Origin: an uncultured archaeon
Lineage (GTDB): Archaea > Aenigmatarchaeota > Aenigmatarchaeia > QMZP01
Direction of reading: 5' to 3'
Length of the DNA: 64,000 bases
NCBI GenBank assembly: GCA_964607835.1
Contig: CAZSLL010000005.1
Coordinates: 4,785-68,784 of the forward strand
Shown: positions 1 to 64,000 of the stretch, piece by piece
How the letters are laid out: each line of letters begins with the position of its first letter
Numbering within the stretch: the first letter of the stretch is position 1
The notes under the pieces: generated by a model
Database searches by the model: none
What the model was told of the DNA's origin: nothing
Seen by the model: the letters and a program-made list of their open reading frames with translations, nothing else
Made by a program: the position numbers and the translations under genes

Positions 1-1071
1 GCTCGAACCGTTCTTGGCATAGACATCAACAGGACCGCACCAGTAGTCGCTGCATGTTACAGTCGCATAAAGGATGGTCTGGAGGCCGGGCTCGGAAAGG
101 GTGACAGGGTCGAAATAAACATTTTCCAGCCTGACCTCGCCAAGCATTACAGATACCTGCTTTTCGCTGCTGTAGGCGGTTTCCATCTGGTCGAGGTCAG
201 AGTCAGCCTTTATCCGGAATGTGTAATCACCCTTGTCAGCCCCGTATACAGTCCAGGTAAAGGTGCAGGGGTCACCGCTTCCAACCGAACCGCAGGAATA
301 TGGGTTCTGCTGGTACGATATAAGCCCGCTCGTTCCAGAGCTCATGGTAAGGAAGCCGGAAGTGCTTCCCTTTTCCTTGTACTGCAGTTCGGCGTTGACC
401 TGACCGCAGCTGTCCCAGCCACACTGGATATCGGCATGGACATTGAAGGAGTCTGTTTTGGAAATCTCGCCTGAAGGAGGAAGGCCCGAAGTGCTCATCG
501 AGGCTTCCATACCGTATGGCACTTTTTCGTACTGGACCCCAAGCCATGCTTCATAAAGCCACACCTGATATTGCTCGTCGTTGAGCATGAGCTTAATTTT
601 GAACTCGCTCCCGCATTCCTCGAACAATCCAGTGACATCGACACTGAATGTGCTGATTTCATTGTCAAAGCCGAATTTCCTTACGTATTCGTATGCGCCC
701 TGGCTGCAGTCATAGACGTAAATCCTCAGATCTGTGTCTGGATAAGAACGGTAGCTGCTGTGCCTTCCTTTCAGGTACAGCCTCGCGCTCGTGGACTCAA
801 TGATGTAAGAGCCGATTGTTGAGCCGTCGAAGGGGGCGTCAACCCACTTGTACTCCCTGTATACTGAATTTGACACGTAGTCATGATCTTCTGTGGAATG
901 GGTGCACACAGGAATCTTAGAGCTGTCACACTCCCAGCCAAAACAGTTGATGCTGCATGATCTGGCGCAGTCAGGGCATTCCACATAGGCATCAGCCAGA
1001 GCAAGCCCGGGCAATGAGCACAATAGAACAAATAATGCAATGAGGAACAGAATGCATTTGCTCAGCGCCAT
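1..1071 (-). CDS. Secreted cysteine-rich protein, partial (N-terminal part; continues past the window start)
   Basis: I translated the minus strand from the ATG at 1069-1071. The frame stays open for about 357 codons to the window edge. It begins with a signal peptide, MALSKCILFLIALFVLLCSLPGLALA, followed by many Cys residues. It is missing from the ORF track because no stop codon falls inside the window. Confidence 0.45.
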   Translation of the reverse strand, partial: MALSKCILFLIALFVLLCSLPGLALADAYVECPDCARSCSINCFGWECDSSKIPVCTHSTEDHDYVSNSVYREYKWVDAPFDGSTIGSYIIESTSARLYLKGRHSSYRSYPDTDLRIYVYDCSQGAYEYVRKFGFDNEISTFSVDVTGLFEECGSEFKIKLMLNDEQYQVWLYEAWLGVQYEKVPYGMEASMSTSGLPPSGEISKTDSFNVHADIQCGWDSCGQVNAELQYKEKGSTSGFLTMSSGTSGLISYQQNPYSCGSVGSGDPCTFTWTVYGADKGDYTFRIKADSDLDQMETAYSSEKQVSVMLGEVRLENVYFDPVTLSEPGLQTILYATVTCSDYWCGPVDVYAKNGSS

Positions 1072-1129
1072 ATTAATTAATTAAGGGCTTCTCGTATTTA
1101 ACATAAAGCCATAAAGGCATGGCTGCGGT

Positions 1130-2500
1130 TCAGGTGTTCAGCACCAGGGGCCTTGAGAATATTCTCCTGAGCTTTCCGTTGGGCTTGTTGTACCTTATGT
1201 AGGCCTTGGGCATCTTGAGGTTGCCGCTCACGAGGGCCTTCAGGGGGTAGGTGATTATCCTGGTCTCCTTGGGCCTTATGTCACCAAGCTTCCATATGAG
1301 CTCGGTGCCAGCTTCAGAGCGCTTCACAAGGGGCTTCATGGCGTTTATCTCGTTGTGGGCCACATTGGCGAGGGGAGTGACCCAGTCTCTCACTATGGCG
1401 TTTGAGAGGTTGTGGTAGAAGGGGTTCCTGACCTCGAGGACCACGTGGTGCCTGGGGCCCCCTTTCTTGACATGCCTCTTGATTATCACAGGTGAGCTGG
1501 CCTTGCGCATTCCATACATGAGGAGCAGGAATACCGCCACCAGAACCAGCCCGTAGGTGGCGTATATCGGGGTGTAGTCGAGCCTGTAGGTGAAGCTCTG
1601 CGACTCGCCAACATCCAGGTCGCTGAGCACATAGGTGCATGACTTCTCGTCACCACTGAGTACACACTCGTCAGGCTCGGTAACGAAGCCTGTTATCCAC
1701 TCGTTGCTGGGGACTATCTTGCTGGCCTCATAGACCGGCTCCTTTATGTTTCCCTCATTGACCACCGTTACCTCATATTCATCATACAGCATAGTGGAGG
1801 TCTTCTTGACCATCTCGGTCACCTTGTGCACAGGAGGAACAGTAAACATGCATTCCTTCTCAACTGGCGTGCCCTCCAGGCTAACCCTCACGTTGTAGTC
1901 GCCTGCAAGGATTCCCTTGGGCAGGGGCTCCTCAAGCTCTATGAGCGTCTCTCCGTCCACAGTGACCTGCCTCGAGAACTCCCTGAGCACGGTTCCTGAC
2001 TTGTCAAGCAGGGAGAATTCCAGGCTGGCATTCCTCTCGTCCTTGGAGGTCATTAGCATGGAAAGCGTGCAGGAATCGCCTGACTTTGAGGTCCTGAACT
2101 CGGCTATGTCAAGGGGCCTCAGCACATTCAGGGTGACCTCCTGGAAGGTGCTCGCTTTTGACAGGCTGTGGGAAAAGGCGCTGACCATGTATGTGAATTC
2201 GCCTGGTGTCTCGCCTGTGGGGAAGAACTGGACGCTGAAATCAGACTCCCAGCTGCCGGGAACACTGAGAAAACCAGGGTAACCCGAAATCCATTCCTGT
2301 GGTTCGCCTGAGACCGATACGCCCAGGTTGTTCCTAAGGGCCTGGTTGTTGCTTATGGTGAAATTGAAGGTCACCTCGTCCCCAAGGTACACGTCGAGGT
2401 TGCTCTGCTCTGCCTCCATCTCCAGATAGCTGGCGGACGCAGGGACTGGTATAATAAGAAGTGAAACCAAAATCAATATGAGCAAAATGTCACGCCTCAT
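1130..2500 (-). CDS. Secreted/surface protein with N-terminal signal peptide and C-terminal TM anchor
   Basis: 456 aa. The N-terminus is hydrophobic (ILLILILVSLLIIPVPASA). A single TM segment lies near the C-terminus (GLVLVAVFLLLMYGM) and is followed by basic residues. I recognise no catalytic motif. Confidence 0.5.
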   Translation of the reverse strand: MRRDILLILILVSLLIIPVPASASYLEMEAEQSNLDVYLGDEVTFNFTISNNQALRNNLGVSVSGEPQEWISGYPGFLSVPGSWESDFSVQFFPTGETPGEFTYMVSAFSHSLSKASTFQEVTLNVLRPLDIAEFRTSKSGDSCTLSMLMTSKDERNASLEFSLLDKSGTVLREFSRQVTVDGETLIELEEPLPKGILAGDYNVRVSLEGTPVEKECMFTVPPVHKVTEMVKKTSTMLYDEYEVTVVNEGNIKEPVYEASKIVPSNEWITGFVTEPDECVLSGDEKSCTYVLSDLDVGESQSFTYRLDYTPIYATYGLVLVAVFLLLMYGMRKASSPVIIKRHVKKGGPRHHVVLEVRNPFYHNLSNAIVRDWVTPLANVAHNEINAMKPLVKRSEAGTELIWKLGDIRPKETRIITYPLKALVSGNLKMPKAYIRYNKPNGKLRRIFSRPLVLNT

Positions 2501-2591
2501 GAACTATCCGTCCTTGTGTTTGGTAATATGAATAATATTTTTAATGTATTTAAATTTGATAGAGGCCAAGTCTTGGCACAGGGTGTGTTCC

Positions 2592-3599
2592 ATGAGCTCT
2601 GAGAAGACCTCAAAGAGAAAGGGCGACCACATCAGGATTTGCCTTGAGAAGGAAGTCGAGAGCGGCAGGGGCCCTGGCTTCGACAGGTACGAGCTGGGCC
2701 ACAAAGCCCTTCCTGAGCTTGGCGAGCAGGACCTGGACACCTCAACAGATTTTATGGGAAAGAGGTTCAGGCTTCCCTTCTTCATCGAGGCCATGACAGG
2801 GGGGTCGCCGGGTACAGAAAGCATAAACAGGAACCTGGCAAAGGCAGCCCAGGAAACAGGTATTGGTATGGGCCTGGGCTCGCAGAGGGCAATGATAGAG
2901 GACACTGAGCTGAAGTACACCTATGATGTAAGGCCCGTGGCACCGGGCATATTCCTGGTGGGCAACATCGGGGCCGCACAGCTCTCCTCATATCCTTACA
3001 GCGAGATAGCCGGGCTTGTGAAGAGCATAGGAGCAGACGCACTTGCGGTTCACCTGAATGCAGCCCAGGAGATGAGCCAGCCCGAGGGCGACAGGGACTG
3101 GTCAAACGTGCTCGAGGGACTGAGAAGGCTCTGCAGCAGGGCGGGCTTCCCTGTCATAGTGAAGGAGACAGGATGCGGCATATCAGGTGACGTTGCCCTT
3201 AAGCTGGAGGGTGCGGGAGCCGCTGCAATAGACGTGGCCGGGGCAGGGGGCACCTCCTGGACAGCCGTGGAGAGCCACCGGGGGTCTGAGACAGCCAAGG
3301 CGTTCATGGACTGGGGCCTTCCCACAGCAGACTCCCTTGTTCAGTGCAGAAGGGCAGTTAAGGTCCCCCTGATTGCCTCCGGAGGAATAAGAACCGGTCT
3401 GGAGAGCGCCAAGGCCATTGCGATGGGAGCCAGCCTGGCCGGGTTCGCCCTTCCCCTCCTCAAGCCTGCCACCCAGTCAGCAGAGGCCGTGGTCAAGAGG
3501 ATAAGGCAGTATGAGAAAGAGCTCAGGAAGGCCATGCTCCTCACAGGATGCAGGACCATAAGGGAGCTCAGCCACGCGGGCGTGACCATGAGGAAATGA
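2592..3599 (+). CDS. fni: Isopentenyl-diphosphate delta-isomerase, type 2 (FMN-dependent)
   Basis: The product resembles IDI-2 over its full length. It has the Gly-rich FMN/NAD(P)H-binding segments GIGMGLGSQR, LIASGGIRTG and VAGAGGTSW, plus the TIM-barrel signature. I chose the start at the internal ATG (MSSEKTSKRKGDH...). Confidence 0.85.
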   Translation: MSSEKTSKRKGDHIRICLEKEVESGRGPGFDRYELGHKALPELGEQDLDTSTDFMGKRFRLPFFIEAMTGGSPGTESINRNLAKAAQETGIGMGLGSQRAMIEDTELKYTYDVRPVAPGIFLVGNIGAAQLSSYPYSEIAGLVKSIGADALAVHLNAAQEMSQPEGDRDWSNVLEGLRRLCSRAGFPVIVKETGCGISGDVALKLEGAGAAAIDVAGAGGTSWTAVESHRGSETAKAFMDWGLPTADSLVQCRRAVKVPLIASGGIRTGLESAKAIAMGASLAGFALPLLKPATQSAEAVVKRIRQYEKELRKAMLLTGCRTIRELSHAGVTMRK

Positions 3600-3680
3600 G
3601 CGGTTCCGAGCCTTTGGGGTGTCCAGCGAAAAGGCCACGCATGGGCTTAATATTTATAGCCGGAAAGCGAATATTATAAC

Positions 3681-4319
3681 ATGGTTGACTCCAGGATAGT
3701 CAAGTACATCAATGACACTCTTTCTGCGGGATACAGCGAGGCTGACGTCAGGAAAGCCCTGGTGGGACAAGGATGGACGCCCCAGGAGGTAGAGGAGGCG
3801 TTCTCGCTGGCCGAGGCAGGCCAGGCTCCTGCAAAGGCGGCACAGAAGCCGGCGCAGGCAAAGCAGGGCGACAAGGCCCAGCAAAAGCCCGTTTCACCTA
3901 ATGAGCAAGAAATGGCCCAGAAGGCCCAAGCTGCACCTTCCGGGGCACAGGGGCCTGGCATAATCAGCGGCTCCTTTCTCATGATGGCCGCGGGCGGTGC
4001 CCTTATAATAGCAAACTCTGTCATGACACTGCTTGGAGCCGGCGACCTTCTGGCATTGTTCATGTCTAACATGGAATTCTCGCTGATGGGCATGTTCGAC
4101 GTTCAGCTCTCTGCGATGGACTCTTTCCTCGTGAACATGATAATAGGCGTATTCGTGCTGGCATCCTCTTTCATAGTGGTGAGGATGCCTGACAAGGCAA
4201 AGATAACAGCAGCATTCGTTATAGTCCTGTCAATAATATCCATTCTCATCGGGAACGGCTTCCTGATAGGAGGCCTGGTTTCTGTTCTCGGGGGCGTGTT
4301 CACCATGCTGGGCAAGTGA
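3681..4319 (+). CDS. Membrane protein (N-terminal soluble domain, Ala/Gln/Lys-rich linker, four predicted C-terminal TM helices)
   Basis: This reading is based on the hydropathy pattern of the translation. A TATA-like element (tttatagcc, near 3645-3655) lies about 27 bp upstream of the ATG. Confidence 0.45.
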   Translation: MVDSRIVKYINDTLSAGYSEADVRKALVGQGWTPQEVEEAFSLAEAGQAPAKAAQKPAQAKQGDKAQQKPVSPNEQEMAQKAQAAPSGAQGPGIISGSFLMMAAGGALIIANSVMTLLGAGDLLALFMSNMEFSLMGMFDVQLSAMDSFLVNMIIGVFVLASSFIVVRMPDKAKITAAFVIVLSIISILIGNGFLIGGLVSVLGGVFTMLGK

Positions 4320-4364
4320 GCCGGGATATCATTATATAACCATCCGTGACCTATTCTATTCCAT

Positions 4365-4718
4365 ATGTCATCTTCAGTGAACGCTGTTCTGATGATTTTC
4401 GCCATTTCCCTCTGCATAGCGCCAGCTCTGGCTGAGGCACAGTCAATCAATATAGTTCCGTGCTCCACGGGTGACACCAGGCCCTGCGGAAGCGGTGTGG
4501 GCGAGTGTGAGAAGGGGGTGACCACCTGCGAAAACGGCATATGGGGCGAATGCGATGGGGGAGTGGAGCCTGTCGAGGAGGACTGCTCCGACGGACTGGA
4601 CAATGACTGCAACGGGCTTGTGGATGACTGCGGATTCAACACCGTGTCCTACATGCTCATAGGCGCGGGGCTGATGCTTCTTGTCGTGGCCCTTGTGCTG
4701 AACAAGCTTGGAAAGTAG
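4365..4718 (+). CDS. Small secreted Cys-rich protein with a MopE-like putative metal-binding motif and a C-terminal TM anchor
   Basis: It has a signal peptide, then ...CSDGLDNDCNGLVDDCG..., then a TM segment (MLIGAGLMLLVVALVLN). The same CxDGxDNDCDG motif is repeated in the 1019-aa protein at 16374-19433. Confidence 0.5.
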   Translation: MSSSVNAVLMIFAISLCIAPALAEAQSINIVPCSTGDTRPCGSGVGECEKGVTTCENGIWGECDGGVEPVEEDCSDGLDNDCNGLVDDCGFNTVSYMLIGAGLMLLVVALVLNKLGK

Positions 4719-4745
4719 CCGGTTGAGGGCTATTATATAATAATA

Positions 4746-5711
4746 CTATCGCTGGTTCTCGTAAAGCTCTTTGGCCACATTCTCCAGCATTACCTCTCCC
4801 CTGACCTCCTCCCTGAAGAGGGTGAGGGTGAACACCTTATTTGAGCTGAACTTCTTCCTTATCTCCTCAAGCCTGCTGAGCTGGAGCTTCCTCTTCTCCC
4901 TGCAGAAATCGCACCCGTGATTCTCGGGTATTAGCTGGTTGACGTAAACGCTCTTGACAGGGATTCCCGAGTGCTTAAGGAAAATAGCGGAGCGCTCTGA
5001 CTCCAGGATGCTCATGGCCTCTGGTATCATGACTATGTTGTAGCTCGTCCGCCCGGGGTCGGAGAGTATCTCCTTGGCCTTCTCTATCCTGGCCTTCATT
5101 TCCTCGAGCTTCTCGAGGGCAACATCCTTCTCCTCTTCCTGGTCTCCAGAACCCAGGAACTTCTTGAACACCCCGGTGATGCCTGAGAGCCTCATCCTGA
5201 GCTTTATTATCTTTCCCACCCAGGATTCCAGGACGTCTGGAAGCGAGAGCAGCCTCAGGGTATGGCCCGTGGGGGCTGTGTCAAAGACTATGATGTCGTA
5301 CTCGTTTGAGTTCATGTACCTCAGGAACCGGTCAAAGCTGGCTATCTCGTCAATGCCCGGAGTCATGCCCGCCATGTCCAGGGTGTCCTCCAGGCCAAGC
5401 CCCTTGAGGGAGGATATCTTGTTCAGCTGCGGGGTGAGCATGTCCTTGTACTCTTTCATGGACTTGTCAGGGTCTATCTCCACTGCCCAGAGGTTCTTCC
5501 CGAGCTTCTGGATGTCCCCGCCAATCTTCTTGTCAAAAGAGTCAGCCAGGGAATGCGCGGGGTCAGTGGATATGACCAGTACTTTCCTTCCTTTTTTGGA
5601 GAGGTGGAGCGCAGTGGCTGCTGCCACAGATGTCTTTCCCACGCCGCCCTTGCCTGAGAAGAAAATGAAGCGGGTGTGCTTCTCCTTTCCCTTGAGCTTG
5701 TCAAGCACCAT
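4746..5711 (-). CDS. ArsA/Get3-family ATPase (arsenite-pump/TRC40-like)
   Basis: It carries the deviant Walker A motif GKGGVGKTS and the family signature DPAHSL. Family similarity covers the full length. Confidence 0.8.
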   Translation of the reverse strand: MVLDKLKGKEKHTRFIFFSGKGGVGKTSVAAATALHLSKKGRKVLVISTDPAHSLADSFDKKIGGDIQKLGKNLWAVEIDPDKSMKEYKDMLTPQLNKISSLKGLGLEDTLDMAGMTPGIDEIASFDRFLRYMNSNEYDIIVFDTAPTGHTLRLLSLPDVLESWVGKIIKLRMRLSGITGVFKKFLGSGDQEEEKDVALEKLEEMKARIEKAKEILSDPGRTSYNIVMIPEAMSILESERSAIFLKHSGIPVKSVYVNQLIPENHGCDFCREKRKLQLSRLEEIRKKFSSNKVFTLTLFREEVRGEVMLENVAKELYENQR

Positions 5712-5770
5712 AATCTAAATAATTGTGGAGCAACCTATAAGAAGCTTGGCTTCTGCGTGCGAGGCAGAGC

Positions 5771-5932
5771 TTTGGACGCCTGCCTGTCCAAAAAAGGTTC
5801 AGTTGCGGCAGCGGTCTTTTTCGGGAGCGTTTTTTGGACGCCTGCCTGTCCAAAAAAGGTTCAATTGCGGCAGCGGTCTTTTTCGGGAGCGTTTTTTGGA
5901 CGCCTGCCTGTCCAAAAAAGGTTCAAGCGGAG
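5771..5932. repeat. 62-bp tandem direct repeat, about 2.5 copies, each with a 10-bp-stem hairpin (TTTTTTGGAC/GTCCAAAAAA)
   Basis: The unit is tggacgcctgcctgtccaaaaaaggttcaNttgcggcagcggtctttttcgggagcgtttt. Copies start at 5773, 5835 and 5897. The unit resembles the 3' flank and intron region of the adjacent tRNA-Cys gene. Confidence 0.7.
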
Positions 5933-5935
5933 GCG

Positions 5936-6127
5936 GGGAGATTCGGAACCAATGTTCGCAACATCTGCCAAGCGGCAGCGGTGTTTCCGCGAACGCTTTT
6001 GCACGTTTATCATGTGCAAAAGGGCTCTGTCGAACCCCGTTAACCCGCTTTCAGCAACGCCCTGTCCTGAAAAGGGCTGCACTGCAGGCGGGCACATGGC
6101 CGTTCTGTCACCTCCGCTTTAATGCCC
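5936..6127 (-). tRNA. tRNA-Cys(GCA)-like gene with two insertions: an anticodon-loop intron of about 33 nt and a T-loop intron of about 89 nt
   Basis: On the minus strand I can pair the acceptor stem GCGGAGG/CCTCCGC with discriminator U, the D-arm ACAG-AACGGCCA-TGT, the anticodon stem CCCGC/GCGGG with loop CTGCA|intron|AA (anticodon GCA), and the T-stem CGGGG/CCCCG split after TTCGA. I folded this by hand. Confidence 0.5.
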
Positions 6128-6167
6128 GCAGGAGCAGGCAACTGGATAAAATAGGTGCGAAGGGCTT

Positions 6168-7112
6168 TTATTTGTTTGCAGAGAGCATTAAACTGCCTTC
6201 CCTGACAGCGTCCGAGTATTTCTTCAGGGCGGCATCGAAACTATCCCCCATCTCCAGGTATGACCTGATGCTCTCCACGCGCTCTACATAGTCATTGCAC
6301 TCTTTCTCATGCTTGCCCTTTCCGTTGGGTCCGGCGAAATAGCACTTGAGGGCCTCTTCCATGTCACCATCCTCATGAACCTCATAGTGCTTGAGAAGGG
6401 CCATGCCAGTCACAATGTTTGCGTAGGGGGATTCCCTCACCCTTTCCCAGACCTCCTCAGGGCCTCCCCCGAAGATATGGGCATACTTCTCAAGGGCATA
6501 CTCTCCTATTTCCTTTCTGGAATCATTGAATCTCTTTCCTTTGCCTGAGAAGAGCTCTCTCGTCTCGGCGCTTGAGACCTGGTTGAGCTGCATGTATCCG
6601 ACATTCCCTGTAATGGATTCAGCATCATGGTCTCCCCATGATTCCTTTCCTATCATTGCAAGAACGAGTTCAGGGTCGAGATTGAAATCACCTGCCACCT
6701 CATTCACGATACTCACGAAACCAGGTTCATCAGGTACGGTTGCAGCGCTCCTATAAGGCTCCGGCCCCGACCCCAGGTCTTCAGAGCTGAAGCCGGTCCT
6801 GGGGTTTATCATTGTTGGTTCAGGCACTAGGTCAGGGGCAGAGGCCGCCTTGGAAGGGTCAAAAGGAGGAGGCTCGTTCTCCTTCCAGGTTCCCTTTTGG
6901 CTCTCTTCCAGGAAATCCCTGTCCCTTTCATCGGCTTTACCTGGATGAGGCTGCCCAACATTCTCATAAGGATAATACATTGCATCAGCATCGTGGTCTC
7001 TCGGGATGCCAAAGAGGGCTGCAAGGCTCATGAATCCAGCAGCAGCTATCTCCACAGCGTATCTGGACACGAAGCCCCTTCCTTCACCAATCCCGGAGGT
7101 TTCTCTAGACAT
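6168..7112 (-). CDS. SLT-domain (lytic transglycosylase-like) protein with a low-complexity Pro/Glu-rich N-terminal region
   Basis: The C-terminal half contains the SLT motifs LVLAMIGKESWGD (catalytic Glu-Ser), GYMQLNQVSSAE and PYANIVTGMALLKHY...YFAGPNG. Confidence 0.5.
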   Translation of the reverse strand: MSRETSGIGEGRGFVSRYAVEIAAAGFMSLAALFGIPRDHDADAMYYPYENVGQPHPGKADERDRDFLEESQKGTWKENEPPPFDPSKAASAPDLVPEPTMINPRTGFSSEDLGSGPEPYRSAATVPDEPGFVSIVNEVAGDFNLDPELVLAMIGKESWGDHDAESITGNVGYMQLNQVSSAETRELFSGKGKRFNDSRKEIGEYALEKYAHIFGGGPEEVWERVRESPYANIVTGMALLKHYEVHEDGDMEEALKCYFAGPNGKGKHEKECNDYVERVESIRSYLEMGDSFDAALKKYSDAVREGSLMLSANK

Positions 7113-7161
7113 GTTATCACTACTAAATAGTTACTTATAGTATTTAAATGCTTTTCAGGAC

Positions 7162-7965
7162 CTAAAGGAGAACCCTTTCTGGCCTCACCCTTCCCTGCTC
7201 CAGCCTGGCCAGAAGCCCCAGCCTTCCCTGGGTATCGTAAAGAGCGAAAAGCGCCTTTGGCATGCTGCCTTCAAGACCGGGAACCTGCTCTGCAGGAAGC
7301 TTTGCTCCCTGCCTGAGCCTGTCCAGGACCGGCCCTTCCACAGTGAACCCCGGGAAGCCCACCCTATCCAGCGCTATCTCCACAGGGAACAGGCATTCCG
7401 GCCCCCGGCTCCGGAGCTGGTCAAAAGTGCAGGCCTCCTCTATCCTGAAGGGGCCTATGGCGGTCCTCCTCAGCCAGGCCATGTGGGCCCCTGCCCCGAG
7501 GTCCTCTCCGATGTCATGGCAGAGCTTCCTTATGTATGTCCCTGCCTCGCAGCTCGTGCGGAAGCGCACCTCCCGGCCCTCCACAGAGAGCACCTCGAAG
7601 GAGGTCACCTTTCTCTGCCTCTCCCTTCTGGCCACAGCGCTCCTTCTTGGAGGAACCTGGGTTATCAGCCCCGTGAACTTCCCGGCAGACCTGGCTATCT
7701 GGTCCTCTGAGAAATCGCCGTGCACCCTCATTGAACCCTCGTATTCCTTGTCCAGGCCCAGGAGAACGGGCATGGCCTTGGTGGCCTCGTCAAGGGCTAT
7801 GAGCATGAGCCCGGTAACAGAGGGGTCAAGGGTTCCTGAGTGTCCCGCCTTCCTGGTTTTGAGAATGGCCTTGGCCTTCTCAACGCACTGCATGCTGGTT
7901 AGCTCTCTGGGCTTGTCGAGCAGGAGTATTCCCCTGCTCACCGGGTTTGGGCTATTCCCTGCCAT
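7162..7965 (-). CDS. cbf5: tRNA/rRNA pseudouridine synthase Cbf5 (TruB family, H/ACA RNP catalytic subunit) with a C-terminal PUA-like region
   Basis: It contains the TruB/Cbf5 catalytic motifs LLLDKPRELTSMQCV and HSGTLDP. Confidence 0.8.
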   Translation of the reverse strand: MAGNSPNPVSRGILLLDKPRELTSMQCVEKAKAILKTRKAGHSGTLDPSVTGLMLIALDEATKAMPVLLGLDKEYEGSMRVHGDFSEDQIARSAGKFTGLITQVPPRRSAVARRERQRKVTSFEVLSVEGREVRFRTSCEAGTYIRKLCHDIGEDLGAGAHMAWLRRTAIGPFRIEEACTFDQLRSRGPECLFPVEIALDRVGFPGFTVEGPVLDRLRQGAKLPAEQVPGLEGSMPKALFALYDTQGRLGLLARLEQGRVRPERVLL

Positions 7966-8058
7966 GATACATATTTAAATACCTAGTTAATATGTTATTA
8001 GACCATGGCACCTGTGTGCTGGTTTTTGGCCTGATTCGGATTGGGCCGGAGGATTTAA

Positions 8059-8256
8059 TATGGCAAAGAACAAGTTCCCTGAGGCCGAGTCCAGGCTCTT
8101 CCAGAGGGTGTTCATCTGCATGAGATGCGGCATCAAGAACAGGGGAGACCTCATCAAGGTCAGGCAGGGGAAGGTCAAGTGCAGGAAATGCAAGTCCAAG
8201 AGGCTCAGGCCAATACACAAGGACACCAAGAGCTGATGCCGGGGGCATGCTTTTAA
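8059..8256 (+). CDS. rpl40e: Ribosomal protein L40e (zinc-ribbon)
   Basis: I translated it by hand as [54 protein letters not shown].... It matches the L40e pattern FPEAExRLF...CMRCG...CRKC...LRP. It is not in the ORF track. Confidence 0.55.
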
Positions 8257-8291
8257 GGCGACCCCGGGCCAATGTTTGAATGAGTGATAGA

Positions 8292-8549
8292 ATGGGAAGG
8301 ACATACTACAAGAGGGGATGGTCCCACACCAAGACCAGGGGCAAGGAAGGAAGCGTGACCTGCGGGTTCTGCGGCAAGAGGGTGCCAAGGTACAAGGCAT
8401 TCCCCACATTCAAGGGATTCTCCCTGAGCGACCCTGTCATAAAGGCAGAGCTCGGGACAAAGGGAAGGAGGCTCAACCTCTCCTCGCAGAAGGTTTACGC
8501 CTGCCCCGCGTGCGCAAGGCACAGGAACATAGTCAGGAAGAAGAGATAA
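8292..8549 (+). CDS. rps26e: Ribosomal protein S26e
   Basis: It has CGFCGKRVPRYKA...YACPACARHRNIVRKKR, which corresponds to the S26e signature CxxCxxxVPKDKA...YCVSCAIHSKVVRNR. I placed the start at MGRTYYKRGW. Confidence 0.6.
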   Translation: MGRTYYKRGWSHTKTRGKEGSVTCGFCGKRVPRYKAFPTFKGFSLSDPVIKAELGTKGRRLNLSSQKVYACPACARHRNIVRKKR

Positions 8550-8602
8550 TCTCTGGTTTTGTAAATAATAACCCTTATTACCGGGAAAGAACAATTATAA
8601 AC

Positions 8603-9481
8603 ATGGCTTTCGGCGCTTACAAGCGGCTCTCTGTGAGGGTTTTCGGAGGGTTCGCAAAGTCCTCTGAGAACAGCTTCAGGTCAATCGGGCCCTGGATGAA
8701 AGGGGCGGGCATCCACATGCTCGCAAGGACCTACATCTCCATGATTTACATGACCACTGTGCTGGCCTACATAGCGGGGCTGGCAACCGCGCTGGTTCTG
8801 AGCTCCCTTTTCGTGGAGGACCTGGTCATGATGGTGTACTACGTGACCTTCGGGCCTGTTCTCGGGGCCTCGGTTGTGTTCATGCTGCTGTATATATACC
8901 CGTCGAGCAGGTACAAGTCGGCCAGGAGGTCCATTGACAACAACCTCCCATTCGCGCTGATACACATGGACTCAATCTCCTCCTCAGGCATTCCAACGGA
9001 GTTTATGTTCGAGCTCCTGGGCAAACTGAAGGAATACGGGGAGATATCCAGGCAATCCAGACTGGTCATGAGGAACATAAAGACCTTTGGCATGAGCTCC
9101 ATAAGCGCTATCAACGACGTGGCAGAGAAGAGCCCGTCGCCTGCATTCAGGCAGGTCCTGACCGGAATCAGCTCCACGGTGGGGAAGGGAGGGAACCTCT
9201 CCGGTTACCTGAAGGAGATGAGCGAGAAGAACCTATTCGAGTACAGGATGAGTAGAGAGAAGTACGTCAAGACACTATCGACTTACGCGGACGTATACAC
9301 GGCTGTGCTGATAGCTGCCCCGCTCATGTTCCTTTCTGTGCTGGTCATGATGAACGTGATAGGGGGGGATGTGCTGGGAATGGCCATACCTGACTTCATA
9401 AATCTCATGACATATGTCATCGTGCCTGCCATGAACATCGGATTCCTGGCCTTCCTGCACACCAGCCACCCGGGAAGTTAA
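8603..9481 (+). CDS. FlaJ/TadC-like polytopic membrane protein (type IV pilus/archaellum assembly platform)
   Basis: The profile is multi-TM with a cytoplasmic domain between TM1 and TM2, typical of T2SS-F/FlaJ. It is convergent with the FlaI-like ATPase. I placed the start at the internal ATG (MAFGAYKRL). Confidence 0.6.
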   Translation: MAFGAYKRLSVRVFGGFAKSSENSFRSIGPWMKGAGIHMLARTYISMIYMTTVLAYIAGLATALVLSSLFVEDLVMMVYYVTFGPVLGASVVFMLLYIYPSSRYKSARRSIDNNLPFALIHMDSISSSGIPTEFMFELLGKLKEYGEISRQSRLVMRNIKTFGMSSISAINDVAEKSPSPAFRQVLTGISSTVGKGGNLSGYLKEMSEKNLFEYRMSREKYVKTLSTYADVYTAVLIAAPLMFLSVLVMMNVIGGDVLGMAIPDFINLMTYVIVPAMNIGFLAFLHTSHPGS

Positions 9482-9564
9482 AGCAATATCAGATTATTAC
9501 TTAATGCAGAACAGCATGCCAATGACAATAAGGAAGGCCAAACCCAGGAATGCGCAGCTCTGAA

Positions 9565-11481
9565 TCACTCTTTGGGATTTGCTTTCTTCTCCGCTTTCTG
9601 CGCGGGAGCTGCTGACTCCTCCGCTTTCTGCGCGGGAGGATTTGCTTTCTTCGGGGGTGACTCTTTTTCCTCCCCTCTCTTCGGGGGTGACTCTTTTTCC
9701 TCCCCTCTCTTCGGGGGTGACTGCTGTTTACTGGAAAGCTCAGACTCTGCCAGTTCCTCGTAGTCCTCGAGTACACCACTGATGCCATTTCTCCCGGGCT
9801 TATGCCTGGGCCTGGGCTTCTTCTTTGAGGCTGCCTCCTTGGCATGCTTCTCGGCATTCTCGGCCTTCTTAACCCTTTCCTTCTTGAATGGGGTTCTGTT
9901 CTCCCTGACCCATTTCATCACAGTAGGCTGGTCCTTGTAGTAGAGGTTGATAATCCTGCAAACGTCATGGAAGTACACAACAGAATGGGCCTGCATCCAT
10001 TCTATAACCTTCTTCCGCCTCTCGAGCTCTTCGCTCATCCTCCCGAAGGCCAGCCCCTCTTCAAATGATATCCTCTGGAGAATCTCAGAGCTGCCCGTGC
10101 TCTCCCTGTATACGTCCTCAGACGGAATCCAGGAGAATGACTCCTTGGTATGGGCCCGCCCTGTGTGGGAATCCACTGACTGGATTTCCACTATCCTCTT
10201 GACCCTTCTGGATGATTTGCCCTTCTCCTTTGCGTTGGTCATCACGACCATGGCGTCCAGGGCCTCCAGAAGGGAGGGCGAGAGCTCTATGGGAGGGGTA
10301 CTCAACCTCTTTATGACGTCTTCCACAGAGCCTGCGTGTATGGTGCCAAGCGAGGCGTGGCCCGAGGCCATTCCCTGGAACATGACGTAGGCCTCTTTTC
10401 CCCTGACCTCGCCCACCACAACGTATGACGGGTTCTGCCTGAAGGACTCTCTGAGAAGGTCGTAGAGCCCTATCTCCCCGTACCTTTTCCCGTTCGCCTC
10501 TGGCATACCGAAGCCCCTTCTGGATACCGATGGAATCCAGTTATCGTGGGGCAGGTTGATTTCCCTTGTGTCCTCGATAGAGATTATCTTGTCCTCGGGG
10601 GGTATGAACATGCTTATGGCGTTCAGGAAGGTGGTCTTTCCGGTGGAGACGCCCCCGCATATCATTATCGAGACATTGTACTGGCAGAGCAGCCAGAGAT
10701 AGGCAAGCATGGATGATGATACAGTGCCCATGTTTAGGAGGTCTATGGGCGAGAACGGGTGGCTCCTGAACTTCCTTATCGAGAAGCTCGGGCCCTTGGT
10801 GGTGACGTCCTTTGCCAGCGAGGCCTGCACCCTGGAGCCGTCCGGAAGGCTTCCGTCGAGCAGGGGAGACGCGTAGGATATGTACCTTCCGCACCTCTCA
10901 GCAATCTTGATTACCAGGTCAGAGAGGTAGTCATTGTCCCTGAAGGTAAGATTGGTCCTTATGGAGCCGAATACCTTATGAACCACGTATATCGGGCTTC
11001 CCACGCCGTTGCAGCCTATGTCCTCTATGTAGGGGTCGTGCATCAGGGGCTCTATCTCGTTGAGGCCTATGAAGTCACGGGCTATGTAGTACATCACCCT
11101 CTGGAAGGGCTTCCCGCCGAGGGTGAGGCCGAGCTCGTCAATGGCCTCCACGACCTTGCCCTGGAGATAGGACAGGGTCTTCTCGTCCTTCTGGAGGCTC
11201 TCCAGCTTGACGTCTATGACCTCCCTGAGGGCCTCCTCTATACTTGATATGGCCTTGTGCTCAGCAGGCCTGAGGCCAGGCTCCTCCAGGCTGTACAGAA
11301 GGGACTTCTCTTTCTGTGACCACTTTATCCTGGCGTGGGCATGGGGATCTATAAGGGGGTACCTTACATCAACCTTTGATGCGCTCTTGAATCCTGGTAT
11401 AACTACCAGCTTCTTGGGCTCCCTGAAGGAGAGAGGCTTATATCTCTTCTCGCTTTTCCTGAACAGACCCCTGAGCGCCAT
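9565..11481 (-). CDS. FlaI/VirB11/PilB-family secretion ATPase with a C-terminal Lys/Glu-rich repeat extension
   Basis: It has Walker A GGVSTGKTTFLNA, the Asp and His boxes, and Walker B VVVGEVRG. The C-terminus carries repeats (SPPKRGEEKESPPKRGEEKE...APAQKAE) encoded by the dispersed DNA repeats. Confidence 0.8.
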   Translation of the reverse strand: MALRGLFRKSEKRYKPLSFREPKKLVVIPGFKSASKVDVRYPLIDPHAHARIKWSQKEKSLLYSLEEPGLRPAEHKAISSIEEALREVIDVKLESLQKDEKTLSYLQGKVVEAIDELGLTLGGKPFQRVMYYIARDFIGLNEIEPLMHDPYIEDIGCNGVGSPIYVVHKVFGSIRTNLTFRDNDYLSDLVIKIAERCGRYISYASPLLDGSLPDGSRVQASLAKDVTTKGPSFSIRKFRSHPFSPIDLLNMGTVSSSMLAYLWLLCQYNVSIMICGGVSTGKTTFLNAISMFIPPEDKIISIEDTREINLPHDNWIPSVSRRGFGMPEANGKRYGEIGLYDLLRESFRQNPSYVVVGEVRGKEAYVMFQGMASGHASLGTIHAGSVEDVIKRLSTPPIELSPSLLEALDAMVVMTNAKEKGKSSRRVKRIVEIQSVDSHTGRAHTKESFSWIPSEDVYRESTGSSEILQRISFEEGLAFGRMSEELERRKKVIEWMQAHSVVYFHDVCRIINLYYKDQPTVMKWVRENRTPFKKERVKKAENAEKHAKEAASKKKPRPRHKPGRNGISGVLEDYEELAESELSSKQQSPPKRGEEKESPPKRGEEKESPPKKANPPAQKAEESAAPAQKAEKKANPKE

Positions 11482-11518
11482 GTATATTAATTGTCCAGGC
11501 CAGTTAAAATTAGTTCAC

Positions 11519-12211
11519 TCATCTCATTTTCATGAGGGCCTCTTCGTCCGGGTAGACCTCTATGCCCTTTCCTGTTATCCTGTAGGGGTGAAGCTTCTCT
11601 GAGTGATTGGAGCCCCTGACCTTCCACACCTGGATTGCCCTTGAGAATGCTGACTGAATCCTCTCGTAGTAGAGCACCACGACGCTGTCTGTCACGAACT
11701 CCTCCACACCGTAGCGTGATATGCCCCGTGTGCCGGGAACTATCTCGCTCACCAGGAGGGAGGTGCAGCCGAGCTTCCTGAGTATCATGGAGAGGTCGAA
11801 TATCATTTTCCTGAGCTCTGAGTCATCCTTTACGTGAAGCCCCAGGGCTGAGATGGAATCCACCACCACCCTCTTTGCCTTGACCTCCCTTACCTTTGAC
11901 TCCAGGATGTCGAAAACCTCCTCTATGTGGTAAGGGTCGTACTTGATGAAAGCAAAATCCCCGCTCTTCTCCAGGGAGGCCAGGTCCCAGCCGAACTCCT
12001 TGACGTTCTCCTTTATGGCTTCAGCGGGCTCCTCGAAGGAGAGGTACACGCCCTTCTCCTTGAACTTTCTGATTCCCTCGTATATGAACTGGGTGCAGAA
12101 AGTGGTCTTTCCCGTTCCGCTCGTGCCAGTGATGAGTGCCAGCTGCGCCTGGGGTATGCCTCCGCCCAGAATCTTGTCCATGCCCGGTATTCCGGTCTTT
12201 AGCTTGTCCAT
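11519..12211 (-). CDS. KaiC/RecA-superfamily ATPase (FlaH-like)
   Basis: It has Walker A GTSGTGKTTF and a KaiC-like fold signature (GIPGMDKILGGGIP). It sits directly upstream of, and co-directional with, the FlaI-like gene. Confidence 0.7.
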   Translation of the reverse strand: MDKLKTGIPGMDKILGGGIPQAQLALITGTSGTGKTTFCTQFIYEGIRKFKEKGVYLSFEEPAEAIKENVKEFGWDLASLEKSGDFAFIKYDPYHIEEVFDILESKVREVKAKRVVVDSISALGLHVKDDSELRKMIFDLSMILRKLGCTSLLVSEIVPGTRGISRYGVEEFVTDSVVVLYYERIQSAFSRAIQVWKVRGSNHSEKLHPYRITGKGIEVYPDEEALMKMR

Positions 12212-12265
12212 CTTGACACTGTATATAATTGCACGCCGGGTTAAAAATAACACCAGCGGGAGGCA

Positions 12266-12634
12266 TCATCCAATTATCCTGCCAATCTTCTTCGCAGACC
12301 TCTCCATGTTCATGAGAACAAGGCCGATGTTGACCTTGGGCTTCACGAGCACAGTGAGGATGACGTCAGGGGTGGCCCCTATGGACACAAGCTTCCCGTT
12401 TGCAGACTCCACGACGACCTGGATGAACTTTCCTATGCTAAGCTCGTTGCTGGCTGTTTCTCCTGTCCCCACTATGGCCGCGGTCATGGCTGCCACTGCC
12501 TTTGAGTTCACGTCCTCGGGAAGGCTGGACAAAACCATGAGGCCGTCCCTTCTGACCACCGCGGCCCCCTTTATGTCAGCAGCTGACTGGAGCTCGTCCA
12601 GAAGAGCCTTCAGTTCCTCTTCCTTGGTTGACAT
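12266..12634 (-). CDS. Roadblock/LC7-domain protein (MglB-like)
   Basis: 122 aa with a Roadblock/LC7-like pattern (GAAVVRRDGLMVLSSLPED...AAMTAAIVGTGE). Confidence 0.7.
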   Translation of the reverse strand: MSTKEEELKALLDELQSAADIKGAAVVRRDGLMVLSSLPEDVNSKAVAAMTAAIVGTGETASNELSIGKFIQVVVESANGKLVSIGATPDVILTVLVKPKVNIGLVLMNMERSAKKIGRIIG

Positions 12635-12646
12635 TGCATGACCTCC

Positions 12647-13813
12647 TCATATCTCCCATTTCTGCCTCTTGAGCACTATGTCAAAGAGCTTGTCAAGTGC
12701 CTTGTCTGTCCCTTTATTCTTCACGGCAACAATGCCAACAGCGGGATAGCCAAGCTCCTTCTCTATCTTTTTAGGGGACAACGCCCCCTTCATGTCCTGT
12801 TTGTTGGCCAGGACAAGAACAGGTATGCCCTTTGACTTTATCTTCCTGAGCATCTGCTTTGCCCTCTTTATGCTATCGGGCTGGGTGGAGTCCACCACCA
12901 GGAGAATGCCCAGCGTGCTCTTGGAGAGCATCTGGAGGGTCCAGTCAAACCTCTCCTGCCCGGGGGTGCCAAACAGGTCCACTGACATGCCCTTCTTTTC
13001 CACGTGACCGTGGTCCAGGGCTATGGTGGTGCCCATCCTGTCTATGCTAACAGGCCTCTGGGAAAGGGCCTTCACCACAGAGGACTTGCCAGCGTGGAAG
13101 GGGCCTGTCACGAGTATCTTCGGGATGTACATGGAAATGCCCGAAGGCGTTATCTCAAAGGGTATGGCGAACTTGAGCCTTGGCTTATGAACATAAAGCT
13201 GCTTGAGCACGAGTCCCTTGCTGTCAAAGGCCTTGAGCCATATCACATAATCAAAGCACTTGGCGAATCGCTGTATGTTGCTTGGCTTGAAGCCTATGTT
13301 GGCCATCAGGTAATATGAGATTGTCCTGGTGTCCCTGAGGTCCTTCTCAGTGTCCTTCAGGAACCTTTCCACATCGCTCCAGTGGCCTACCCAGAAATCC
13401 AGGGAATCGAACACAGCAGTGGTGCCATACCCCTTCATGCTCTTCAGGGCATTCCTGAAGACCTTCTTGGACTTCTCTATGTAAGGCCTTACGTTTATGG
13501 TCTTCTCATCTATCGAGTAGCTCTCCCTGCTCTTCCTTCCCAGGCTGTAGGATATGCCGTCTATGAAGGACATCTTGCTGCTGAACCTCTGCCAGCCGGA
13601 TATGTTCTGCTTTATGTAGTCAGGGGTCTTGTTGTTGATGAAGTATATGCCGTTGTCCCCCTCCTTCAGCCTGCTCGCCATGATGCTTATGCCGAACATG
13701 GCCTTGTCCACGAGCATGTCTGATATGACCAGGACCCTGGAGCCGTCCTCGAATCCGCCGTCAAAGAACTCATCGAGCTTGGGAATCGTGGTGGAGACTT
13801 TCATATGGCTCAT
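12647..13813 (-). CDS. Fusion of a degenerate KaiC-like domain (no P-loop) with a small Ras-superfamily, MglA-like GTPase
   Basis: The C-terminal 150 aa have G1 GPFHAGKSS, G3 DLFGTPGQE and G4 NKQD. The N-terminal domain is KaiC/RecA-like but lacks Walker A. Confidence 0.65.
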   Translation of the reverse strand: MSHMKVSTTIPKLDEFFDGGFEDGSRVLVISDMLVDKAMFGISIMASRLKEGDNGIYFINNKTPDYIKQNISGWQRFSSKMSFIDGISYSLGRKSRESYSIDEKTINVRPYIEKSKKVFRNALKSMKGYGTTAVFDSLDFWVGHWSDVERFLKDTEKDLRDTRTISYYLMANIGFKPSNIQRFAKCFDYVIWLKAFDSKGLVLKQLYVHKPRLKFAIPFEITPSGISMYIPKILVTGPFHAGKSSVVKALSQRPVSIDRMGTTIALDHGHVEKKGMSVDLFGTPGQERFDWTLQMLSKSTLGILLVVDSTQPDSIKRAKQMLRKIKSKGIPVLVLANKQDMKGALSPKKIEKELGYPAVGIVAVKNKGTDKALDKLFDIVLKRQKWEI

Positions 13814-13904
13814 TGATTAATTGTCGGGCCGGTCTTAAATACATTCGAGGGGGCCATTTTTCAGGGTATGATTTATAATGAATCGAGACGAATAATATCA
13901 TAGT

Positions 13905-14600
13905 ATGAAGAGCGCGACAGGAATTAAGAAGCTGGACGCCCTGCTTAAGGGGGGGTTCCCTGACAACTCCACCATACTGGTGAGGGGCGCCACAGGAACC
14001 GGCAAGTCAACGCTCTGTCAGCAGTTCATAAGGTCAGGCCTGAATACCTCCCAGCCCGCTGTTTACATAACCCTTGACACCTCCCCGGAGGACATACTCG
14101 AGAACATGAAGAGGTTCGGCGGGGGAATGGAGAAGTTCCTCACCAAAAAGGGAATGGTTTTCCTTGATGCTTATTCATGGAAAACGGGTGGGGGGAAGGA
14201 TGAGGACTGGAAGAGGGTTCTGAGGGGAGGGCTTGACATAAACAGCATAAATGTCATGCTCTCTGACATACTCAGGGAGCTAGACAGGGATGGCAAGAGG
14301 AGCGTTTTCGACTCAGTCTCAACGCTACTGCTCTACATACCCGTGGAGCTGGTGGTCAGGTTCATCCCAATCCTCATAGCAAAGTGCAAGCAGGCAAAAT
14401 CAACCCAGGTCCTCATACTCGAGGAGGGTGTCCACGACAAGGAAATCGTCAACACCATGGCATATCTCTCAGACGGGGTGATAGAAATGAAGCAGGAGGG
14501 CAACAAGAAAATGCTCAGGGTCAGCAAGATGAAGGGAATCTCCTGCACCAGGGACTGGATGGATTACGACATCAAGGAATCAGGCCTTGAGATTGCCTGA
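13905..14600 (+). CDS. KaiC/RecA-superfamily ATPase
   Basis: It has Walker A GATGTGKSTL and a KaiC-like architecture. It is divergent from the GTPase gene. Confidence 0.7.
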   Translation: MKSATGIKKLDALLKGGFPDNSTILVRGATGTGKSTLCQQFIRSGLNTSQPAVYITLDTSPEDILENMKRFGGGMEKFLTKKGMVFLDAYSWKTGGGKDEDWKRVLRGGLDINSINVMLSDILRELDRDGKRSVFDSVSTLLLYIPVELVVRFIPILIAKCKQAKSTQVLILEEGVHDKEIVNTMAYLSDGVIEMKQEGNKKMLRVSKMKGISCTRDWMDYDIKESGLEIA

Positions 14601-14975
14601 AAGCCGGCATGCCATGTTATAAATAAAAGACTTACCCGCTGAACAGTCAGTAATATTCACATCATGCTCCATAAGCAGAAAGCAATTCACCATACATGAG
14701 CCAAAGACTGGTTTGGTTCATTCCCAGGGAAACGGGCAATGGAAAGCCTCTGGCTTCTCGCAGCCCTGGACATATTGGCAATGGCTTTTTTGGCGATTAA
14801 CCTTTTCTCAGGAGGTCTCGCATGTTCAGAAAAGAGTACATCGGGGGTTTCCAGGTCGAGAGATGGACTGACAGGCTTTGCAGAAAGGCGAGGGACATCT
14901 CGAGCAGCATTGCTGAATTTTTCAGGAGGTTCAGGGTGTAGGCAGTGCTGAAAGGAGAAACCTTAAGCTTTCTTT

Positions 14976-14997
14976 AACCTTTTCAGGGAACCCAGGG
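14976..14997. promoter_or_regulatory. Perfect inverted repeat GGGAACCC-a-GGGTTCCC, about 160 bp upstream of aRF1
   Basis: I see an 8-bp palindromic arm pair directly in the sequence. This is a candidate transcription-factor site. Confidence 0.3.
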
Positions 14998-15158
14998 TTC
15001 CCGCATTGCTCTGTCAAATAAGAGGGATATTTATCAGAATCCCAATCTTTATAAGCAGGGAAACCAAATGCAGTAACATTCAAGCCACTCCTGGTTACGC
15101 GTCGGATTGCATTGCACTGGAGTGTGTGCAGGCGCCCGAGGCGCCTGAAGGAGAGAAT

Positions 15159-16367
15159 ATGCACGACAAGGAAAGCCAGCTAAGGGCCCTGATAAAGGAG
15201 CTGGAGGGCATAAAGGGAAGGCACACCGAACTGGTGACAATTTACGTACCTGCTGGTTTCAACCTCGACAAGGTGGCCGAGCAGATAAAGCAGGAGCAGG
15301 GGACTGCACAAAACATAAAAAGCAAGGCAGTGAGGAAGAACGTGCTGGGCGCGCTTGAGAAGATTATACAGCATCTGAAGCTTTACAGGCAGACCCCTGA
15401 GAACGGGATTGCTATATTCTGCGGCAACGTGTCTGACAAAGAGGGGGTCACTGACCTGGAGATATGGGCAGTGGAGCCCCCTGAACCGCTGAAGACCAGG
15501 CTCTACAGGTGCGACCAGGTGTTCGTCATGGACCCCCTCAAGGAGATGGTGAGGGAGAAGGAGCTCTACGGCTTCATTGTGCTGGACAAGTCAGAAGCAT
15601 CAATAGGCATGCTCAGGGGAACCAAGATGGTGAAGCTCAAGGACATGGAATCAGTGGTCCCCGGCAAGACCAAGGCAGGAGGCTGGTCCCAGGCCAGATA
15701 CGCCAGGGTAAGGGAAGGCCTTCTGAACGACTTCCTCAAGAAGGTGGGGGAAGTGGCCTCCTCAGAGTTCAAGGACAACAAGGACATACTGGGCATTGTC
15801 ATCGGAGGCCCTGGTCCCATAAAGGAGCAGTTCGCTGATGGAGATTTCATTCACTACGAGGTCAAGAAGAAGGTAGTGGGCATAGTCAACACATCCTACA
15901 CAGGCGAGTACGGCCTGAGGGAGGCCGTGGACAGGGCAGAGGACCTCATATCCGAGGCATCTGTCATGAAGGAAAAGCGGGTTCTGGAGAGGTTCTTTGA
16001 CGAGTTCGGGAAGGACAGCGGGCTGGCTGTCTACGGCTTCAAAGAGGTCACGGACGCAATGAAGCAGGGAAACCTGGAGATTCTCATACTATCGGAGAGT
16101 TTCGACTGGGTGAGGGCCGGACTTGAATGCGCCTGCGGATTCAGGACCAGCAAGGTGCTGGAGAGGGGCCAGCTCGATTCACAGCACTGCCCAGAGTGCA
16201 ACCAGAGGCTCGAGGTCACGCAGGAGAAGGAGCTCACAGAGGAGCTGATACAGCTCGCTGAACAGATGTCCACTACCGTGGAGATTGTCTCAGTCAACAC
16301 AGGAAGGGGCGAGCAGGTCAAGGAGCTTGGCGGTATAGTGGGCATTCTAAGATTCAGGCAGGAATAG
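15159..16367 (+). CDS. prf1: Peptide chain release factor aRF1 (eRF1 homologue)
   Basis: The NIKS motif is present (TAQNIKSKAVRKN), and eRF1 domains 2 and 3 plus a C-terminal zinc ribbon are recognisable. The GGQ loop reads AGGWSQARYAR. The stop codon is TAG. Confidence 0.85.
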   Translation: MHDKESQLRALIKELEGIKGRHTELVTIYVPAGFNLDKVAEQIKQEQGTAQNIKSKAVRKNVLGALEKIIQHLKLYRQTPENGIAIFCGNVSDKEGVTDLEIWAVEPPEPLKTRLYRCDQVFVMDPLKEMVREKELYGFIVLDKSEASIGMLRGTKMVKLKDMESVVPGKTKAGGWSQARYARVREGLLNDFLKKVGEVASSEFKDNKDILGIVIGGPGPIKEQFADGDFIHYEVKKKVVGIVNTSYTGEYGLREAVDRAEDLISEASVMKEKRVLERFFDEFGKDSGLAVYGFKEVTDAMKQGNLEILILSESFDWVRAGLECACGFRTSKVLERGQLDSQHCPECNQRLEVTQEKELTEELIQLAEQMSTTVEIVSVNTGRGEQVKELGGIVGILRFRQE

Positions 16368-16373
16368 GCCTCG

Positions 16374-19300
16374 TTAAGAGGAGCCCCAATTGCTCTTTAG
16401 GTTCTCCCACGTGAGTTCCTGGTTGTTCCTTTTGAAGTAGTACCAGAGCACCAGGACAACCGCCAGTATGACAATCCCTATCAGTGAGAGTAACCACCAG
16501 GGAAAGCCCCCGCCGTCTTGCGGTGTGGACTGATCCCCGCAGCCCTCGTCTATCTGGCCGTCGCAGTCGTTATCTATGCCGTCCCCGCAAATCTCTGTGG
16601 AGGGGAATATCGCACCCACGCAGTCGCTCCACTGGCCGTCCACGCATGTGGATGAGCCCAGGGCGCAGACCCCCATATTGGACTCCCCGCAGGGCTTTGT
16701 TTCGCCCTCGCTGATGCACTCGCAGCCATTGTTGACCGTGCCATCACAGTCATCGTCCCTGGAGTTTCCGCAGTCCTCTGTGGCCATGGGGAAGATTGCT
16801 CCCTCGCAACGGGTCCATTCCCCGTTAATACAGTCCCTGGAGCCGAACTCGCATATGCCGTAATCAGTGTCAGGGCCGCATGGGGAACCGGAAAGGTCCT
16901 CGTCAACCTCCCCGTCGCAGTCGTCGTCAAGGCTGTTGCAGGCCTCTTCCTCAGGGAGCTGGCCTCCCTCGCATCCCCCCCACATGCCGCTGGGAAGGCA
17001 TGTCCTGTTCCCAGTTCCCCTGCATATCCCCTGACCGTATGCCACCCCGCCGTCTTCTGGGTTGCAGGGCCTGACGTCGCCTGGCTCGCACTCTATGACC
17101 GAGAAGTTGAACGTGCTCTCCCCTGTGTTCTGGTTGACGTCTGTCCTCACTATGGAGAATCCGGTCTTGTCCACGTAGGTCTCGTAGGGAATCTCCCAGG
17201 AAAGGGTCCACTGGGTATCCCCGCTGGAGCCTGTCCTCTGAACCGGCTCCACTTCCTCATCCCCCATCAACAGGGAGACGTGGTCGATTCCTGACTCGTC
17301 GCTCACAATGGCGTTCACAAGCATGGGCTGGTAGTCTGATGATGCCACCTTCTTCGAGTACTGCGGCTCGTCATTGTCAATCTCAGGGGCCTTCGAGTCT
17401 ATGCGGGTGCCCACAATATCTGACCAGTCGCCCTTGTTGCCTGCCATGTCAAAGGCCTGGCAGGAGAAGTAATATGTACTGTTGTGCAGGCCCGTGAAGA
17501 GCCTTGAGGGCTCCTCGATGTCTGTCCAGCCCGAGGTGGGAGAAGTGCAGGGAGAGGGCTCTGATTTTATGCAGAGATCGTATTCCTTTATTCCTGAGCC
17601 AGTGTCCTGGCCTGACCAGTTGAGCATGAACGTGGTCTTGTTAACCACAGGGGGGAGGCTGGAAATATCACAGGAAGGCGGGAACGAGTCGATGACAAAA
17701 TCCTTGGTGTCAGCCTGGCTTGGGTTACCAGCCAGGTCAAAGCCGATCAGGGTAAAGGAGTATTCTCCTCCCTCTGCGCCTTCATACTCGAGGGATTTAA
17801 CCGACCCTCCGAGATGCCGGTAAAATTCACCATCAAGCCTGACGACATAGTAATCCATTCCCATGTCTTCCTGGGCCTCCCATGTGAGAGTGAAATTGCC
17901 CTGATTACTGTATCCAGTGTCGCTTCCTGTGAAAGAGACAACCGGCGGAACCGTGTCAAGTCCCATTGAGTGCATGCCTATAGAGGACGTAACGGTATTC
18001 CCGCTCCTGTCATAAGTTGCCTCGCATTCGAACCTGTACAAACCGTCATCATCCAGGGTAACGTCGCGTGTGGTCTGGGACTCTTCATTAATCGTGAATG
18101 AGTCAACGAACTCCTGGTAGGTGGAGCCACCGTCAAGGCTCCTCTTTGCCTGTATGCTGTATTCCACGAATGTGCTTCCTGAAACCGGGTCTTCGGAAAC
18201 CCACTCAAGCGTTGTTGTGGTCTTGTTGTTGTATTCAGGAAGATTTACAAACTCGCAGGTCGGAAGGTTCCTGTCAATAGTCACATGAAGGGATTTGTGG
18301 CCTTCCTCGTTGCCCACGTAATCCACTGAGTAGAACTCTGTGTAGTAATCGCATGTTTCCCCGTCCGGACAGTCAGAGCCAACGGTGACAGGGTCAGAAT
18401 ACTGCTCAAAACCAGAGCATTGGGTTGCGTCCCTGGCGTGGCACAAAAGGGTTTCAGCCACACCCGATCCCGCGTCCTGCGCGCTAAGCTTGATTACGAA
18501 CTCCTTTCCAACCGTTGTCCCGTCCCCCGGGCAGTCAACGCATGTTGTCTCGGGAGGTTCGGAGTCCCCCCATGTGCCTGAACTGCAGTAGCCCACGTCC
18601 TGGAGTGAGCTTCCGTCGCTATAGCATACGCCGCTGAAGACGCAGCTTCCCTCAGAAGGGCAGCATGAGATGTCATCAGTGCTCTCAGAGCAGACGCCTG
18701 TTCCGGCGTCAATGCAGTAGGAAAGGAATTCATCGCTGTCGTCCCCGCAGCAGCAGTCTGTCTGGTCGCCATCGTCAATGGGGTCGCAGTCGATACCGCC
18801 CGGGCCCCATGCATCGGCCCCCTCTGTGCACTGGCAGGCTTCCTGGTGCTTGTCCATATCAAAGTCGTCTGAGCTCGAAAGGCACATCTGCGAACTGTCC
18901 AGGCATTCGCCCACGAACTCGTACTGGTCATCGCCGCAGCAGCAGGAGGACTGGTCGCCGGACTCATCAGGGTCGCAGTCTATTCCGCCGATGCTCCATT
19001 TTCCCTGGCCGTGTCCGCACTCGCACCAGCCCTGTTCTGAGTCAAAGTCCACGAAATATCCCTCTACCGGTTCGGGGCCAAGCACTTCATAGGTGTTGTC
19101 AGTGAAAAAAACCTTCAGGGTTCCGTTGTACTGGCCCTCGTCAGGGCAGAAGGTGTAGCCTAGGCTGGTTGAGAATACAAAGGGGTCTTCGAGGGTAAGG
19201 CATGTGCCAGAGGTCTCGATATCAAGGTCTATTTCATTGCTGGTGGAGCCTTGGGCTGATATGAGTGTAAGGGTCATGCTGTCAACATCGCACACCTCGC

Positions 19301-19433
19301 ATGGGTCATCAGGAGTCCCCTCGCAGTCAGCGAAATCTGAAATCACGACACCGGATAGTGAGGAAAGAGCGATGGCGATGGATATCAAAGAAAGCATCGT
19401 GAGTGTTCGAATGCTCATAACATATATTTGCAT
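16374..19433 (-). CDS. Large Cys-rich cell-surface protein with internal repeats, MopE-like metal-binding motifs and a C-terminal TM anchor
   Basis: It has a signal peptide and a repeated module GGIDCDPxDxGDQxxCCCGDDxxEF. Four C-terminal repeats carry CxxxDDDCDG. A TM helix (WWLLSLIGIVILAVVLVLWYYF) lies near the C-terminus. Confidence 0.6.
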   Translation of the reverse strand: MQIYVMSIRTLTMLSLISIAIALSSLSGVVISDFADCEGTPDDPCEVCDVDSMTLTLISAQGSTSNEIDLDIETSGTCLTLEDPFVFSTSLGYTFCPDEGQYNGTLKVFFTDNTYEVLGPEPVEGYFVDFDSEQGWCECGHGQGKWSIGGIDCDPDESGDQSSCCCGDDQYEFVGECLDSSQMCLSSSDDFDMDKHQEACQCTEGADAWGPGGIDCDPIDDGDQTDCCCGDDSDEFLSYCIDAGTGVCSESTDDISCCPSEGSCVFSGVCYSDGSSLQDVGYCSSGTWGDSEPPETTCVDCPGDGTTVGKEFVIKLSAQDAGSGVAETLLCHARDATQCSGFEQYSDPVTVGSDCPDGETCDYYTEFYSVDYVGNEEGHKSLHVTIDRNLPTCEFVNLPEYNNKTTTTLEWVSEDPVSGSTFVEYSIQAKRSLDGGSTYQEFVDSFTINEESQTTRDVTLDDDGLYRFECEATYDRSGNTVTSSIGMHSMGLDTVPPVVSFTGSDTGYSNQGNFTLTWEAQEDMGMDYYVVRLDGEFYRHLGGSVKSLEYEGAEGGEYSFTLIGFDLAGNPSQADTKDFVIDSFPPSCDISSLPPVVNKTTFMLNWSGQDTGSGIKEYDLCIKSEPSPCTSPTSGWTDIEEPSRLFTGLHNSTYYFSCQAFDMAGNKGDWSDIVGTRIDSKAPEIDNDEPQYSKKVASSDYQPMLVNAIVSDESGIDHVSLLMGDEEVEPVQRTGSSGDTQWTLSWEIPYETYVDKTGFSIVRTDVNQNTGESTFNFSVIECEPGDVRPCNPEDGGVAYGQGICRGTGNRTCLPSGMWGGCEGGQLPEEEACNSLDDDCDGEVDEDLSGSPCGPDTDYGICEFGSRDCINGEWTRCEGAIFPMATEDCGNSRDDDCDGTVNNGCECISEGETKPCGESNMGVCALGSSTCVDGQWSDCVGAIFPSTEICGDGIDNDCDGQIDEGCGDQSTPQDGGGFPWWLLSLIGIVILAVVLVLWYYFKRNNQELTWENLKSNWGSS

Positions 19434-19517
19434 GAGCTTGAATAAAAAGCCGGCTCCGGGAATGGAACCACTACGCAGGACACTCTAATCACACGAAGAA
19501 CCAAGGAAAGGCCTTTC

Positions 19518-19736
19518 TCAGCAGCACTCCCTGAACTTCTCCGCAGACCGGTCATAGGTCTTTTCTGCTTCCTTTGAGAAAAGGCACCCGGGAATCTCGC
19601 CTCTCTCCCTGTGGTGCCTTATGCACTCGCAGCACATGCCCTGTCTGGAGCACGCCTCGTAGGTGCACGTGCAGTCCCTCAGGTTCCTTTCCCGGTTCAC
19701 GCATTCTGGCATAAACATATTTATCGCCTCCTGCAT
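19518..19736 (-). CDS. Small Cys-rich protein (11 Cys in 72 aa)
   Basis: The ORF is 72 aa and cysteine-rich. I do not recognise its family. Confidence 0.3.
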   Translation of the reverse strand: MQEAINMFMPECVNRERNLRDCTCTYEACSRQGMCCECIRHHRERGEIPGCLFSKEAEKTYDRSAEKFRECC

Positions 19737-19749
19737 AAGAGATTAACTG

Positions 19750-20517
19750 ATGAAGACCCGGATTCTCGCTCTGCTTATCGGTGTCGCCCTGGGCGCATAC
19801 ATGGGGGGCTATCTCAGCTCCGAGACCGTGACCTACTACAACTACTCCACCACTGTGGCTTCACTGAAGCCGCTTTCTGACATATTCAATGAGAGCGAGG
19901 TCTCCCAAGCCACCATAATCGTTCCCGCAGTTGACCAGAGCGGTCAGGGGGTGACCACCACGCTGGAGGTCCAGATAGTGCCGGGCTCCAGGAGGGCGCT
20001 GGTGGACATTGACAAGCTTCTGTTCTGGACAGACACCCAGAACTCCATAAGGGTGTCCAGGAGCGTGGCTGAGAACGTGACAGGCCTGGACCTCTCGTTC
20101 TACGACATCATCTATACCATAAGGGCAGAGGCCACTGTAATCGAAGGGCCATCCGCTGGCGCGGCCATGACCATAGCCACCATAGGGGCCCTGACAGGCA
20201 TTGGCCCTGGGAACGAGGTCATGATAACAGGAACCATAAACCATGACGGCACCATCGGCCCTGTGGGGGAGATTCTTTCCAAGGCCAGGGCAGCAAAGGG
20301 CATGGGAGCAGAGATTATGCTCGTTCCGGGGGGCCAGTCTGAGCAGGTGGTATATGAGAACAGGGAAAGCTGCTACAGGTCAGGGATAAGCAGGATATGC
20401 AGCATAGAGAGAGTGCCTGTGGAGGTGGACATAAGCGAGGAGGCAGGGATAGAGGTCATCGAGGTGGAGCATATAATGGAGGCTATTCCATATTTCTTTC
20501 AGGAGGAGAACGGTTAA
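19750..20517 (+). CDS. Membrane-anchored Lon-like (S16) serine protease domain protein
   Basis: It has an N-terminal TM segment and a Lon proteolytic-domain signature: GPSAGAAMTIATIGALTG, with the Ser, plus ITGTINHDGTIGPVGEI...KARAAKG, with the Lys. Confidence 0.65.
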   Translation: MKTRILALLIGVALGAYMGGYLSSETVTYYNYSTTVASLKPLSDIFNESEVSQATIIVPAVDQSGQGVTTTLEVQIVPGSRRALVDIDKLLFWTDTQNSIRVSRSVAENVTGLDLSFYDIIYTIRAEATVIEGPSAGAAMTIATIGALTGIGPGNEVMITGTINHDGTIGPVGEILSKARAAKGMGAEIMLVPGGQSEQVVYENRESCYRSGISRICSIERVPVEVDISEEAGIEVIEVEHIMEAIPYFFQEENG

Positions 20518-20552
20518 AGCCCTGAGCAGGTATTGTTTCTAACGGTGGAATT

Positions 20553-21308
20553 ATGATAGACGTGCACGCCCATCTTTGCTATAAGGACTTTGACAGGGAT
20601 GTTGATGAGATAGTGAAGAGGTGCAGGGAGGAGCTCGAGGCCGTGGTGGTCTCTGCTGCCCGCCATGACGAGGGGCTGAAGGTGCTGGAGCTGTGCAGGA
20701 GGAACCCTGGTTTCCTTTTTCCAACGCTCGGGTACCATCCCACAGAGGGCACGGGCTTCAGGGAGGTCATGAAGCTAATAAGGGAGAATTCTGATTCAGT
20801 GGTGGCAGTGGGCGAGGTGGGCCTGGACTACCACTGGGAGAAGAACCCGAAGAAGAGGAGGGCTCAGCAGGAGGTTTTCAGGGAGTTCATTTCCCTGGCG
20901 CAGGAGCTGAAAAAGCCACTGGTCATACACAGCTGGGACGCCGAGAGGGAGTGCTTCCAGCTCGTGAGGGAGAGCGGGCTTGCCTGCGTGTTCCACTGCT
21001 ACTCAGGGAGCAGGGAGCTGGCAGAGGAGATTATTCAGGTCCCGGATTTCTACGTGTCCATCTCCACCCAGATTCTGTTCAACAAGAACCTCAGGAAGGT
21101 TGCCAAGAGGATTCCACTGGAGAGGATGCTCCTGGAAACAGACGCCCCCTTCCTGTCGCCTGTGAAGGGGGAAAGGAACGTTCCCTGGAACATTCTGCTC
21201 TCAGCAGAGAAGCTCGCAAAGCTCCTTCATGTTGACTCCGCTGAGGTTCTCAACGCCGCGAGGGAGAACGCAGAGAGGGTGTTCGGTCTGGGGGACAAGA
21301 GTATATAA
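20553..21308 (+). CDS. tatD: TatD-family metal-dependent DNase/hydrolase
   Basis: The TatD motifs are present: MIDVHAHL, GEVGLDYHW, LVIHSWDA and LLETDAPFL. Confidence 0.8.
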   Translation: MIDVHAHLCYKDFDRDVDEIVKRCREELEAVVVSAARHDEGLKVLELCRRNPGFLFPTLGYHPTEGTGFREVMKLIRENSDSVVAVGEVGLDYHWEKNPKKRRAQQEVFREFISLAQELKKPLVIHSWDAERECFQLVRESGLACVFHCYSGSRELAEEIIQVPDFYVSISTQILFNKNLRKVAKRIPLERMLLETDAPFLSPVKGERNVPWNILLSAEKLAKLLHVDSAEVLNAARENAERVFGLGDKSI

Positions 21309-21330
21309 GAATTCAGGACATTCTTTAATC

Positions 21331-23463
21331 ATGAGCTTGCAGGAGCAGCCCAAGCAGGAGATGACCTCGCTGGACATAAGGATTATGGCCAGGGAGCTCA
21401 GGAAGGCCCTCACCGGCGGGAAGGTCAGGAAGATATACCAGTACGGGAGAGCGGGTTCAAGGAAGTTCCTGTTTGAGGTGTACATGCCACAGAAAGGGGC
21501 GGAGTGGTTGTATTTCGACAACTCAAAGATTTTCATGACCAGGAGGAAGAAGGCTGCGCCCCAGGAGCCCCCCACTTTCTGCATGTTCCTCAGGAAGCAC
21601 CTCATGAGCTCAAAAATCAAGAGCATAAGGCAGCACGAGTTCGACCGTATAGTGGAGATAATCTTCGACGAGAGCATACTAATCATCGAGATGTTCTCAG
21701 CAGGCAATGTCATACTCTGCGACACCATGTACAACATCATCATGCCGCTCGAGTTCCAGAAGTGGAAGGGCAGGGAGGTAAAACCCAAGGTGCCATACAA
21801 GTACCCCCCCAGGCTGAGCAATCCCTACGCCATGGAGTTCGACTCCTTCAGGAGGTCACTGGCAGGGAGCGAGAGGATCGCGGCCGCCCACCTCGCTGTT
21901 CAGATGGGGTTCGGGGCACAGTACGCCAATGAGCTCTGCGCGAGGGCGGGGGTGGACCCGGCAAAGCCAGGACAGCAGTTGTCACTGGAGGAGGCTTCAG
22001 GGATTTTCAAGGCCATTAGGGAGATGGACGAGGGTCAGGTGCTGCCATCCGTATACCAGGGCGCAGTGTCCCCGTTCCCGCTCAGGACCATGGCAAATGA
22101 AAAGCCAAAGGGAGCGGGAAGCCTCTCAGAGGCCTTCGACGACTTCTTCTCAGAGCAGCAGATTGAAACAGCCAGGGATGAGGCCGTCCAGGGAGCGGCC
22201 CAGGAGAGGGAGAGGGTTGACAGGATACTCACTCAGCAGGATCAGGCCAGGGAGAAGTGGCTGAGGATAGCCAACGAGTCCACTGAGAAGGGAAACCGGA
22301 TATACGGCTCCTATCCCGCAGTGGAGGCGGCGCTGAACGGGGTAGCCAAGGCAAGGAGCTCAGGGATGTCCTGGGACGAGATAAAGGAGGCCGTGCGGGG
22401 CGAGCAGACCCCTGAAGCAGAGTCCATAAAGGAGATAAGGCAGGGCGACGGGATTATGGTCCTTGACCTCGGCGGCATGGATGTGGAGGTTGAGGTCAAC
22501 AAGTCAGTGGAGGCGAACGCGGCCAGGTATTACGAGGACGCCAAGTGGGCCAAGAAAAAGCTCGAGGGAGCAGGGCAGGCACAGGAGCAGTTCACTGAGA
22601 AGCGCGAGCAGGCACAGGCCCAGGAGGACAGGGTGCTGGGAGAGGACTTCAAGAGCATGCTCTTCCCCAGGGAAAAGAAGCCTGCGGAGGATGCTGGCGA
22701 GCCTTCGCAGCAGGAGAATAGCGAAACTGAAAAGGCTGACAGCGAGGAGGCCATCCAGGAGCTGGAGAGGATTGCCGTGCAGGCCCAGGAGCCCAGGCCA
22801 GAGAAGAAGAGGTGGTACGAGAAGTTCAGGTGGTTCTTCTCGTCTGACGGCTTTCTGGTGGTGGCGGGAAGGAGCGCTGACCAGAACGAGCTCCTTCTCA
22901 AGAGGCACACAGACCCCAATGACATAGTATTCCACGCGGACATACAGGGCGCGGCCTTCGTGGTCATAAAGGCCCAGGGCCTCGAGGTTCCTGAAACCAC
23001 CAAAAGGGAGGCAGCGGAGTTCTCTGCAGCCAACTCCAAGGCCTGGAGCAGGGGGCTGGGGACGGTGGATATATTCTCGGTTCCCAGGGACAGGGTGTCC
23101 AAGAGCCCGCCCTCAGGGCAGTACCTGCCCAAGGGAAGCTTCATGATTCACGGTGAGAGGGAATGGTACAGGAACCTTGAGCTCAAGGTTTCCCTGGGTG
23201 TCAAGCTGGACAGGGAGGCGGGCAAGGCGAGGGTCCTTGCCGGGCCAGTCATGCCCATAAGGAAGGCCTCAAACTATTTCGTGACCCTGAAGCCGGGGTT
23301 CAAGAAGTCAATGGAGCTTTCGAGGACCATAAAGAACAAGCTCCTGGCCAAGGCCATGCCAGAGGACCGCTTCCTTCTTGAGAAGCTCCAGCTGGACGAA
23401 ATCCAGGTTGCCGCTCCGCCCGGAATGGCTGACGTGGTGGAGCACGCGGGGGAGGCGGTATAG
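21331..23463 (+). CDS. NFACT-family protein (Rqc2/NEMF/FbpA homologue)
   Basis: It has an NFACT-N region, a central coiled coil and an NFACT-R/DUF814 signature (FFSSDGFLVVAGRSADQNELLLKRH...DIVFHADIQGAAFVVIK). The stop codon is TAG. Confidence 0.75.
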   Translation: MSLQEQPKQEMTSLDIRIMARELRKALTGGKVRKIYQYGRAGSRKFLFEVYMPQKGAEWLYFDNSKIFMTRRKKAAPQEPPTFCMFLRKHLMSSKIKSIRQHEFDRIVEIIFDESILIIEMFSAGNVILCDTMYNIIMPLEFQKWKGREVKPKVPYKYPPRLSNPYAMEFDSFRRSLAGSERIAAAHLAVQMGFGAQYANELCARAGVDPAKPGQQLSLEEASGIFKAIREMDEGQVLPSVYQGAVSPFPLRTMANEKPKGAGSLSEAFDDFFSEQQIETARDEAVQGAAQERERVDRILTQQDQAREKWLRIANESTEKGNRIYGSYPAVEAALNGVAKARSSGMSWDEIKEAVRGEQTPEAESIKEIRQGDGIMVLDLGGMDVEVEVNKSVEANAARYYEDAKWAKKKLEGAGQAQEQFTEKREQAQAQEDRVLGEDFKSMLFPREKKPAEDAGEPSQQENSETEKADSEEAIQELERIAVQAQEPRPEKKRWYEKFRWFFSSDGFLVVAGRSADQNELLLKRHTDPNDIVFHADIQGAAFVVIKAQGLEVPETTKREAAEFSAANSKAWSRGLGTVDIFSVPRDRVSKSPPSGQYLPKGSFMIHGEREWYRNLELKVSLGVKLDREAGKARVLAGPVMPIRKASNYFVTLKPGFKKSMELSRTIKNKLLAKAMPEDRFLLEKLQLDEIQVAAPPGMADVVEHAGEAV

Positions 23464-24078
23464 ATGCCTGTGCTAATCAACTTCAAGATATGCGACAACT
23501 CAGAGGACTGCAACGGGATAAGAGCATGCCCATCAGGGGCCTTTCACTGGGACAGGAAAGGAAAGACCATTGCAGTGGATGAGGAGAGGTGCATAGATTG
23601 CGGAAAGTGCGCTGATGCCTGCGATGTGGGGGCCATAAGGTTCGCGAAAGACCAGGAAGAGGCCCGGAGAATCAAGAAGGAGATTGACAGGGACCCCAGG
23701 AGGGCATCTGACCTCTTCATTGACCGCTATGGTTCAGAGCCCGTGGGCAGGACGTACAACCTTCCCCAGAGGAGGTTCGAGAAGCTGGTCCTGAAGTCAG
23801 GGAAGTTCTCTGTCATAGAGCTGTTTGATGATGGTTCCATAGAGTGCCTTCTGAACTCCATACCCGTGAGGGAGCTGCTCAGGGACATCGACACCTTCTA
23901 CAGGAAGGTCAGGGTCGAGAAGGAATCCATACTCAAGAAGTTCGGGGTCAGGAAGCTTCCGTGCCTGCTCGTGTTCAACCGGGGCAAGCTGGCAGGCAAG
24001 ATAGAGGGCTATTACGACATCACCAGGAAGGAAGAGCTCAGGAAGAAGATTGAGAAAATACTGGACTCGATGGAGTGA
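23464..24078 (+). CDS. 4Fe-4S ferredoxin domain fused to a thioredoxin-like domain
   Basis: The ferredoxin part has CIDCGKCADAC and the thioredoxin-like part has KLPCLLVF. Confidence 0.5.
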   Translation: MPVLINFKICDNSEDCNGIRACPSGAFHWDRKGKTIAVDEERCIDCGKCADACDVGAIRFAKDQEEARRIKKEIDRDPRRASDLFIDRYGSEPVGRTYNLPQRRFEKLVLKSGKFSVIELFDDGSIECLLNSIPVRELLRDIDTFYRKVRVEKESILKKFGVRKLPCLLVFNRGKLAGKIEGYYDITRKEELRKKIEKILDSME

Positions 24079-24079
24079 G

Positions 24080-25042
24080 TCAAAGCTGCTTGTTCAGCTC
24101 GGCAAGGAATTTCCTGAACGTGCCGAGGGGAATCTTGGCACCCGCTGCTGCGGCGTGGCCTCCTCCGGAGCCCCCCACTGCCTCTGCCGCCCTGTCTGCC
24201 AGGGCATTGAGCTTGAGGGAATAGTCCCTGGTTCTCATGGTAATGTCAACGTACCTGGAGCGGGTGTGGGCAGAGACCCCCATGGGCTTGTCCCTGACTG
24301 TGGCAGCGAACAATGCAGATGGTCCCCTGAATCCGAATGTCGGAAGGTCCTTTATGAACCCCACCTTTCCGCTGGCCTGAGCCTTCTGCTTGATTATCTC
24401 ATAGAGCTCGAACTCCCTGTTCACAGCCTCCCTGGCGCTCTTGACCAGGCCGGGAATGTTGGAGGGGTTCTTCCCGCTGGCAAAGGTCTTTACCAAAGCC
24501 CTCTTTCCGTTGTAGTCAGCGAACTGGCTGTTCTTGATTCCCAGGCTGATGGCAGAGACCTCGAAATACAGGGCCCTCCTGTCCCAGTTCTTTATCCTTT
24601 CCCTGACAAAGGGGGTATCGTCCGAGTAGTCCCCTATGGCCCCGTATATTGCAAGCCAAATCCTCTCCCTGGGTATGGTGCCCATGAAGTGCCTGTATAT
24701 GAGCTCTGATGCGCTCACGTCCCTTCCGTGCTTATAGACGCTCACGGCATTGTCTATCTGGCCCTTCCTTATGGTGGGAGGGATGTTATGGTGGTCGAAA
24801 TAGAGTATCTCTGAGCCGCTTGCCTTCCTTTCGGACAGGAGCTTGACAACAGCAGGGGCGTCCTGCTTGGTGAGGGCTATGTCAGTTATCACTATCCTCG
24901 AAGACCTAAGGTCTATGAGGTCAGAGCGGATTGATGTGGGCCTGGTGAAGAAAACCCTTGATCCGGGGAAGGCGGTGAGCGCCACGGCTCCCGCGCATAT
25001 CCCGTCAGGGTCGGCGTGGGTGAGAATAATTGTGTCAGTCAT
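24080..25042 (-). CDS. DHH/DHHA1-family phosphoesterase (archaeal RecJ/GAN/nanoRNase-like)
   Basis: The DHH motifs are THADPDG, DHHNI and the DHHA1 GGGH motif (GGSGGGHAAAAG). Confidence 0.75.
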   Translation of the reverse strand: MTDTIILTHADPDGICAGAVALTAFPGSRVFFTRPTSIRSDLIDLRSSRIVITDIALTKQDAPAVVKLLSERKASGSEILYFDHHNIPPTIRKGQIDNAVSVYKHGRDVSASELIYRHFMGTIPRERIWLAIYGAIGDYSDDTPFVRERIKNWDRRALYFEVSAISLGIKNSQFADYNGKRALVKTFASGKNPSNIPGLVKSAREAVNREFELYEIIKQKAQASGKVGFIKDLPTFGFRGPSALFAATVRDKPMGVSAHTRSRYVDITMRTRDYSLKLNALADRAAEAVGGSGGGHAAAAGAKIPLGTFRKFLAELNKQL

Positions 25043-25108
25043 GTGCAATCCCTTTATATTGCACACCGCCTGAATAAATGCTTAAAAACCCTGCGGGAAA
25101 TTCATACC

Positions 25109-25267
25109 ATGGAAAGGCCAGGACTGTGCGTGATATGCGGTAGGGTCGCAGACCCGGCATACACCTGCATGCTCTGCGGCGCCATTGTGTGCTCAGAGCA
25201 TTTCGACATGGAGAAGGGTGTGTGCAACAGGTGCCTTTCCAGAACAGGGCGCTCTTCCGGGATTTAA
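25109..25267 (+). CDS. Small zinc-ribbon protein
   Basis: 52 aa with two CxxC pairs. Support is weak. Confidence 0.3.
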   Translation: MERPGLCVICGRVADPAYTCMLCGAIVCSEHFDMEKGVCNRCLSRTGRSSGI

Positions 25268-25288
25268 AACCCAGGGAGTTTGTTCGAG

Positions 25289-25568
25289 CCGGGGTGGCGG
25301 AACGGCTAGCGAGCTGGCCAGATTAAGAGTGATTGAATGCGGTCTGAAAGACCGGCGGTCAGCCGTCCGTAAAACGCGCACGACTGGAAACACAATCGCA
25401 CTGGAGCGTATGCGGCTGAGAAGCAGCCGATTGTGCCTTCAATCGTGTGTCCGAAAGGACGTGCAGGTTCAAAGAACCCTTTTGCGCAGGCAAGCGCGCA
25501 AAAGCGTTCGCGGAAAGAACGCTACCGCACTAATGCGGTCGGGTCTGGGAATCCTGTCCCCGGCGTAT
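25289..25568 (+). tRNA. tRNA-like gene of about 280 nt; the acceptor and T-arm halves bracket long insertions, and the T-loop insertion carries the conserved core
   Basis: The 5' end GCCGGGG pairs with CCCCGGC plus G at the 3' end. The T-stem GCAGG...CCTGT is split after TTCAA by an insertion that begins AGAACCCTTTTGCGC...GCGCAAAAGCGTTCGCGGAAA. An anticodon-like hairpin CGGT-CTGAAAG-ACCG is present, which would read GAA (Phe), but I could not fully resolve the D-arm or the remaining insertions. Confidence 0.35.
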
Positions 25569-25595
25569 TATTCTCGCAGCCAGCCGGAAGAATGT

Positions 25596-25660
25596 TTAAG
25601 TTGCTCCCCTGCTTGCGACTGAACCGGTTGGACCAAGCGGGAGCGTCCGTAAGCAGGGAT
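25596..25660 (+). ncRNA. Pseudoknot-like structured element, copy 1 (GCTCCC-CTGCTTG...GGGAGC...AAGCAGGG)
   Basis: It has two crossing helices (GCTCCC/GGGAGC and CCTGCTT/AAGCAGG). Against the copies at 31116 and 31239 the second helix shows a compensatory change (CCCGCTT/AAGCGGG). Confidence 0.45.
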
Positions 25661-25799
25661 TAGCCTGGCGTGGACGCGAACACCACAAGAAGGAGGCTCA
25701 GTGCAAGGATTATGGCCAGGATGTAGTGCTTCTTGATGACGAGCTTCTGCTTCTCCATGCTATATTTTCTTGTTGGTGTGATAAAAAGCTTGCCGACTG

Positions 25800-26349
25800 C
25801 TAGATAAGCTCCAGGCAGGTGTAGAGATCCTTCCTGAAAACCCTGGCATCAGCCCCCTCAATGGCCTCCAGCACGGCCTCCTCATCATCCAGTAAGAGGT
25901 CCACACTTATCATGGGAGTTCCCCTGTAGCCCACCTCCCTGAGCATCATGTCGTGCACGCCTGTCTTCATGACAAGCTCCAGGGCAGCGTCCTCTGCCTG
26001 GCTGAATTCAGGGGGAGGCTCCATGAGCATGCCCAGGTAGGCACCTGAGAGCTCTCCGTGAACACAGTAGGTCATCTCGTCTTCAGAGCCTACTGAGATG
26101 TCGCATGCTCTGGGCTCGTGAGAGAGCCCTGCCCCTTAGAAGATACACAAAATCCTTTGAGGACAGTGACCAGTCAGCCTTGCCGGAAAGGAATATGCCA
26201 GGGGCATCTATCTGATCTCCGTACCTGACCAGGCCGTCGAAGTAGCGGGTCTCCGGGCCATTTGTGTTGAAATTCCTGAAACTCTCCCTTATCTCTTCCA
26301 GGCTCCTGCCCGGGAAATACGCGAAACCCCTGACAAGCTGGTCAGACAT
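25800..26349 (-). pseudogene. Possible frameshifted gene: an 88-aa ORF and a 91-aa ORF in adjacent frames
   Basis: ORFs 26083-26349 and 25800-26075 are separated by 7 nt with a frame change of one. Both halves look coding by composition. I do not recognise the family. Confidence 0.3.
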
Positions 26350-26423
26350 ATGACTAGACGGTGACAGAAAGAAAAATAAAGGTTTGGGGGTTTCCCCCCA
26401 TGTTATTGTCAGTTCTTATGGGA

Positions 26424-27701
26424 TTACTTCTTGTCCACAGGCACGAGGTCTATGATTATGCCCGCGGCGATTGTCTTGCCCATGTCCCTGATTGCGAACT
26501 TGGCGAGCTGTGGGAATTCGCTCTGCTTCTCAACCGCGAGCGGCTGGGTCGGAACGACCTTTATCACAGCTGCGTCACCGCTCTTCAGCATGTCAGGGTT
26601 CTCCTCGATAGTGGCCCCGGTCTGCGGGTTAATCTTCTTCACTATCTCGGATATCTTGCATGCCGCGTGCGCGGTGTGTGTGTGGAACACTGGCGTGTAT
26701 CCCTTGGTGAGCACGGTCGGGTGCTGCAGGACGATTATCTGTCCGGTGAATTCCTTGACAACCGTTGGGGGGTTGTCAGGCCTTCCGACGACATCGCCTC
26801 TCTTTATGTCACCCTTTCCTACTCCCCTTACGTTGAAGCCCACGTTGTCTCCGGGCCCGGCCTGTGGAACCTGCTTGTGATGCATCTCCACGGACTTGAC
26901 CTCTCCTGTTGCTCCGCTGGGCATGAATACCACCTTTTCTCCGGGCTTGAGAAGTCCTGTCTCAACCCTTCCCACCGGGACTGTTCCCACACCTGTGATG
27001 GTGTAGACGTCCTGGACAGGCAGCCTCAGCGGCTTGTCTACGGGCCTCTCAGGGGCGTTGAGCTTGTTCTCAAGGGTTCCGATAAGGGTGTCCTCCTTGT
27101 ACCATGCGAGCTTGTCGGATTTCTTGGCTACGTTGTCTCCGACGTATGCTGACACAGGCACGAAGGGAACCTGATCTGTCTTGTACCCCAGAGAGCTGAG
27201 AAGCTTTCCTACCTGCTCCCTGACCTCGTTGTACTTGCTCTCATCGTAGTTAACAGCGTCCATCTTGTTCACTGCCACCACGACCTGGTTTATTCCGAGG
27301 ACCTTGGCCAGGTACATGTGCTCCTTGGTCTGCTCCTGCACACCGTCCTTTGCCGAGACAACCAGTATTGCGGCGTCTGCCTGGGAGGCACCGGTAATCA
27401 TGTTCTTGATGAAGTCCCTGTGCCCGGGCGCGTCGATTATTGTGATGTAGAGCTTGCCCGTGTCTATGGGCTTGTACATCAGGTCTATGGTTACGCCCCT
27501 CTCCCTCTCTTCTTTGAGGTTGTCCATGACAAAGGCGAACTCGAAGGTCTCCTTCTTGAGCTCCTTTGCCTTTTCCTTCAGCTTCCTGAGCTCCTGCTCC
27601 GGTATGGACCCGGAGTCGAAGAGAAGCCTTCCTATCAGCGTTGACTTTCCATGGTCAACGTGACCTATGGTTACCACGTTCATGTGGGGTTTATCTGCCA
27701 T
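26424..27701 (-). CDS. tuf: Translation elongation factor aEF-1 alpha
   Basis: It has [17 protein letters not shown] and NKMD, with full-length identity to aEF1A. Confidence 0.95.
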
Positions 27702-27878
27702 TGAATCACCTTAACTTCTCAATTGATGTTTCCATCAAATGAACTATTACATCCGGCTCGCACCCTGCCTCTCAGGGCGACGGCGCTTACCGAAGTCATA
27801 CCTAATATTATCCCTAATGTATTTAAATCTTTCGGTGCGTATAAGTAGCGCTTGTTACTGGTTTTGCGGGAACATGGC

Positions 27879-28292
27879 TCATTCCTCTGAGAACACCCTA
27901 AAAAGATAGAGATGACCAGACCCTGTGTCTTTGATGCCAAGGCTGAAATCAACACCGTCCTCTCCTGCATAGCCATTCTGTGAAAACTCGTCAGTGTTTC
28001 CGCAGTATTCAGGTATCTCCATTCCGACATCATTGGCAAGCCTCTTCATGTATTTTCTTGTTTTATCCGCTTCTCCCTCCATTCCTCTGAAAGCGTAGAA
28101 CCCAACTTCCTTTTCTAGAGCCGGGAAGGATTTTTCATAGATGGATTTGATATTTCCGTCCACATCAATGCCAATATCATTAGCCATGGATTTTGCCTTT
28201 TCTGCTATGCTTATGGCTTCCTTGAAATCTGATTCTTCTATGCATACCTCTGCTTTATCAAGCATTGTGAATACATCATTCTTTGTCACCAT
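27879..28292 (-). CDS. Hypothetical protein
   Basis: 137-aa ORF with typical codon usage. I do not recognise any motif. Confidence 0.4.
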   Translation of the reverse strand: MVTKNDVFTMLDKAEVCIEESDFKEAISIAEKAKSMANDIGIDVDGNIKSIYEKSFPALEKEVGFYAFRGMEGEADKTRKYMKRLANDVGMEIPEYCGNTDEFSQNGYAGEDGVDFSLGIKDTGSGHLYLFRVFSEE

Positions 28293-28342
28293 GTTCCAGA
28301 ATTATGGAAAAGACTTAAAAAGATGTCATTATAAGGTGGTAA

Positions 28343-29056
28343 CTACTGTCCTCCGAACCTGCGCTTCCTGTTCGAGAAGTCCTGGATTAAGGACATGAAC
28401 TCCTTCCTGTCCAGCTCAGGCCAGAAGGTCTCGGTGAAGGCCAGCTCTGAGTAGGCTGCCTGGAAAATCATGAAATTGGAAACCCTCTTCTCGCCCCCTG
28501 TCCTTATGATGAGGTCAGGGTCAGGGCTTCCGTTGGTCTGGAGGTTCTGCCTGAGCACCATGTCATTCACGTCCTCAGGAGCAAGCTTGCCATGGGAAAT
28601 CTGGAGGGCAATGCTTCTTGAGGCCTCGACGAGCTCCTGCCTCCCCCCGTAGGCCATGGCTATGTTGAGCCTGGCCTTGGTGTAGTGGCTGGTGGCCTTC
28701 TCTGCTCTCTTGATGTCATCCCTGAGCCCCTGGGGCAGTATGGAGAGCTTCCCGAAGAATTTCAGCTTTACATGGTTGGTGTGCACCAGGCTGTCATCGT
28801 GGTCAATCATGTCCGATATCTCCTTCCTGGCGAGATTGAGAAGGAAATCCAGCTCCTCACTGGGCCTCTTGTTCATGTTCTCGAGGCTGAGTGAATAAAT
28901 GGTTACATCATTGATTCCCAGCTCGTTGCACCAGTCGAGCACCTTCCTGAGTTTTCCCACTCCCCACTCGTGCCCCATTGAGGGCTGCTTCATGAGGCGC
29001 TTCGCGCAGCGCCTGTTTCCGTCGGGAATGATGCCTATATGCCTGGGAACATTCAT
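28343..29056 (-). CDS. uppS: Undecaprenyl-diphosphate synthase (cis-prenyltransferase, UppS)
   Basis: It has HIGIIPDGNRRCA and the characteristic C-terminal region LIIRTGGEKRVSNFMIFQAAYSELAFTETFWPE. I placed the start at the internal ATG (MNVPRH). Confidence 0.85.
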   Translation of the reverse strand: MNVPRHIGIIPDGNRRCAKRLMKQPSMGHEWGVGKLRKVLDWCNELGINDVTIYSLSLENMNKRPSEELDFLLNLARKEISDMIDHDDSLVHTNHVKLKFFGKLSILPQGLRDDIKRAEKATSHYTKARLNIAMAYGGRQELVEASRSIALQISHGKLAPEDVNDMVLRQNLQTNGSPDPDLIIRTGGEKRVSNFMIFQAAYSELAFTETFWPELDRKEFMSLIQDFSNRKRRFGGQ

Positions 29057-29156
29057 GTGACCCCTCTGGGGATGTAATGACGCGGACTGATTTATAAATG
29101 CATGCCGGCTGAATTGCGCTAAACAAATAATAATGGATATCAATAAATAATTAACC

Positions 29157-29996
29157 ATGTTCAGGTGGTACGGTGCCGTGGGCCTTTTCATGGTCCTCTT
29201 TGCCCAGGTCAATTTCCTGTTCAGGCTCCAGCCCTTTGCGCAGTGGTACTTTCCCATAATCTGGTTCGGGTTCATCTTCCTGGTGGATGCACTGGTATAC
29301 CACCTGAACAGGGAGTCACTTCTGATGAACAGGAGAAAGGCCTTCCTGGTCATGCTGGGGCTTTCTGCTGTGGTGTGGTGGCTTTTCGAGGCCATAGGCT
29401 GGTTGCTTGGCAACTGGCATTATTCAGGCATGGAGGGCTTCGGTGGCTGGGCAGAGAAGATGGCATTTGCCACCATATCATTCGCGACCGTGATTCCTGC
29501 CGTCTTCGAGGTGTCCATGCTCCTCAAGACCGTGCACCTTTTTGACAGGTGGAAGCTGAAAGAGAGGCATGATATTAACAAGGAACTGCTGTACGGCATG
29601 ATGTTTGTGGGCGTCCTGACGTTCATTGGCCCCGTGGCCTTTCCCCAGCTCTTTTATCCCCTCATATGGATATCATTCTTCCTGATACTGGACCCCATAA
29701 ATTACATGAACAGGAGGCCCAGTATAATCTCCCACCTCAAGGACAGGAGGCTGGCCGTGCCCGTGTCCATATTCGTTGGCGCCACAGTCTGCGGGTTCCT
29801 TTGGGAGTTCTGGAACTTCTGGGCCATACCAAAGTGGCACTACACCATACCCTTCGTGGATTTCCTCAAGGTCTTCGAGATGCCCATACTCGGTTACATT
29901 GGCTACGGGCCCTTCGGGCTGGAGCTATACGCCATGTACCATTTCTTCATGTGGCTGGTTCACGAGAAAAGGGCATCAGTGAAGCTATTTAAGTAG
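29157..29996 (+). CDS. Polytopic membrane protein (about 8 TM helices, Trp-rich)
   Basis: This call rests on hydropathy. It is divergent from uppS, so a role in glycan or lipid-carrier metabolism is possible. Confidence 0.5.
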   Translation: MFRWYGAVGLFMVLFAQVNFLFRLQPFAQWYFPIIWFGFIFLVDALVYHLNRESLLMNRRKAFLVMLGLSAVVWWLFEAIGWLLGNWHYSGMEGFGGWAEKMAFATISFATVIPAVFEVSMLLKTVHLFDRWKLKERHDINKELLYGMMFVGVLTFIGPVAFPQLFYPLIWISFFLILDPINYMNRRPSIISHLKDRRLAVPVSIFVGATVCGFLWEFWNFWAIPKWHYTIPFVDFLKVFEMPILGYIGYGPFGLELYAMYHFFMWLVHEKRASVKLFK

Positions 29997-30025
29997 GGCC
30001 GATTCATTTCCATAATGGTGAAAGA

Positions 30026-30847
30026 ATGATATTCGAGCTCCACTGCCACACGCATTATTCGAAGGGCACCAAGATTCCCACAGAGGTCATGATGAGCCCG
30101 AAAGAGGTGGTCAGGCTGGCCAGAAAGAATGGGATTGACGGACTGGCCATCACCGACCATAAGGTCACAGGGGCATGGAAAGAGGCAAGGCAGGAAGCCA
30201 AGAAGCAGGGAATAATGCTCATACCCGGGATGGAGGTGGAAAGCTCTGACGGGCATATCCTTGGCCTCGGTCTCTCCGAGGCAGTCCCCAACAGGCTCAC
30301 AGCAGAAGAGACCATGGAAAGGATAAGGGAGCAGGGGGGCTTTGTGGTGGCTCCGCACCCTTATGACATCAAGAATGACGGAATAAAGGACAAGTGCCTG
30401 GAGGCAGACGCAGTTGAGGTCTTCAACTCATTCGGCATGGACAGGATCGCTAACTGGTACACCAGAAGGAAGGCAGATAAGGCGGGCAGGCCCATGGTGG
30501 TGGGCTCTGACGTGCACATGCCTGAGATGATGGGACTCTCGGTGAACGTGGCAGAGGCCCGCTCAATGGATGAGCTGTTCTCTGAGATAAGGAAGGGCAG
30601 GGTGGGGTTCAGGACCCAGTGCGTTTCGGCAGGCCCGGTGGTGGGCTGGGCAAGGGACAGGATGGTTTCCTCATACGATGATGTGGTGAGGTATATCGAA
30701 AGGAATTACGGTGAGCCCAAGAAGTGGCTTTCCAGGACGCTGCTGGACAGGTTCGTGCACTCAGAGAGCTGTGTCTGGAATGCGCTGGGCAGCTTCTCCA
30801 TAACATGCGCAGTGGCCTACAGCGGTCTCAAGCTCTTCACTTACTGA
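30026..30847 (+). CDS. PHP-domain metal-dependent phosphoesterase
   Basis: It has ELHCHTHYS and ITDH, followed by PHP His/Asp motifs. Confidence 0.75.
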   Translation: MIFELHCHTHYSKGTKIPTEVMMSPKEVVRLARKNGIDGLAITDHKVTGAWKEARQEAKKQGIMLIPGMEVESSDGHILGLGLSEAVPNRLTAEETMERIREQGGFVVAPHPYDIKNDGIKDKCLEADAVEVFNSFGMDRIANWYTRRKADKAGRPMVVGSDVHMPEMMGLSVNVAEARSMDELFSEIRKGRVGFRTQCVSAGPVVGWARDRMVSSYDDVVRYIERNYGEPKKWLSRTLLDRFVHSESCVWNALGSFSITCAVAYSGLKLFTY

Positions 30848-30903
30848 GGAAAGCTTTTTAACCTAACATCTCCCTTTTAATCTTTAGCCCAAACCTTTCT
30901 TAT

Positions 30904-31048
30904 GCGGGAGTGTCCGAGCGGTCAAAGGGGCAAGGTTGAGGGCCTTGTGGCTTAGAACCCTTTTACAGGAGCCAAAGCGTCCGCAAAAGCGTTCGCGGAA
31001 AACCCGTAAAGGGGTAAGCAATGCCTTCGCAGGTTCGAATCCTGTCTC
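30904..31048 (+). tRNA. tRNA-Leu(GAG) with an insertion of about 66 nt in the variable arm that carries the conserved core
   Basis: The folded parts are acceptor GCGGGAG/CTCCCGC plus A, a class-II D-arm (GAGCGGTCAAA), anticodon stem CAAGG/CCTTG with loop TTGAGGG, and an intact T-arm GCAGG-TTCGAAT-CCTGT. The insert is AGAACCCTTTTACAGG...CCGCAAAAGCGTTCGCGGAAAACCCG.... Confidence 0.6.
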
Positions 31049-31115
31049 CCGCATTACACCTTTCTTTACAGGAGGTCACGACCTTCCTCAAGAAAGCCGT
31101 GGGAAAGAAATAATA

Positions 31116-31209
31116 ATGCATGTTGCTCCCCCGCTTGAGTGCCTGCCGGCCCATCCCCCTGCACAGTGGCCGGACGGGAAAGGTTTTCGGGAGCCTCTTG
31201 TAAGCGGGG
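31116..31209 (+). ncRNA. Pseudoknot-like structured element, copy 2 (long variable loop)
   Basis: ATGCATGTTGCTCCCCCGCTTG...GGGAGCctcttgtAAGCGGGG. The same two helices as copy 1 are present, and an inner GCCGGCC/GGCCGGC hairpin sits in the loop. Confidence 0.45.
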
Positions 31210-31238
31210 ATTGTATTCATCAATCTGGTTGGAAGCTT

Positions 31239-31289
31239 ATGCGTGTTGCTCCCCCGCTTGGAGAAGGCGGGAGCCTCTTGTAAGCGGGG
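31239..31289 (+). ncRNA. Pseudoknot-like structured element, copy 3 (short loop)
   Basis: ATGCGTGTTGCTCCCCCGCTTGgagaaggcGGGAGCctcttgtAAGCGGGG. Confidence 0.45.
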
Positions 31290-31346
31290 TATCATGTCTC
31301 CTGCTTTACGTTTTCTCTTTTTTGGAGTCGAGGGCCGAGATGCCCG

Positions 31347-31733
31347 TCAGGACATCTCAATCACATCCTCCTCCACCTTTCCGAGGTCGCGCTCAAGCCT
31401 CTCGATGTCCTTTTTCATGGCATCGAGATGTGAGAGAATCCTGTTCTTCTCCTTGTCGAACTCCTCCAGGGTGTCGAAAATCTTCTTGCCCTGCCTGAAC
31501 TCGGAAAGTGTCATCATGACATAGGGGTAGGTGTTCATGTTCTTGGACACCTTGGCGCACATGTCCTCCAGCCACTTGTTCATGTTGACCTTGACCTCTT
31601 TCTTAATCATCTTCTCCTTGTCAAGGTTCTTCTTCATTATCCTGACTATTGCTGCCTCAGGAAACGCTGTCCTTACCTGGGGCTCCTCCTTCTTCTCTTC
31701 CTTTTTCTCAGTTTTCTCGGCATGCTCTGCCAT
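31347..31733 (-). CDS. Histone-fold protein (archaeal histone / NF-YB-like) with a Lys/Glu-rich N-terminal tail and a C-terminal coiled-coil extension
   Basis: AFPEAAIVRIMKKNL resembles the histone-fold helix-1 motif LPIAxIxRIMK. At 128 aa it is longer than the canonical archaeal histones of about 68 aa. Confidence 0.45.
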   Translation of the reverse strand: MAEHAEKTEKKEEKKEEPQVRTAFPEAAIVRIMKKNLDKEKMIKKEVKVNMNKWLEDMCAKVSKNMNTYPYVMMTLSEFRQGKKIFDTLEEFDKEKNRILSHLDAMKKDIERLERDLGKVEEDVIEMS

Positions 31734-31834
31734 TCATCCACCTCCAAATCGAAACACTGCGTGATTATATTAATTATATAATTATATAATTGGTTAATTA
31801 ATAAAGGTTCCAGTAACAGCAAAAATATCAATCA

Positions 31835-32965
31835 TTGCTTATCATTATACGTATGGCGGATTCCGGGAAGAGAAGGAAAAGGCTCCTTGTGAACATCTCA
31901 ATTTCACTGCTTACCATCACCCTGCTTTTCGGGATAGCAGAGGTCTCTTGCAGGCTCTTCTGGGAGGACGAGATCAGCAATGATGACATGGACGGCAACC
32001 TGTATTCTATCACCTTCGGGGATCTCGGGGGCTCATTCGGGACCGGATACCTGATAAAGAACGGTCTTCTCTAAACACCCTCAGGGGAGATATCAAAATC
32101 CCACTACACCCGGTTTGTGAGCAGCGATTACGAGAATGATAAGGAGGATGGGGATTTCAGGATAGTGGTTTTGGGCGACTCCTACACCGCAAGGTACGGG
32201 CTCAGGGAAAAGGAAAGCTCATATACTGAGATTCTGGAGCGAAGGCTAGACATGTGGGAAGGGAAGAGCAAGCACGGAATAAGAGGTTTCCAGGTCATCC
32301 CTTTGTGCACGGATGGGATGAACACCTTCCAGGAGATCACCCTCCTCAAGGAGATGGGGCTGTCGTACGAGCCTGACATGGTGATACTGCAGTACTGCGA
32401 CAATGACATACTCGATGACATGGTGCCCGGATTGATTGGTGAGAATGCCGAAGATGGGACAATAAGTTTTAACCCTGATGTAAGGTATATAGCCGTGGGA
32501 AACAGCATTATCCCGGAAATGCCATTCACAGGAGAGGCCGCAAGCAAGACGCTTTTCAATTCACATTTCATGAGATTCGTTTCCTACAGGTTGAACACCA
32601 TTCTCATAATGCAGGACAACAGCTACAAGGAAAGCTTTGACTCCCTCAGGGAGCTTGATGAGATAACCGACGAGGAGAGCATACCCCTGATAATAATCAA
32701 TTTCCCGTATGCTAGCAGGAGCCATGACTACTGCAGCAATGATGTAGGTCTCATGGGAAAATCACTCCACATGGAGCTTTCTAGGCTTTAGAAAGAGCTG
32801 GATGTTCCCTTCCACAACATGTGCGATTTCGTAGACAATATATCAGAGATAAAAACCAACCTGAGAGCGGATGACGAGCATTACGGGGAGAAAGGCCACG
32901 AGATTGCTGCAGAGATTCTCAGGGACGCGGTCATAGAGACATTAGAAACAATTAAACACTGCTGA
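31835..32965 (+). pseudogene. SGNH/GDSL-family hydrolase in three pieces: a TM-anchor ORF, the core, and a C-terminal segment after an in-frame TAG
   Basis: The core has VVLGDSYT (the GDS motif). The catalytic-His region DDEHYGEKGHEIAAE lies after the TAG at 32789-32791, in the same frame. The N-terminal TM ORF (31835-32074) is in a different frame. Confidence 0.45.
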
Positions 32966-33405
32966 TAATTGATATTTATGGACACCAGAAAGGCGGGAAT
33001 GGCAGCAGGGTACCTTACATCATATTGCATTTTCACTTTCATGCTCTACTTAATACTGTCTTTCTCAGGCAGGCTTCCTGAGGGATGGTTCATACCGCAT
33101 GCAGTGATGATTTCTGGACTAATCAGCGCTTCAGGTTACGGCCTCAGGAGGTGGCTTTCATGAGGGATTTCCTGCGGGGATTCAGGGAGGGCATGAGGCT
33201 CTTTGGTGAGGGCATATCTGTCCTGGTGAACAGCGCCCTGCTTTCGCTGGTTTATCTTGTAGGTGTGGGGCTCACTGCAGCGGGAGCGAGGGCAAAAGGA
33301 AAGAAGTTCCTTGACATGGGAGAAGCAGATTGCGGGAGCTTCTGGGAGGATGCCCCGGAAGGGCAGGACATTGAGAGTTACTATAGGCAGTATTGAGGTC
33401 ATGCT

Positions 33406-35132
33406 ATGTATATATTAGGAATAGGGTGCTTCTATCACGACTCCTCAGCAACCCTGCTGAAGGACGGAAAGGTAGTCGCGGCAGCAGAGGAAGAGAGGTT
33501 CAGCAGGAAGAAGCATGACAACTCATTCCCTTTCAGGGCCATCGAATACTGCCTTGAGAGCCAAGGGATATCAATGAAAGGGGTTGACAGTGTGGCTTTC
33601 TACGAGAAGCCCATGATCAAGTTCGAGAGAATCCTGCATCAGCACATAGACGCTTTTCCAAGAAGCATGAAGACCTTTCTTGCGGGCATGCCTTCGTGGA
33701 TGACCGAGAAGCTTCGGGTAACAAGGATAGTCAGGAAGAAGCTCGGCTACGGGGGAGACGTGCTCTTCATTGACCATCACCTGGCGCACGCCGCCAGCGC
33801 TTTCATGGCCAGCCCCTTCCAGGAAGCGGCTGTTCTTGTGATGGACGCAGTTGGGGAATGGGCCACCACCAGCTACGGCGTAGGGGAAGGTAATGGGATA
33901 AGGCTTATGAAGGAGATAAGGTTCCCGCATTCGCTTGGTTTGCTCTATTCCACCATAACAGCCAACCTTGGTTTCAGCGTGAACAACTCGGAGTACAAGG
34001 TCATGGGGCTGAGCGCCTACGGGAACATGGACAGGAAGGAAAACCCCTATTACAGTAAGCTCAGGAAGGTTATTGATATCAGAGAAGATGGGAGCTTTGG
34101 ACTGGACATGGAATATTTCAGTTACCACTACTCTGACATGATGCCTTCTGACAAGCTGTGCGAGCTGCTGGGAGGGGAGCCAAGGAAAGGGGGGGGGAAG
34201 AGCTGGCAAAGCGGCACAAAGACATCGCAGCGGCCGTGCAAATGGTGACTGAGGACGCTGTCCTGAAGGCACTCAAACATGCCCACAAGGAAACGGGAAA
34301 GGAAAACCTGGTCATGGCAGGAGGGGTGGCCCTGAACAGCGCCATTAATGGCAAGGTCCTGAGTAAGACCCCATTCAAGAGGCTCTGGGTCCAGCCGAAT
34401 GCCACAGACGGGGGCGCCTCCATGGGAGCTGCTTTGTTTGCACACTGCTCTGTAATCGGAAAGGAAAGGAGTTATGTGATGATTGAACCCTGTATAGGGC
34501 CTGGGTTCTCCTCTAATGATATCAGGGCCAGTCTGGAGGATAATGGGGTCCCTTTCAGGGAGCTCGGGAGCGACAGGGAAATCGTGAGGGAAACCGCAAA
34601 ATCACTCACTGAGGGAATGGTTGTCGGATGGTTCCAGGGAAGGATGGAATGGGGTCCCAGGGCCCTGGGGAACAGGAGCATACTCGCTGACCCCACCATC
34701 CCTGGCATGAAGGACAGGATTAACGAGAGAGTAAAGCACAGGGAAGGGTTCAGGCCTTTCGCTCCTGCTGTGTGCGAAGAGGACGCGGGCAGGTTCTTCG
34801 AGGTGGACAGACCCCTGCCGGACCCCTCCAGGTTCATGCTCATGGTGTGCCCTGTGAAAGAGGCATGGATGAAGAGAATACCAGCCGTCACCCACGTTGA
34901 CGGAACCGCCAGGGTGCAGGCAGTGAGCAGTAAAACTAGTCCATTGTTCCATTCACTGATAAAGGAGTTCGGAAGGCGGTCCGGGGTTCCGGTTCTGCTC
35001 AACACCTCTTTCAACGTAAGGGGTGAGCCCATAGTGTGCACGCCCGGGGATGCCCTCGATTGCTTCAGGAAGACAGGGATAGACTTGGTGGTAATGGGCA
35101 GGTTTTTAATTAACAAAAGCAATATTGAATAG
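33406..35132 (+). CDS. Carbamoyltransferase (NodU/CmcH family) interrupted by a frameshift at a G9 homopolymer
   Basis: The N-terminal domain is Kae1-like (ILGIGCFYHDSSATLL, IDHHLAHAASAF) and the C-terminal domain is a carbamoyltransferase domain. The reading frame changes at GGGGGGGGG (34189-34197). Confidence 0.7.
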
Positions 35133-35142
35133 GAGATTGTTA

Positions 35143-35304
35143 ATGGCAAAAAACAAGAACCTTGTGAGCGAACTGTGGGGCTTCCTTAAGGTAAGGAAAG
35201 CCTGGTGGCTGGCTCCCATCGTGATAATGCTCCTGCTGGTTGGGGTGCTCATAATCTTCGGCCAGAGCACTGCTGTGTCGCCCTTCATCTACACACTGTT
35301 CTGA
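35143..35304 (+). CDS. Small membrane protein (53 aa)
   Basis: My translation is MAKNKNLVSELWGFLKVRKAWWLAPIVIMLLLVGVLIIFGQSTAVSPFIYTLF. I associate this type of small protein with carbamoyltransferase genes. It is not in the ORF track. Confidence 0.45.
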   Translation: MAKNKNLVSELWGFLKVRKAWWLAPIVIMLLLVGVLIIFGQSTAVSPFIYTLF

Positions 35305-35357
35305 GCAGGCCGAAGCTTTCTGGTAAGTTATTTAACATGAGGCACACAATAGGTTAA

Positions 35358-36539
35358 GTGAGTGACATGGTCGATTTTTACCTTGCTTCCATGCTGGTGT
35401 TCATACTGCTACTCCTGGGGTTCTTCTGGTACGACAGGAAGAACGTGGAGAGGCAGAGCATCATTTTCCTGAGGAAGACCGAGAGGGGAAAGAGGTTCCT
35501 CACGAACCTTGGAAGGAGGTTCCCCAGGCTGTGGTGGGTTTACGGGAACATGGCCGTCACGGTGGGATTCGCCGCCTCTGTGTTCATATCAGTGTTCCTT
35601 TTCATAACCCTGTCCCAGAGCCTCGTGGCGGATACACAAGCCCCTCTTGCGCTTGTCCTTCCCAGCCCCACCAGCGAGCTGGTTCAGGGTCCGGGTTTCT
35701 TCGGTGTCCCTTTCTGGTACTGGATAATAAGCATATTCCTGCTAATTCTGGTTCATGAGGGCTCCCACGGGATAATGGCCGCAAGGGAGAGGGTGAGGAT
35801 AAAGCACCTGGGATGGGGTGCACTTGCTGTTATTCCCCTGGCATTCGTGGAGCCTGACGAGAAGCAGCTCCAGAAGGAGAAGACCACCAAGCAGCTTAGG
35901 GTGTTCGCAGCCGGCTCGTTCGGCAATTTCATGCTGGCAGGCCTGGCAGCCGCCATCATACTTTCATCACTCCCTGCATTTTATGAGCCTGCAGGAGTGG
36001 GATTCAGCGGATTCATGGAGGGGCTTCCTGCACAGGAGGCTAACCTCACCGGAAGGATAATCGGGATAGACGGGCAGGAAATAAGCGATCTGGGGGACCT
36101 TTCAGCCAAGCTCGATGAAGTGGGCCCTGGAAAGACCATCAGCATAAGGACAATAGTGGAAACAGAATCCGGTCCAGAGGAGAGGCTGTTCACACTCACT
36201 ACAGAGGAGGACCCCAGCGGTCAGTCTGAAGGGGGGTACATAGGGATAGCCGGGGTATACACATCATGGGAGCTAAGGGAGGGAGTGGCAGCCCCGGGCC
36301 TCATGGCATTCCTTTTCGGCAGGAGCCCGAACTTCATGGGGCTTTTCTCATTCCTTTACCTCATCAACTTTGGAGTGGGAATGTTCAACCTCCTTCCCCT
36401 CGGGCCTCTTGATGGCGGAAGAATGTGGAGGCTGGTGCTGGACAGGGTCATCCCCAGGAGATCAAAGCAGGTCATGAACGGGGTGAGCTGGGTATTCCTG
36501 CTTCTTATAATACTGCTCTTCACCAGCGCCTTCATCTGA
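35358..36539 (+). CDS. Site-2 protease (M50 family) with a PDZ domain
   Basis: It has the HExxH motif VHEGSHGIMA inside a TM helix, the LDGG motif (NLLPLGPLDGGRM), and a PDZ-like central region. Confidence 0.7.
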   Translation: MSDMVDFYLASMLVFILLLLGFFWYDRKNVERQSIIFLRKTERGKRFLTNLGRRFPRLWWVYGNMAVTVGFAASVFISVFLFITLSQSLVADTQAPLALVLPSPTSELVQGPGFFGVPFWYWIISIFLLILVHEGSHGIMAARERVRIKHLGWGALAVIPLAFVEPDEKQLQKEKTTKQLRVFAAGSFGNFMLAGLAAAIILSSLPAFYEPAGVGFSGFMEGLPAQEANLTGRIIGIDGQEISDLGDLSAKLDEVGPGKTISIRTIVETESGPEERLFTLTTEEDPSGQSEGGYIGIAGVYTSWELREGVAAPGLMAFLFGRSPNFMGLFSFLYLINFGVGMFNLLPLGPLDGGRMWRLVLDRVIPRRSKQVMNGVSWVFLLLIILLFTSAFI

Positions 36540-36954
36540 CTACTCCCAGGAACCGTCCAGCAGCGAACCTGTCAGATTGTTTATTTGGATAAGCACTGTT
36601 CCGAAGGGCTGGGTTATAACGTAACCGGCAAGTGAGCCTTCCATGAAAACTTCGTAATAGCCGCCGTTCTGCAAGAAGCTGTAGCCCTCTTCGGTTAGGC
36701 CCCTGCACACACTGCAGAGGGGCTTTTCACTGCCAAAGAAGTACCTCGCCTCTCTCATTGCTTGAAAAGAGCACGGCAAGGCTTATAAACCCCTTATGGC
36801 AATTATGGATACCTTATATGCATCTGCATTGTACAGAATCGAACCGGGGTGCGTGCCGGCCAATGGCCGGAAGGAAAATTTAAAACCCGGTAGCACCAGA
36901 CCAATGGTCTCAGGCGGGGGTGCCATCCCGCCGGTGTTGCTGAACTGGGGGTGA

Positions 36955-37653
36955 ATGGATATGGCAAACTTCAAGATAGTGATATCAGACCCTAAGAACA
37001 GGAAGGCCTTCCAGAAAGAGATAGAGCAGAAGGCGTCCGGTTTCATGGGCAAGAGGATAGGAGAGAAGGTCAGGGGCGACGGCCTGGGCCTTCAGGGATA
37101 CGAGTTCCAGGTCACAGGAGGCTCTGACGCGCAGGGATTCCCCATGAGGAAGGACTTCGAGGGAATAGCCAGGAAGAAGGTCATCCTCTCCAGGGGGACG
37201 GGCTTCAGGACAACCGTGAGCGGGCAGAGGAAAAGGAAGTCCGTAAGGGGCAACACAATATCCCCTGCAATTGCCCAGATAAACGCCAAGATTGTGACCT
37301 ACGGGAGCAAGCCAATTGAGGAGCTCGCTGGCAAGGCAGAGAAGAAGGAGGAAAAGCTCTCCAAGCTCTCTGAGGAGGAGAGGAAGAAGAAGCTCCAGCA
37401 GGAACTCACAGGAATGGTTGAGGAGAAGGCTCCTGAGAAGAGCAGGAGCGAACAGATAAAGGATGAGATGGAGTCCCAGACAAAATCTCCTGATTCCGGT
37501 TCTGAGAAGCCTTCAGGGGAAGAGAAGCCGAACGATGAGCCAAAAAAGAAGAAGGCTTCGGCGAAGGGCGAGTCCCATGATGAGAAGGAGGAGAAGCCTG
37601 CTGCACAGGAATCAGAGTCAAAGGAAGGCTCCTCTGATAAGAAGGAAAAGTAA
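36955..37653 (+). CDS. rps6e: Ribosomal protein S6e with a C-terminal Lys/Glu/Ser-rich extension
   Basis: KIVISDPKN...YEFQVTGGSDAQGFPMRKD matches the S6e signature. Confidence 0.8.
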   Translation: MDMANFKIVISDPKNRKAFQKEIEQKASGFMGKRIGEKVRGDGLGLQGYEFQVTGGSDAQGFPMRKDFEGIARKKVILSRGTGFRTTVSGQRKRKSVRGNTISPAIAQINAKIVTYGSKPIEELAGKAEKKEEKLSKLSEEERKKKLQQELTGMVEEKAPEKSRSEQIKDEMESQTKSPDSGSEKPSGEEKPNDEPKKKKASAKGESHDEKEEKPAAQESESKEGSSDKKEK

Positions 37654-37926
37654 CGACCAAGTGAGGCCGGGGCTTCCCGGCCGAACCTTATTTTTTGTTC
37701 AGCAGTATCTTTTGTCATCTGGTTTTGTTGAGTAGCCGGTTCTCTCGCTGAGCAGTCCAAGGTAATGCCTGAGCGTGTCCTGCTGGCTCGAGCTTGATGA
37801 ACAGGCCCTTATTGCCCAGTTTATGTCACCAAGCGACAGGTCGGTTTTCTTCATGAAGCATCTCCAATTTTGACAAGAGCTATAATATTCACGCAACTAT
37901 TTAAAACAGATTCCCCGCAGAAGGAG

Positions 37927-38067
37927 GGCGGGATGCCTACCAGCAAAGACCGAACCACCTGCACTTGTGTCCCTTCATCCTTGCGATGCAGCAGTCCTTG
38001 CAGATTTTGGCTCCCTTCGGGTTGTGTATCTCACATGTCCGGCAAACTGACTGTTTGCCGCAGTCGT
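37927..38067 (-). CDS. Small Cys-rich zinc-finger protein (46 aa)
   Basis: I translated it by hand as MTCDDCGKQSVCRTCEIHNPKGAKICKDCCIARMKGHKCRWFGLCW. It is not in the ORF track. Confidence 0.3.
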
Positions 38068-38231
38068 CGCACGTCATTAAGTGTTTACACCATGCCTTGG
38101 GGCCCGTTGAAAACAGCGTATGCTTTTCGTAATGGCCTTAAGAGAATTTACTGGGGAATCATATATTTAAGCCTTGTCCCGGGCCCGGAAAACCGGGAGC
38201 CTTATAAAAAGTTTTTCTACAAAATCAAGCC

Positions 38232-39047
38232 ATGGCACTGCAGAGGATGACGGCAAGGAAGGCCAGGATTTCTGACATAGTCAACGGCAGCTGGGTGAAG
38301 AGGGAGGGTATGGAGCCCAGCTTCGTGATTACCGGCTCGGGCGAGAAGATATCAAGGGCCAGGGTCATGGGAACCATAGTGTCTGACTTCTTCGCAGAGG
38401 ACGGGAATTTCGGAAGCGTGACCCTGGATGACGGCACAGACACCATGAGGGCCAAGACATTCAAGACCGTAAAGCCCCTGGATTCATTCAGGCCCGGGGA
38501 CACCGTGGACATGGTAGGCAAGGTAAGGGAGTACAACGGGGAGATTTACATTATTCCTGAGGTCATCGCAAAGGTTCAGGACCCAAACATGGAGCTCCTC
38601 AGGAGGCTCGAGCTCATAAGCAAGGCCAGAAACCCTCCCCCGAAGAGAGGGGAGGATTCAGGAGAGCCCCCGAAGAGAGGGGAGCAGACTGGCAGCCCTT
38701 CCGCACAGGAAGCCGGCCCAGGAGCAGGGCAGTCCTTTGTCCAGGGTCAGGAGACAGGCCAGGCAACTCCTCCGCAGGCAGAGCAAGCAACACCTTCAGA
38801 AGAAAAGACTGGTTCCACCAAGGAGGAGGACAAGGCAAAAGAGGAGCAGAGGAAGAAAGAGGAGGAGGACTCCAGGATAAGGAAGGACATCCTCTCGGTC
38901 ATAGAGTCCAACCCAGAGGGGGTGGAGTACGGCGAGATAAGCCAGAAGGTGCAGGCCGAGGAGTCCAGGATAGAGAGCGTGCTCAACGACATCCTTGCAG
39001 AGGGCATATGCTACGAGCCCACCCCAGGGAAAGTCAAGAAGATCTAG
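38232..39047 (+). CDS. RPA-like OB-fold ssDNA-binding protein with a C-terminal winged-helix domain and a PPKRGE-repeat linker
   Basis: OB-fold segment (VMGTIVSDFF...GEIYIIPEVIAK), a low-complexity linker containing PPKRGEDSGEPPKRGEQTG, and a C-terminal wH-like domain (RPA32-like architecture). Confidence 0.55.
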   Translation: MALQRMTARKARISDIVNGSWVKREGMEPSFVITGSGEKISRARVMGTIVSDFFAEDGNFGSVTLDDGTDTMRAKTFKTVKPLDSFRPGDTVDMVGKVREYNGEIYIIPEVIAKVQDPNMELLRRLELISKARNPPPKRGEDSGEPPKRGEQTGSPSAQEAGPGAGQSFVQGQETGQATPPQAEQATPSEEKTGSTKEEDKAKEEQRKKEEEDSRIRKDILSVIESNPEGVEYGEISQKVQAEESRIESVLNDILAEGICYEPTPGKVKKI

Positions 39048-40342
39048 ATTCTCTTGTCATGCTCGACAGCGTCAATAAGGTCCCTGTAGACGTCAGGATA
39101 TGCCGAATGTACCCTCTCCCAGTTGGGTATCGTGTTTACCATGTCTCCTCCGACATATATCCCGTCATCATCGAGCATCTCGCGGTGGACATCCCTCAGG
39201 ACACCCGAGAAGGTCTCGATGCTCCTTTCTTCGCCAGAGCGCTCATGTACAAGGCCCCTTGATACAGCGTCTGCCCAGTATTTCTGCTCAAAATCCTGAC
39301 CCTTGCTGAGGTACATCCTCCCGATGGCGTTCAGCGTGTCATGGCCCAGTTCCATGCCATAGGAAATCAGCCCATCATAAAGGGCCCTTGTTATGGTAGA
39401 GGCCATAACCGTGAGGCCACCTTTACCATCGTCCGTGGTGAGCTGCTGGTGAAAATGGTCAAACCTATTGGCAATGGCCTTCTGGCATATCTGGCTCTTT
39501 CTGAGCTTGCGGAACGCCTCCATCTTCTCAACGGTCTCAAGGTCATAGTCATCAGTGGTCCTTTGTTTCATGGCAAAGTCAGCGCTCTTGAATCCCTCGC
39601 CAGACAAGAGATACTTGTGGGAAAGCAGGAACCTGATTAGATTGTGGGCCTCATCGTCAGGAGAGCACTGCCTGGCCTTGGATCTCAGGGAAGCGAGAAG
39701 AGGATTCATGAAAAGCCTGGTCACCCTGCCGTTCATCCTGTCATCATCTCCTATCCTGGCATAGTAACCGGTTCCGTACTCAAAATTCATGTCCGGCTGG
39801 AGCGGGGGATGAAGGAGGTTGCCGAGCATCTCCCTGGAGTATGTCCTGATGTCGCAGTCATGGTGAGCTATGAAGCCAGACTCTCCCCTTCCGATTATCA
39901 GGCCGTCAGAGAGCCACTGGCCCTGGCCCTTCTTCCCGTTTCCCACAGGACCGACCTCCTGGCTTATCCTCTCGAGTATTTTCTGGACCCTCGGGCTGTT
40001 TATCCATATTATGTCCGCTTTCCTTTCCGGCCTCTCCAGCCTGGAGAGCTCGGAGCGGGCGTGCCTGTACTGCCCCTCATCGGCCTGGCCAAGGGGCATC
40101 ACAATCTCATGGATGTAGGGCGGTATGCCATCAAGGGTGTCGATAATGTTGTACACGGGCTTGTCCCTGGGGCCCGCCCCCTCGGGGGGCCCGAACTCCC
40201 TGTAGGATGCCGGAAGGACAAGGGCCACGTTCGTTCTCATGGCATAATCAGAAAGCTCTTCCTCAAGGTTCTCTATGGGTCCTCCGTACATCCTTAGGGT
40301 TGTTATGAACTCGGTCTGGTCGAAGTCTGACATTATGGCCAC
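39044..40342 (-). CDS. Hypothetical protein, possibly a GT-A-type glycosyltransferase
   Basis: 432 aa. It contains HHDCD and acidic motifs, but I cannot assign a family with confidence. Confidence 0.35.
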   Translation of the reverse strand: MAIMSDFDQTEFITTLRMYGGPIENLEEELSDYAMRTNVALVLPASYREFGPPEGAGPRDKPVYNIIDTLDGIPPYIHEIVMPLGQADEGQYRHARSELSRLERPERKADIIWINSPRVQKILERISQEVGPVGNGKKGQGQWLSDGLIIGRGESGFIAHHDCDIRTYSREMLGNLLHPPLQPDMNFEYGTGYYARIGDDDRMNGRVTRLFMNPLLASLRSKARQCSPDDEAHNLIRFLLSHKYLLSGEGFKSADFAMKQRTTDDYDLETVEKMEAFRKLRKSQICQKAIANRFDHFHQQLTTDDGKGGLTVMASTITRALYDGLISYGMELGHDTLNAIGRMYLSKGQDFEQKYWADAVSRGLVHERSGEERSIETFSGVLRDVHREMLDDDGIYVGGDMVNTIPNWERVHSAYPDVYRDLIDAVEHDKRI

Positions 40343-40449
40343 CTTATTTTATGAATGTAAAATATTTGGTATGCAAGAATTTAAATCTCACCGGGCCCGG
40401 GGCTACTCAAGCCTAAAAAGGTTTTGCTTCAAGATTTTCTGGGAGGCCC

Positions 40450-42468
40450 ATGATTTCCAATGTCAGGCTCAGGAACTGGAAGTCGCACCTGGAGTCAGAG
40501 TTTTCATTCTCCCCTGGCGTGAACGCCATCATCGGTATAATGGGGTCAGGAAAGACCAGCATCCTCCAGGCCATATCATTCGGGCTTTACGGAACCCTGC
40601 CTGCCCTGCAGACCAGGAGGGTGAGCATGGACGACCTGATAATGAAGAGGCCCCAGGCAATGGACGAGGCCGAGGTCGAGGTGAGCTTCTCTTCGGGTGG
40701 GGAGGAGTACTCTGTGCTCAGGGCGCTGAAGAGGGGGAAGGGAACCGTGAAGGCCGAGCTCAGGAAGGCGGGTAAGCTCCTGGAGACCAACGCCCAGGGC
40801 GTGACCAGGGAGGTGGCCAGGGTGCTGGACATGGATTACGACATGTTCTCCAAGGCCGTATACTCAGAGCAGAACTCCATAGACTATTTCATGAGGATTC
40901 CCAGGGGACAGAGGATGGAGCACATAGACAGGATGCTCAGGCTGGACAGGTTCGAGAAGGTCAGGGAGCTCACGGTAACGCTGTCCAACAGGGTGAGGGC
41001 TGAGAGGGAAGAGAAGCTTAAGATGCTCAGGGAGCTCCAGAAGGAGGGCCTTCCGGAGAGAATAGCCCGGCTCAGGGGAGAGCTCGAGGAGCTCAACAGC
41101 GGAATCGAGGAGACAGAAAGGAATGCCCATGAGGCCGAGCAGGAGGCCTCCAGGCTCGAGGAGAGGGTGGCCCTGTTCGAGAGGGATGACAGGGAGCTCA
41201 ACAACATAGAGAGGGAACTGGGCGCGGTCAGGGAGGCACTTAAGCAGACCGAGCAGTCAATCAGGGACAGGGGCCAGGGGAGCAAGGACATGGACACGGG
41301 TGGTCTGGACTCAAGGCTTGGCTCCCTGGAGCAGGCAATAAGCGAGCTCGAAGAGGGCATATCCGCATCAAGGAAGGGAATGGATAAGGGAAGGGAGGAG
41401 GTGGCCTCACTGAACGCAGAGATACGGGCGGTCAGGGAGAACCTGGAGAATCTCGGCAAGCTCAGCGGAACATGCCCGCTCTGCGAGAGCGAGCTGAACT
41501 ATGAGAAGAAGAGGGAGCTCGAGGAGTCCAGGAAGGGAAAGGAGCGGGAGCTTCTTGAGAGGGCAGCGGCTGCTGCATCAGGGATGGAGGACTCGAGGAG
41601 AGCGCTGGAGGATTTCGAGGCAAGGATGAAGGAGAGGATGGAGGAAAGGGAGAGTCTGAAAGCACTTAAAAGGGAAATAGGCTACCTCGAGGAGCTGAAC
41701 AAGAGGAGGGGCGAGCACCTTAAGAGGAGGGAGGAGCTGGAGAAGAAGAAAGGCGAGGTGAGCGCACGGCTGGATGGCCGGGACATCAGGGCGTTGAGGC
41801 AGGCCCTCCAGGAGGCGGTCTCAGAAAGGAGCGTGATGAAGGCAAGGCTGGAGTCTGCCAGGCAGAGGATAAGCGACAAGCAGGAAATGCTGAAGGACCT
41901 CAGGAAGAGAGAGGACATGATGGTGAGGTATAACCAGGAGTCCATGCAGGCACATGAGCTCCTGGAGAGGATGGGGGCATTCACAGGCGCGCTCAGGCTC
42001 ACCCAGGACCAGCTCAGGGAGGAGTTCCTCAAGAGCGTGAACCAGACCATGGACATGATATGGGCAGAGCTCTACCCCTATGGTGACTACACGGGCATAA
42101 GGCTCGCCATCGAGAAGGACTATGTGCTCCAGCTCAGGGAAAGCTCTGGGTGGCAGAACGTGGAGGGCATGGCATCGGGAGGCGAGCGCTCAGTGGCGGC
42201 CCTGGCCCTCAGGGTAGCGTTCTCAATGGCGTTCATACCCAATCTCAGGTGGCTGATACTGGACGAGCCCACCCACAACCTGGACTCCAACGCCATAGAG
42301 CATCTCACAGAGACCCTGAGGGACAGGATAGGGGCATTCGTGGAGCAGGTCTTCCTCATAACGCACGATGAGAGGGTATCTGAGGGCGTGGGCGGGAGCC
42401 TCTACAGGCTTGAGAGGGACAAGGACCAGAACGGCCCCACCAGGGTTTCGGGAACAGAGAGCGAATAA
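40450..42468 (+). CDS. rad50: Rad50 (SMC-like DNA double-strand-break repair ATPase), short form
   Basis: It has Walker A GIMGSGKTS, a long coiled coil with a central CPLC zinc hook, the ABC signature SGGERS, and Walker B LILDEPT. No mre11 gene is adjacent. Confidence 0.8.
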   Translation: MISNVRLRNWKSHLESEFSFSPGVNAIIGIMGSGKTSILQAISFGLYGTLPALQTRRVSMDDLIMKRPQAMDEAEVEVSFSSGGEEYSVLRALKRGKGTVKAELRKAGKLLETNAQGVTREVARVLDMDYDMFSKAVYSEQNSIDYFMRIPRGQRMEHIDRMLRLDRFEKVRELTVTLSNRVRAEREEKLKMLRELQKEGLPERIARLRGELEELNSGIEETERNAHEAEQEASRLEERVALFERDDRELNNIERELGAVREALKQTEQSIRDRGQGSKDMDTGGLDSRLGSLEQAISELEEGISASRKGMDKGREEVASLNAEIRAVRENLENLGKLSGTCPLCESELNYEKKRELEESRKGKERELLERAAAAASGMEDSRRALEDFEARMKERMEERESLKALKREIGYLEELNKRRGEHLKRREELEKKKGEVSARLDGRDIRALRQALQEAVSERSVMKARLESARQRISDKQEMLKDLRKREDMMVRYNQESMQAHELLERMGAFTGALRLTQDQLREEFLKSVNQTMDMIWAELYPYGDYTGIRLAIEKDYVLQLRESSGWQNVEGMASGGERSVAALALRVAFSMAFIPNLRWLILDEPTHNLDSNAIEHLTETLRDRIGAFVEQVFLITHDERVSEGVGGSLYRLERDKDQNGPTRVSGTESE

Positions 42469-42493
42469 AAGGCTTTGGTGCTACTTCTTCTCC

Positions 42494-42823
42494 ATGGTAG
42501 TGGTATGGTACAAGGGGCAGGTTGACCCGTCAAGGCTCAGGGAAACCCATGAAGAGCTTACGGATAGCCCCGGCGAACACTATATAGAGCTGGGCGAGCA
42601 TGACCTCGGAGAGGGGATGGACACCGGCCAGTCTCATGGCGCCGGGGCCACCCTCCACAACCAGGACTATGGAGTGGTTTGCAGGTTCTTCGGGGAAATA
42701 TACGGGGGCGGTGACGGGCTGGTGGTATATCTTGCCAAGCAATCCATTGACAGCAATTCGCTTCCGGCCAGCCGGGCCCTGAAATGCAGGGCCCGCGTGT
42801 TCAGGAAGAAGGGCCTGTTTTAA
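42494..42823 (+). CDS. Hypothetical protein (109 aa)
   Basis: I prefer this ORF over the antisense ORF because of its codon usage. Support is weak. Confidence 0.3.
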   Translation: MVVVWYKGQVDPSRLRETHEELTDSPGEHYIELGEHDLGEGMDTGQSHGAGATLHNQDYGVVCRFFGEIYGGGDGLVVYLAKQSIDSNSLPASRALKCRARVFRKKGLF

Positions 42824-42848
42824 TAGGGACCCCTCACAAACATAATAC

Positions 42849-43061
42849 ATGGTAGACAAAAACTCTTCCCAAGAGAAAGGGGCGAAGAAGCCGCCCCAGA
42901 AGATGAGCGAAAGGAAGTCCGTATCTGACCTTAACCAGAAGATAAAGAAGCTGGACACCAAGATGGAGACCCTGAAGAACGAGGGCTCTGAGAAAGGGGC
43001 AACCCCTGGTAAGGAATCAGGGGGCTTCCTGGAGAAGCTGAAGAGAATCTTCTCAAGGTAG
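42849..43061 (+). CDS. Small Lys-rich coiled-coil protein
   Basis: 70-aa ORF with typical composition. Confidence 0.35.
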   Translation: MVDKNSSQEKGAKKPPQKMSERKSVSDLNQKIKKLDTKMETLKNEGSEKGATPGKESGGFLEKLKRIFSR

Positions 43062-43104
43062 ACATGGACTCTGATTTAATAGGGAACCCTGACCAATAGT
43101 AAAC

Positions 43105-43695
43105 ATGGCGGTTAGAAAGAAGTCCAGGCCCTCCCCAAAGAACGCTCTTTCTGAGATGTCAAGGAAGCTGGACAGGCTGGAGAAGAAGATTGACTTCATA
43201 AAGAAAGAGCAGCTCAAGACCGAGAAAGAGGTCCACGAGGAACTGGAGAACTCAGAAGAGGCCGGCAAGGAGATTCAAAAGGTCGAGGAGGAGCTTCTCG
43301 AGCTGGGGAGGTTCACCTTCGAGAAGGAGCACGTCATGGAGCTAGCCAGGGGAGCTGCGGGGGCCTTCCTGGGAGTGGGCATAGGGATGGGAATCCGGTA
43401 CATGCCGGGAGTCGCCGAAAGCCTGGAGTGGGCGAACGCCATAGGAATACTCATATTCATATTCGCACTGGGCGGAATGCTGATATACAAGAACGAGAAG
43501 GACTGGATAAAGAAGCAGGGAATGGCCTTCATACCCAAGAGGCTCATTCACCTTTTCATAATCGCGATTGGGGTGGACCTCGTAGCGTTGGTCCTGTTCA
43601 ATGTCCTGCCTGCTGAGCCGGAATTGCTAATCAAGACACTGATAGTGGGGTCATATCCCGCGATGTCAGGGGCCATTACCTTCACCATTGCCTAG
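43105..43695 (+). CDS. Membrane protein with an N-terminal coiled coil and four C-terminal TM helices
   Basis: This call rests on hydropathy. Confidence 0.45.
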   Translation: MAVRKKSRPSPKNALSEMSRKLDRLEKKIDFIKKEQLKTEKEVHEELENSEEAGKEIQKVEEELLELGRFTFEKEHVMELARGAAGAFLGVGIGMGIRYMPGVAESLEWANAIGILIFIFALGGMLIYKNEKDWIKKQGMAFIPKRLIHLFIIAIGVDLVALVLFNVLPAEPELLIKTLIVGSYPAMSGAITFTIA

Positions 43696-43952
43696 TCCAG
43701 GGACATTATGAGCAGGCCGTGCTTCTGCAGTGCGGCCTGGTCCCAGAACAGGGCATCTTTCGTCCTCATGGCATAGCCCACACTCTTCTCAAGCACCCTT
43801 CCGGTGAAGGCCCCCTTCCCAGGGTCCCACTCCCTGAGGACCAGGATGTCACCTGGCCGGCAGTCGAAATCCGCTATCCTGGCGTCAAACCTCTTCCTGC
43901 CTTCAAGAATGGCCCGGAACATATCCGGCCAGCACTTCTTCTCGATTCTCAT
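43692..43952 (-). CDS. ASCH/PUA-like domain protein (DUF3850-like)
   Basis: MRIEKKCWPDMFRAILEGRKRFDARIADFDCRPGDILVLREWDP fits the pattern of ASCH-like small proteins. Confidence 0.5.
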   Translation of the reverse strand: MRIEKKCWPDMFRAILEGRKRFDARIADFDCRPGDILVLREWDPGKGAFTGRVLEKSVGYAMRTKDALFWDQAALQKHGLLIMSLD

Positions 43953-43990
43953 GGCTAACAGTTGGCTTGCTGAAATAAAAACCGCAGGGA

Positions 43991-44995
43991 TTATCTTGCG
44001 CCCTCTGCTTCCTTCTCTATCCTGTTCCTCTCGGACACGGAGAAGCTCTTGGAGTCGTTGTTGTAGGCGGCTATGAGCTCCTCTGCTATGACCTGGGACA
44101 GGCTCTTTGTCTTCCTGAACGAGGCCCTGTATATGCCCTGGGAAAGGTGCCTGAGGGCTATGTCCAGCCTTCTCTGGGGAGAGGCGATTACAGAGTTCCT
44201 GGCTATTATGCCACCCAGCCTGTAGGATGCAACCTCCTCGAGCAGGGCGGCGTTCTCAATGGCCCCCACAAGGACCTGGACCGGGTTCTGCTTGGTCCTC
44301 TTCTCTATGAGAATGAATGCCTCTTTCATGCTGTTGTAGAGCCTGGGGGTCTTGCCCACGTTGTTTCCTGAGGTAATCTTGTGCTTCTTGCCCCTGTGGC
44401 CGGCCACCATGAGCTTGTTCATGAACCTCTCGATTACCGAAATCTTTCTTTTCTGGATGCTGTCCCTGTTGTACCTCCCGCCGGTCCTTGGCACAGCAAG
44501 GGTGTCCAGGTTCATGTACTTCTTCAGGCCGGCATCTTTAAGGGCAACGTCAGAGGTGTCCCATCTGTTGAAAAGGAGCATCCTCACACCATGCTGTCTC
44601 AGGAGGGAGACCCTCTCTTCTGTTTGCTCCCCTCTCTTCGGGGGAGACTCTGTTTGCTCCCCTCTCTGCGCGGGGGGCTTCTCTTTCATCTCCGCTTTCT
44701 GCGCGGGGGGCTTCTCTTTCATCTCCGCTTTCTGCGCGGGGGGCTTCTCTTTCATCTCCGCTTTCTGCGCGGGGGCTGATGACTGCTCCGCTTTCTGCGC
44801 GGGCCTTGCATCAGGCTTCCTGTCCTCATTCTTCTCAGGAGAGGGCTTCTTCACCTGAGGCTTTTCCTCGGGTGGTTTTGCCGGGGGTTTCTCATTAACA
44901 TGCTGTGCCTCAGTCTTTGCATGGTCAGCCTTGCCTGTGCTGGCATTGGCCTTGTCCTCTTCAGGGGGCTTTGCCCCGGTCTTCTCCTCAGTCAT
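43991..44995 (-). CDS. rps7: Ribosomal protein uS7 with a long N-terminal Lys/Glu-rich repeat extension of about 150 aa
   Basis: The C-terminal 190 aa are S7 (NSMKEAFILIEKRTKQNPVQVLVGAIENA...). The N-terminus contains three copies of KPPAQKAEMKE and also SPPKRGEQTE. Confidence 0.85.
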   Translation of the reverse strand: MTEEKTGAKPPEEDKANASTGKADHAKTEAQHVNEKPPAKPPEEKPQVKKPSPEKNEDRKPDARPAQKAEQSSAPAQKAEMKEKPPAQKAEMKEKPPAQKAEMKEKPPAQRGEQTESPPKRGEQTEERVSLLRQHGVRMLLFNRWDTSDVALKDAGLKKYMNLDTLAVPRTGGRYNRDSIQKRKISVIERFMNKLMVAGHRGKKHKITSGNNVGKTPRLYNSMKEAFILIEKRTKQNPVQVLVGAIENAALLEEVASYRLGGIIARNSVIASPQRRLDIALRHLSQGIYRASFRKTKSLSQVIAEELIAAYNNDSKSFSVSERNRIEKEAEGAR

Positions 44996-45089
44996 TCCTC
45001 ACCTGCAAAACCATGGCCCACCAGGAACCCGCAAAAGCGGCAGGCCAGCGTGCGCCATGCTCCGGGCCATGTGTCAGAGACTCGCGCAA

Positions 45090-45512
45090 TCACGCGCCCT
45101 TGGGCTTCTCCTTCTTGCCCTTGAGCAGTTCGTTCAGGGAAACCCCTGACACCCCTGTGACCTTGTACTTGATTCCGTGCATGGAACCCACGGCCCCTCC
45201 CTGGGAACCGCCCATGCCCTCGAGCATGACCTCGTTGTGCTCGTCCACGAACTTGATTGCATTGGTTCCCGGCACGAATGCCGTGACCTGGATGCCGTTC
45301 TTGATGAGCTGGACCCTCGCGGCCTTGATTATCCCGGAGTGGGGCTGCTTCTGCTCCACTCCCTTCTTCTTGAGCACAATGCCCCTTCCGAGAGGGGCTC
45401 CCTGCAGAGGCTCCTTTTTCCAGAGCTTCTGGAACTTCCTCTTGTGGTTGGTGCTCTTCCACCTGAACTTCTTCCTTCTCCGCTTCAGGTCCCTTGCGTT
45501 GAACTCTCCCAT
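45090..45512 (-). CDS. rps12: Ribosomal protein uS12
   Basis: It has [19 protein letters not shown] and [18 protein letters not shown]. Confidence 0.9.
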
Positions 45513-45681
45513 ACTAACCTATCCTTCGGGTGCCAAGCACCCGCATGCGCTCCGGTGCGATTGAGCCCTTGATAAAAGGCCTATAATATATTAACCGTTA
45601 ACGGTTATTGTCTGTGAAATTATCTCAATAGTTATTTAAATAGGTTTTTAAAGGTAATGCGGCCCTCGCTCCGGAATTCCG

Positions 45682-45882
45682 TCACAGGTGGTGCTTGACG
45701 CCCACGGCAGTGTTAATCCATAGCAGGCCGCCTATGAGGATGAATATGAGGGACACCACCATGGCAATGGCATAGCCCATCTCGCTCACTCCGAGGCCGA
45801 ACTCCAGGTTGTTGACTATCCAGGCACCTAAAAGAACGAACACTCCTCCCAGAACCCATGAGAAAATGAGTTTGGAGGACAT
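45682..45882 (-). CDS. Small two-TM membrane protein
   Basis: 66 aa and hydrophobic. Confidence 0.35.
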   Translation of the reverse strand: MSSKLIFSWVLGGVFVLLGAWIVNNLEFGLGVSEMGYAIAMVVSLIFILIGGLLWINTAVGVKHHL

Positions 45883-45884
45883 GA

Positions 45885-46667
45885 TTATAATTTGCCGGCG
45901 TTCTTTTTAAATTCCTCAGCCTTGGTCTGCAGGAGCTCAGCGGCCCTCTCCACTATGGCAGCGGGCTCCAGGCCTGAAACGCTTTCCACCCTGAAGACGA
46001 ACTTCGATGGATTGGCCCTTACCTTCACGCCCTCGGCCTTCTCGCAGTTGAGGCAAAGGTCACACTTAGCGGGGTCCTTTATGGTCAGCTTGCCCGCCTT
46101 GAGCTCAAGCACATCCCTGGGGCAAAGGGAAACGGCATTCTTAAGGTCAGCGGGCTTGGCGTCCTTGCTCACCTCCACTTCCGGGTAGTACTGATAGGCC
46201 GCGTTGGCTGCCTGCCACTTGGCGTGCTTCCTGCCAGTGCCAATCTCTGCCCTGGCCTCGAACCTGAGCTCCTGGTTGTCCAGCAGCTCTGCGATGGGGA
46301 ACTTGGGGCTCGTGGCCTTTACGTCCTTGTTGGTGGATTTCAGGTCACCTGAGTATACCACCTTTGGGCCCTTGGCGTCCACTGCGAACACCACTTCGCA
46401 GACAGGGCAGCCCTTGCCACCGCATTTGCACTCCTCTTTGGTGCTGAACTTTGAGGGGTCGAACTTGAGGGGCATGAGGCCCAGCCTGTGGGCCAAAACC
46501 TCGTCAAATAGTATGGTGCTGTTCTGGTGGAAATCCACCCATTCCACCGCCATGGTTGGAACCTCTGATATCATTATCCTCCTGAGAGCGTTAGCGAACG
46601 CTGGAGTGGCGCCCTCGAGCACAAAAGTGAGGGTATCTCCCTTCTTGTTAAGCACATTGACCTTCAT
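45885..46667 (-). CDS. rpoD: DNA-directed RNA polymerase subunit D (Rpo3) with a 4Fe-4S-type Cys cluster
   Basis: It has ATPAFANALRRIMISEVP and HRLGLMPL, plus the Cys clusters CKCGGKGCPVCE and CDLCLNC. Confidence 0.8.
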   Translation of the reverse strand: MKVNVLNKKGDTLTFVLEGATPAFANALRRIMISEVPTMAVEWVDFHQNSTILFDEVLAHRLGLMPLKFDPSKFSTKEECKCGGKGCPVCEVVFAVDAKGPKVVYSGDLKSTNKDVKATSPKFPIAELLDNQELRFEARAEIGTGRKHAKWQAANAAYQYYPEVEVSKDAKPADLKNAVSLCPRDVLELKAGKLTIKDPAKCDLCLNCEKAEGVKVRANPSKFVFRVESVSGLEPAAIVERAAELLQTKAEEFKKNAGKL

Positions 46668-46690
46668 GAAATCTTCCTCCCTGGCACCCC

Positions 46691-47095
46691 TCACCTCAGC
46701 CTCACTGCCTTGATGCCGAAATGCCTCTTCATAATATCCTTTATCGCCTTAATATTCTTACCGTTCTTGCCTATCACAGCCACCCTGTCGCTGGCGGGCA
46801 CGGTCATGTTCACGTTCTCGCCCCTGACCTCCACGTTCTTGGCGGTGGGGACCATGCCCTTTATCATCTCAGCGGGCTCCTTGTGGTACGGGAAGAGCCT
46901 TATGCTCTTGCCAAGGGATTTGCTGACCTCCTTTATGTTGGAGCCGTTCCTTCCTATGGCGACCCCCAGCTTGTCAGGCTCCACCAGGAAATAGAGCGTG
47001 TCCTCGACCTCGATGCAGTCCTTTGCATGCACCCTGGTCATCTTCTCGAATGCCGCTATTATCCTGATGGTCTGCGTCTCAAGCTTGACTGGCAT
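46691..47095 (-). CDS. nusA: Archaeal NusA homologue (two KH domains)
   Basis: The two KH motifs are VAIGRNGSNIK and AVIGKNGKNIKAI. It sits next to L30e, as is typical. Confidence 0.75.
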   Translation of the reverse strand: MPVKLETQTIRIIAAFEKMTRVHAKDCIEVEDTLYFLVEPDKLGVAIGRNGSNIKEVSKSLGKSIRLFPYHKEPAEMIKGMVPTAKNVEVRGENVNMTVPASDRVAVIGKNGKNIKAIKDIMKRHFGIKAVRLR

Positions 47096-47136
47096 CGAAT
47101 CATTTCCCTTGTTATTTCTTTACCCCGTGGCTTAAA

Positions 47137-47400
47137 TCACTTTTTGATGGCTATGAGCAGTATGCTGAAGGGCTTTCCGCAGAGCTCCCCCAGCTGCAGA
47201 GAGTTGCCCGGGTACTCCTGGGCAGTGAATCCTGATATGCCTGAGTAGTGGCTGATGTCCTCCACCGTGCCCCTGGGGGCGTTCTTCGCGTATATGACGC
47301 TCTCGACCTTCCCGTTCCGGACAGCCCTGAGCACGCCCCTGGTTCCTATGAGGAGCCTCTTCTCCTTGATTGCGTCCTTGATGTCGTTGTCTATTGCCAT
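47137..47400 (-). CDS. rpl30e: Ribosomal protein L30e
   Basis: The signature is KEKRLLIGTRGVLRAVRNGKVESVIYAKNAP. Confidence 0.8.
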   Translation of the reverse strand: MAIDNDIKDAIKEKRLLIGTRGVLRAVRNGKVESVIYAKNAPRGTVEDISHYSGISGFTAQEYPGNSLQLGELCGKPFSILLIAIKK

Positions 47401-47401
47401 G

Positions 47402-47752
47402 CTATCCTATCCCCACGTTAGAGCGCGGAGGGGCCTGCATGCCCTCCTGCCTTCTCTTCTCAAGAAGGGCCCTCTTCTTGAGCCTGAAGAACTCCTGGTA
47501 GCTTTCCCAGACATCCTTCTGGTCAGCCTTCTCCACCCTCTTGACCGCTATCATCCTGGGCCTGTTCATCTTCTCGCTTATCGGGTAGTAGTCCACCAGG
47601 ACCATGTCCCCTTTCCTGAGCTGGGCCGCTATGTCATCTGAAACCTTGACTGTGTGGAGGTTCTGGTCCCAGAACCTGACAGTCGCGGCCGCGGCCTCTG
47701 CCTTTCCCCTGGAAGGGAACACGCTGAGCACCTTACCCGGATGGAAGACCAT
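47402..47752 (-). CDS. Hypothetical protein (116 aa) between S8 and L30e
   Basis: Conserved-looking ORF that I cannot assign to a family. Confidence 0.4.
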   Translation of the reverse strand: MVFHPGKVLSVFPSRGKAEAAAATVRFWDQNLHTVKVSDDIAAQLRKGDMVLVDYYPISEKMNRPRMIAVKRVEKADQKDVWESYQEFFRLKKRALLEKRRQEGMQAPPRSNVGIG

Positions 47753-47761
47753 GAAAACACC

Positions 47762-48148
47762 TCAGTACACGAACCCCAGGAGCTTTCCTCCTGTCCCTTT
47801 CTCCCTTGCCTCCCTCTGGTCCATGATGCCCTGGGAGGTCGTGAGTATGAGAAAGCCTATGCCCTCTGCCGGAAGGAACCTCTTCTCCCACCTTATGAAC
47901 TCCTGCACAGGGACAGAGAACCTGGGCTTGACCACATTGGCGTTGTTTATCCTGCCCAGGAGCTTTATCCTGAACTTCCCGCCCTTTCCGTCGTTGATGT
48001 ACTCAAACTCTCCAATGTAGCCGTGCTTCTGCATGGCCTTGAGCACGCCCTTGATTACCTTGGACGCGGGCGTGGTGCACTCCTTCCTTCCGATTGCCTC
48101 AGTGTTCTTAACTATGGAGAACACGTCAGCCAGCAAGTCATGTCTCAT
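47762..48148 (-). CDS. rps8: Ribosomal protein uS8
   Basis: It has LLADVFSIVKNTEAIGRKE and HGYIGEFEYINDGKGGK. I chose the start at the internal ATG. Confidence 0.85.
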   Translation of the reverse strand: MRHDLLADVFSIVKNTEAIGRKECTTPASKVIKGVLKAMQKHGYIGEFEYINDGKGGKFRIKLLGRINNANVVKPRFSVPVQEFIRWEKRFLPAEGIGFLILTTSQGIMDQREAREKGTGGKLLGFVY

Positions 48149-48156
48149 ATCATCAC

Positions 48157-48378
48157 CTAATCGAACTTCCTGAACCCGAGCTTCTCGGCCTCCTCCCTGA
48201 AGCACTGCCTGCAGTACAGGAGCCCGTACTTCCTGATTAGCCCGGCCTTCTTGCCGCACTTCCTGCATTCCCGAACGTTCTTGCCGAACTTGCGGTCCTT
48301 TGTCTTGTTGAACCTGTCGTACCTGGCAGCCTTCACAGGCTTGTTTTCTATGGATTTCCTCACTTTCTCGAATGTCAT
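48157..48378 (-). CDS. rps14: Ribosomal protein uS14 (zinc-binding type)
   Basis: It has [25 protein letters not shown]. Confidence 0.85.
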
Positions 48379-48395
48379 GTCGCACCTCTTCCGGG

Positions 48396-48926
48396 CTAGT
48401 AGCCCCTTTCCACCTCGTCTGTCACCTTTATCTGGAAATTATCCTTCATCCACTTCTGAGCATCATCAGGGGTTATCCTGTGGCTCCTGCCGATTCTTCG
48501 GGGCCTGAGCCTCCTCCTGGACACCCTGAAACCCGGCCTTTTGAGTGTGAGGCAGACGTCAAAGCCTATGATTCCGATGTCAGGGTCGTACTTGATGCCC
48601 GGGATGTGGATGTACTCTGCTATGCCGAAGGACACGTTGCCCTGCCTGTCGAACTGCCCTGGCTTCAGCCTGTTCTCCTTGGCCTCCAGGAGCTTCCTTA
48701 TGAGCTCCATGGCCTCCTGGCCCCTTACTGTGACCTTGGCGCCTATGGGCCTTCCCTTGGCCCCTCCGAAGGTGCTCCTCTTTATGGAGTAGGTGGTGAC
48801 CACCTTCTTCTGGGAGAGCTTGGCGAGCAGGGCCTTTCCCTTCTCCAGCCCCGGGCCAGCCTCCCCGGCCCCAATGTTGAGGGTGAGCTTGTCCAGCACT
48901 ATCCTTCGCATGGTGTTCTCTGCCAT
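48396..48926 (-). CDS. rpl5: Ribosomal protein uL5
   Basis: Full-length family similarity ([11 protein letters not shown]..., [11 protein letters not shown]). Confidence 0.85.
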
Positions 48927-48936
48927 GTCATCACCC

Positions 48937-49629
48937 TCACTTCTTTGCCTCCGGGTCCTCGGTTATGAATATGTAGTCTCTCAGGGTCTTGATGTCCTTC
49001 TTCCCTGACTCCAGTATCACAGTGGACTTCTCAAGCATGTGCTGCTTCCTCTCGATATCCTTTATCCTTCCCCTGGTACCTGCGTTCCTTCCCGCGGTTA
49101 CTATGCAGTGGGCGCCCTTCTCGAACCTGTGGTGCTTCAGCACCTTCTGGCCCGGGATGGAAATGGTTATTGAGTCTCCCACGCTGTAGGAGTCCTTCTT
49201 GACTAGGATGTTTCTGCTGTCATGGAGGTTGAGCTGCTGGATTCCCTTCTTAAGGGTGGTCTTGCCCGATATCCTGCACAGCTTCTGGGATGCATCCGCC
49301 TCCCTGATCTCCCCGGGAACCAGTCCGCCCTTTCCAGGGAGAATGGCGTAATGCTTCTTGACCTGGGGTATGGAAATCACGTCCATGAGCCCGACAGGGA
49401 AATGGTCATCCTTCCTGGGCTTCTGGTCCACGAGCACGAGCTTCCTGTTCAGGATGTCCCTGGCTTCCTTTGCGTTGTCAGCCAAACCCAGCACGTTCCT
49501 CAGGAGCATCCTCAGGGGTATGCATTCCCTCTTTGCGTGGGGGCCCGGCCTGGGAGTGGCCGCGAACTTGTCGCCCTTCCTTCTCATCTTCCACATGCCG
49601 GGTATTCCCAGCCTCTTTATGTGCGTCAT
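48937..49629 (-). CDS. rps4e: Ribosomal protein S4e
   Basis: The S4e signature is present (HIKRLGIPGMWKM, PVGLMDVISI). Confidence 0.85.
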   Translation of the reverse strand: MTHIKRLGIPGMWKMRRKGDKFAATPRPGPHAKRECIPLRMLLRNVLGLADNAKEARDILNRKLVLVDQKPRKDDHFPVGLMDVISIPQVKKHYAILPGKGGLVPGEIREADASQKLCRISGKTTLKKGIQQLNLHDSRNILVKKDSYSVGDSITISIPGQKVLKHHRFEKGAHCIVTAGRNAGTRGRIKDIERKQHMLEKSTVILESGKKDIKTLRDYIFITEDPEAKK

Positions 49630-49633
49630 ATCA

Positions 49634-50233
49634 TCACTTTTTCTCTTTCAGCTCCGCTTTCTGCGCGGGGGCTGCTGACTCCTCCGCTTTCTGCGCGGGG
49701 GCTGCTGACTCCTCCGCTTTCTGCGCGGGGGGCTTCTCTGTTTTCCTCTCCCCTCTCTTCGGGGGAGACTCTTTCTGCTCCCCTCTCTTCGGGGGAGACT
49801 CTGTCTGCTCCCCTCTCTTCGGGGGAGACTTTTCAGAGCGCTCCAGTATGGCCTGCCTCTTCTTGTCATCCAGCTTGAGCTTCGTTATCATTATGTTCGA
49901 GGGCTGCAGCGGCATGTGCACCTCTGAGCCGTCGCTCTTCTTGGTTTTGAGCTCCTCCACGTATACCCTGCTCTTCCCAACATCGACCCGGTCAACGGTC
50001 CCGAGCTTCTTCCTGAGGGAGCCCCTGAGGACCTTTACCTCGTCTCCCTTGCGAACCCGCATGGACCTCCTGCTGTAGCGCTTCCTGAGCTCAGGGGACA
50101 GGTGCACGGAGAGGAAGGACTGCCTCACATGGGACGGGGCGTTGAGCCTGTATTTCCTCTGCTTCCTGGGCTGGACGCTCGCCAGCCAGCTCTTTGACCA
50201 GTTCTTAATCATGCCTATCTTCCTCTCCTTCAC
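49634..50233 (-). CDS. rpl24: Ribosomal protein uL24 with a C-terminal repeat extension
   Basis: The KOW region is VRKGDEVKVLRGSLRKKLGTV. The C-terminus has three copies of SPPKRGEQxE and three of APAQKAEES. Confidence 0.8.
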   Translation of the reverse strand: MKERKIGMIKNWSKSWLASVQPRKQRKYRLNAPSHVRQSFLSVHLSPELRKRYSRRSMRVRKGDEVKVLRGSLRKKLGTVDRVDVGKSRVYVEELKTKKSDGSEVHMPLQPSNIMITKLKLDDKKRQAILERSEKSPPKRGEQTESPPKRGEQKESPPKRGERKTEKPPAQKAEESAAPAQKAEESAAPAQKAELKEKK

Positions 50234-50377
50234 CGTATCCGGCCGGCCTCACCGGCATGTATCCCTTCTCTTCCATGCGGGAATCATATACAGACCAGTT
50301 TTCTCCAACTTTCCCGAGCATCCACTCATCCACGGGCCTTCCGTTCACCTTCAGTGTCGGGGTTTTTTCGAAAATCA

Positions 50378-50776
50378 TCATACCACCTGTTTTGATATCT
50401 TGCCTATGGTGGAGAACCTCTCGACAGCCTCCCTTGCCACAGGGCCCTTGACGAGCGAGCCCCTTGCCTCGCCCTTGTCGTTTATGAGCACAACGGCGTT
50501 GTCCTCGAACGATACCCTCAGGCCGCTGGCCCTCCTGTAGGGCCTCCTCTGCCTTATGACAACGGCCTTGTGGACCTCATGCCTTACCTTGACCTCGCCC
50601 TTTATGACCTTGACGTTGACCCAGCTCGCCACCCCCGCGGCGGGCTTGGTGAGCCTCTTGCCCTTGTACCCCTTTACGGATATTATCTGCACTATCTTGG
50701 CGCCGCTGTTGTCAGCGCAAACCAGCTCAGCGCCTACCGGAAGGCCCCTTGTTATCCTGGTGGAGATAGCCTTCAT
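50378..50776 (-). CDS. rpl14: Ribosomal protein uL14
   Basis: It has LVCADNSGAK and the uL14 signature. Confidence 0.9.
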   Translation of the reverse strand: MKAISTRITRGLPVGAELVCADNSGAKIVQIISVKGYKGKRLTKPAAGVASWVNVKVIKGEVKVRHEVHKAVVIRQRRPYRRASGLRVSFEDNAVVLINDKGEARGSLVKGPVAREAVERFSTIGKISKQVV

Positions 50777-50785
50777 GAAAATCAC

Positions 50786-51268
50786 CTATTTGCCTGTCTC
50801 CCCTTTCTTGGGGCGAGACTTCCCGGCCTCCTTTTTGGATACAGGTTTTTCCTGGGATTTGTCTGGAGATGACTTCTTCTCAGAGGCCTTCTTCACTGCC
50901 TCCTCCTCAATCTCAGCCACCTTGAACTCTGTCTGCTCCACTTTCCTCTTGGGAACGGCAACCACCACGAAGCTCTTGGTCTTGGAGAGGGGCCTGCACT
51001 CCGCTATGACCACCTCGTCGCCGTCCCTGGCCTTCTGGCAGGGCGGGTTGTATGCTACCACCCTGCTCCTGCGCCTCTCGTACCTCTCGTACTTTGGAAC
51101 GAGCTTGGTGTAGCCCCATTCTACAATGACTGTCCGCCTGGCCTTGGATGACCTGACCACTCCCTGGAAGGTCCTTCCCCTGACTGACAGGTTTCCGTGC
51201 CATGCACATTTCCTGTCATCGCACTCCCTCTCAGGGGGCTTCACTGGTATCCCGATGCTCTTCCTCAT
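50786..51268 (-). CDS. rps17: Ribosomal protein uS17 with a C-terminal Lys/Glu-rich tail
   Basis: It has GIPVKPPERECDDRKCAWHGNLSVRG, consistent with archaeal uS17. Confidence 0.8.
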   Translation of the reverse strand: MRKSIGIPVKPPERECDDRKCAWHGNLSVRGRTFQGVVRSSKARRTVIVEWGYTKLVPKYERYERRRSRVVAYNPPCQKARDGDEVVIAECRPLSKTKSFVVVAVPKRKVEQTEFKVAEIEEEAVKKASEKKSSPDKSQEKPVSKKEAGKSRPKKGETGK

Positions 51269-51520
51269 GCACTCTTTCTCCTCGACTGCAAGCACTCCTG
51301 CATACATTCCGGTTCGATATCACGAACGGTGCTGACTCCTCACCCGGCAGTGCGGGCAGAGCGTATTCACATGTAGAGAAACAATCAAGCCTCTCTACCT
51401 TCACCGGACCGCGGCCCGGTGGTGGGTAACTCAGCCTATCGCTAGGTAGCATGCCTTTAAACACGCTCTGTGAGTTAACTAATTAGATGCACCACTGTAT
51501 TTAAAAAGCTTTTGCAGAGG

Positions 51521-51799
51521 CTACCATTTCCTCTGCTTCTTCTTGACCCTGTCCTCTGGCCTGGCCACCAGCAGGCTTCCCCTGACCCTCACCCACTGGC
51601 CCGAGGGAATTCGGAAAGAGAAGACGCACTGGTCCTTGGGGAGGTGGCTCACCTTACCCTGGGATTCTATGGAGAGCATGTTCCTGGACTCGTCCACCAC
51701 CCTGCCGCCTATGCCCGTGTGGGCTGGGTTGGAGGACTGCGTGACCTTGACCTCCAGGCCCACGAGCTCGTGCCTGACCAGGTTCTCAGGGGTTATCAT
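51521..51799 (-). CDS. rnp1: RNase P protein component Rpp29 (Pop4)
   Basis: It has ELVGLEVKVTQSSNPAHTGIGGRVVDESRN, and sits in the canonical position between S17 and SUI1. Confidence 0.75.
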   Translation of the reverse strand: MITPENLVRHELVGLEVKVTQSSNPAHTGIGGRVVDESRNMLSIESQGKVSHLPKDQCVFSFRIPSGQWVRVRGSLLVARPEDRVKKKQRKW

Positions 51800-52011
51800 G
51801 CTATATTATTGGATTCCGGAATTAATATGCTTGAAAAAGCCTGGCAACAAGGTTTATCAAGGTTATTAACCAGGAATCCAGCCTACCAGGTATTCTGGAC
51901 AGCCTACTGGGGGCTGGCATCACTGCTTATCATGGCATATATAATGAGCATCTGAACCCAGCAAGAGCAGGGGCTAGAACCAGTTCCATTGCCAGCGGTT
52001 CGGATGGACAG

Positions 52012-52317
52012 CTATGCGACCTCAATCTGGTCCCTAGAGAATCCCAGCTTGACCAGGACCTCAAGGACCTTGTTCCTGTGGTTTCCCTGGAGCTCTATAA
52101 CGTTTCCCTTTAGAGTGCCTCCGCAAGCAAGCCTGTTCTTGAGCTCTTTCAGAATCCGCTTGTTGTCAGAGTCCTTGCCGATTCCCTCGACAACGGTTAT
52201 GTGCTTTCCGTATCTTCTCCTGTCCACCGAGACCCGTATGCTTTCCTTCTCCTTCGCTATGGTCTCGCATGCGCAGAGTTCCTTGGGAAGACCGCATTTT
52301 TCGCAGATTTTATCCAT
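52012..52317 (-). CDS. sui1: Translation initiation factor SUI1/aIF1
   Basis: It has KHITVVEGIG and GGTLKGNVIELQGNHRNKV. Confidence 0.85.
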   Translation of the reverse strand: MDKICEKCGLPKELCACETIAKEKESIRVSVDRRRYGKHITVVEGIGKDSDNKRILKELKNRLACGGTLKGNVIELQGNHRNKVLEVLVKLGFSRDQIEVA

Positions 52318-52537
52318 TAGCCTTCTTTCCCTCCGGATTTACAGACCTCTCCCTCTCGATGGTGAGAATTCTCGCAATGCTTCGCCTGGTGTGCTTTATC
52401 TGTCCGGGAGAAGTCACGGAAGCCCCTATGTTTATCTTTGCCCGCTCCTTCGAGAGCCCGAGCCGTAGCTCGTCAAGCTTCTTCCGGGCGTCCTTGCTGT
52501 CAAGCTTCCTTATGTCCTTTTTCTTCATGGTTGCCAT
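52310..52537 (-). CDS. rpl29: Ribosomal protein uL29
   Basis: It is small and basic, with a KELRxxxxxEL-type uL29 signature, and sits in the conserved position. Confidence 0.75.
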   Translation of the reverse strand: MATMKKKDIRKLDSKDARKKLDELRLGLSKERAKINIGASVTSPGQIKHTRRSIARILTIERERSVNPEGKKANG

Positions 52538-52585
52538 ATGTTCACTTCATAATTGTTTAGAATGATTTAAATTGGTGCCTGGGGC

Positions 52586-53572
52586 TCACTCCTTCTCGGT
52601 TTCCTTTGGAGGCTTATCCTCTTCCTTCTTCTCTGCGGGCTTTTCCCCTGACTCCTCCTTCTTGGGCCCGGGTTTCTTTTCATCGGGCTTATTTTCCGGT
52701 ATCTCTTTCACAGGCCCATCTTTTCCGGCTTCTTTGGGCTTCTCCTCCAACTCCGCTTTCTGCGCGGGGGCTGATGACTCCTCCGCTTTCTTTACGGGTT
52801 TTCCCTCTTTCTTTTCCGAATCCTTTTCTGGCTTCTTCCCGGACTCTTCCTTCTTGGCAGGGGAAGGCTTTTCTGCTCCCTTCTCTGTCTGCTCCCCTCT
52901 CTTCGGGGGAGACTCTGTCTGCTCCCCTCTCTTCGGGGGAGACTCTTTTTCCTTGTCCTCCCCGCTCACGTCAATCCTGTGCTCCACCTTGTCCCTTATC
53001 TCGCCTGTGATGTCCTGGAACTTGCTCATTATCTTGACCTTGACCCCAATCTTTCCCGGCCTGGTCTGGGCCTCCTCGAAGCCTGAGTCCACCAGGGTCC
53101 TGGCTGGCTCGCCGCAGTGCTTGAGATAGCCCTCCTGGAACTTGCCCACCACGCCCTTTCCGCCGCCCAGCTTGCCGGATATCACTATCTGGGCACCTAT
53201 GGCGCCTGAGTTCATGATTCTCTTCATGGTGAGGTTCCCTATTTTCTTGTAGTTGTACCCCTTCTCCAGGGCGGAGGAAATCTGCTTGGCAACTATCCTA
53301 GAGTCGAGGTTGGGGTTCTTTATGACCTTGACGTCCAGCTGGGGGTTGTCCAGGCCAAACCTCAGCTTGATGGCCTCGGTCATGTCATTGATGTTCTTGC
53401 CGCCCTTGCCGATTATCCTTCCGGGCTTGTTAGTGTAAATGAGAATCTTGAGCCCCAGGGGAGTCCTCTGGAGTTCGGTCTTGGAGTAGTCCCCAAGCGG
53501 GAACTTCTTCCTTATGAACTCGTCTATCTGGGCCTCCTTTATTCCCTGGTTGATGAAGAAATCCTTAATCAT
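52586..53572 (-). CDS. rps3: Ribosomal protein uS3 with a long C-terminal repeat extension
   Basis: It has a KH domain (GRIIGKGGKNIND) and the S3 C-domain. The C-terminal 120 aa contain KESPPKRGEQTESPPKRGEQTE and SSAPAQKAE. Confidence 0.85.
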   Translation of the reverse strand: MIKDFFINQGIKEAQIDEFIRKKFPLGDYSKTELQRTPLGLKILIYTNKPGRIIGKGGKNINDMTEAIKLRFGLDNPQLDVKVIKNPNLDSRIVAKQISSALEKGYNYKKIGNLTMKRIMNSGAIGAQIVISGKLGGGKGVVGKFQEGYLKHCGEPARTLVDSGFEEAQTRPGKIGVKVKIMSKFQDITGEIRDKVEHRIDVSGEDKEKESPPKRGEQTESPPKRGEQTEKGAEKPSPAKKEESGKKPEKDSEKKEGKPVKKAEESSAPAQKAELEEKPKEAGKDGPVKEIPENKPDEKKPGPKKEESGEKPAEKKEEDKPPKETEKE

Positions 53573-53952
53573 TATCTCGCCTCCAGAACGACCTGCAGGT
53601 TTGTGACCTTGGCCTGTTCCCTCCTTCTCTTCCATCCCCTTGGTCTGAAGAAGCTGAACCCCCTGTGTGCAGTGGCGTGGATGTGCATGCTCTCTGTGTC
53701 AAGGCCCTGGCCCTCGGCGTTGGCCTCTGCTGACTTGACTATGTCGAGTATGCTCCTGGTGGCATTGGTGTAGTACTTGCCGCCGATGCTCTTCCTCTCA
53801 TCCAGAAGGTCCTGGAGGAAGGCCTTTCCCTTCTCCAGCCTCATGCCGGTGAGGCTCCTGCAGACAGTGACCGAGCTCTTTGGGGATATTCTCAGGCCTC
53901 GCCCGAAGGCCCTCGCGGACTTCTTCCTGTCTGCCTTGTTTGCGTATTCCAT
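53572..53952 (-). CDS. rpl22: Ribosomal protein uL22
   Basis: YANKADRKKSARAFGRGLRISPK...CRSL matches uL22. Confidence 0.8.
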   Translation of the reverse strand: MEYANKADRKKSARAFGRGLRISPKSSVTVCRSLTGMRLEKGKAFLQDLLDERKSIGGKYYTNATRSILDIVKSAEANAEGQGLDTESMHIHATAHRGFSFFRPRGWKRRREQAKVTNLQVVLEAR

Positions 53953-53963
53953 GACTATGCTCC

Positions 53964-54329
53964 TTATATCAGGTCCGGGTCTCCTCCTGATTCCAGGTAC
54001 TGCCTCACGTCCCTGCTGCCCCATGCGCCAGGCCTTGGACCAGGCCTGTGCAAGGAAGGGTTCCTGTTACCGTATATCATGATGACGTTGCCTTTGCCAT
54101 GGGCACCGTAGCTCTGCTCCAGGTCCATCTCTCCCCAATGGGCAGTGCCTTTTTCCATGGCACGCAGCTCAGGGTCAATGTTTGCCGAAAGGCGTCCTTT
54201 CATCAGGAAATCCCTTGTAACCGGAATCTCTGTGTCGGGGATTTCCTGACCAGAAGGCCCGGTATCGCCTATGATTTCAACGTCTCCGTATTTACCGGGC
54301 TTCACGGTCTCTATCCTCGAGTCATCCAT
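53964..54329 (-). CDS. Orphan hypothetical protein inserted between uS19 and uL22
   Basis: 121 aa with coding-like codon usage. I recognise no family. Its position is atypical for this conserved cluster. Confidence 0.4.
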   Translation of the reverse strand: MDDSRIETVKPGKYGDVEIIGDTGPSGQEIPDTEIPVTRDFLMKGRLSANIDPELRAMEKGTAHWGEMDLEQSYGAHGKGNVIMIYGNRNPSLHRPGPRPGAWGSRDVRQYLESGGDPDLI

Positions 54330-54339
54330 GCTTTCACCT

Positions 54340-54723
54340 CTACTTCAGGGGCACGTACTTGCTGGACCTGGTGGCGCCGAATCCAGGCGATGAGTGCTTG
54401 ACCATCTTCCTGGTGGTCACGAACTCCCCAATCCTGTTTCCGAGGTGCTCGGGCCTTATGTCCAGCGTGACGTACTCCTTTCCGTTGTACACCCCCAGCT
54501 TCGCTCCGAGCAGCTGGGGCACTATAACCATCTCCCTGGCGTGGGTCTTCCTGAACTTGTCCGGGTTCTTCTGGACCTTCTCCAGGAGCTTCTTCTCGGT
54601 CTCAGTGAAGCCCCTCTTAAGGCTCCTCCTCTCCCTGGAGCCGCAGAGCTTGGCGAACTCCTCGACCGGCATTCCCTTGAGCTGGTCCAGGCCAACTCCC
54701 CTGAAAGTGAATTCCCTTGCCAT
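54340..54723 (-). CDS. rps19: Ribosomal protein uS19
   Basis: It has MAREFTFRG...RSLKRGF and LGEFV.TR. Confidence 0.85.
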   Translation of the reverse strand: MAREFTFRGVGLDQLKGMPVEEFAKLCGSRERRSLKRGFTETEKKLLEKVQKNPDKFRKTHAREMVIVPQLLGAKLGVYNGKEYVTLDIRPEHLGNRIGEFVTTRKMVKHSSPGFGATRSSKYVPLK

Positions 54724-54796
54724 GTTAATCCTTTCCTTCCGCTTCCAGCCAACCCCGGTTCCCTGGGAACCGGCAGGCAATCGGAAGCGGCATGCT

Positions 54797-55213
54797 TTAG
54801 ACTCTCCTTCCCCTCCTGCCCCCGGCCTTCCTGGTGGTGTCGTGGGGTATTGGGGTCACGTCCTCAATCTTTCCAATCCTGAGGCCTCCCCTTACCAGGG
54901 CCCTTATGGCGGGCTGGGCACCCTGGCCTGGCATCCTTTTCTTGTGGCCTCCCGGGGCGCGTATCCTGAGGTGGATTCCCATGATTCCCTTGTTCAGGGC
55001 GTCACTGGCCGCCTTCTTGGCAGCAATCATGGCAGGGAACGGGGAGCCCTTGTCCTTGTCCCTGTTGGTGACCATGCCCCCGCTGAACTTGGATATGGTC
55101 TCGGCTCCTGTGAGGTCTGTGATGTGGATGACCGTGTTGTTCTCTGAGGAATATATATGGGCTACTCCCCACCTTCTCCTGGGCTGCTGGGCCTGCTCTT
55201 CCATGTCATCCAC
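54797..55213 (-). CDS. rps11: Ribosomal protein uS11
   Basis: It has [23 protein letters not shown]. Confidence 0.85.
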
Positions 55214-55661
55214 CCCTTATCCTTATCTTTCCCTCTTCCTCGCTCTCCACGAGGTAGGAGGGGAACTTCACCCTCCTGTCATCAATCATGACGTTTCCGT
55301 GTGTTACCATCTGCCTGGCGTGCAGAGGGGTCTGGGCCAGCCTCATCTTGGAAACCACTGTCTGGAGCCTCCTGTCCAGTATGCTTGTTATCTGAAGGGC
55401 GAGCACGTCATCGAGCTCTGCCTGCTTGCTGAGCATCCCCAGCTTCACGAGCCTGTCGAGCAGGGTCTTCTGCTTTTCAGGGTCCTCTGCAGAGATGAGC
55501 TCCCTGGCCCTTCGCCTGAACTGCCTCAGTATCTCCTGTGCCCTCCAGAATTCCCTCTTGCTCCTGAGGCCGTAGTTGCGCATGAGGTTCTTCTCCTCTT
55601 CTATCCTGATGGAGTCGTAGGGCTTCTTGGGCCGCTTGAACTTCTTCCTGATGGTCCTCAT
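55206..55661 (-). CDS. rps4: Ribosomal protein uS4
   Basis: Full-length family similarity ([11 protein letters not shown]...). Confidence 0.85.
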
Positions 55662-55665
55662 GCTA

Positions 55666-56133
55666 TCACTTGCCTCCCTTCTTCCTGCTCACGCCCACGG
55701 TCTTGCCCCTCCTGAAGGCGCCCCTGGTCCTCTGGCCCCTCACCGGAAGGTGCTGGATGTGCCTGACACCCCGGTAGGTCTTGTTCTTCTTCATCCTGTC
55801 AATATCCATCTTCTGTGTGAAGTCGAGGTTGGACACAGAAAAGTGGGAGGTCCTCCCGGTAACGGGGTCGAGCCTCCTGTTAAACATCCACTCAGGGATG
55901 CTGTGCTTGTGGGGATTGAGAATTATCTCCTCGAGTTGCTTGAGCTCGGCTTCGGTCAGGTCAGCGAGCTTCTTGTCGCCAAAGCCCGATATCTTGCATA
56001 TGGCGTTGGAGAACATGAACGACACGCCCTTCACGCTTCTTATGGCTGTCTTCACGGGCTTGCTTCCGTCGATGTTGGTCTCTGCAAGCCTGATAATCTG
56101 CTGCGTGGGTTTGCGTGTCCTGTCCTCGGCCAT
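55666..56133 (-). CDS. rps13: Ribosomal protein uS13
   Basis: It has IRLAETNIDGSKPV, GVRHIQHLPVRGQRT and the rest of the uS13 signature. Confidence 0.85.
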   Translation of the reverse strand: MAEDRTRKPTQQIIRLAETNIDGSKPVKTAIRSVKGVSFMFSNAICKISGFGDKKLADLTEAELKQLEEIILNPHKHSIPEWMFNRRLDPVTGRTSHFSVSNLDFTQKMDIDRMKKNKTYRGVRHIQHLPVRGQRTRGAFRRGKTVGVSRKKGGK

Positions 56134-56268
56134 GGTAAGCTCCCTCCGGCTCTTGCGTGCCGGGAGCGGTATAGCGTCAATAGACGCCTGCAATGATGGC
56201 AAAACCGCTGCCATCAAAAAGCCATGTCATTAGTATGAGGTAAGGTATTTAAATGTGTTGGGAAGGTT

Positions 56269-57135
56269 TTATTGCAGAATATGGCTGAGCTTTATTGCAT
56301 CAGGATTTTTCCTGAGCTTCCTTTTGGCCTTCTCAATCTTCTGCCTAACAGCCTCGCCGCTATCCAGGTATTTCTCGGCAATTTCCCTGGGCCTAAGCTT
56401 ATTGAACACATTCTCCTCGAAATATACCCTCTCCCATGTGTCCAGTGACGAGAGTATATTATCGCAGAGCCCCGCCATCTGCTCTTTCGCCGCCTCATCT
56501 TCTGGCAGGCTGTCTACTGAAGGCACAAAGTCTATAAGCGAAGCATCGCTTTCAGGAAAAGAGGCATCAAGGCTAAGGTAGTATGGATGGCCCGCATTGT
56601 TGCGCATCAGCTCAAGCTCATAAAGGCTGAATGTGGCGTCAATCTCTCTCTGGATTTCCTCTGCATTCTCAGGGATTCTCTGCATATCCTCGAGCATACC
56701 CAGATACCTGCGAATCCTTTTCTGGAGAATTGGCCCGATCCTGTATGCCCCCCTGTTGTCTGTGATATAGCTGAATATTTTAAATCTTATCCAAGAGGTA
56801 AGATATGTGCTCGGCATTAAGCCCCTTTCGGGCTCGTATTTCTCCAGGCCCCTCAGAAGCCCCATGTTTCCCTCCTGAACGAGATCCATTAACGGGAACC
56901 CGGGCCCAGAATACATTCCTGCAACCTGCCTGACCATCCTCTGGCATCCCTCGACAAGCTCTTCCCTGGCTTTGCTGGCAGACTCTTTGTCACCGTTTTT
57001 CATGGCAAAGTGAACCGAATCAAAGGCTTGCTTGTCAAAATAGAGCCTTCCCGAGAAATCTGCCTCCTTGCTGTAATGATACTCAGTGTCATCGGTATGG
57101 AAAGGCCCTGTATAGGGCTTGCTTCTCTGTTTCAT
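56269..57135 (-). CDS. Sigma-70-family RNA polymerase sigma factor-like protein (regions 2, 3 and 4)
   Basis: Region 2 is MDLVQEGNMGLLRGLEKYEPERGLMPSTYLTSWIRFKI (compare DLIQEGNIGLMKAV.KF...STYATWWIR). A region-3-like segment is SLDASFPESDASLIDFV. Region 4.2 is ...KLRPREIAEKYLDSGEAVRQKIEKAKRKLRK. It lies directly upstream of, and co-directional with, S13-S4-S11. Confidence 0.7.
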   Translation of the reverse strand: MKQRSKPYTGPFHTDDTEYHYSKEADFSGRLYFDKQAFDSVHFAMKNGDKESASKAREELVEGCQRMVRQVAGMYSGPGFPLMDLVQEGNMGLLRGLEKYEPERGLMPSTYLTSWIRFKIFSYITDNRGAYRIGPILQKRIRRYLGMLEDMQRIPENAEEIQREIDATFSLYELELMRNNAGHPYYLSLDASFPESDASLIDFVPSVDSLPEDEAAKEQMAGLCDNILSSLDTWERVYFEENVFNKLRPREIAEKYLDSGEAVRQKIEKAKRKLRKNPDAIKLSHILQ

Positions 57136-57192
57136 CTTCTGTCTGGTTCTTTTCGGAAATATTTAAAGCCTTGCTCAGTCAGTGTATATGCC

Positions 57193-57795
57193 ATGGAAAC
57201 GAGGATGGCGCTGGTGAGGCACGGAGACGCGGGCTATCCCTGGGGGACCCTGGTTGGGTCCACTGACGCTGAGCTGGCTGAGGGGGCCCTGGAGAAGGCG
57301 GGTAAGGTCGGGAAGAGGCTTAAGGCAGAGGGCCTGTCTGCCCTTTATTCGAGCGCCCTGAAGAGGGCCTGGAAGACAGCAGAGGCCATCGGAAAGGAAA
57401 CCGGACTGGAAAATGAAAGGATAAGGGAGCTCAACGAGATAAGCTTCGGCAGGCTGGAGGGCAAGTTCAAGGGCAAAATCATGGAGACCTGGCCCACCTT
57501 CGAGGAGGAGTTCAGGAAGGACCCCTGGGGGTTCAGGTTCCCTGGGGGCGAGACCTTTACCGAGGTGAGGGAGAGGACACTGCCAGTAGTGGAGGAGCTC
57601 TTCAGGAGACACGAGGGCAAGGCATTCTGCGTGGTGGCCCATGGTGACGTCAACCTCATACTGTTATCCGCACTGACCGGGATGCCCGTAATGGAGGCCA
57701 TGGACAGGGGGCTTCCCAACCTGGCCACCCTGTTCTTTAAAAAGAATAGGGACAAGATTGCACTGGAGAAGAGCTGGGGGATTCAGTATGAGTGA
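57193..57795 (+). CDS. Histidine-phosphatase superfamily protein (phosphoglycerate-mutase-like)
   Basis: It has LVRHGDAG (the RHG motif) and a downstream His (VVAHGDVN). Confidence 0.6.
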   Translation: METRMALVRHGDAGYPWGTLVGSTDAELAEGALEKAGKVGKRLKAEGLSALYSSALKRAWKTAEAIGKETGLENERIRELNEISFGRLEGKFKGKIMETWPTFEEEFRKDPWGFRFPGGETFTEVRERTLPVVEELFRRHEGKAFCVVAHGDVNLILLSALTGMPVMEAMDRGLPNLATLFFKKNRDKIALEKSWGIQYE

Positions 57796-58195
57796 TTACG
57801 AGAAACTTCTGGAAAGGGGGCTGAAAAAGGTCCCGGACAAGCAGAAGGCGGCCGACAGGTTCGTCATGCCCACCTCAAGAATCCAGAAGTCAGGGAGCAG
57901 GAGCATTATCACGAATTTCCAGGAGATAGCGGGGGCGCTGAGGAGGGAGCCGAAGCACCTCATGAAGTTCCTCCTCAAGGAACTGGCCACCTCAGGAGAG
58001 CTCAAAGGCCCTGCACTGGAGGTCCAGGGAGGGTTCAGCGCTGATATAGTGAACAAGAAGCTGGACAAGTACGTGGTCAGCTACGTGCGGTGCCCGGAGT
58101 GCGGTAAGCACGACACCAACCTGGTCAAGGAGAAAGGCACCTTGCTCATAAAGTGCGAGGTGTGCGGGGCCAGGGAGCCTGTGAGCAAGGTTTAG
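57788..58195 (+). CDS. eif2b: Translation initiation factor aIF-2 beta subunit
   Basis: It has a C-terminal C4 zinc ribbon (CPECGKHD...CEVCGA) and an eIF2-beta core. Confidence 0.8.
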   Translation: MSDYEKLLERGLKKVPDKQKAADRFVMPTSRIQKSGSRSIITNFQEIAGALRREPKHLMKFLLKELATSGELKGPALEVQGGFSADIVNKKLDKYVVSYVRCPECGKHDTNLVKEKGTLLIKCEVCGAREPVSKV

Positions 58196-58249
58196 CCTGC
58201 AAGGTTATTAACGCATAGAGCGATTCTTTTTATCAGGGAGATGTTTCAC

Positions 58250-58666
58250 ATGAGCAGGAAGTACAGGTTCATAGACGATTTGACGTCTGACGTCATGTTC
58301 GAGGCCAAAGGGAAGGACCTGAAGGAGGTATTCGAGAACGCTGCAGAGGCCATGTTCACGGTAATATGCCAGCTGGAGAAGGTGGGGCAGAAGGAGAGCA
58401 GGGAGGTCGAGGTCACGGGCAGGGACCAGGCTGACCTGCTGTTCAACTGGCTCCAGGAGCTAATCGCCCTTGTGGACATCGAGGGCATGTTCTTTTCCGG
58501 GTTCGAGGTGAAGGAAATCGGGCCCAGAAAGCTGAAGGCAACGGTGAGGGGGGAGCCCGTGACGCCTGAGAAAGGGGAGACCGTGGTCAAGGCACTCACC
58601 TACTACGGGTTCTCGCTCAGGGAGAACAAGGAAGGGTTTGTTGCCAGGGTGAGCCTGGACATATAA
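58250..58666 (+). CDS. Archease (RtcB activator)
   Basis: It has YRFIDDLTSDVMFEAKGKDLKEVFENAAEAM, and it is adjacent to rtcB. Confidence 0.8.
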   Translation: MSRKYRFIDDLTSDVMFEAKGKDLKEVFENAAEAMFTVICQLEKVGQKESREVEVTGRDQADLLFNWLQELIALVDIEGMFFSGFEVKEIGPRKLKATVRGEPVTPEKGETVVKALTYYGFSLRENKEGFVARVSLDI

Positions 58667-58694
58667 CACCATTATATCTTTGCACCGCCAAGAG

Positions 58695-59003
58695 CTACCT
58701 TTTCTCGAGTGAGTTCAGCGCCCGGTACACCTTATTGGAGAAGTTCTCAGGCCTGGGGGTCTGTGCATTGCCCTCGAGTTCGTACATCCTCATGAGCAAG
58801 TCAACCCCGGGCTGGCCCGCCTCTGAGTCAAGGCCGTCCGGGAAGACCTGCAGGTGCCCGCCTGACTCAACCAGGCCCCTCATGAAATCCAGGTCTGCGT
58901 TATAGGCAAACAAGAGATCAGGCCTTCTGATGACTGATATACTGTCCCCGACTGCATCGAACAGCTGTCTGTAGGTGGCCATCTTAGGCAAGGTATTTGT
59001 CAC
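58695..59003 (-). CDS. Hypothetical protein
   Basis: 102-aa ORF. Confidence 0.35.
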   Translation of the reverse strand: MTNTLPKMATYRQLFDAVGDSISVIRRPDLLFAYNADLDFMRGLVESGGHLQVFPDGLDSEAGQPGVDLLMRMYELEGNAQTPRPENFSNKVYRALNSLEKR

Positions 59004-59214
59004 CGAACATTTATAAACCCAGCATGTATACTATGCATATTGCGTGTGCCCGACGCAACCGGCTGTTTCGGGGAAGCAGTTTCGAACACGGCCGGCGTAT
59101 ACGGGCGCAGGGCAAAGCCTTTCAGGCTCTTGTTCTCGTCTTGTAAATGAGGAAATATAACAGTGTTATATCGGCTTGCAGAGCCGTCACTGTACAGAGA
59201 AGGATGTGATTGAA

Positions 59215-60615
59215 ATGAAGGAGAAGCTGGAGAATGTTAATGATTATGAGTGGCACCTCCCAAAGAGCGCCAGGAACGAGATGAGGGTGGATGCCAGGGT
59301 GTTCATGAACAAGCAGCTCATGGACGCGGCAGAGGACGCTGCTGTGGAGCAGCTCACCAACGTTGCCACCCTTCCCGGGGTCATAAACCCTGTTATAGGC
59401 CTCCCCGACATGCACTGGGGCTACGGCCTTCCCATGGGGGCTGTATCAGCGTTCGATGCCCAGGAGGGAATAATATCAGCAGGGCTCTGCGGATTTGACA
59501 TAAACTGCGGAATCAATCTCATAAGGACCAGCCTCAGGGCTGACGAGATAAGGCCCAGGATAAAGCAGCTCATGTCCGAGCTCTTCAATACCATACCCTG
59601 CGGGGTAGGCACCAAGGGAAAGCTCAGGCTCACCCCTGACCAGCTTGATGAGGTTTTGGTCAAGGGCGTGGACTGGGCAATAGAGAACGGCTACGCCACC
59701 AAGGAAGACAAGGCCACCACAGAGGAGGGCGGCCGTATGGAGGGAGCAGACCCCTCCAAGGTGTCTGACCTTGCCAAGAAGAGGGGAGCCCCCCAGCTGG
59801 GCACCCTGGGAGCAGGAAACCACTTCCTCGAGGTCCAGGAGGTCACTGACGTCTTTGACGAGGGAAACCCCTGGGGAGTGAAGGAGAAGGGGCAGACCCT
59901 CATCATGCTGCACTGCGGCTCCAGGGGGCTTGGCCACCAGGTGGCCACTGACTACCTCAAGATACAGGAGCAGGCAGTCAAAAAGTACAACATATGGCTC
60001 CCAGACCAGCAGCTCTCCTGCGCACCAGCCACATCCCAGGAGGGCCAGGACTTCTTCGCAGCCATGAAGGCCGCGGTGAACTACTCATTCACCAACAGGG
60101 CGGTCATGACCAAATGGATAAGGGAGACGTTCGAGCGGGTGTTCGGCCAGTCATGGAAGGACATGGGTATGCAGAATGTTTACGCCATAGCCCACAATAT
60201 CGTGAAGCTCGAGGAGCACAGGATAGAGGGCAAGACCAGGAAGGTCTACGTGCACAGGAAGGGAGCAACCCGCTCCTTCCCGGGAACCCCTGTCATCATT
60301 GCGGGCTCTATGGGCACCTCATCCTACCTGCTCAAGGGCACGGAAACCGCCATGCAGAAGACCTTCGGCAGCTCTGCCCACGGAGCAGGCAGGTCAATGA
60401 GCAGACACGCCGCAATCAAGAGGTTCTGGGGCGGCAAGGTCAGGGAGGACCTGGCAAAGCAGGGCATAACTGCGCAGAGCACCCACCCCAAGGTCCTGTC
60501 AGAGGAGGCCCCCAAGGCATACAAGGACGTGGAGGCTGTCATCGAGACCGTCCACAATGCAGGCATATCCGAGAAGGTGGCCAGGATGGTTCCAATGGGA
60601 GTGGCGAAGGGTTAA
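59215..60615 (+). CDS. rtcB: tRNA-splicing ligase RtcB
   Basis: Full-length RtcB similarity (GAGNHFLEVQEV, HCGSRGLGHQVATDY, AHNIVKLE). Confidence 0.9.
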   Translation: MKEKLENVNDYEWHLPKSARNEMRVDARVFMNKQLMDAAEDAAVEQLTNVATLPGVINPVIGLPDMHWGYGLPMGAVSAFDAQEGIISAGLCGFDINCGINLIRTSLRADEIRPRIKQLMSELFNTIPCGVGTKGKLRLTPDQLDEVLVKGVDWAIENGYATKEDKATTEEGGRMEGADPSKVSDLAKKRGAPQLGTLGAGNHFLEVQEVTDVFDEGNPWGVKEKGQTLIMLHCGSRGLGHQVATDYLKIQEQAVKKYNIWLPDQQLSCAPATSQEGQDFFAAMKAAVNYSFTNRAVMTKWIRETFERVFGQSWKDMGMQNVYAIAHNIVKLEEHRIEGKTRKVYVHRKGATRSFPGTPVIIAGSMGTSSYLLKGTETAMQKTFGSSAHGAGRSMSRHAAIKRFWGGKVREDLAKQGITAQSTHPKVLSEEAPKAYKDVEAVIETVHNAGISEKVARMVPMGVAKG

Positions 60616-60625
60616 CCCTTAAATA

Positions 60626-61450
60626 GTGGTAACACAACAAGGAAACATGCCAGAGATAAGGAACCTCTTCACTGATTACAACGGGACAATTGACCCCAAG
60701 TACCTGGAGATGCCCCTAGCTTACGCTTTGGCACAACGCCACCATGAACGTGGAGAATTCCTCAGGGAATGCTCCCTCAGGATTCCCGGCCAGTGCCTGA
60801 TATGGTCGAAATATTTTAGAAAGGGCTCTGACGCGGTCCTGCCGTACTATGTCAATAAAGTGCTCAAAGGAGAGACCAGAGATGCCCTTGATGATTCCAT
60901 GAGAAGGGTAATTGATATGGACGGTAACCTTACCAGAGGATTGTTCATAAGGGCCATGAAATGGTGCGCTGGTATGGCAGATACAAAGCTGTCTGAAAAG
61001 ATTGGCGAGAGGATATCCGGCGAGTTTGACCCCGAGGCAGTGGAGGTCTTCGAAAAAGCAAGGGAGAAGGGAATGCCCACCGGCATATACTCCCGCTCCC
61101 TGAGGCCGCTCATCCAGGGCTATCTTAAAGGAACCGGGAAGGACGTGTTGTTCGATACGGTCATGGCCAACGAACTCCTTTACGAGGACGGTGTGGTTGC
61201 GGGCCTTCAGGAGAGGGTTGCATCAGGCAAGCCGGGATTCTCCGATGACCTGGCTGCGGCGGGATTCGATGCCAGGGAAACCGCATACGTGGATGACCGT
61301 GATATGGCCCCGCTTGAGCAGGCTGGCCTGGGCATCCTGGCTCCCGGGGCAAAGGAAGAAACAAGGGAGCGCTGCGAGGGCACAAAAATAAAGATTGTGT
61401 CCAGGTGGGGGGAGGTGGGAGACCTCCTGGGGCTCTGGTCTCCTGACTGA
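60626..61450 (+). CDS. HAD-superfamily-like hydrolase (degenerate motif I DYNGT)
   Basis: It has FTDYNGTID and a C-terminal AYVDDRDMAPLEQAG motif-IV-like segment. Confidence 0.45.
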   Translation: MVTQQGNMPEIRNLFTDYNGTIDPKYLEMPLAYALAQRHHERGEFLRECSLRIPGQCLIWSKYFRKGSDAVLPYYVNKVLKGETRDALDDSMRRVIDMDGNLTRGLFIRAMKWCAGMADTKLSEKIGERISGEFDPEAVEVFEKAREKGMPTGIYSRSLRPLIQGYLKGTGKDVLFDTVMANELLYEDGVVAGLQERVASGKPGFSDDLAAAGFDARETAYVDDRDMAPLEQAGLGILAPGAKEETRERCEGTKIKIVSRWGEVGDLLGLWSPD

Positions 61451-61485
61451 GCAGGTTTTATAAACCTCCCGCTCCCTTTCTTATT

Positions 61486-62385
61486 ATGCCAGCATACACC
61501 GAGATGATGAGGCCCGGCAACTGCGCCATGTCCATTGTGGCCGCCCTCATAGGCGCCCTCCTCGCCACAGGGGGGAACCTCACCATATTCATGGACCCGC
61601 TCTCCCCGGCCTACCTGGCCGCACTGGTGGTCTTCCTGATAACGGGAGCGGGCAATGTCATAAATGACTACGTGGACGTGGAGGCAGACAAGGTCAACCG
61701 TCCAAAGAGGCCCATACCCTCGGGAAGGGTCTCCTCGCGTGCCGCGCTTGCCTTTTCTGTCATCCTGTTCGGTTCAGGCATAGCCCTCAGCGCTTTCCTG
61801 ACCTATTACGCACTGGCCCTTGCAGTCTTCAATTCTCTCCTCCTGGTGGTGTACTCGTACCACCTCCAGAACAAGATTCTCATGGGCAACCTGGCCATAG
61901 GCTACCTTGTGGGTTCCACTTTCCTCTTTGGGGGAGCGGCATTCGGCAACCTCTTCCTTGCATCTCTTCTGTTCCTCCTGGCCATGTTCGCCACCATATC
62001 CAGGGAGATAGTCAAGGACCTGGAGGACCTGGAGGGCGACCGCCAGAGCTTCCTCAAGCGGCTCACATCAGGGGCCAAGAAGGTGGCCGAGAGATTCGGG
62101 GTCAAGGACAAGGTGGCTGGCCTTAAGATAGAGAAGAGGAACGCCAAGGCCATAGCATCAGCGAGCATGGTCCTGGCCATCGCTGCATCCCCCCTTCCAT
62201 ACATTTTCGGGGTGCTGGGCATGGTGTATCTGATACTGCTCATACCCACTGATGCGGTTTTCCTTTACTCACTGGTCTCCATAATAAGGGCGGACAAGAG
62301 GAAGCAGTTCAGGAGGAGCAGCAGGCTCATCAAGCTGGGAATGAACATAGGGCTCATAGCGTTCATAGCGGGCGTGCTGGCCTGA
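61486..62385 (+). CDS. Digeranylgeranylglyceryl phosphate synthase (UbiA-family prenyltransferase)
   Basis: It has NDYVDVEADKVNRPKRPIPSG and multiple TM helices. Confidence 0.8.
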   Translation: MPAYTEMMRPGNCAMSIVAALIGALLATGGNLTIFMDPLSPAYLAALVVFLITGAGNVINDYVDVEADKVNRPKRPIPSGRVSSRAALAFSVILFGSGIALSAFLTYYALALAVFNSLLLVVYSYHLQNKILMGNLAIGYLVGSTFLFGGAAFGNLFLASLLFLLAMFATISREIVKDLEDLEGDRQSFLKRLTSGAKKVAERFGVKDKVAGLKIEKRNAKAIASASMVLAIAASPLPYIFGVLGMVYLILLIPTDAVFLYSLVSIIRADKRKQFRRSSRLIKLGMNIGLIAFIAGVLA

Positions 62386-62395
62386 TTCGCAGAAT

Positions 62396-62959
62396 TCATT
62401 TCTTTGATGCTTTCTTGGAAGCAGCCTTCTTGGCTGGCTGGTTCCCTTTCTTCGCCCCTTTCTGCGGGGCAGGTTTCCTCGACGCTTTCTTTGCGGGTTT
62501 TGCCTCTTGCTTAGGAGCGGGCCTCTTAGCAGGCTGCTTTGGTACTGTAGCCGATTCCTTCTGGGCAGCGCCGGGCTGTGCCTCCTGGGGAGCAGGCCTG
62601 GTGTCGCTTTCCTCCACAGGGGTGCCCCGGGGAAAGGCGAAGTGCTGCTGCTTTCCCGGGCTCTGGGCATGCATTACCGGCCTGGGATGCATGAACTCGG
62701 TGAGCCTGGCCATCCTCAGGAACTTCTTCTTCCTGAGCCCGGCGAATGCGGGCAGGAGGCAGGAGAGTATGTACGGAAGGACCAGGATATATGCCACGAA
62801 GGAGAACGCTCCCTGCTGTGTTCCCAGGTTCTCCACCACAGGGGAGCCAGGGAAGGGCTGGAACACAGTGTCGTAGAGGAATATCATGACGAATATCATA
62901 ACAAAGAGCATTATCCTCCCCCTGGTAGGGGCGAGGAAGTCCTTGATACCCATCAGCAT
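62396..62959 (-). CDS. Membrane protein with a C-terminal Lys/Ala/Pro-rich tail
   Basis: There are two or three TM helices and then a tail PAPKQEAKPAKKASRKPAPQKGAKKG.... Confidence 0.4.
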   Translation of the reverse strand: MLMGIKDFLAPTRGRIMLFVMIFVMIFLYDTVFQPFPGSPVVENLGTQQGAFSFVAYILVLPYILSCLLPAFAGLRKKKFLRMARLTEFMHPRPVMHAQSPGKQQHFAFPRGTPVEESDTRPAPQEAQPGAAQKESATVPKQPAKRPAPKQEAKPAKKASRKPAPQKGAKKGNQPAKKAASKKASKK

Positions 62960-63067
62960 GAAACCACTGATTATATTATTGCTGACCTAGTATAAAAACA
63001 AAACCCGGACGCGGAAGCGGCCGCAGGTGAGCTTAATTTAAATCATAAGACAAGAAGGAAAATGATG

Positions 63068-63296
63068 GGCCCGTAGTTCAATGGATTATGGCCTGCCTTG
63101 GCGGGCTGTCCGGAGAGAATGCGGGATTGCGGATCCTGTGATCTGGGTTCGATAGAACCCTTTTGGCCGGTAAACGTCCAAAAGCGGTGTCCGTAAGGAC
63201 ACCATCTGCCAGGGAACCTGACAGAAGCGTTCGCGGAAAGGACGCTGCCGAACTGAGATTTCAGAGGCATTGTTCACGCACGCCCCAGCGGGCCCA
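63068..63296 (+). tRNA. tRNA-like gene of about 229 nt with a T-loop insertion carrying the conserved core, plus further 5' extra sequence; isotype unresolved
   Basis: Acceptor GGGCCCG/CGGGCCC plus A. T-stem CTGGG/CCCAG is split after TTCGA by TAGAACCCTTTTGGCC...CCAAAAGCGG...AGAAGCGTTCGCGGAAAGGACGC.... I could not fold the D and anticodon arms cleanly. Confidence 0.4.
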
Positions 63297-63306
63297 TCCA
63301 TATTCA

Positions 63307-63846
63307 TCAATATTTTGGCCTGCCCCTTCTCCTCACTACGGGCTTGTCCAGGTTCTTCGTGTCTATCCTGTACTTCCTGGGGTTCGTGAACTCAGGAGGG
63401 GACGAAAAGTCATGGAGGTAATCATCAAACTCTATAGTATCGTACGAGAAACCCGCATCCTCTCCCATATATGTCACGAACTTGCCATAGGGCACCGGTA
63501 GCCTCCACCTGGTCTCGGTGAATATCTTCCCGTGGCAAATCTGCTTCACCGCATCCCGCTTGGCCTTCCCGTTAGCCTTCAGCTCGATTATCACTGCATA
63601 CCCGGTGTCCAGCGGAGGTTCCTTATGCCCGTTAGGACCGTGGACGATAATAAGGTCAGGGAACTTGCTCATCTTGATTGGCCTGTGAGGAACCCATATG
63701 GCCTCCTTTGTTATGAGGTCTGCGTTGTGCCTGTCCTCACCAATCTCATCAAGGTGCCTGAGAAGCCTGTTGAGCTCGCTTGAGTGGGGATAGCTGTTGT
63801 AGTCTGTCTCCAGTCTGACTTCCTCAAGAATCCTTCTTCCGCCCAT
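63307..63846 (-). CDS. PD-(D/E)xK-nuclease-like hypothetical protein
   Basis: FPDLIIVHG...AVIIELKANG fits the PD...ExK pattern. Support is weak. Confidence 0.4.
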   Translation of the reverse strand: MGGRRILEEVRLETDYNSYPHSSELNRLLRHLDEIGEDRHNADLITKEAIWVPHRPIKMSKFPDLIIVHGPNGHKEPPLDTGYAVIIELKANGKAKRDAVKQICHGKIFTETRWRLPVPYGKFVTYMGEDAGFSYDTIEFDDYLHDFSSPPEFTNPRKYRIDTKNLDKPVVRRRGRPKY

Positions 63847-64000
63847 GTGTTCCCGAATACGTGTTAGAGGCAGGGATTAAATTCTGACACCGTGCCTGGA
63901 TAAAAAGCTTGCCTTCAAAAATTAAGGACTGATTCTTTCATCCCTTCAGGAGCTTCAGGTCTTCCTTCTCCAGCTCCACTCCCTGCTCCCCTTTCTGGCT

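Follow-up and report, generated by a model that had tools for sequence, protein, structure and literature searches.

How does the same short DNA sequence come to be read, in frame, as part of several unrelated proteins of one genome? The window (the whole stretch of 64,000 nucleotides analysed here) contains the core ribosomal protein cluster, the gene of RNA polymerase subunit D and the S12/S7 genes of an Aenigmarchaeota-like chromosome. An earlier note on this DNA had described two hairpin-forming repeats, inserted in frame in at least five unrelated genes and always in terminal or linker regions, and had likened them to the palindromic elements of Rickettsia (RPE).

Repeat units and their host genes

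Units of 30 nt (10 codons), sometimes 33 nt, recur in five genes distributed over 43 kb, which encode a FlaI-like ATPase, an RPA-like protein and the ribosomal proteins uS7, uL24 and uS3. Degenerate B-like copies occur additionally in uS17. Subtype B has the consensus S-P-P-K-R-G-E-x-x-E and an 18-nt core, CCC CCG AAG AGA GGG GAG, that encodes PPKRGE. Subtype A has the consensus x-A-P-A-Q-K-A-E-x-x and the 18-nt core CCC GCG CAG AAA GCG GAG, which encodes PAQKAE. The sequence TCCGCTTTCTGCGCGGGGG (family A, up to three mismatches) gives 11 matches against 0.02 by chance, and CTCCCCTCTCTTCGGGGGAGACTCT (family B) gives nine against none expected, with a tenth copy at 38661-38690. The A and B cores number 21 in the 64-kb window and every one is in frame and in sense orientation, so that the in-frame recurrence in five unrelated genes holds. 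The genes, tracts and related segments are the following.

9565..11481, minus strand: gene of the FlaI-like type II/IV secretion ATPase (638 aa; Pfam T2SSE at residues 173-398), host of a C-terminal tract
9583..9723, minus strand: FlaI tract, with two B units (9664-9723), a hybrid partial unit SPPK/KAN (9643-9663) and two A units (9583-9642)
38232..39047, plus strand: gene of the RPA-like protein (Pfam tRNA_anti-codon OB at 55-112, RPA_C winged helix at 179-261), the sole plus-strand host, its units still in sense
38631..38690, plus strand: interdomain linker of the RPA-like protein, with two B units and no A unit
43991..44995, minus strand: uS7 gene (334 aa; Pfam Ribosomal_S7 at 167-334; N-terminal extension of about 150 aa)
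44621..44809, minus strand: uS7 tract, in protein order two A units of 30 nt, two A units of 33 nt, one hybrid and one B unit
44651-44680, minus strand: hybrid A/B unit of uS7, PPAQ/RGEQTE
44621-44650, minus strand: single B unit of uS7
49634..50212, minus strand: uL24 gene (Pfam Ribosomal_L26 at 12-125)
49646..49831, minus strand: uL24 tract, with B units at 49742-49831 and A units at 49646-49735
50791..50820, minus strand: degenerate B unit at the C-terminus of uS17, KSRPKKGETGK followed by the stop (alignment score 18.5, highest null score 14)
50926..50954, minus strand: uS17 segment VPKRKVEQTEF, which agrees with the B unit at 24/29 nt (score 19, highest null score 14)
52586..53572, minus strand: uS3 gene (328 aa; Pfam KH_2 at 16-85, Ribosomal_S3_C at 98-181; C-terminal tail of about 128 aa)
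52886..52945, minus strand: two B units of the uS3 tail, identical to each other, with 62 nt matching uL24 at 98%
52745..52801, minus strand: degenerate A unit of uS3 and, after it, an A unit at 52745-52774, with a 56-nt block that matches uS7 at 93%
62446..62472, minus strand: A/B-like segment KPAPQKGAKKG, part of a membrane-protein tail (62396..62959); its score is 15, and the highest null score 14

A and B constitute one family with two subtypes, and not two repeats as first described, because their cores are identical at 14 of 18 nt and in-register chimeras occur in uS7 (PPAQ/RGEQTE) and FlaI (SPPK/KAN), both crossing over at the core centre. The subtypes recombine in register.

Every unit of the five hosts is located outside the Pfam domains, which agrees with the terminal or linker placement. 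The 69-aa C-terminal tail of uL24 consists entirely of three B and three A units. In uS7 the A units precede B, and the order is reversed in the other genes. The FlaI tract contains the locus-specific linker GAA AAA GAG TCA and, after its A units, ends with KKANPKE and a stop codon. The degenerate A unit of uS3 encodes PVKKAE and matches the core at 15/18 positions (CCC GTA AAG AAA GCG GAG). The tandem arrays hold two to six units with a copy number that varies by locus, and TRF detects them with a period of 30 or 33 and a match of 94-100% (FlaI, period 30, 2.5 copies, 100%; uS7, period 33, 3.6 copies, 97%; uL24, period 30, 2.7 copies at 100% and 2.9 copies at 94%). Intergenic, antisense or out-of-frame copies were not found within the 64-kb window, and Rfam gives no match at the arrays. 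The membership of the membrane-protein segment is uncertain: its nhmmer E value is 0.07 and it lies in a K/A/P/Q-rich tail.

Repeats are a known cause of assembly errors, the source is a metagenome-derived contig of 77,297 nt and the array copy numbers are those of the assembly. A short-read assembly could thus have misjoined or duplicated the repeat into several genes. This is highly improbable. All five reading frames are open through the arrays, the flanks are unique and orthologous, the linker variants and junctions are locus-specific, and the arrays, of 60-190 nt, are within or near read length. Furthermore, two Logan contigs, assembled from run SRR7048225 with another program, match the window at 100% identity and reproduce the junctions between unique and repeated sequence. 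One ends at 44746 in the uS7 array and the other starts at 49681 in the A array of uL24, breaks that are expected of a multi-copy repeat.

Common DNA ancestry of the copies

The earlier note had asked whether the copies are more similar as DNA than the peptide demands, or whether they reflect ordinary codon-level convergence with low DNA identity between loci. Every PPKRGE and every PAQKAE is encoded by one set of six codons. Several of these codons are rare in the genome (AGA 11%, AAA 12%, GCG 13%, CCG 18%, GGG 21%) and the probability of the core codon set, given the peptide, is 1.2e-3 for B and 5.8e-4 for A. Blocks longer than one unit are also common to different genes: uL24 and uS3 share 62 nt at 98%, uS7 and uL24 share 59 nt at 95%, uS7 and uS3 share 56 nt at 93%, and FlaI and uS7 share 55 nt at 93%. 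The DNA similarity therefore exceeds what the protein requires. In four relatives, no between-tail DNA matches of this kind were detected.

Independent convergence of codons on a favoured low-complexity peptide would draw on the fact that the tails of the clade are alike in composition everywhere. It is practically excluded by codon identity, as all 21 copies use identical rare codons at about 1e-3 per copy given the peptide, and by the shared blocks of 55-62 nt, which relatives of the same composition lack. The identical rare codons demonstrate that all unit copies share DNA ancestry.

The hairpins were examined as DNA folds against shuffles, as RNA folds against synonymous recodings, and over whole tracts. 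The stems measure only 6 bp in B and 4 bp in A. The DNA hairpins of the units have minimum free energies of -4.4 to -5.5 kcal/mol (z = -1.0 to -1.9), and 15-23% of the synonymous recodings of the same peptide fold as well or better. At the tract level, uS7 lies at the 49th and uL24 at the 5th percentile of the recodings. The short palindromes reported earlier are hence real, but they are weak and unexceptional, and the hairpin was rejected as a distinguishing feature.

Tails in the relatives and the possibility of a mobile element

Orthologues without the units were found in four related lineages (L043, L044, L047/L048 and L049), which are Aenigmarchaeota-like DPANN with 55-64% S4e identity. 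In all four, the same seven positions bear tails rich in K/E/P/A whose sequences are unrelated and lack the units. Their uS7 N-terminal extensions measure 95-115 aa, their uL24 tails 61-102 aa with no common units, and their uS3 tails 73-93 aa. Within the clade the S4e tail measures between 8 and 75 aa; outside it, S4e has no such tail. In L044 and L049 the linker of the RPA-like protein is shorter, acidic/basic and free of the units. As judged from this comparison, the tails are older than the units and represent an ancestral, fast-evolving trait of one Aenigmarchaeota-related (DPANN) clade. Literature searches on the sequencing run and on ribosomal-protein tails of DPANN or Aenigmarchaeota brought up no relevant work, and the clade-wide K/E/P/A tails on uS3, uS7, uS17, uL24, eS4 and eS6 appear to be undescribed in the searchable literature. 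They may prove the more lasting observation.

The relatives also contain repeats of their own. The S4e tail of L044 has a tandem 27-nt unit in two copies (96%), and in L043 an older, diverged TQKG module, which also uses the minor codon CAA, links the uL24, S4e and uS3 tails. The motif (H)TQ[KRH]G[AT][GS] recurs in the tails of differing ribosomal proteins across the clade.

The units contribute about 20-66 residues per protein, less than the 50 to 150 proposed at first, and extensions of similar length exist in relatives without units. The idea of insertions that lengthen conserved proteins applies to the FlaI-like ATPase and not to the other hosts. The closest orthologues of this ATPase (67-73% identity) have 557-578 aa and a basic tail of only about 35 aa, by which comparison the FlaI tail is the only real addition among the hosts. 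A 90% cluster that united the FlaI-like protein with fragments of 33-46 aa turned out to be a clustering artefact.

The tails are composed of 90-100% disorder-promoting residues. FlaI residues 582-637 have no predicted secondary structure and a pLDDT of about 35, within an AlphaFold model that is poor overall (mean pLDDT 59.8). The uL24 tail has a net charge of +13 to +19 in the relatives and +4 here; like the uS3 tail, it is a polycation in the relatives and a nearly neutral polyampholyte in this genome. Histone H1-like tails of the SPKK type are comparable Lys/Pro/Ala-rich, disordered and charged tails of nucleic-acid-binding proteins. The present units differ from such basic tails in being near charge-neutral and DNA-identical between proteins of one genome. 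Eukaryotic ribosomal-protein extensions (PMC11764897) are similar as well, with disordered charged termini, nucleic-acid-binding hosts, fast sequence turnover and conserved composition.

A mobile coding mini-element, RPE-like or MITE-like, that inserts in frame and spreads in a transposition-like manner would explain why the same units stand in frame, without exception, in at least five unrelated genes, and would also account for the short internal palindromes and for the FlaI tract, which is truly added relative to the closest orthologues. We nevertheless regard such an element as very unlikely. The unit is only 30 nt and forms tandem arrays that differ in copy number. The marks of a MITE, terminal inverted repeats and target-site duplications, are absent: the ends vary, some are partial or chimeric, and no flank is duplicated. 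The array boundaries differ at each locus, with chimeric units at the junctions; the hairpins are unexceptional; and 64 kb hold no intergenic, antisense or out-of-frame copy. In uL24, uS3 and uS7 the units replace an older tail and leave the conserved sequence uninterrupted.

The comparison with RPE is not supported. According to the summary in PMC10969869, the likeness resides in repeated DNA that lies in frame in unrelated genes and encodes a conserved peptide tolerated by the host protein; on the other hand, the RPE described there are palindromic, MITE-like, of about 100-150 bp, present as single insertions and also extragenic. Here, tandem units of 30-33 nt with palindromes of 4-6 bp occur only in pre-existing tails predicted to be disordered, without element ends, a stable hairpin or, in the 64-kb window, a non-coding copy.

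The sequence collections likewise revealed no related element. The 18-mer B core has only single, chance-level matches in genome_contigs (12) and metagenome_contigs (29), in unrelated bacteria and none of them tandem. In the viral collection the B core has no match and the A core two single matches. A HMMER scan of 1.84 billion protein representatives yielded three matches, none of them archaeal, one of which is P0152, a KH-domain protein. A word-indexed search of proteins gave no match to the uL24 tail, although the uS7, uS3, FlaI-like and RPA-like repeat proteins are in that collection (an identical uS3 protein is already present in the collection searched). This negative is uninformative, because the window's own repeat-bearing proteins went unmatched.

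Spread of the units and comparable systems

We consider it more likely than not that the units are a single young coding-minisatellite family, which was copied among pre-existing tails predicted to be disordered and subsequently expanded by slippage. The unit would have arisen once, possibly from the uS17 segment PKRKVEQTE. The surrounding VPKRKVEQTEF is kept in four of four relatives and is possibly the progenitor of B, judged by its resemblance; the B-like unit at the C-terminus of uS17 is missing from the relatives' uS17. Copies would then have reached other tail-coding regions through non-allelic recombination, gene conversion or template switching during replication, which the similar codon composition among the tails would favour, and local amplification by slipped-strand or unequal exchange may have followed. 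The copies that survive would be those in frame, in sense and in disordered regions only, since other insertions in essential genes would be lethal. Gene conversion and a lineage-specific low-complexity module, both raised by the earlier note, fit the identical rare codons, the blocks of 55-62 nt, the hybrids at the junctions and the ancestral tails.

Several observations count against this explanation. The 18-nt cores have zero synonymous variation in 21/21 copies. The four codons of the linker vary at about 40-50% of their sites, with at least five synonymous variants, and variation in the B unit is limited to two codons. Neutral decay alone, after copying, would not be expected to give such a contrast between core and linker. 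Similarity follows no simple trend with genomic distance: the RPA-like gene is the most divergent, although 6 kb separate it from uS7. The homology usually required for recombination exceeds such short tracts, which speaks against copying by recombination. A units are as similar within loci as between loci (24.1 and 24.1 of 30), so that amplification within loci cannot clearly be placed last.

The core itself could instead be under selection, either as a short linear motif on several proteins or as a DNA/RNA signal, with its copies kept and homogenised. The invariant cores, including their synonymous sites, next to variable linkers would be consistent with this, as would the confinement of B variation to two codons. 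SPPK fits a site of the S/T-P-x-K/R type, and the recurrence of (H)TQ[KRH]G[AT][GS] in the clade suggests that the tails carry motifs. In addition, an unrelated eukaryote-like KH-domain protein (P0152) contains about 20 APPAQKAE decapeptides. Against selection on the core stand the folding of the tracts, which lies within the nulls, and the position of the tracts relative to the gene ends, whose inconsistency argues against an mRNA signal. Moreover, identical rare codons lie beyond what selection on the peptide alone can explain, neither a partner nor a kinase was identified, and the relatives live without the motif. We hold this alternative to be unlikely.

It is doubtful that the core (18-24 nt) is an actively propagated coding module, kept identical by a sequence-specific copying or homogenising process. 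If it were, the same short motif would have been installed in the disordered tails of the ribosome, a replication protein and a pilus/archaellum ATPase. A reduced archaeal genome would thereby have a novel means of distributing a linear motif over its proteome, distinct from transposition and from ordinary local slippage of tandem repeats.

The minisatellite reading finds a close parallel in the amino-acid tandem repeats (aaTRs) of the Borgs, extrachromosomal elements of Methanoperedens (PMC9879509). These are also archaeal, (near-)perfect head-to-tail nucleotide repeats in ORFs with a unit divisible by three, which make or remodel disordered regions, are recent in origin and evolve fast, with partial repeats flanking the arrays. 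Borg-type aaTRs are defined by at least three units and at least 50 nt, with a unit length divisible by three; the arrays of uS7, uL24 and FlaI, with their periods of 33 or 30 nt, are repeats of this type. However, the aaTR unit sequence is essentially unique per locus and of independent origin (PMC9879509), whereas one unit family here spans at least five genes with blocks of up to 62 nt at 98%. The hosts are chromosomal and include essential ribosomal proteins, in contrast to the mostly extracellular or membrane proteins of Borgs (PMC9879509), and the organism is a DPANN-type archaeon and no Borg extrachromosomal element.

Mycobacterial interspersed repetitive units (MIRU; Supply et al. 1997, via PMC5056196) offer a second parallel. 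They are prokaryotic minisatellites with related tandem units at many dispersed loci, oriented with transcription, without obvious long palindromes and variable in copy number. The present units likewise occupy five loci over 43 kb, all in sense. MIRU differ in measuring 40-100 bp and being mainly intergenic in operons, whereas the units here measure 30-33 nt and are all coding, in a single frame.

The usual view is that disordered tails change one locus at a time, by point mutations and local slippage. In this genome a single DNA module would recently have been copied into the tails of several unrelated, essential proteins, ribosomal proteins among them, and would have turned the uL24 and uS3 tails from strongly basic to almost neutral. 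If this is general in the clade, low-complexity regions can evolve in concert across the proteome. The repeat family also makes it tractable to ask if tails of this kind bear motifs or composition only. In practical terms, the repeats break short-read assemblies within ribosomal protein genes that serve as phylogenetic markers.

Repeat units and their common DNA ancestry

The units A (x-APAQKAE-x-x) and B (SPPKRGE-x-x-E) recur far beyond expectation in the window. A pattern search allowing up to 3 mismatches gave 11 matches for A and 9 for B, versus 0.02 and 0.00 in dinucleotide-preserving shuffles; one more copy of B, the tenth, is found at 38661-38690. When aligned in register, the units number 21 in five genes, all on the sense strand and in the coding frame. 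The Pfam identities of the hosts are a FlaI-like T2SSE ATPase, an OB-fold/RPA_C (RPA-like) protein, uS7, uL24 and uS3, and every unit is placed outside the folded Pfam domains. The in-frame recurrence in five genes and the confinement to terminal or linker regions, both claimed in the earlier note, are thus borne out. Tandem Repeats Finder reported six arrays, all with a period of 30 or 33 and 94-100% matches:

9648-9722, tandem array
38637-38698, tandem array
44657-44775, tandem array
49652-49731, tandem array
49748-49834, tandem array
52883-52946, tandem array

The contigs of a de Bruijn assembler break off at multi-copy repeats. Two Logan contigs, from an independent assembly of run SRR7048225, match the window at 100% identity and end within the arrays of uS7 (44746) and uL24 (49681). 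These contigs confirm that the unique/repeat junctions are real, so an assembly artefact is an unlikely source of the arrays. In uL24 the stop codon (49634-49636) is 10 nt past the final A core, and eS4 starts 4 nt further (49629), so that the uL24 array immediately precedes a tightly coupled junction of two genes.

The codons are uniform in every copy, CCC CCG AAG AGA GGG GAG for PPKRGE and CCC GCG CAG AAA GCG GAG for PAQKAE. According to a table of 4,375 codons of the window, repeats left out, AGA, AAA, GCG, CCG and GGG belong to the minority codons, with shares of 11-21%. For a fixed peptide, a core would have its codon set with a probability of 1.2e-3 (B) or 5.8e-4 (A) per copy, and the likeness of the DNA consequently exceeds what the peptide demands, a check that had been proposed. 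The matches between genes are longer than one unit: uL24-uS3 (62 nt, 98%), uS7-uL24 (59 nt, 95%), uS7-uS3 (56 nt, 93%) and FlaI-uS7 (55 nt, 93%). Codon-level convergence is ruled out by the uniform minority codons and by these blocks of 55-62 nt common to different genes. The corresponding loci of four related lineages (12-21 kb), whose tails are of similar composition, contain no tail-to-tail DNA match, and their longest internal match (27 nt) is not in the tails. The sharing is therefore peculiar to this genome and does not simply follow from low complexity.

The two repeats of the earlier note are a single family. The cores of A and B have 14 of their 18 positions in common, and exact, in-register chimeras occur at A/B array boundaries in uS7 (CCC GCG CAG / AGA GGG GAG, PPAQ/RGEQTE) and FlaI (CCC CCG AAG / AAA GCA, SPPK/KAN), in both with the crossover at the core centre. 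Degenerate relatives are also present. A PVKKAE copy (15/18) is immediately upstream of an A unit in uS3, the extreme end of uS17 encodes the B relative KSRPKKGETGK, and the uS17 segment VPKRKVEQTEF has 24 of 29 nt in common with B. Across the window outside the arrays, B is matched best by these uS17 segments (scores 18.5 and 19; null maximum 14). Since VPKRKVEQTEF is kept in all four relatives, it is ancestral and, as a hypothesis, a plausible progenitor of B.

Tails of the host proteins and of their relatives

The repeat-free eS4 (S4e), neighbor of uL24, groups the window with Aenigmarchaeota-like DPANN archaea, the nearest other lineages being only 55-64% identical. The ribosomal protein cluster was compared in four of these lineages (contigs L043, L044, L047/L048 and L049); the collections searched contained no relative of the same genus against which the events could be polarised or dated. 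This comparison of orthologues, suggested previously, found K/E/P/A-rich tails at matching positions in all four relatives, unrelated in sequence from lineage to lineage and containing no A or B units.

Tails in the four related lineages
uL24, C-terminus, 61-102 aa
uS3, C-terminus, 73-93 aa
uS17, C-terminus
eS4, C-terminus
eS6, C-terminus
uS7, N-terminus, about 88-115 aa (truncated in L044 by the original gene call)
RPA-like protein, interdomain linker

The extensions thus pre-date the repeats, and the units take up or displace part of an older, fast-turnover tail (the whole tail in uL24). The proposal that the units add 50-150 residues does not hold for the ribosomal and RPA-like proteins, because relatives without units have tails there. 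The exception is the FlaI-like ATPase, whose closest orthologues (67-73% identity) stop about 35 residues past the conserved core and which here continues ~70 residues beyond their end, roughly 50 being repeat. The eS4 tail has 20-75 aa over 15 clade members and is absent outside the clade. In this genome eS4 (48937-49629, minus strand) is nearly tailless, with 8 aa (TEDPEAKK), whereas every clade relative has the tail; therefore, the clade not only gains tails but also loses them. No description of these clade-wide tails (C-terminal in uS3, uS17, uL24, eS4 and eS6, N-terminal in uS7), observed in window 36955-54024 and loci L043, L044, L047, L048 and L049, was found in the searchable literature. 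A small membrane protein (62396-62959, minus strand; no Pfam match) has a K/A/P/Q-rich C-terminal tail of ~70 aa, so such tails in this genome are not limited to ribosomal proteins.

Disorder-promoting residues make up 90-99% of the tails. Residues 582-637 of the FlaI-like ATPase show no secondary structure and a pLDDT of ~35 in AlphaFold, which hints weakly at a disordered repeat tail because the whole model is poor (mean 59.8). The net charge of the uL24 and uS3 tails is +10 to +19 in the relatives versus +4 (uL24) and -3 (uS3) here, since each B unit is neutral and each A unit contributes -1. The repeats thereby altered the physical character of the tails as well as their sequence.

Small modules also seem to move recurrently between tails in the clade. 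The L044 eS4 tail has a 27-nt tandem unit in two copies (96%), and in L043 a ~27-nt module, (D/A)TQKG(A/T), with the minor Gln codon CAA, recurs at 70-85% identity in the tails of uL24, eS4 (twice) and uS3. Comparable (H)TQ[KRH]G[AT][GS] motifs occur in other lineages near the C-terminal ends of various ribosomal-protein tails.

TQKG-type module copies and TQ-type motifs
L043 6824-6841, 9942-9959, 10718-10735 and 10829-10846, module copies
L047 4469-4486, motif
proteins P0003 and P0011, motif

Such recurrence suggests that tails exchanged a module at an older date, or that a short linear motif has been conserved. The window represents an unusually recent and extensive episode of module movement.

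Origin of the units

The earlier note compared the units with the Rickettsia palindromic elements (RPEs), with which they have only the in-frame occurrence in common (PMC10969869). The arrays lack fixed ends, neither terminal inverted repeats nor target-site duplications are present, and no non-coding, antisense or out-of-frame copy exists in the 64 kb; a transposable mini-element is unlikely on these grounds. No sequence related to the B core was found in the genome and metagenome collections, and none related to the units in the viral collection. Stems do form, as the name hairpin-forming implied, but unusual stability was not found. The DNA folds have -4.4 to -5.5 kcal/mol (z = -1.0 to -1.9), a stability matched by 4-14% of shuffles. 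Among synonymous recodings of an unchanged peptide, 15-23% are equally or more stable as RNA; the uS7 tract is at the 49th percentile of the recodings and the tail of uL24 at the 5th. Where a peptide has Pro (CCN) ahead of Gly-Glu (GGN GAG), self-complementarity follows almost inevitably from the codons. The stems are no evidence for a palindromic element; they may assist slippage.

The explanation we lean towards is non-allelic copying between tail-coding regions whose codon compositions are alike, by gene conversion or replication template switching, followed by slipped-strand expansion; selection would then purge all but the in-frame, sense copies in disordered regions. It fits the unequal array lengths among loci, the multi-unit shared blocks, the chimeras, the partial units in the array flanks and the A/B order in uS7, opposite to that of the other genes. 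The upstream flank of the uS3 array, GAA AAA GAG TCT, equals the FlaI inter-unit linker but for the synonymous TCT/TCA.

Non-allelic copying does not explain that A units are no more similar within than between loci and that similarity does not simply fall with distance, nor does it explain the invariant cores. The cores are identical at 18/18 positions in all 45 + 45 unit pairs, while the four linker codons are only ~50-75% identical, and the loci differ there by five or more synonymous changes (TCT/TCA, CAG/CAA, ACA/ACT, GCC/GCT, CCC/CCT). From the linker rate roughly 7 synonymous changes are expected in the cores and 0 are seen (rough Poisson estimate, p ~5e-4). Continual homogenisation, copying of the core only or a constraint on its nucleotides may be responsible. 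The contrast leaves room for a core that is an actively propagated coding module, sequence-specifically copied or homogenised into several tails, which we consider improbable.

The units are coding tandem repeats in probably disordered regions, a known kind. Among described phenomena the amino-acid tandem repeats of Borgs come closest; they are perfect and intragenic, with units divisible by three, and create disordered regions. MIRUs (40-100 bp, mainly intergenic; PMC5056196) have the dispersed-minisatellite trait in common with the units. The present case stands apart in that loci in essential genes came to share the units recently. An index-free HMMER search of 1.84 billion protein-family representatives returned the module in none but P0152 (582 aa), an unrelated, eukaryote-like membrane/KH-domain protein. 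It has ~20 APPAQKAE[KM]V decapeptides, almost the peptide of unit A, a likeness that, compared as peptide alone, could be convergence or shared origin.

Other features of the window

5771-5956, 62-nt tandem repeat, 2.5 copies, 98% identical, intergenic between an ArsA/GET3-like ATPase gene (4746..5711, minus strand) and a gene at 6168..7112
30904-31053 (plus strand), tRNA of 150 nt, 39.8 bits (Rfam), evidently intron-containing
63068-63298 (plus strand), tRNA-like stretch of ~230 nt, GGGCCCGTAGTTCAATGG ... GCGGGCCCA, with long internal stem-loops
25440-25560 (plus strand), similar stretch

ARAGORN called no tRNA across the whole window, missing that at 30904-31053, and neither ARAGORN nor Rfam made a call at 63068-63298. 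A 45-nt hairpin segment, AGCGTTCGCGGAAAGRACGCT, is common to 63068-63298 and 25440-25560 (there at 25487-25531). Both stretches may represent tRNA genes interrupted by large introns, or else a small RNA of unknown type.

What the first reader, a model, noticed from the sequence alone, without database searches (positions are those of the whole stretch)
56269..57135. Complete sigma-70-family sigma factor directly upstream of the archaeal S13-S4-S11 ribosomal operon
Every informational gene I can recognise in this window is archaeal. Archaea initiate transcription with TBP and TFB and are not known to use sigma factors. This 288-aa protein nevertheless has sigma-70 regions 2.1-2.4 (DLVQEGNMGLLRGLEKYEPERG...STYLTSWIRFKI), a region-3-like segment, and region 4.2 (EIAEKYLDSGEAVRQKIEKAKRKLR). 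It sits co-directionally 50 bp upstream of uS13. It could be a horizontally acquired regulator, a viral or anti-host factor, an anti-sigma decoy, or a sign of chimeric assembly.
Basis: partly seen in the sequence, partly recalled or inferred. Interest (0 to 1): 0.85.

Follow-up and report, generated by a model that had tools for sequence, protein, structure and literature searches.

The report
Bacterial-type sigma factor gene in archaeon
A small symbiotic-type (DPANN) archaeon carries an intact, very divergent bacterial-style sigma factor gene that dropped as a single gene into the promoter gap between two archaeal operons; it is real and not an assembly error, but such genes have already been reported in these archaea and nobody knows what they do there.

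Summary
Window 56269-57135 (-) encodes a 288-aa sigma-70-family protein: Pfam Sigma70_r2 scores 58.6 bits (cut-off 24) and TIGR02937 scores 82.8 (cut-off 42.9). It aligns over residues 39-283 to SigA/RpoD structures, and the model shows confident sigma2 and sigma4 folds.

The host is a DPANN archaeon; its nearest named relatives are Aenigmatarchaeota.

Chimerism is excluded. Two separately assembled Logan contigs (SRR7048225) cross both junctions at 100% identity. A related genome (L222) has the same gene order but with uS13 and the His-phosphatase gene as direct neighbours, 220 bp apart. The window's flanks align to that empty site, so the insert is about 873 bp, essentially the ORF alone.

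The gene has atypical composition (GC3 0.58 against 0.71-0.86). No relative exceeds about 36% identity among 5.8 billion protein clusters, and all relatives I could place are bacterial or phage.

The ORF sits 28 nt downstream of the host's consensus TATA box (TTTAAATA), which it shares with the divergent phosphatase operon.

The core-binding helix 2.2 and part of the 4.2 helix-turn-helix are kept. Half of the -10 melting and recognition residues are lost.

Sigma-70 genes in DPANN were already reported (Castelle 2021), so this is a new orphan member of a known but unexplained kind. Its function is not demonstrated.

The parts
56269..57135 (-). Sigma-70-family ORF, 288 aa, ATG to TAA.
   Evidence: The ORF is listed. 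Pfam Sigma70_r2 scores 58.6 bits and TIGR02937 scores 82.8 bits. PDB SigA/RpoD alignments cover residues 39-283. Foldseek top hits are all sigma factors at probability 1.0.
56971..57045 (-). Residues 31-55, a partial region-1.2-like helix pair. Residues 1-30 have no homology and low pLDDT.
   Evidence: The phmmer alignment starts at residue 39 against SigA region 1.2. The AF2 model has helices at 35-46 and 50-63. Only 2 of 5 consensus positions are kept.
56746..56970 (-). Residues 56-130, the sigma2 domain (regions 2.1-2.4). The core-binding helix 2.2 (DLVQEGNMGLLRGLEKY) is conserved. The melting and -10 recognition residues are partly lost.
   Evidence: Pfam r2 covers residues 60-128 and pLDDT is 83-92. 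Region 2.2 keeps 71% of consensus positions, against a bacterial mean of 80%. In E. coli sigma70 numbering (offset +319, from my reading of the alignments): D403, Q406, E407, N409, Y430, W434 and R436 are kept; Y425 is L, F427 is P, W433 is S, Q437 is F, T440 is F and R441 is S.
56593..56745 (-). Residues 131-181, a region 3.0-3.1-like three-helix segment.
   Evidence: The AF2 model has helices at 135-150, 158-165 and 171-181 with pLDDT 59-77. RpoD_Cterm and SigA alignments span this segment. There is no Pfam Sigma70_r3 hit, and 35% of consensus positions are kept.
56500..56592 (-). Residues 182-212, the region 3.2 linker or 'finger' (acidic, disordered when free).
   Evidence: pLDDT is 41-49. 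82% of consensus positions are kept, including S188, L189, D202 and P211.
56302..56499 (-). Residues 213-278, the sigma4 domain (regions 4.1-4.2) with the helix-turn-helix EIAEKYLDSGEAVRQKIEKAKRKLR.
   Evidence: pLDDT is 88-95. phrog_1740 matches residues 207-278. Pfam r4 is sub-threshold at 13.4 bits. E261, R264 and Q265 are kept; the consensus R260 is G and E267 is I.
57160..57167 (-). Host-consensus archaeal TATA box TTTAAATA. Its centre is 28.5 nt upstream of the sigma ATG and about 29.5 nt upstream of the divergent His-phosphatase ATG (57193, + strand). I infer a shared bidirectional promoter giving leaderless or near-leaderless mRNAs.
   Evidence: The sequence is shown. The motif occurs 11 times in the window against 0.48 expected, with 0 of 100 shuffles reaching 11. 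Positions relative to gene starts are and BRE contexts. The homologous box in the empty-site relative reads TTATAATA.
56270..57142 (.). Approximate extent of the inserted DNA relative to the empty site in relative L222: the ORF plus 7 nt or fewer of 5' leader, about 873 bp.
   Evidence: blastn homology from the uS13 side ends at 56262. In the global alignment of the empty site against the joined flanks, the junction falls between L222 'GACCAG' and 'GGAAACCACCCC'.
56246..56253 (-). The uS13-operon TATA box TTTAAATA, between the sigma stop codon and the uS13 start. It is conserved in the relative's empty site, so the ribosomal operon keeps its own promoter.
55666..56133 (-). uS13, the first gene of the uS13-uS4-uS11-uS19-uL22-uS3 operon (context on the downstream flank).
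   Evidence: Pfam Ribosomal_S13 scores 107.8 bits. It is 69% identical to L222 uS13.
57193..57795 (+). Histidine-phosphatase gene, divergent from sigma and overlapping the aIF2-beta start (context on the upstream flank).
   Evidence: Pfam His_Phos_1 scores 141 bits. An exact 200-aa product is called in the Logan contig. The same His_Phos-aIF2beta pair occurs in L220, L221 and L222.

Best explanation
This is a genuine, intact sigma-70-family gene with a group 1/2-like architecture: partial 1.2, then sigma2, sigma3, the 3.2 linker and sigma4. A DPANN archaeon, most likely an Aenigmatarchaeota relative, acquired it horizontally.

SHOWN: It entered as a single ORF-sized piece of about 873 bp. It landed in the 220-bp divergent promoter gap between the uS13 ribosomal operon and the His-phosphatase/aIF2-beta operon, exactly between their two back-to-back TATA boxes.

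INFERRED: Its ATG lies 28 nt downstream of a box that reads as the host's consensus TTTAAATA on the sigma strand. The archaeal TBP/TFB machinery therefore probably transcribes it as a leaderless mRNA from a promoter shared with the phosphatase operon.

SHOWN by sequence and model: The protein keeps the helix that in bacteria docks onto the RNA polymerase clamp coiled-coil (region 2.2). It also keeps the 3.2 linker and a well-folded sigma4 helix-turn-helix. It has lost W433, Y425, F427, Q437 and T440, which primary sigma factors use to melt and read the -10 element.

INFERRED, about 35-40% likely: The cell has no bacterial core enzyme, so the protein does not act as a canonical initiation factor. 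If it does anything, it acts as an accessory transcription regulator. It would bind specific DNA through sigma4 and sigma2, and it might touch the homologous clamp coiled-coil of archaeal Rpo1.

The identity, origin and insertion history are about 90% certain. The function is not demonstrated.
For: - Family membership is shown.
- The host is archaeal. The flanks are uS13/uS4/uS11 and aIF2-beta/archease/RtcB. The window also holds EF-1alpha, eS6, an NFACT-family protein, an archaeal-type histone-fold protein and a UbiA prenyltransferase and an intron-containing tRNA. The nearest named EF-1alpha and RtcB relatives are Aenigmatarchaeota.
- It is not a chimera. Logan contigs L218 (window 56403-59275) and L219 (53299-56430) are 100% identical to the window, and each spans one junction between sigma and archaeal genes.
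- There is an empty site. L222 has the identical order ...uS3-uL22-uS19-uS11-uS4-uS13 | His_Phos-aIF2beta-...-RtcB-UbiA with no sigma gene and a 220-bp gap. The flanks align across the junction.
- The gene is lineage-specific. None of 70 uS13 loci from DPANN relatives or of L220-L223 has a sigma-like sequence. The protein is alone in its cluster among 5.8e9 clusters and 1.84e9 representatives.
- Its composition is foreign. GC is 0.488 and GC3 is 0.581, against 0.71-0.86 for neighbours, and its codon score is second lowest of 31 genes.
- The relatives I could place are bacterial or phage, all at about 36% identity or less.
- Conservation is patchy rather than uniformly decayed. 39 of 51 strongly conserved positions are kept, against a bacterial mean of 88% and a 5th percentile of 69%.
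- There is precedent for sigma-70 genes in DPANN (PMC8204110).
Against: - There is no orthologue, so purifying selection in the archaeon cannot be measured.
- The acquisition looks recent, because the composition has not ameliorated. Intactness may therefore only reflect the donor's selection.
- Pfam r3 and r4 do not reach threshold.
- Key melting and -10 recognition residues are lost.
- The BRE on the sigma side (gagcaaggc) matches the host's A-rich BRE less well than the phosphatase side does. There are no expression data.
- Only one empty-site relative was found, at 80% RtcB and 69% uS13 identity, so the boundaries are good to a few nucleotides at best.
- The Logan contigs come from a run that may be the same reads as the MAG. 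They are an independent assembly, not an independent sample. They also break inside the gene, with a 28-bp overlap at 56403-56430.
- No archaeal RNA polymerase large subunit is in the window, so the clamp interface could not be examined.
Confidence: 0.75

Rival explanations
1. Neutral passenger. The gene is a recent horizontal arrival that happens to be intact and next to a TATA box. It has no function in the archaeon and will decay.
For: - The composition has not ameliorated.
- The gene is an orphan with no orthologue in any relative.
- It has lost several residues essential for canonical sigma function.
- There is no bacterial core polymerase or anti-sigma partner nearby.
- The same genome shows other ORF-sized, compositionally atypical insertions. 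One is the HAD-like gene at 60626-61450, absent between RtcB and UbiA in five relatives. These genomes also show gene-sized indels at this locus, so such arrivals seem frequent.
Against: - The ORF is fully open.
- All three domains are predicted to fold.
- Conservation is patchy rather than uniformly eroded, and lies within the bacterial range.
- The shared TATA box reads as the exact host consensus on the sigma strand, whereas the relative's homologous box does not.
- A related class of genes is maintained across many Woesearchaeota (PMC8204110), which argues that sigma-like proteins can be useful in DPANN cells.
Confidence: 0.4
2. Relic or cargo of a DPANN virus or other mobile element. The sigma-like gene comes from a fast-evolving viral pool, which would explain why it is so divergent. 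It serves, or served, viral take-over or defence.
For: - Divergent rpoS-like genes have been reported in DPANN viruses and a DPANN prophage (PMC12647753).
- The phage profile phrog_351 gives the best single profile score, 100 bits.
- The extreme divergence and lower GC are typical of virus-derived genes.
- There is a weak match to the sigma domain of the defence protein MzaA.
Against: - There is no integrase, capsid or any other viral or mobile gene nearby, and there are no att-like or terminal repeats.
- The insert is the ORF alone.
- IMG/VR, GenBank phage and BFVD matches are no closer than cellular ones. They reach at most 36% sequence identity, and Foldseek gives E=1.6e-7 for BFVD against 5.8e-10 for PDB sigma factors.
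- The MzaA match covers only the generic sigma domain (80 bits against a cut-off of 800), and no Mza partners are present.
Confidence: 0.12
3. Assembly or binning artefact: a bacterial fragment was wrongly joined into archaeal DNA.
For: The gene's GC is lower than that of its flanks. The Logan assembly breaks inside the gene at 56403-56430.
Against: - Both junctions lie inside separately assembled contigs at 100% identity, and those contigs overlap in frame within a domain that is predicted with high confidence.
- An artefact would need two precise joins within intergenic spacers of 57 nt (sigma ATG to the His-phosphatase ATG) and 135 nt (sigma stop to the uS13 ATG).
- The flanks align colinearly to a relative's empty site.
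- The ORF sits at canonical distance from a host-type TATA box.
Confidence: 0.02
4. Inter-domain effector. The archaeon interacts with bacteria and uses the sigma factor on a bacterial partner's RNA polymerase.
For: The bacterial core-binding helix 2.2 is well conserved. The same window carries a second, compositionally atypical bacterial-type gene with an SLT lytic transglycosylase domain, which would act on bacterial cell wall.
Against: There is no signal peptide or secretion-associated feature on the protein; the N-terminus is hydrophilic. I found no report of a DPANN archaeon with a bacterial host in the literature searches. -10 recognition residues are lost. The idea is pure inference.
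Confidence: 0.03

Closest known systems
Sigma-70-class genes in DPANN archaea (protein family fam00359 of Castelle et al. 2021, Front Microbiol, PMC8204110)
   Same: This is a bacterial-type sigma-70 family gene encoded on a contig whose other genes are archaeal (DPANN). There is no anti-sigma partner, archaeal TBP/TFB-type promoters surround it, and the function is unknown.
   Different: Those genes are described as prevalent and shared, especially in Woesearchaeota. This one is in an Aenigmatarchaeota-like genome and is a singleton, with no relative above about 36% identity in any archaeal or bacterial data searched. Here the insertion event itself is resolved by an empty site.
Bacterial group 1/2 sigma factors (RpoD/SigA, RpoS)
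   Same: These give the best profile and structure matches. The domain order is the same: 1.2 (partial), then 2, 3, 3.2 and 4. Region 2.2 and parts of 4.2 are conserved.
   Different: Scores are far below the equivalog cut-offs: RpoS 83.6 against 394, and RpoD_Cterm 80.5 against 354. There is no region 1.1. W433, Y425, F427, Q437, T440 and R441 are replaced. The gene is encoded in a cell that should have no bacterial core enzyme.
Phage-encoded sigma factors (phrog_351) and the rpoS-like genes of DPANN viruses (PMC12647753)
   Same: These are divergent sigma-70 family proteins outside bacterial chromosomes. The phrog_351 profile scores 100 bits.
   Different: There is no viral context at this locus. 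Viral sequences and structures are no closer than cellular ones.
Archaeal TFB/TFE general factors (functional analogues of sigma)
   Same: These carry out the same job in the host. TFB provides promoter recognition and a reader or finger in the active-site cleft. TFE binds the clamp coiled-coil and aids melting. This is established knowledge and was not tested here.
   Different: There is no sequence or fold relationship. The protein matches sigma factors only.

Membership tests
Sigma-70 family (Pfam Sigma70_r2 / NCBIfam TIGR02937 superfamily) | A region 2 domain scoring above the curated threshold. | tested here: met
   PF04542 scores 58.6 bits against a gathering score of 24, covering residues 60-128 and profile positions 1-69 of 71.
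Sigma-70 family (Pfam Sigma70_r2 / NCBIfam TIGR02937 superfamily) | A whole-protein match spanning region 2 to region 4, above the curated cut-off. | tested here: met
   TIGR02937 scores 82.8 bits against 42.9, covering residues 56-276 and profile positions 2-163 of 165.
Sigma-70 family (Pfam Sigma70_r2 / NCBIfam TIGR02937 superfamily) | A region 4.2 helix-turn-helix domain. | tested here: met
   PDB SigA alignments run through 4.2 to residues 276-283. AF2 pLDDT is 88-95 for residues 211-288. phrog_1740 matches residues 207-278. Caveat: Pfam r4 alone is sub-threshold, at 13.4 against 24.1 bits.
Sigma-70 family (Pfam Sigma70_r2 / NCBIfam TIGR02937 superfamily) | A region 3 domain (present in groups 1-3). 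| tested here: inconclusive
   There is no Pfam Sigma70_r3 hit. Full-length alignments do span it. AF2 gives three helices at pLDDT 59-77. 35% of consensus positions are kept, which is the 6th percentile of homologues.
Sigma-70 family (Pfam Sigma70_r2 / NCBIfam TIGR02937 superfamily) | The overall fold matches solved sigma factors. | tested here: met
   The top 50 Foldseek hits against PDB are all sigma factors at probability 1.00, with a best E of 5.8e-10. TM scores are low because the domain arrangement differs between the free and holoenzyme-bound forms.
Functional primary-type sigma factor (promoter melting and -10 recognition) | The conserved aromatic and recognition residues of regions 2.3-2.4 (E. 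coli Y425, Y430, W433, W434, Q437, T440). | tested here: not met
   Only Y430 and W434 are kept. Y425 is L, W433 is S, Q437 is F and T440 is F. This comes from my mapping of the alignments; one search shows F108 as P, A112 as L and R122 as S among the positions conserved at 80% or more.
Functional sigma factor | Binds bacterial RNAP core (beta-prime clamp helices) and directs promoter-specific initiation. | not testable with these tools
   Region 2.2 residues D403, Q406, E407 and N409 are conserved, but no binding or transcription assay is possible. No bacterial core subunit genes are in the window.
RpoS / RpoD / RpoH equivalogs (NCBIfam) | A score above the equivalog cut-off. | tested here: not met
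   RpoS scores 83.6 against 394, RpoD_Cterm 80.5 against 354, and RpoH 68.2 against 323.
MzaA (sigma-like component of the MZA anti-phage system) | A full-length match above the cut-off, with the partner Mza genes adjacent. | tested here: not met
   NCBIfam MzaA scores 80.2 against a cut-off of 800, matching the sigma domain only. PADLOC MzaA scores 52.9 bits over residues 54-145. The neighbours are ribosomal and translation genes.
DPANN sigma-70 family fam00359 (Castelle 2021) | Sequence clustering with that family's members. | not tested
   The family's sequences and distribution are not in the supplementary text held. No archaeal-context homologue appeared among the relatives I examined.

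The most novel reading that the evidence does not exclude
The sigma-like protein is functional in the archaeon. It docks through its conserved region 2.2 onto the clamp coiled-coil of archaeal Rpo1, which is the site used by TFE and Spt5. Using its sigma4 and sigma2 DNA-binding surfaces, it redirects or modulates TBP/TFB-dependent initiation at a specific set of promoters. That would be a hybrid bacterial/archaeal mode of transcription control.
Probability: 0.08. Interest if true: 0.9.

Novelty: new member of a known kind. Interest (0 to 1): 0.5.

Why it matters
Archaea initiate transcription with TBP, TFB and TFE. Why some DPANN genomes carry bacterial sigma genes has been an open question since they were reported in 2021. 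This locus is an unusually clean case:
- It is a single ORF whose insertion is resolved by an empty site in a relative.
- The ORF sits at canonical distance from a host-type TATA box.
- The protein keeps the polymerase-docking helix and the helix-turn-helix but has lost the -10 melting residues.

That makes it a compact, synthesisable test article. One could ask whether a sigma domain can bind archaeal RNA polymerase or act as a plain DNA-binding regulator. The locus also documents how foreign genes become wired into archaeal promoters. If the gene is only a transient passenger, it still shows how often promoter-proximal, gene-sized insertions occur in these reduced genomes.

Tried and rejected
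1. I looked for the source genome and for syntenic sigma genes among 185,579 GTDB species representatives. The genome is not there, and all 80 best loci are bacterial at 36% identity or less.
2. The best hit of the exhaustive HMMER search, P0088 (122 bits), looked like a closer relative. It is an enterobacterial RpoS gene model with region 2 duplicated, so the score is inflated by matching twice. I rejected it.
3. An exact look-up of the sigma protein's contig returned nothing on record. The route through the neighbouring genes worked instead.
4. The 70 uS13-anchored metagenome loci have no sigma gene, but their synteny upstream of uS13 is not conserved (uS13 identity 64% or less). They gave no empty site.
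5. I checked three distant homologues for archaeal context. Two (P0015, P0022) sit in clearly bacterial contexts, and the third (P0036) is ambiguous and not evidently archaeal.
6. For viral origin I searched IMG/VR, GenBank phages, PHROGs and BFVD. Sigma hits appear, but none is closer than the cellular ones.
7. For a defence-system reading, MzaA matches only the generic sigma domain.
8. I looked for terminal repeats, target-site duplication or a cassette signature around the insert, and compared it with the HAD-like insert. Nothing turned up beyond the TATA motif itself.
9. The sigma-70-type promoter scan around the gene gave 1 site against 1.3 expected, which is uninformative.
10. The supplementary files of PMC8204110 contain no text for fam00359.
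11. The last contig look-up (L224) begins at RtcB and was uninformative for the junction.
Full report
**1. Observation**

- Pfam finds Sigma70_r2 at 58.6 bits (gathering score 24, E=5e-16, residues 60-128).
- Pfam finds only a sub-threshold Sigma70_r4 (13.4 against 24.1 bits) and no Sigma70_r3.
- NCBIfam's superfamily model TIGR02937 matches residues 56-276 end to end at 82.8 bits (cut-off 42.9).
- The best specific NCBIfam models are RpoS, RpoD and RpoH, all far below their equivalog cut-offs.
- phmmer against PDB aligns residues 39-283 to primary sigma factors (7l7b_F, 1.5e-21), running through region 4.2.

The structure model supports the same reading.
- An AlphaFold2 model built from 25 sequences has mean pLDDT 74.
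- sigma2 is at 83-92, sigma4 at 88-95 and sigma3 at 59-77.
- The 3.2 linker is below 50, as expected for a free sigma factor.
- All of the top 50 Foldseek PDB hits are sigma factors at probability 1.00.

- There is no region 1.1.
- Region 1.2 is partial.
- Regions 3 and 4 are divergent.

**2. Host and context**

Both flanks are archaeal.
- Downstream on the same strand lie uS13, uS4, uS11, uS19, uL22 and uS3.
- Upstream and divergent lie a His_Phos_1 phosphatase that overlaps aIF2-beta, then archease and RtcB.
- Elsewhere the window encodes EF-1alpha, eS6, an NFACT-family protein, a histone-fold protein, an RPA-like protein, Rad50/SMC-like and UbiA proteins. It also has a 150-nt intron-containing tRNA seen by Rfam but not by ARAGORN.
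- EF-1alpha and RtcB have unnamed relatives at 80-90% identity. The nearest relatives named by NCBI, at 70-79%, are mostly 'Candidatus Aenigmatarchaeota', with a few labelled Nanoarchaeota or Woesearchaeota.
- The host is therefore a DPANN archaeon, probably an Aenigmatarchaeota relative.

**3. Not a chimera**

A separate Logan assembly of run SRR7048225 contains the flanking genes.
- Contig L218 equals window 56403-59275: the sigma N-terminal 244 codons, His_Phos, aIF2-beta, archease and the first ~100 bp of RtcB (starts 59176).
- Contig L219 equals window 53299-56430: the sigma C-terminal 53 codons, then uS13 through uL22.
- Both are 100% identical to the window.

Each junction between sigma and archaeal DNA is thus internal to a separately assembled contig. 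The two contigs overlap by 28 bp, in frame, inside the confidently modelled sigma4 domain. The caveat is that this may be the same read set as the MAG.

**4. Empty site**

The RtcB-anchored look-ups gave L222, a JGI contig of 32.9 kb. Its amino-acid identities to the window are RtcB 80%, uS11 86%, uS3 81% and uS13 69%.
- It has the same, unusual gene order as the window: ...SUI1-uL29-uS3-uL22-uS19-uS11-uS4-uS13 on one strand, then His_Phos-aIF2beta-(one extra gene)-archease-RtcB-UbiA on the other.
- In L222, uS13 and His_Phos are immediate divergent neighbours 220 bp apart, and no sigma gene is present.
- Nucleotide homology from the uS13 side runs through the uS13 leader and TATA box. It stops at window 56262, which is 7 bp from the sigma stop codon.
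- With the ORF removed, the window's two flanks align colinearly with L222's intergenic region.
- The insertion point falls between the two back-to-back TATA boxes, which are only about 25 bp apart in L222.
- The inserted DNA is about 873 bp (roughly 56270-57142): the ORF plus at most 7 nt of leader.
- No terminal repeats or duplication beyond the TATA motif were found.

Two other relatives (L220 and L221, RtcB 82%) have FtsZ upstream of His_Phos and also lack sigma. None of 70 uS13-anchored DPANN loci contains a sigma-like sequence.

**5. Origin**

The protein is an orphan.
- Among 5.8 billion 90%-identity clusters it matches only itself; the next hits are at 36% identity or less.
- An exhaustive HMMER scan of 1.84 billion representatives gives the same picture. 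Its top hit is an artefact: an RpoS gene model with region 2 duplicated.
- The 80 best loci among GTDB representatives are all bacterial and span many phyla, so no donor clade stands out.
- Of three homologues I examined in context, two sit in clearly bacterial settings and the third is ambiguous.
- Viral sequences and structures are no closer, although the phage profile phrog_351 gives the best single profile score, 100 bits.

The gene is also compositionally foreign.
- Its GC is 0.488 and its GC3 is 0.581, against 0.71-0.86 for its neighbours.
- Its codon-preference score is second lowest of 31 genes.

Taken with the empty site, this is a lineage-specific and probably fairly recent horizontal acquisition from an unsampled bacterial or mobile-element source.

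**6. Expression signals**

TTTAAATA occurs 11 times in the window against 0.48 expected. It lies upstream of EF-1alpha, ribosomal operons and other genes, so it is the host's TATA consensus.
- One copy (57160-57167) is centred 28.5 nt upstream of the sigma ATG and 29.5 nt upstream of the divergent His_Phos ATG (57193).
- I infer a shared, quasi-palindromic bidirectional promoter giving leaderless transcripts.
- In L222 the homologous box reads TTATAATA on this strand. In the window it is the exact consensus.
- The sigma-side BRE (gagcaaggc) is only a partial match to the host's A-rich BRE, and the phosphatase side is better.
- A second TTTAAATA (56246-56253) lies between the sigma stop and uS13 and is conserved in L222, so the ribosomal operon retains its own promoter.
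- Expression of the sigma gene is an inference, not a demonstration.

**7. State of the protein**

I aligned the protein with 204 bacterial homologues.
- It keeps 39 of 51 positions that are at least 80% conserved (76%). The homologues average 88%, with a 5th percentile of 69%.
- Conservation is patchy. Region 2.2 (71%), region 3.2 (82%) and region 4.1 (71%) are normal. Regions 2.1, 3.0-3.1 and 1.2 are at the low end.

In E. coli sigma70 numbering (my mapping from the alignments, offset +319):
- The core-binding residues D403, Q406, E407 and N409 are present, as are Y430, W434 and R436.
- Y425 is L, F427 is P, W433 is S, Q437 is F, T440 is F and R441 is S.
- In region 4.2, E585, R588 and Q589 are kept, while R584 is G and R586 is A.

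The protein therefore looks like a folded, recently functional sigma-family protein. It is unlikely to recognise or melt a canonical -10 element.

**8. Mechanism**

Shown: the gene's identity, its archaeal context, the single-ORF insertion between two TATA boxes, its foreign composition and its orphan status.

Inferred:
- The archaeal machinery transcribes it from the shared TATA box.
- The product is not a canonical initiation factor, because the cell should lack a bacterial core enzyme.
- If it is functional, it acts as an accessory regulator through its helix-turn-helix and sigma2 DNA-binding surfaces. It might contact the homologous clamp coiled-coil of Rpo1.

I put about 35-40% on such a regulatory role and about 40% on a neutral passenger. 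About 12% goes to a viral or mobile-element origin or role; that concerns origin and partly overlaps the first two. A few percent or less goes to each of the other readings.

**9. Comparison with what is known**

- Castelle et al. 2021 (PMC8204110) reported sigma-70-class genes (fam00359) in DPANN genomes, especially Woesearchaeota. They excluded mis-binning, noted the absence of anti-sigma factors and left the mechanism open.
- A 2025 study reported two divergent rpoS-like genes in DPANN viruses, one of them in a prophage (PMC12647753).
- I found no functional study.

The present gene is therefore a new, orphan member of a known but unexplained kind. What is new here is the resolved insertion event, the promoter arrangement and the residue-level anatomy.

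**10. Verdict**

The finding is real and correctly identified, and the artefact explanation is refuted. Its novelty is moderate, because the phenomenon has been published. Its value is as a clean test case for what a sigma domain can do in an archaeal cell.

Noticed in passing
window 6168-7112 (-): A 314-aa protein carries a bacterial-type SLT lytic transglycosylase domain (37.6 bits against a gathering score of 21.3). The gene has the most atypical codon usage of 31 genes (GC3 0.559) and its own TTTAAATA 32.5 nt upstream of the ATG. It is a second probably horizontally acquired bacterial-type gene: a murein-cleaving enzyme in an archaeon.
   Followed up: partly
window 60626-61450 (+): A HAD-like hydrolase gene lies between RtcB and UbiA. 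It has atypical composition (GC3 0.625, third-lowest codon score). In five related loci (L220-L224) RtcB is followed directly by UbiA, 30-60 bp away, so this is another ORF-sized, lineage-specific insertion. It has a TATA-like CTTAAATA about 27 nt before its likely ATG.
   Followed up: partly
window 52000-56217 (-); L222 4039-7578: The ribosomal gene order is unusual. uS13-uS4-uS11 is followed directly by uS19-uL22-uS3-uL29-SUI1, and Rpo3/RpoD lies about 8 kb further on (45885-46694). More than 40 other DPANN loci have the canonical uS13-uS4-uS11-RpoD order. The rearranged order is shared with relative L222, so it marks this sub-lineage.
   Followed up: partly
window 30904-31053 (+): A 150-nt tRNA match from Rfam (39.8 bits) is not called by ARAGORN. 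It is presumably an intron-containing archaeal tRNA.
   Followed up: no
window 52586-53635 (-): uS3 carries a C-terminal extension of about 140 aa that is rich in K, E and P. It includes a tandem 'ESPPKRGEQTE' repeat. The L222 orthologue is shorter, at 294 aa.
   Followed up: no
window 7972-7981 and 45633-45642: Overlapping TTTAAATA matches on both strands form the palindrome TATTTAAATA. These look like dedicated bidirectional TATA boxes, which supports the idea that this genome uses shared divergent promoters.
   Followed up: partly
window 56403-56430: The Logan assembly of SRR7048225 breaks inside the sigma gene, and its two contigs overlap by 28 bp. This is probably an ordinary de Bruijn branch, since contigs for this genome are about 3 kb. 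It could also mark strain variation within the gene.
   Followed up: no
window 56216-56222 (-) compared with L222 7690-7700: The uS13 leader has a T5 run (GGCTTTTTGATGG) where the relative has only TTT (GTCTTTGTGATGG). This could be an oligo-T terminator for sigma transcripts just downstream of the uS13 TATA box. This is speculative.
   Followed up: no
L222 8818-9327; L220 8753-9724: Relatives carry extra unannotated genes within the aIF2beta-archease-RtcB block: a 169-aa gene in L222 and a 323-aa gene in L220 and L221. The window lacks them. This neighbourhood is a hot spot for single-gene gains and losses.
   Followed up: no
L081 and L082, 10001-11305: Two enterobacterial assemblies (GCA_000155105.1, GCA_000759775.1) encode a 434-aa RpoS with an internal duplication of regions 1.2-2. 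Several other top 'hits' (P0089-P0094) show similar duplicated region 2. Such duplications inflate homology scores.
   Followed up: partly
L154 7303-8897 and 11967-13561: A bacterial contig carries two copies of a split sigma arrangement, in inverted orientation. Each has a separate 188-aa Sigma70_r1_2 ORF followed by an r2-r3-r4 ORF, next to an AP_endonuc_2 gene and histidine kinases.
   Followed up: no
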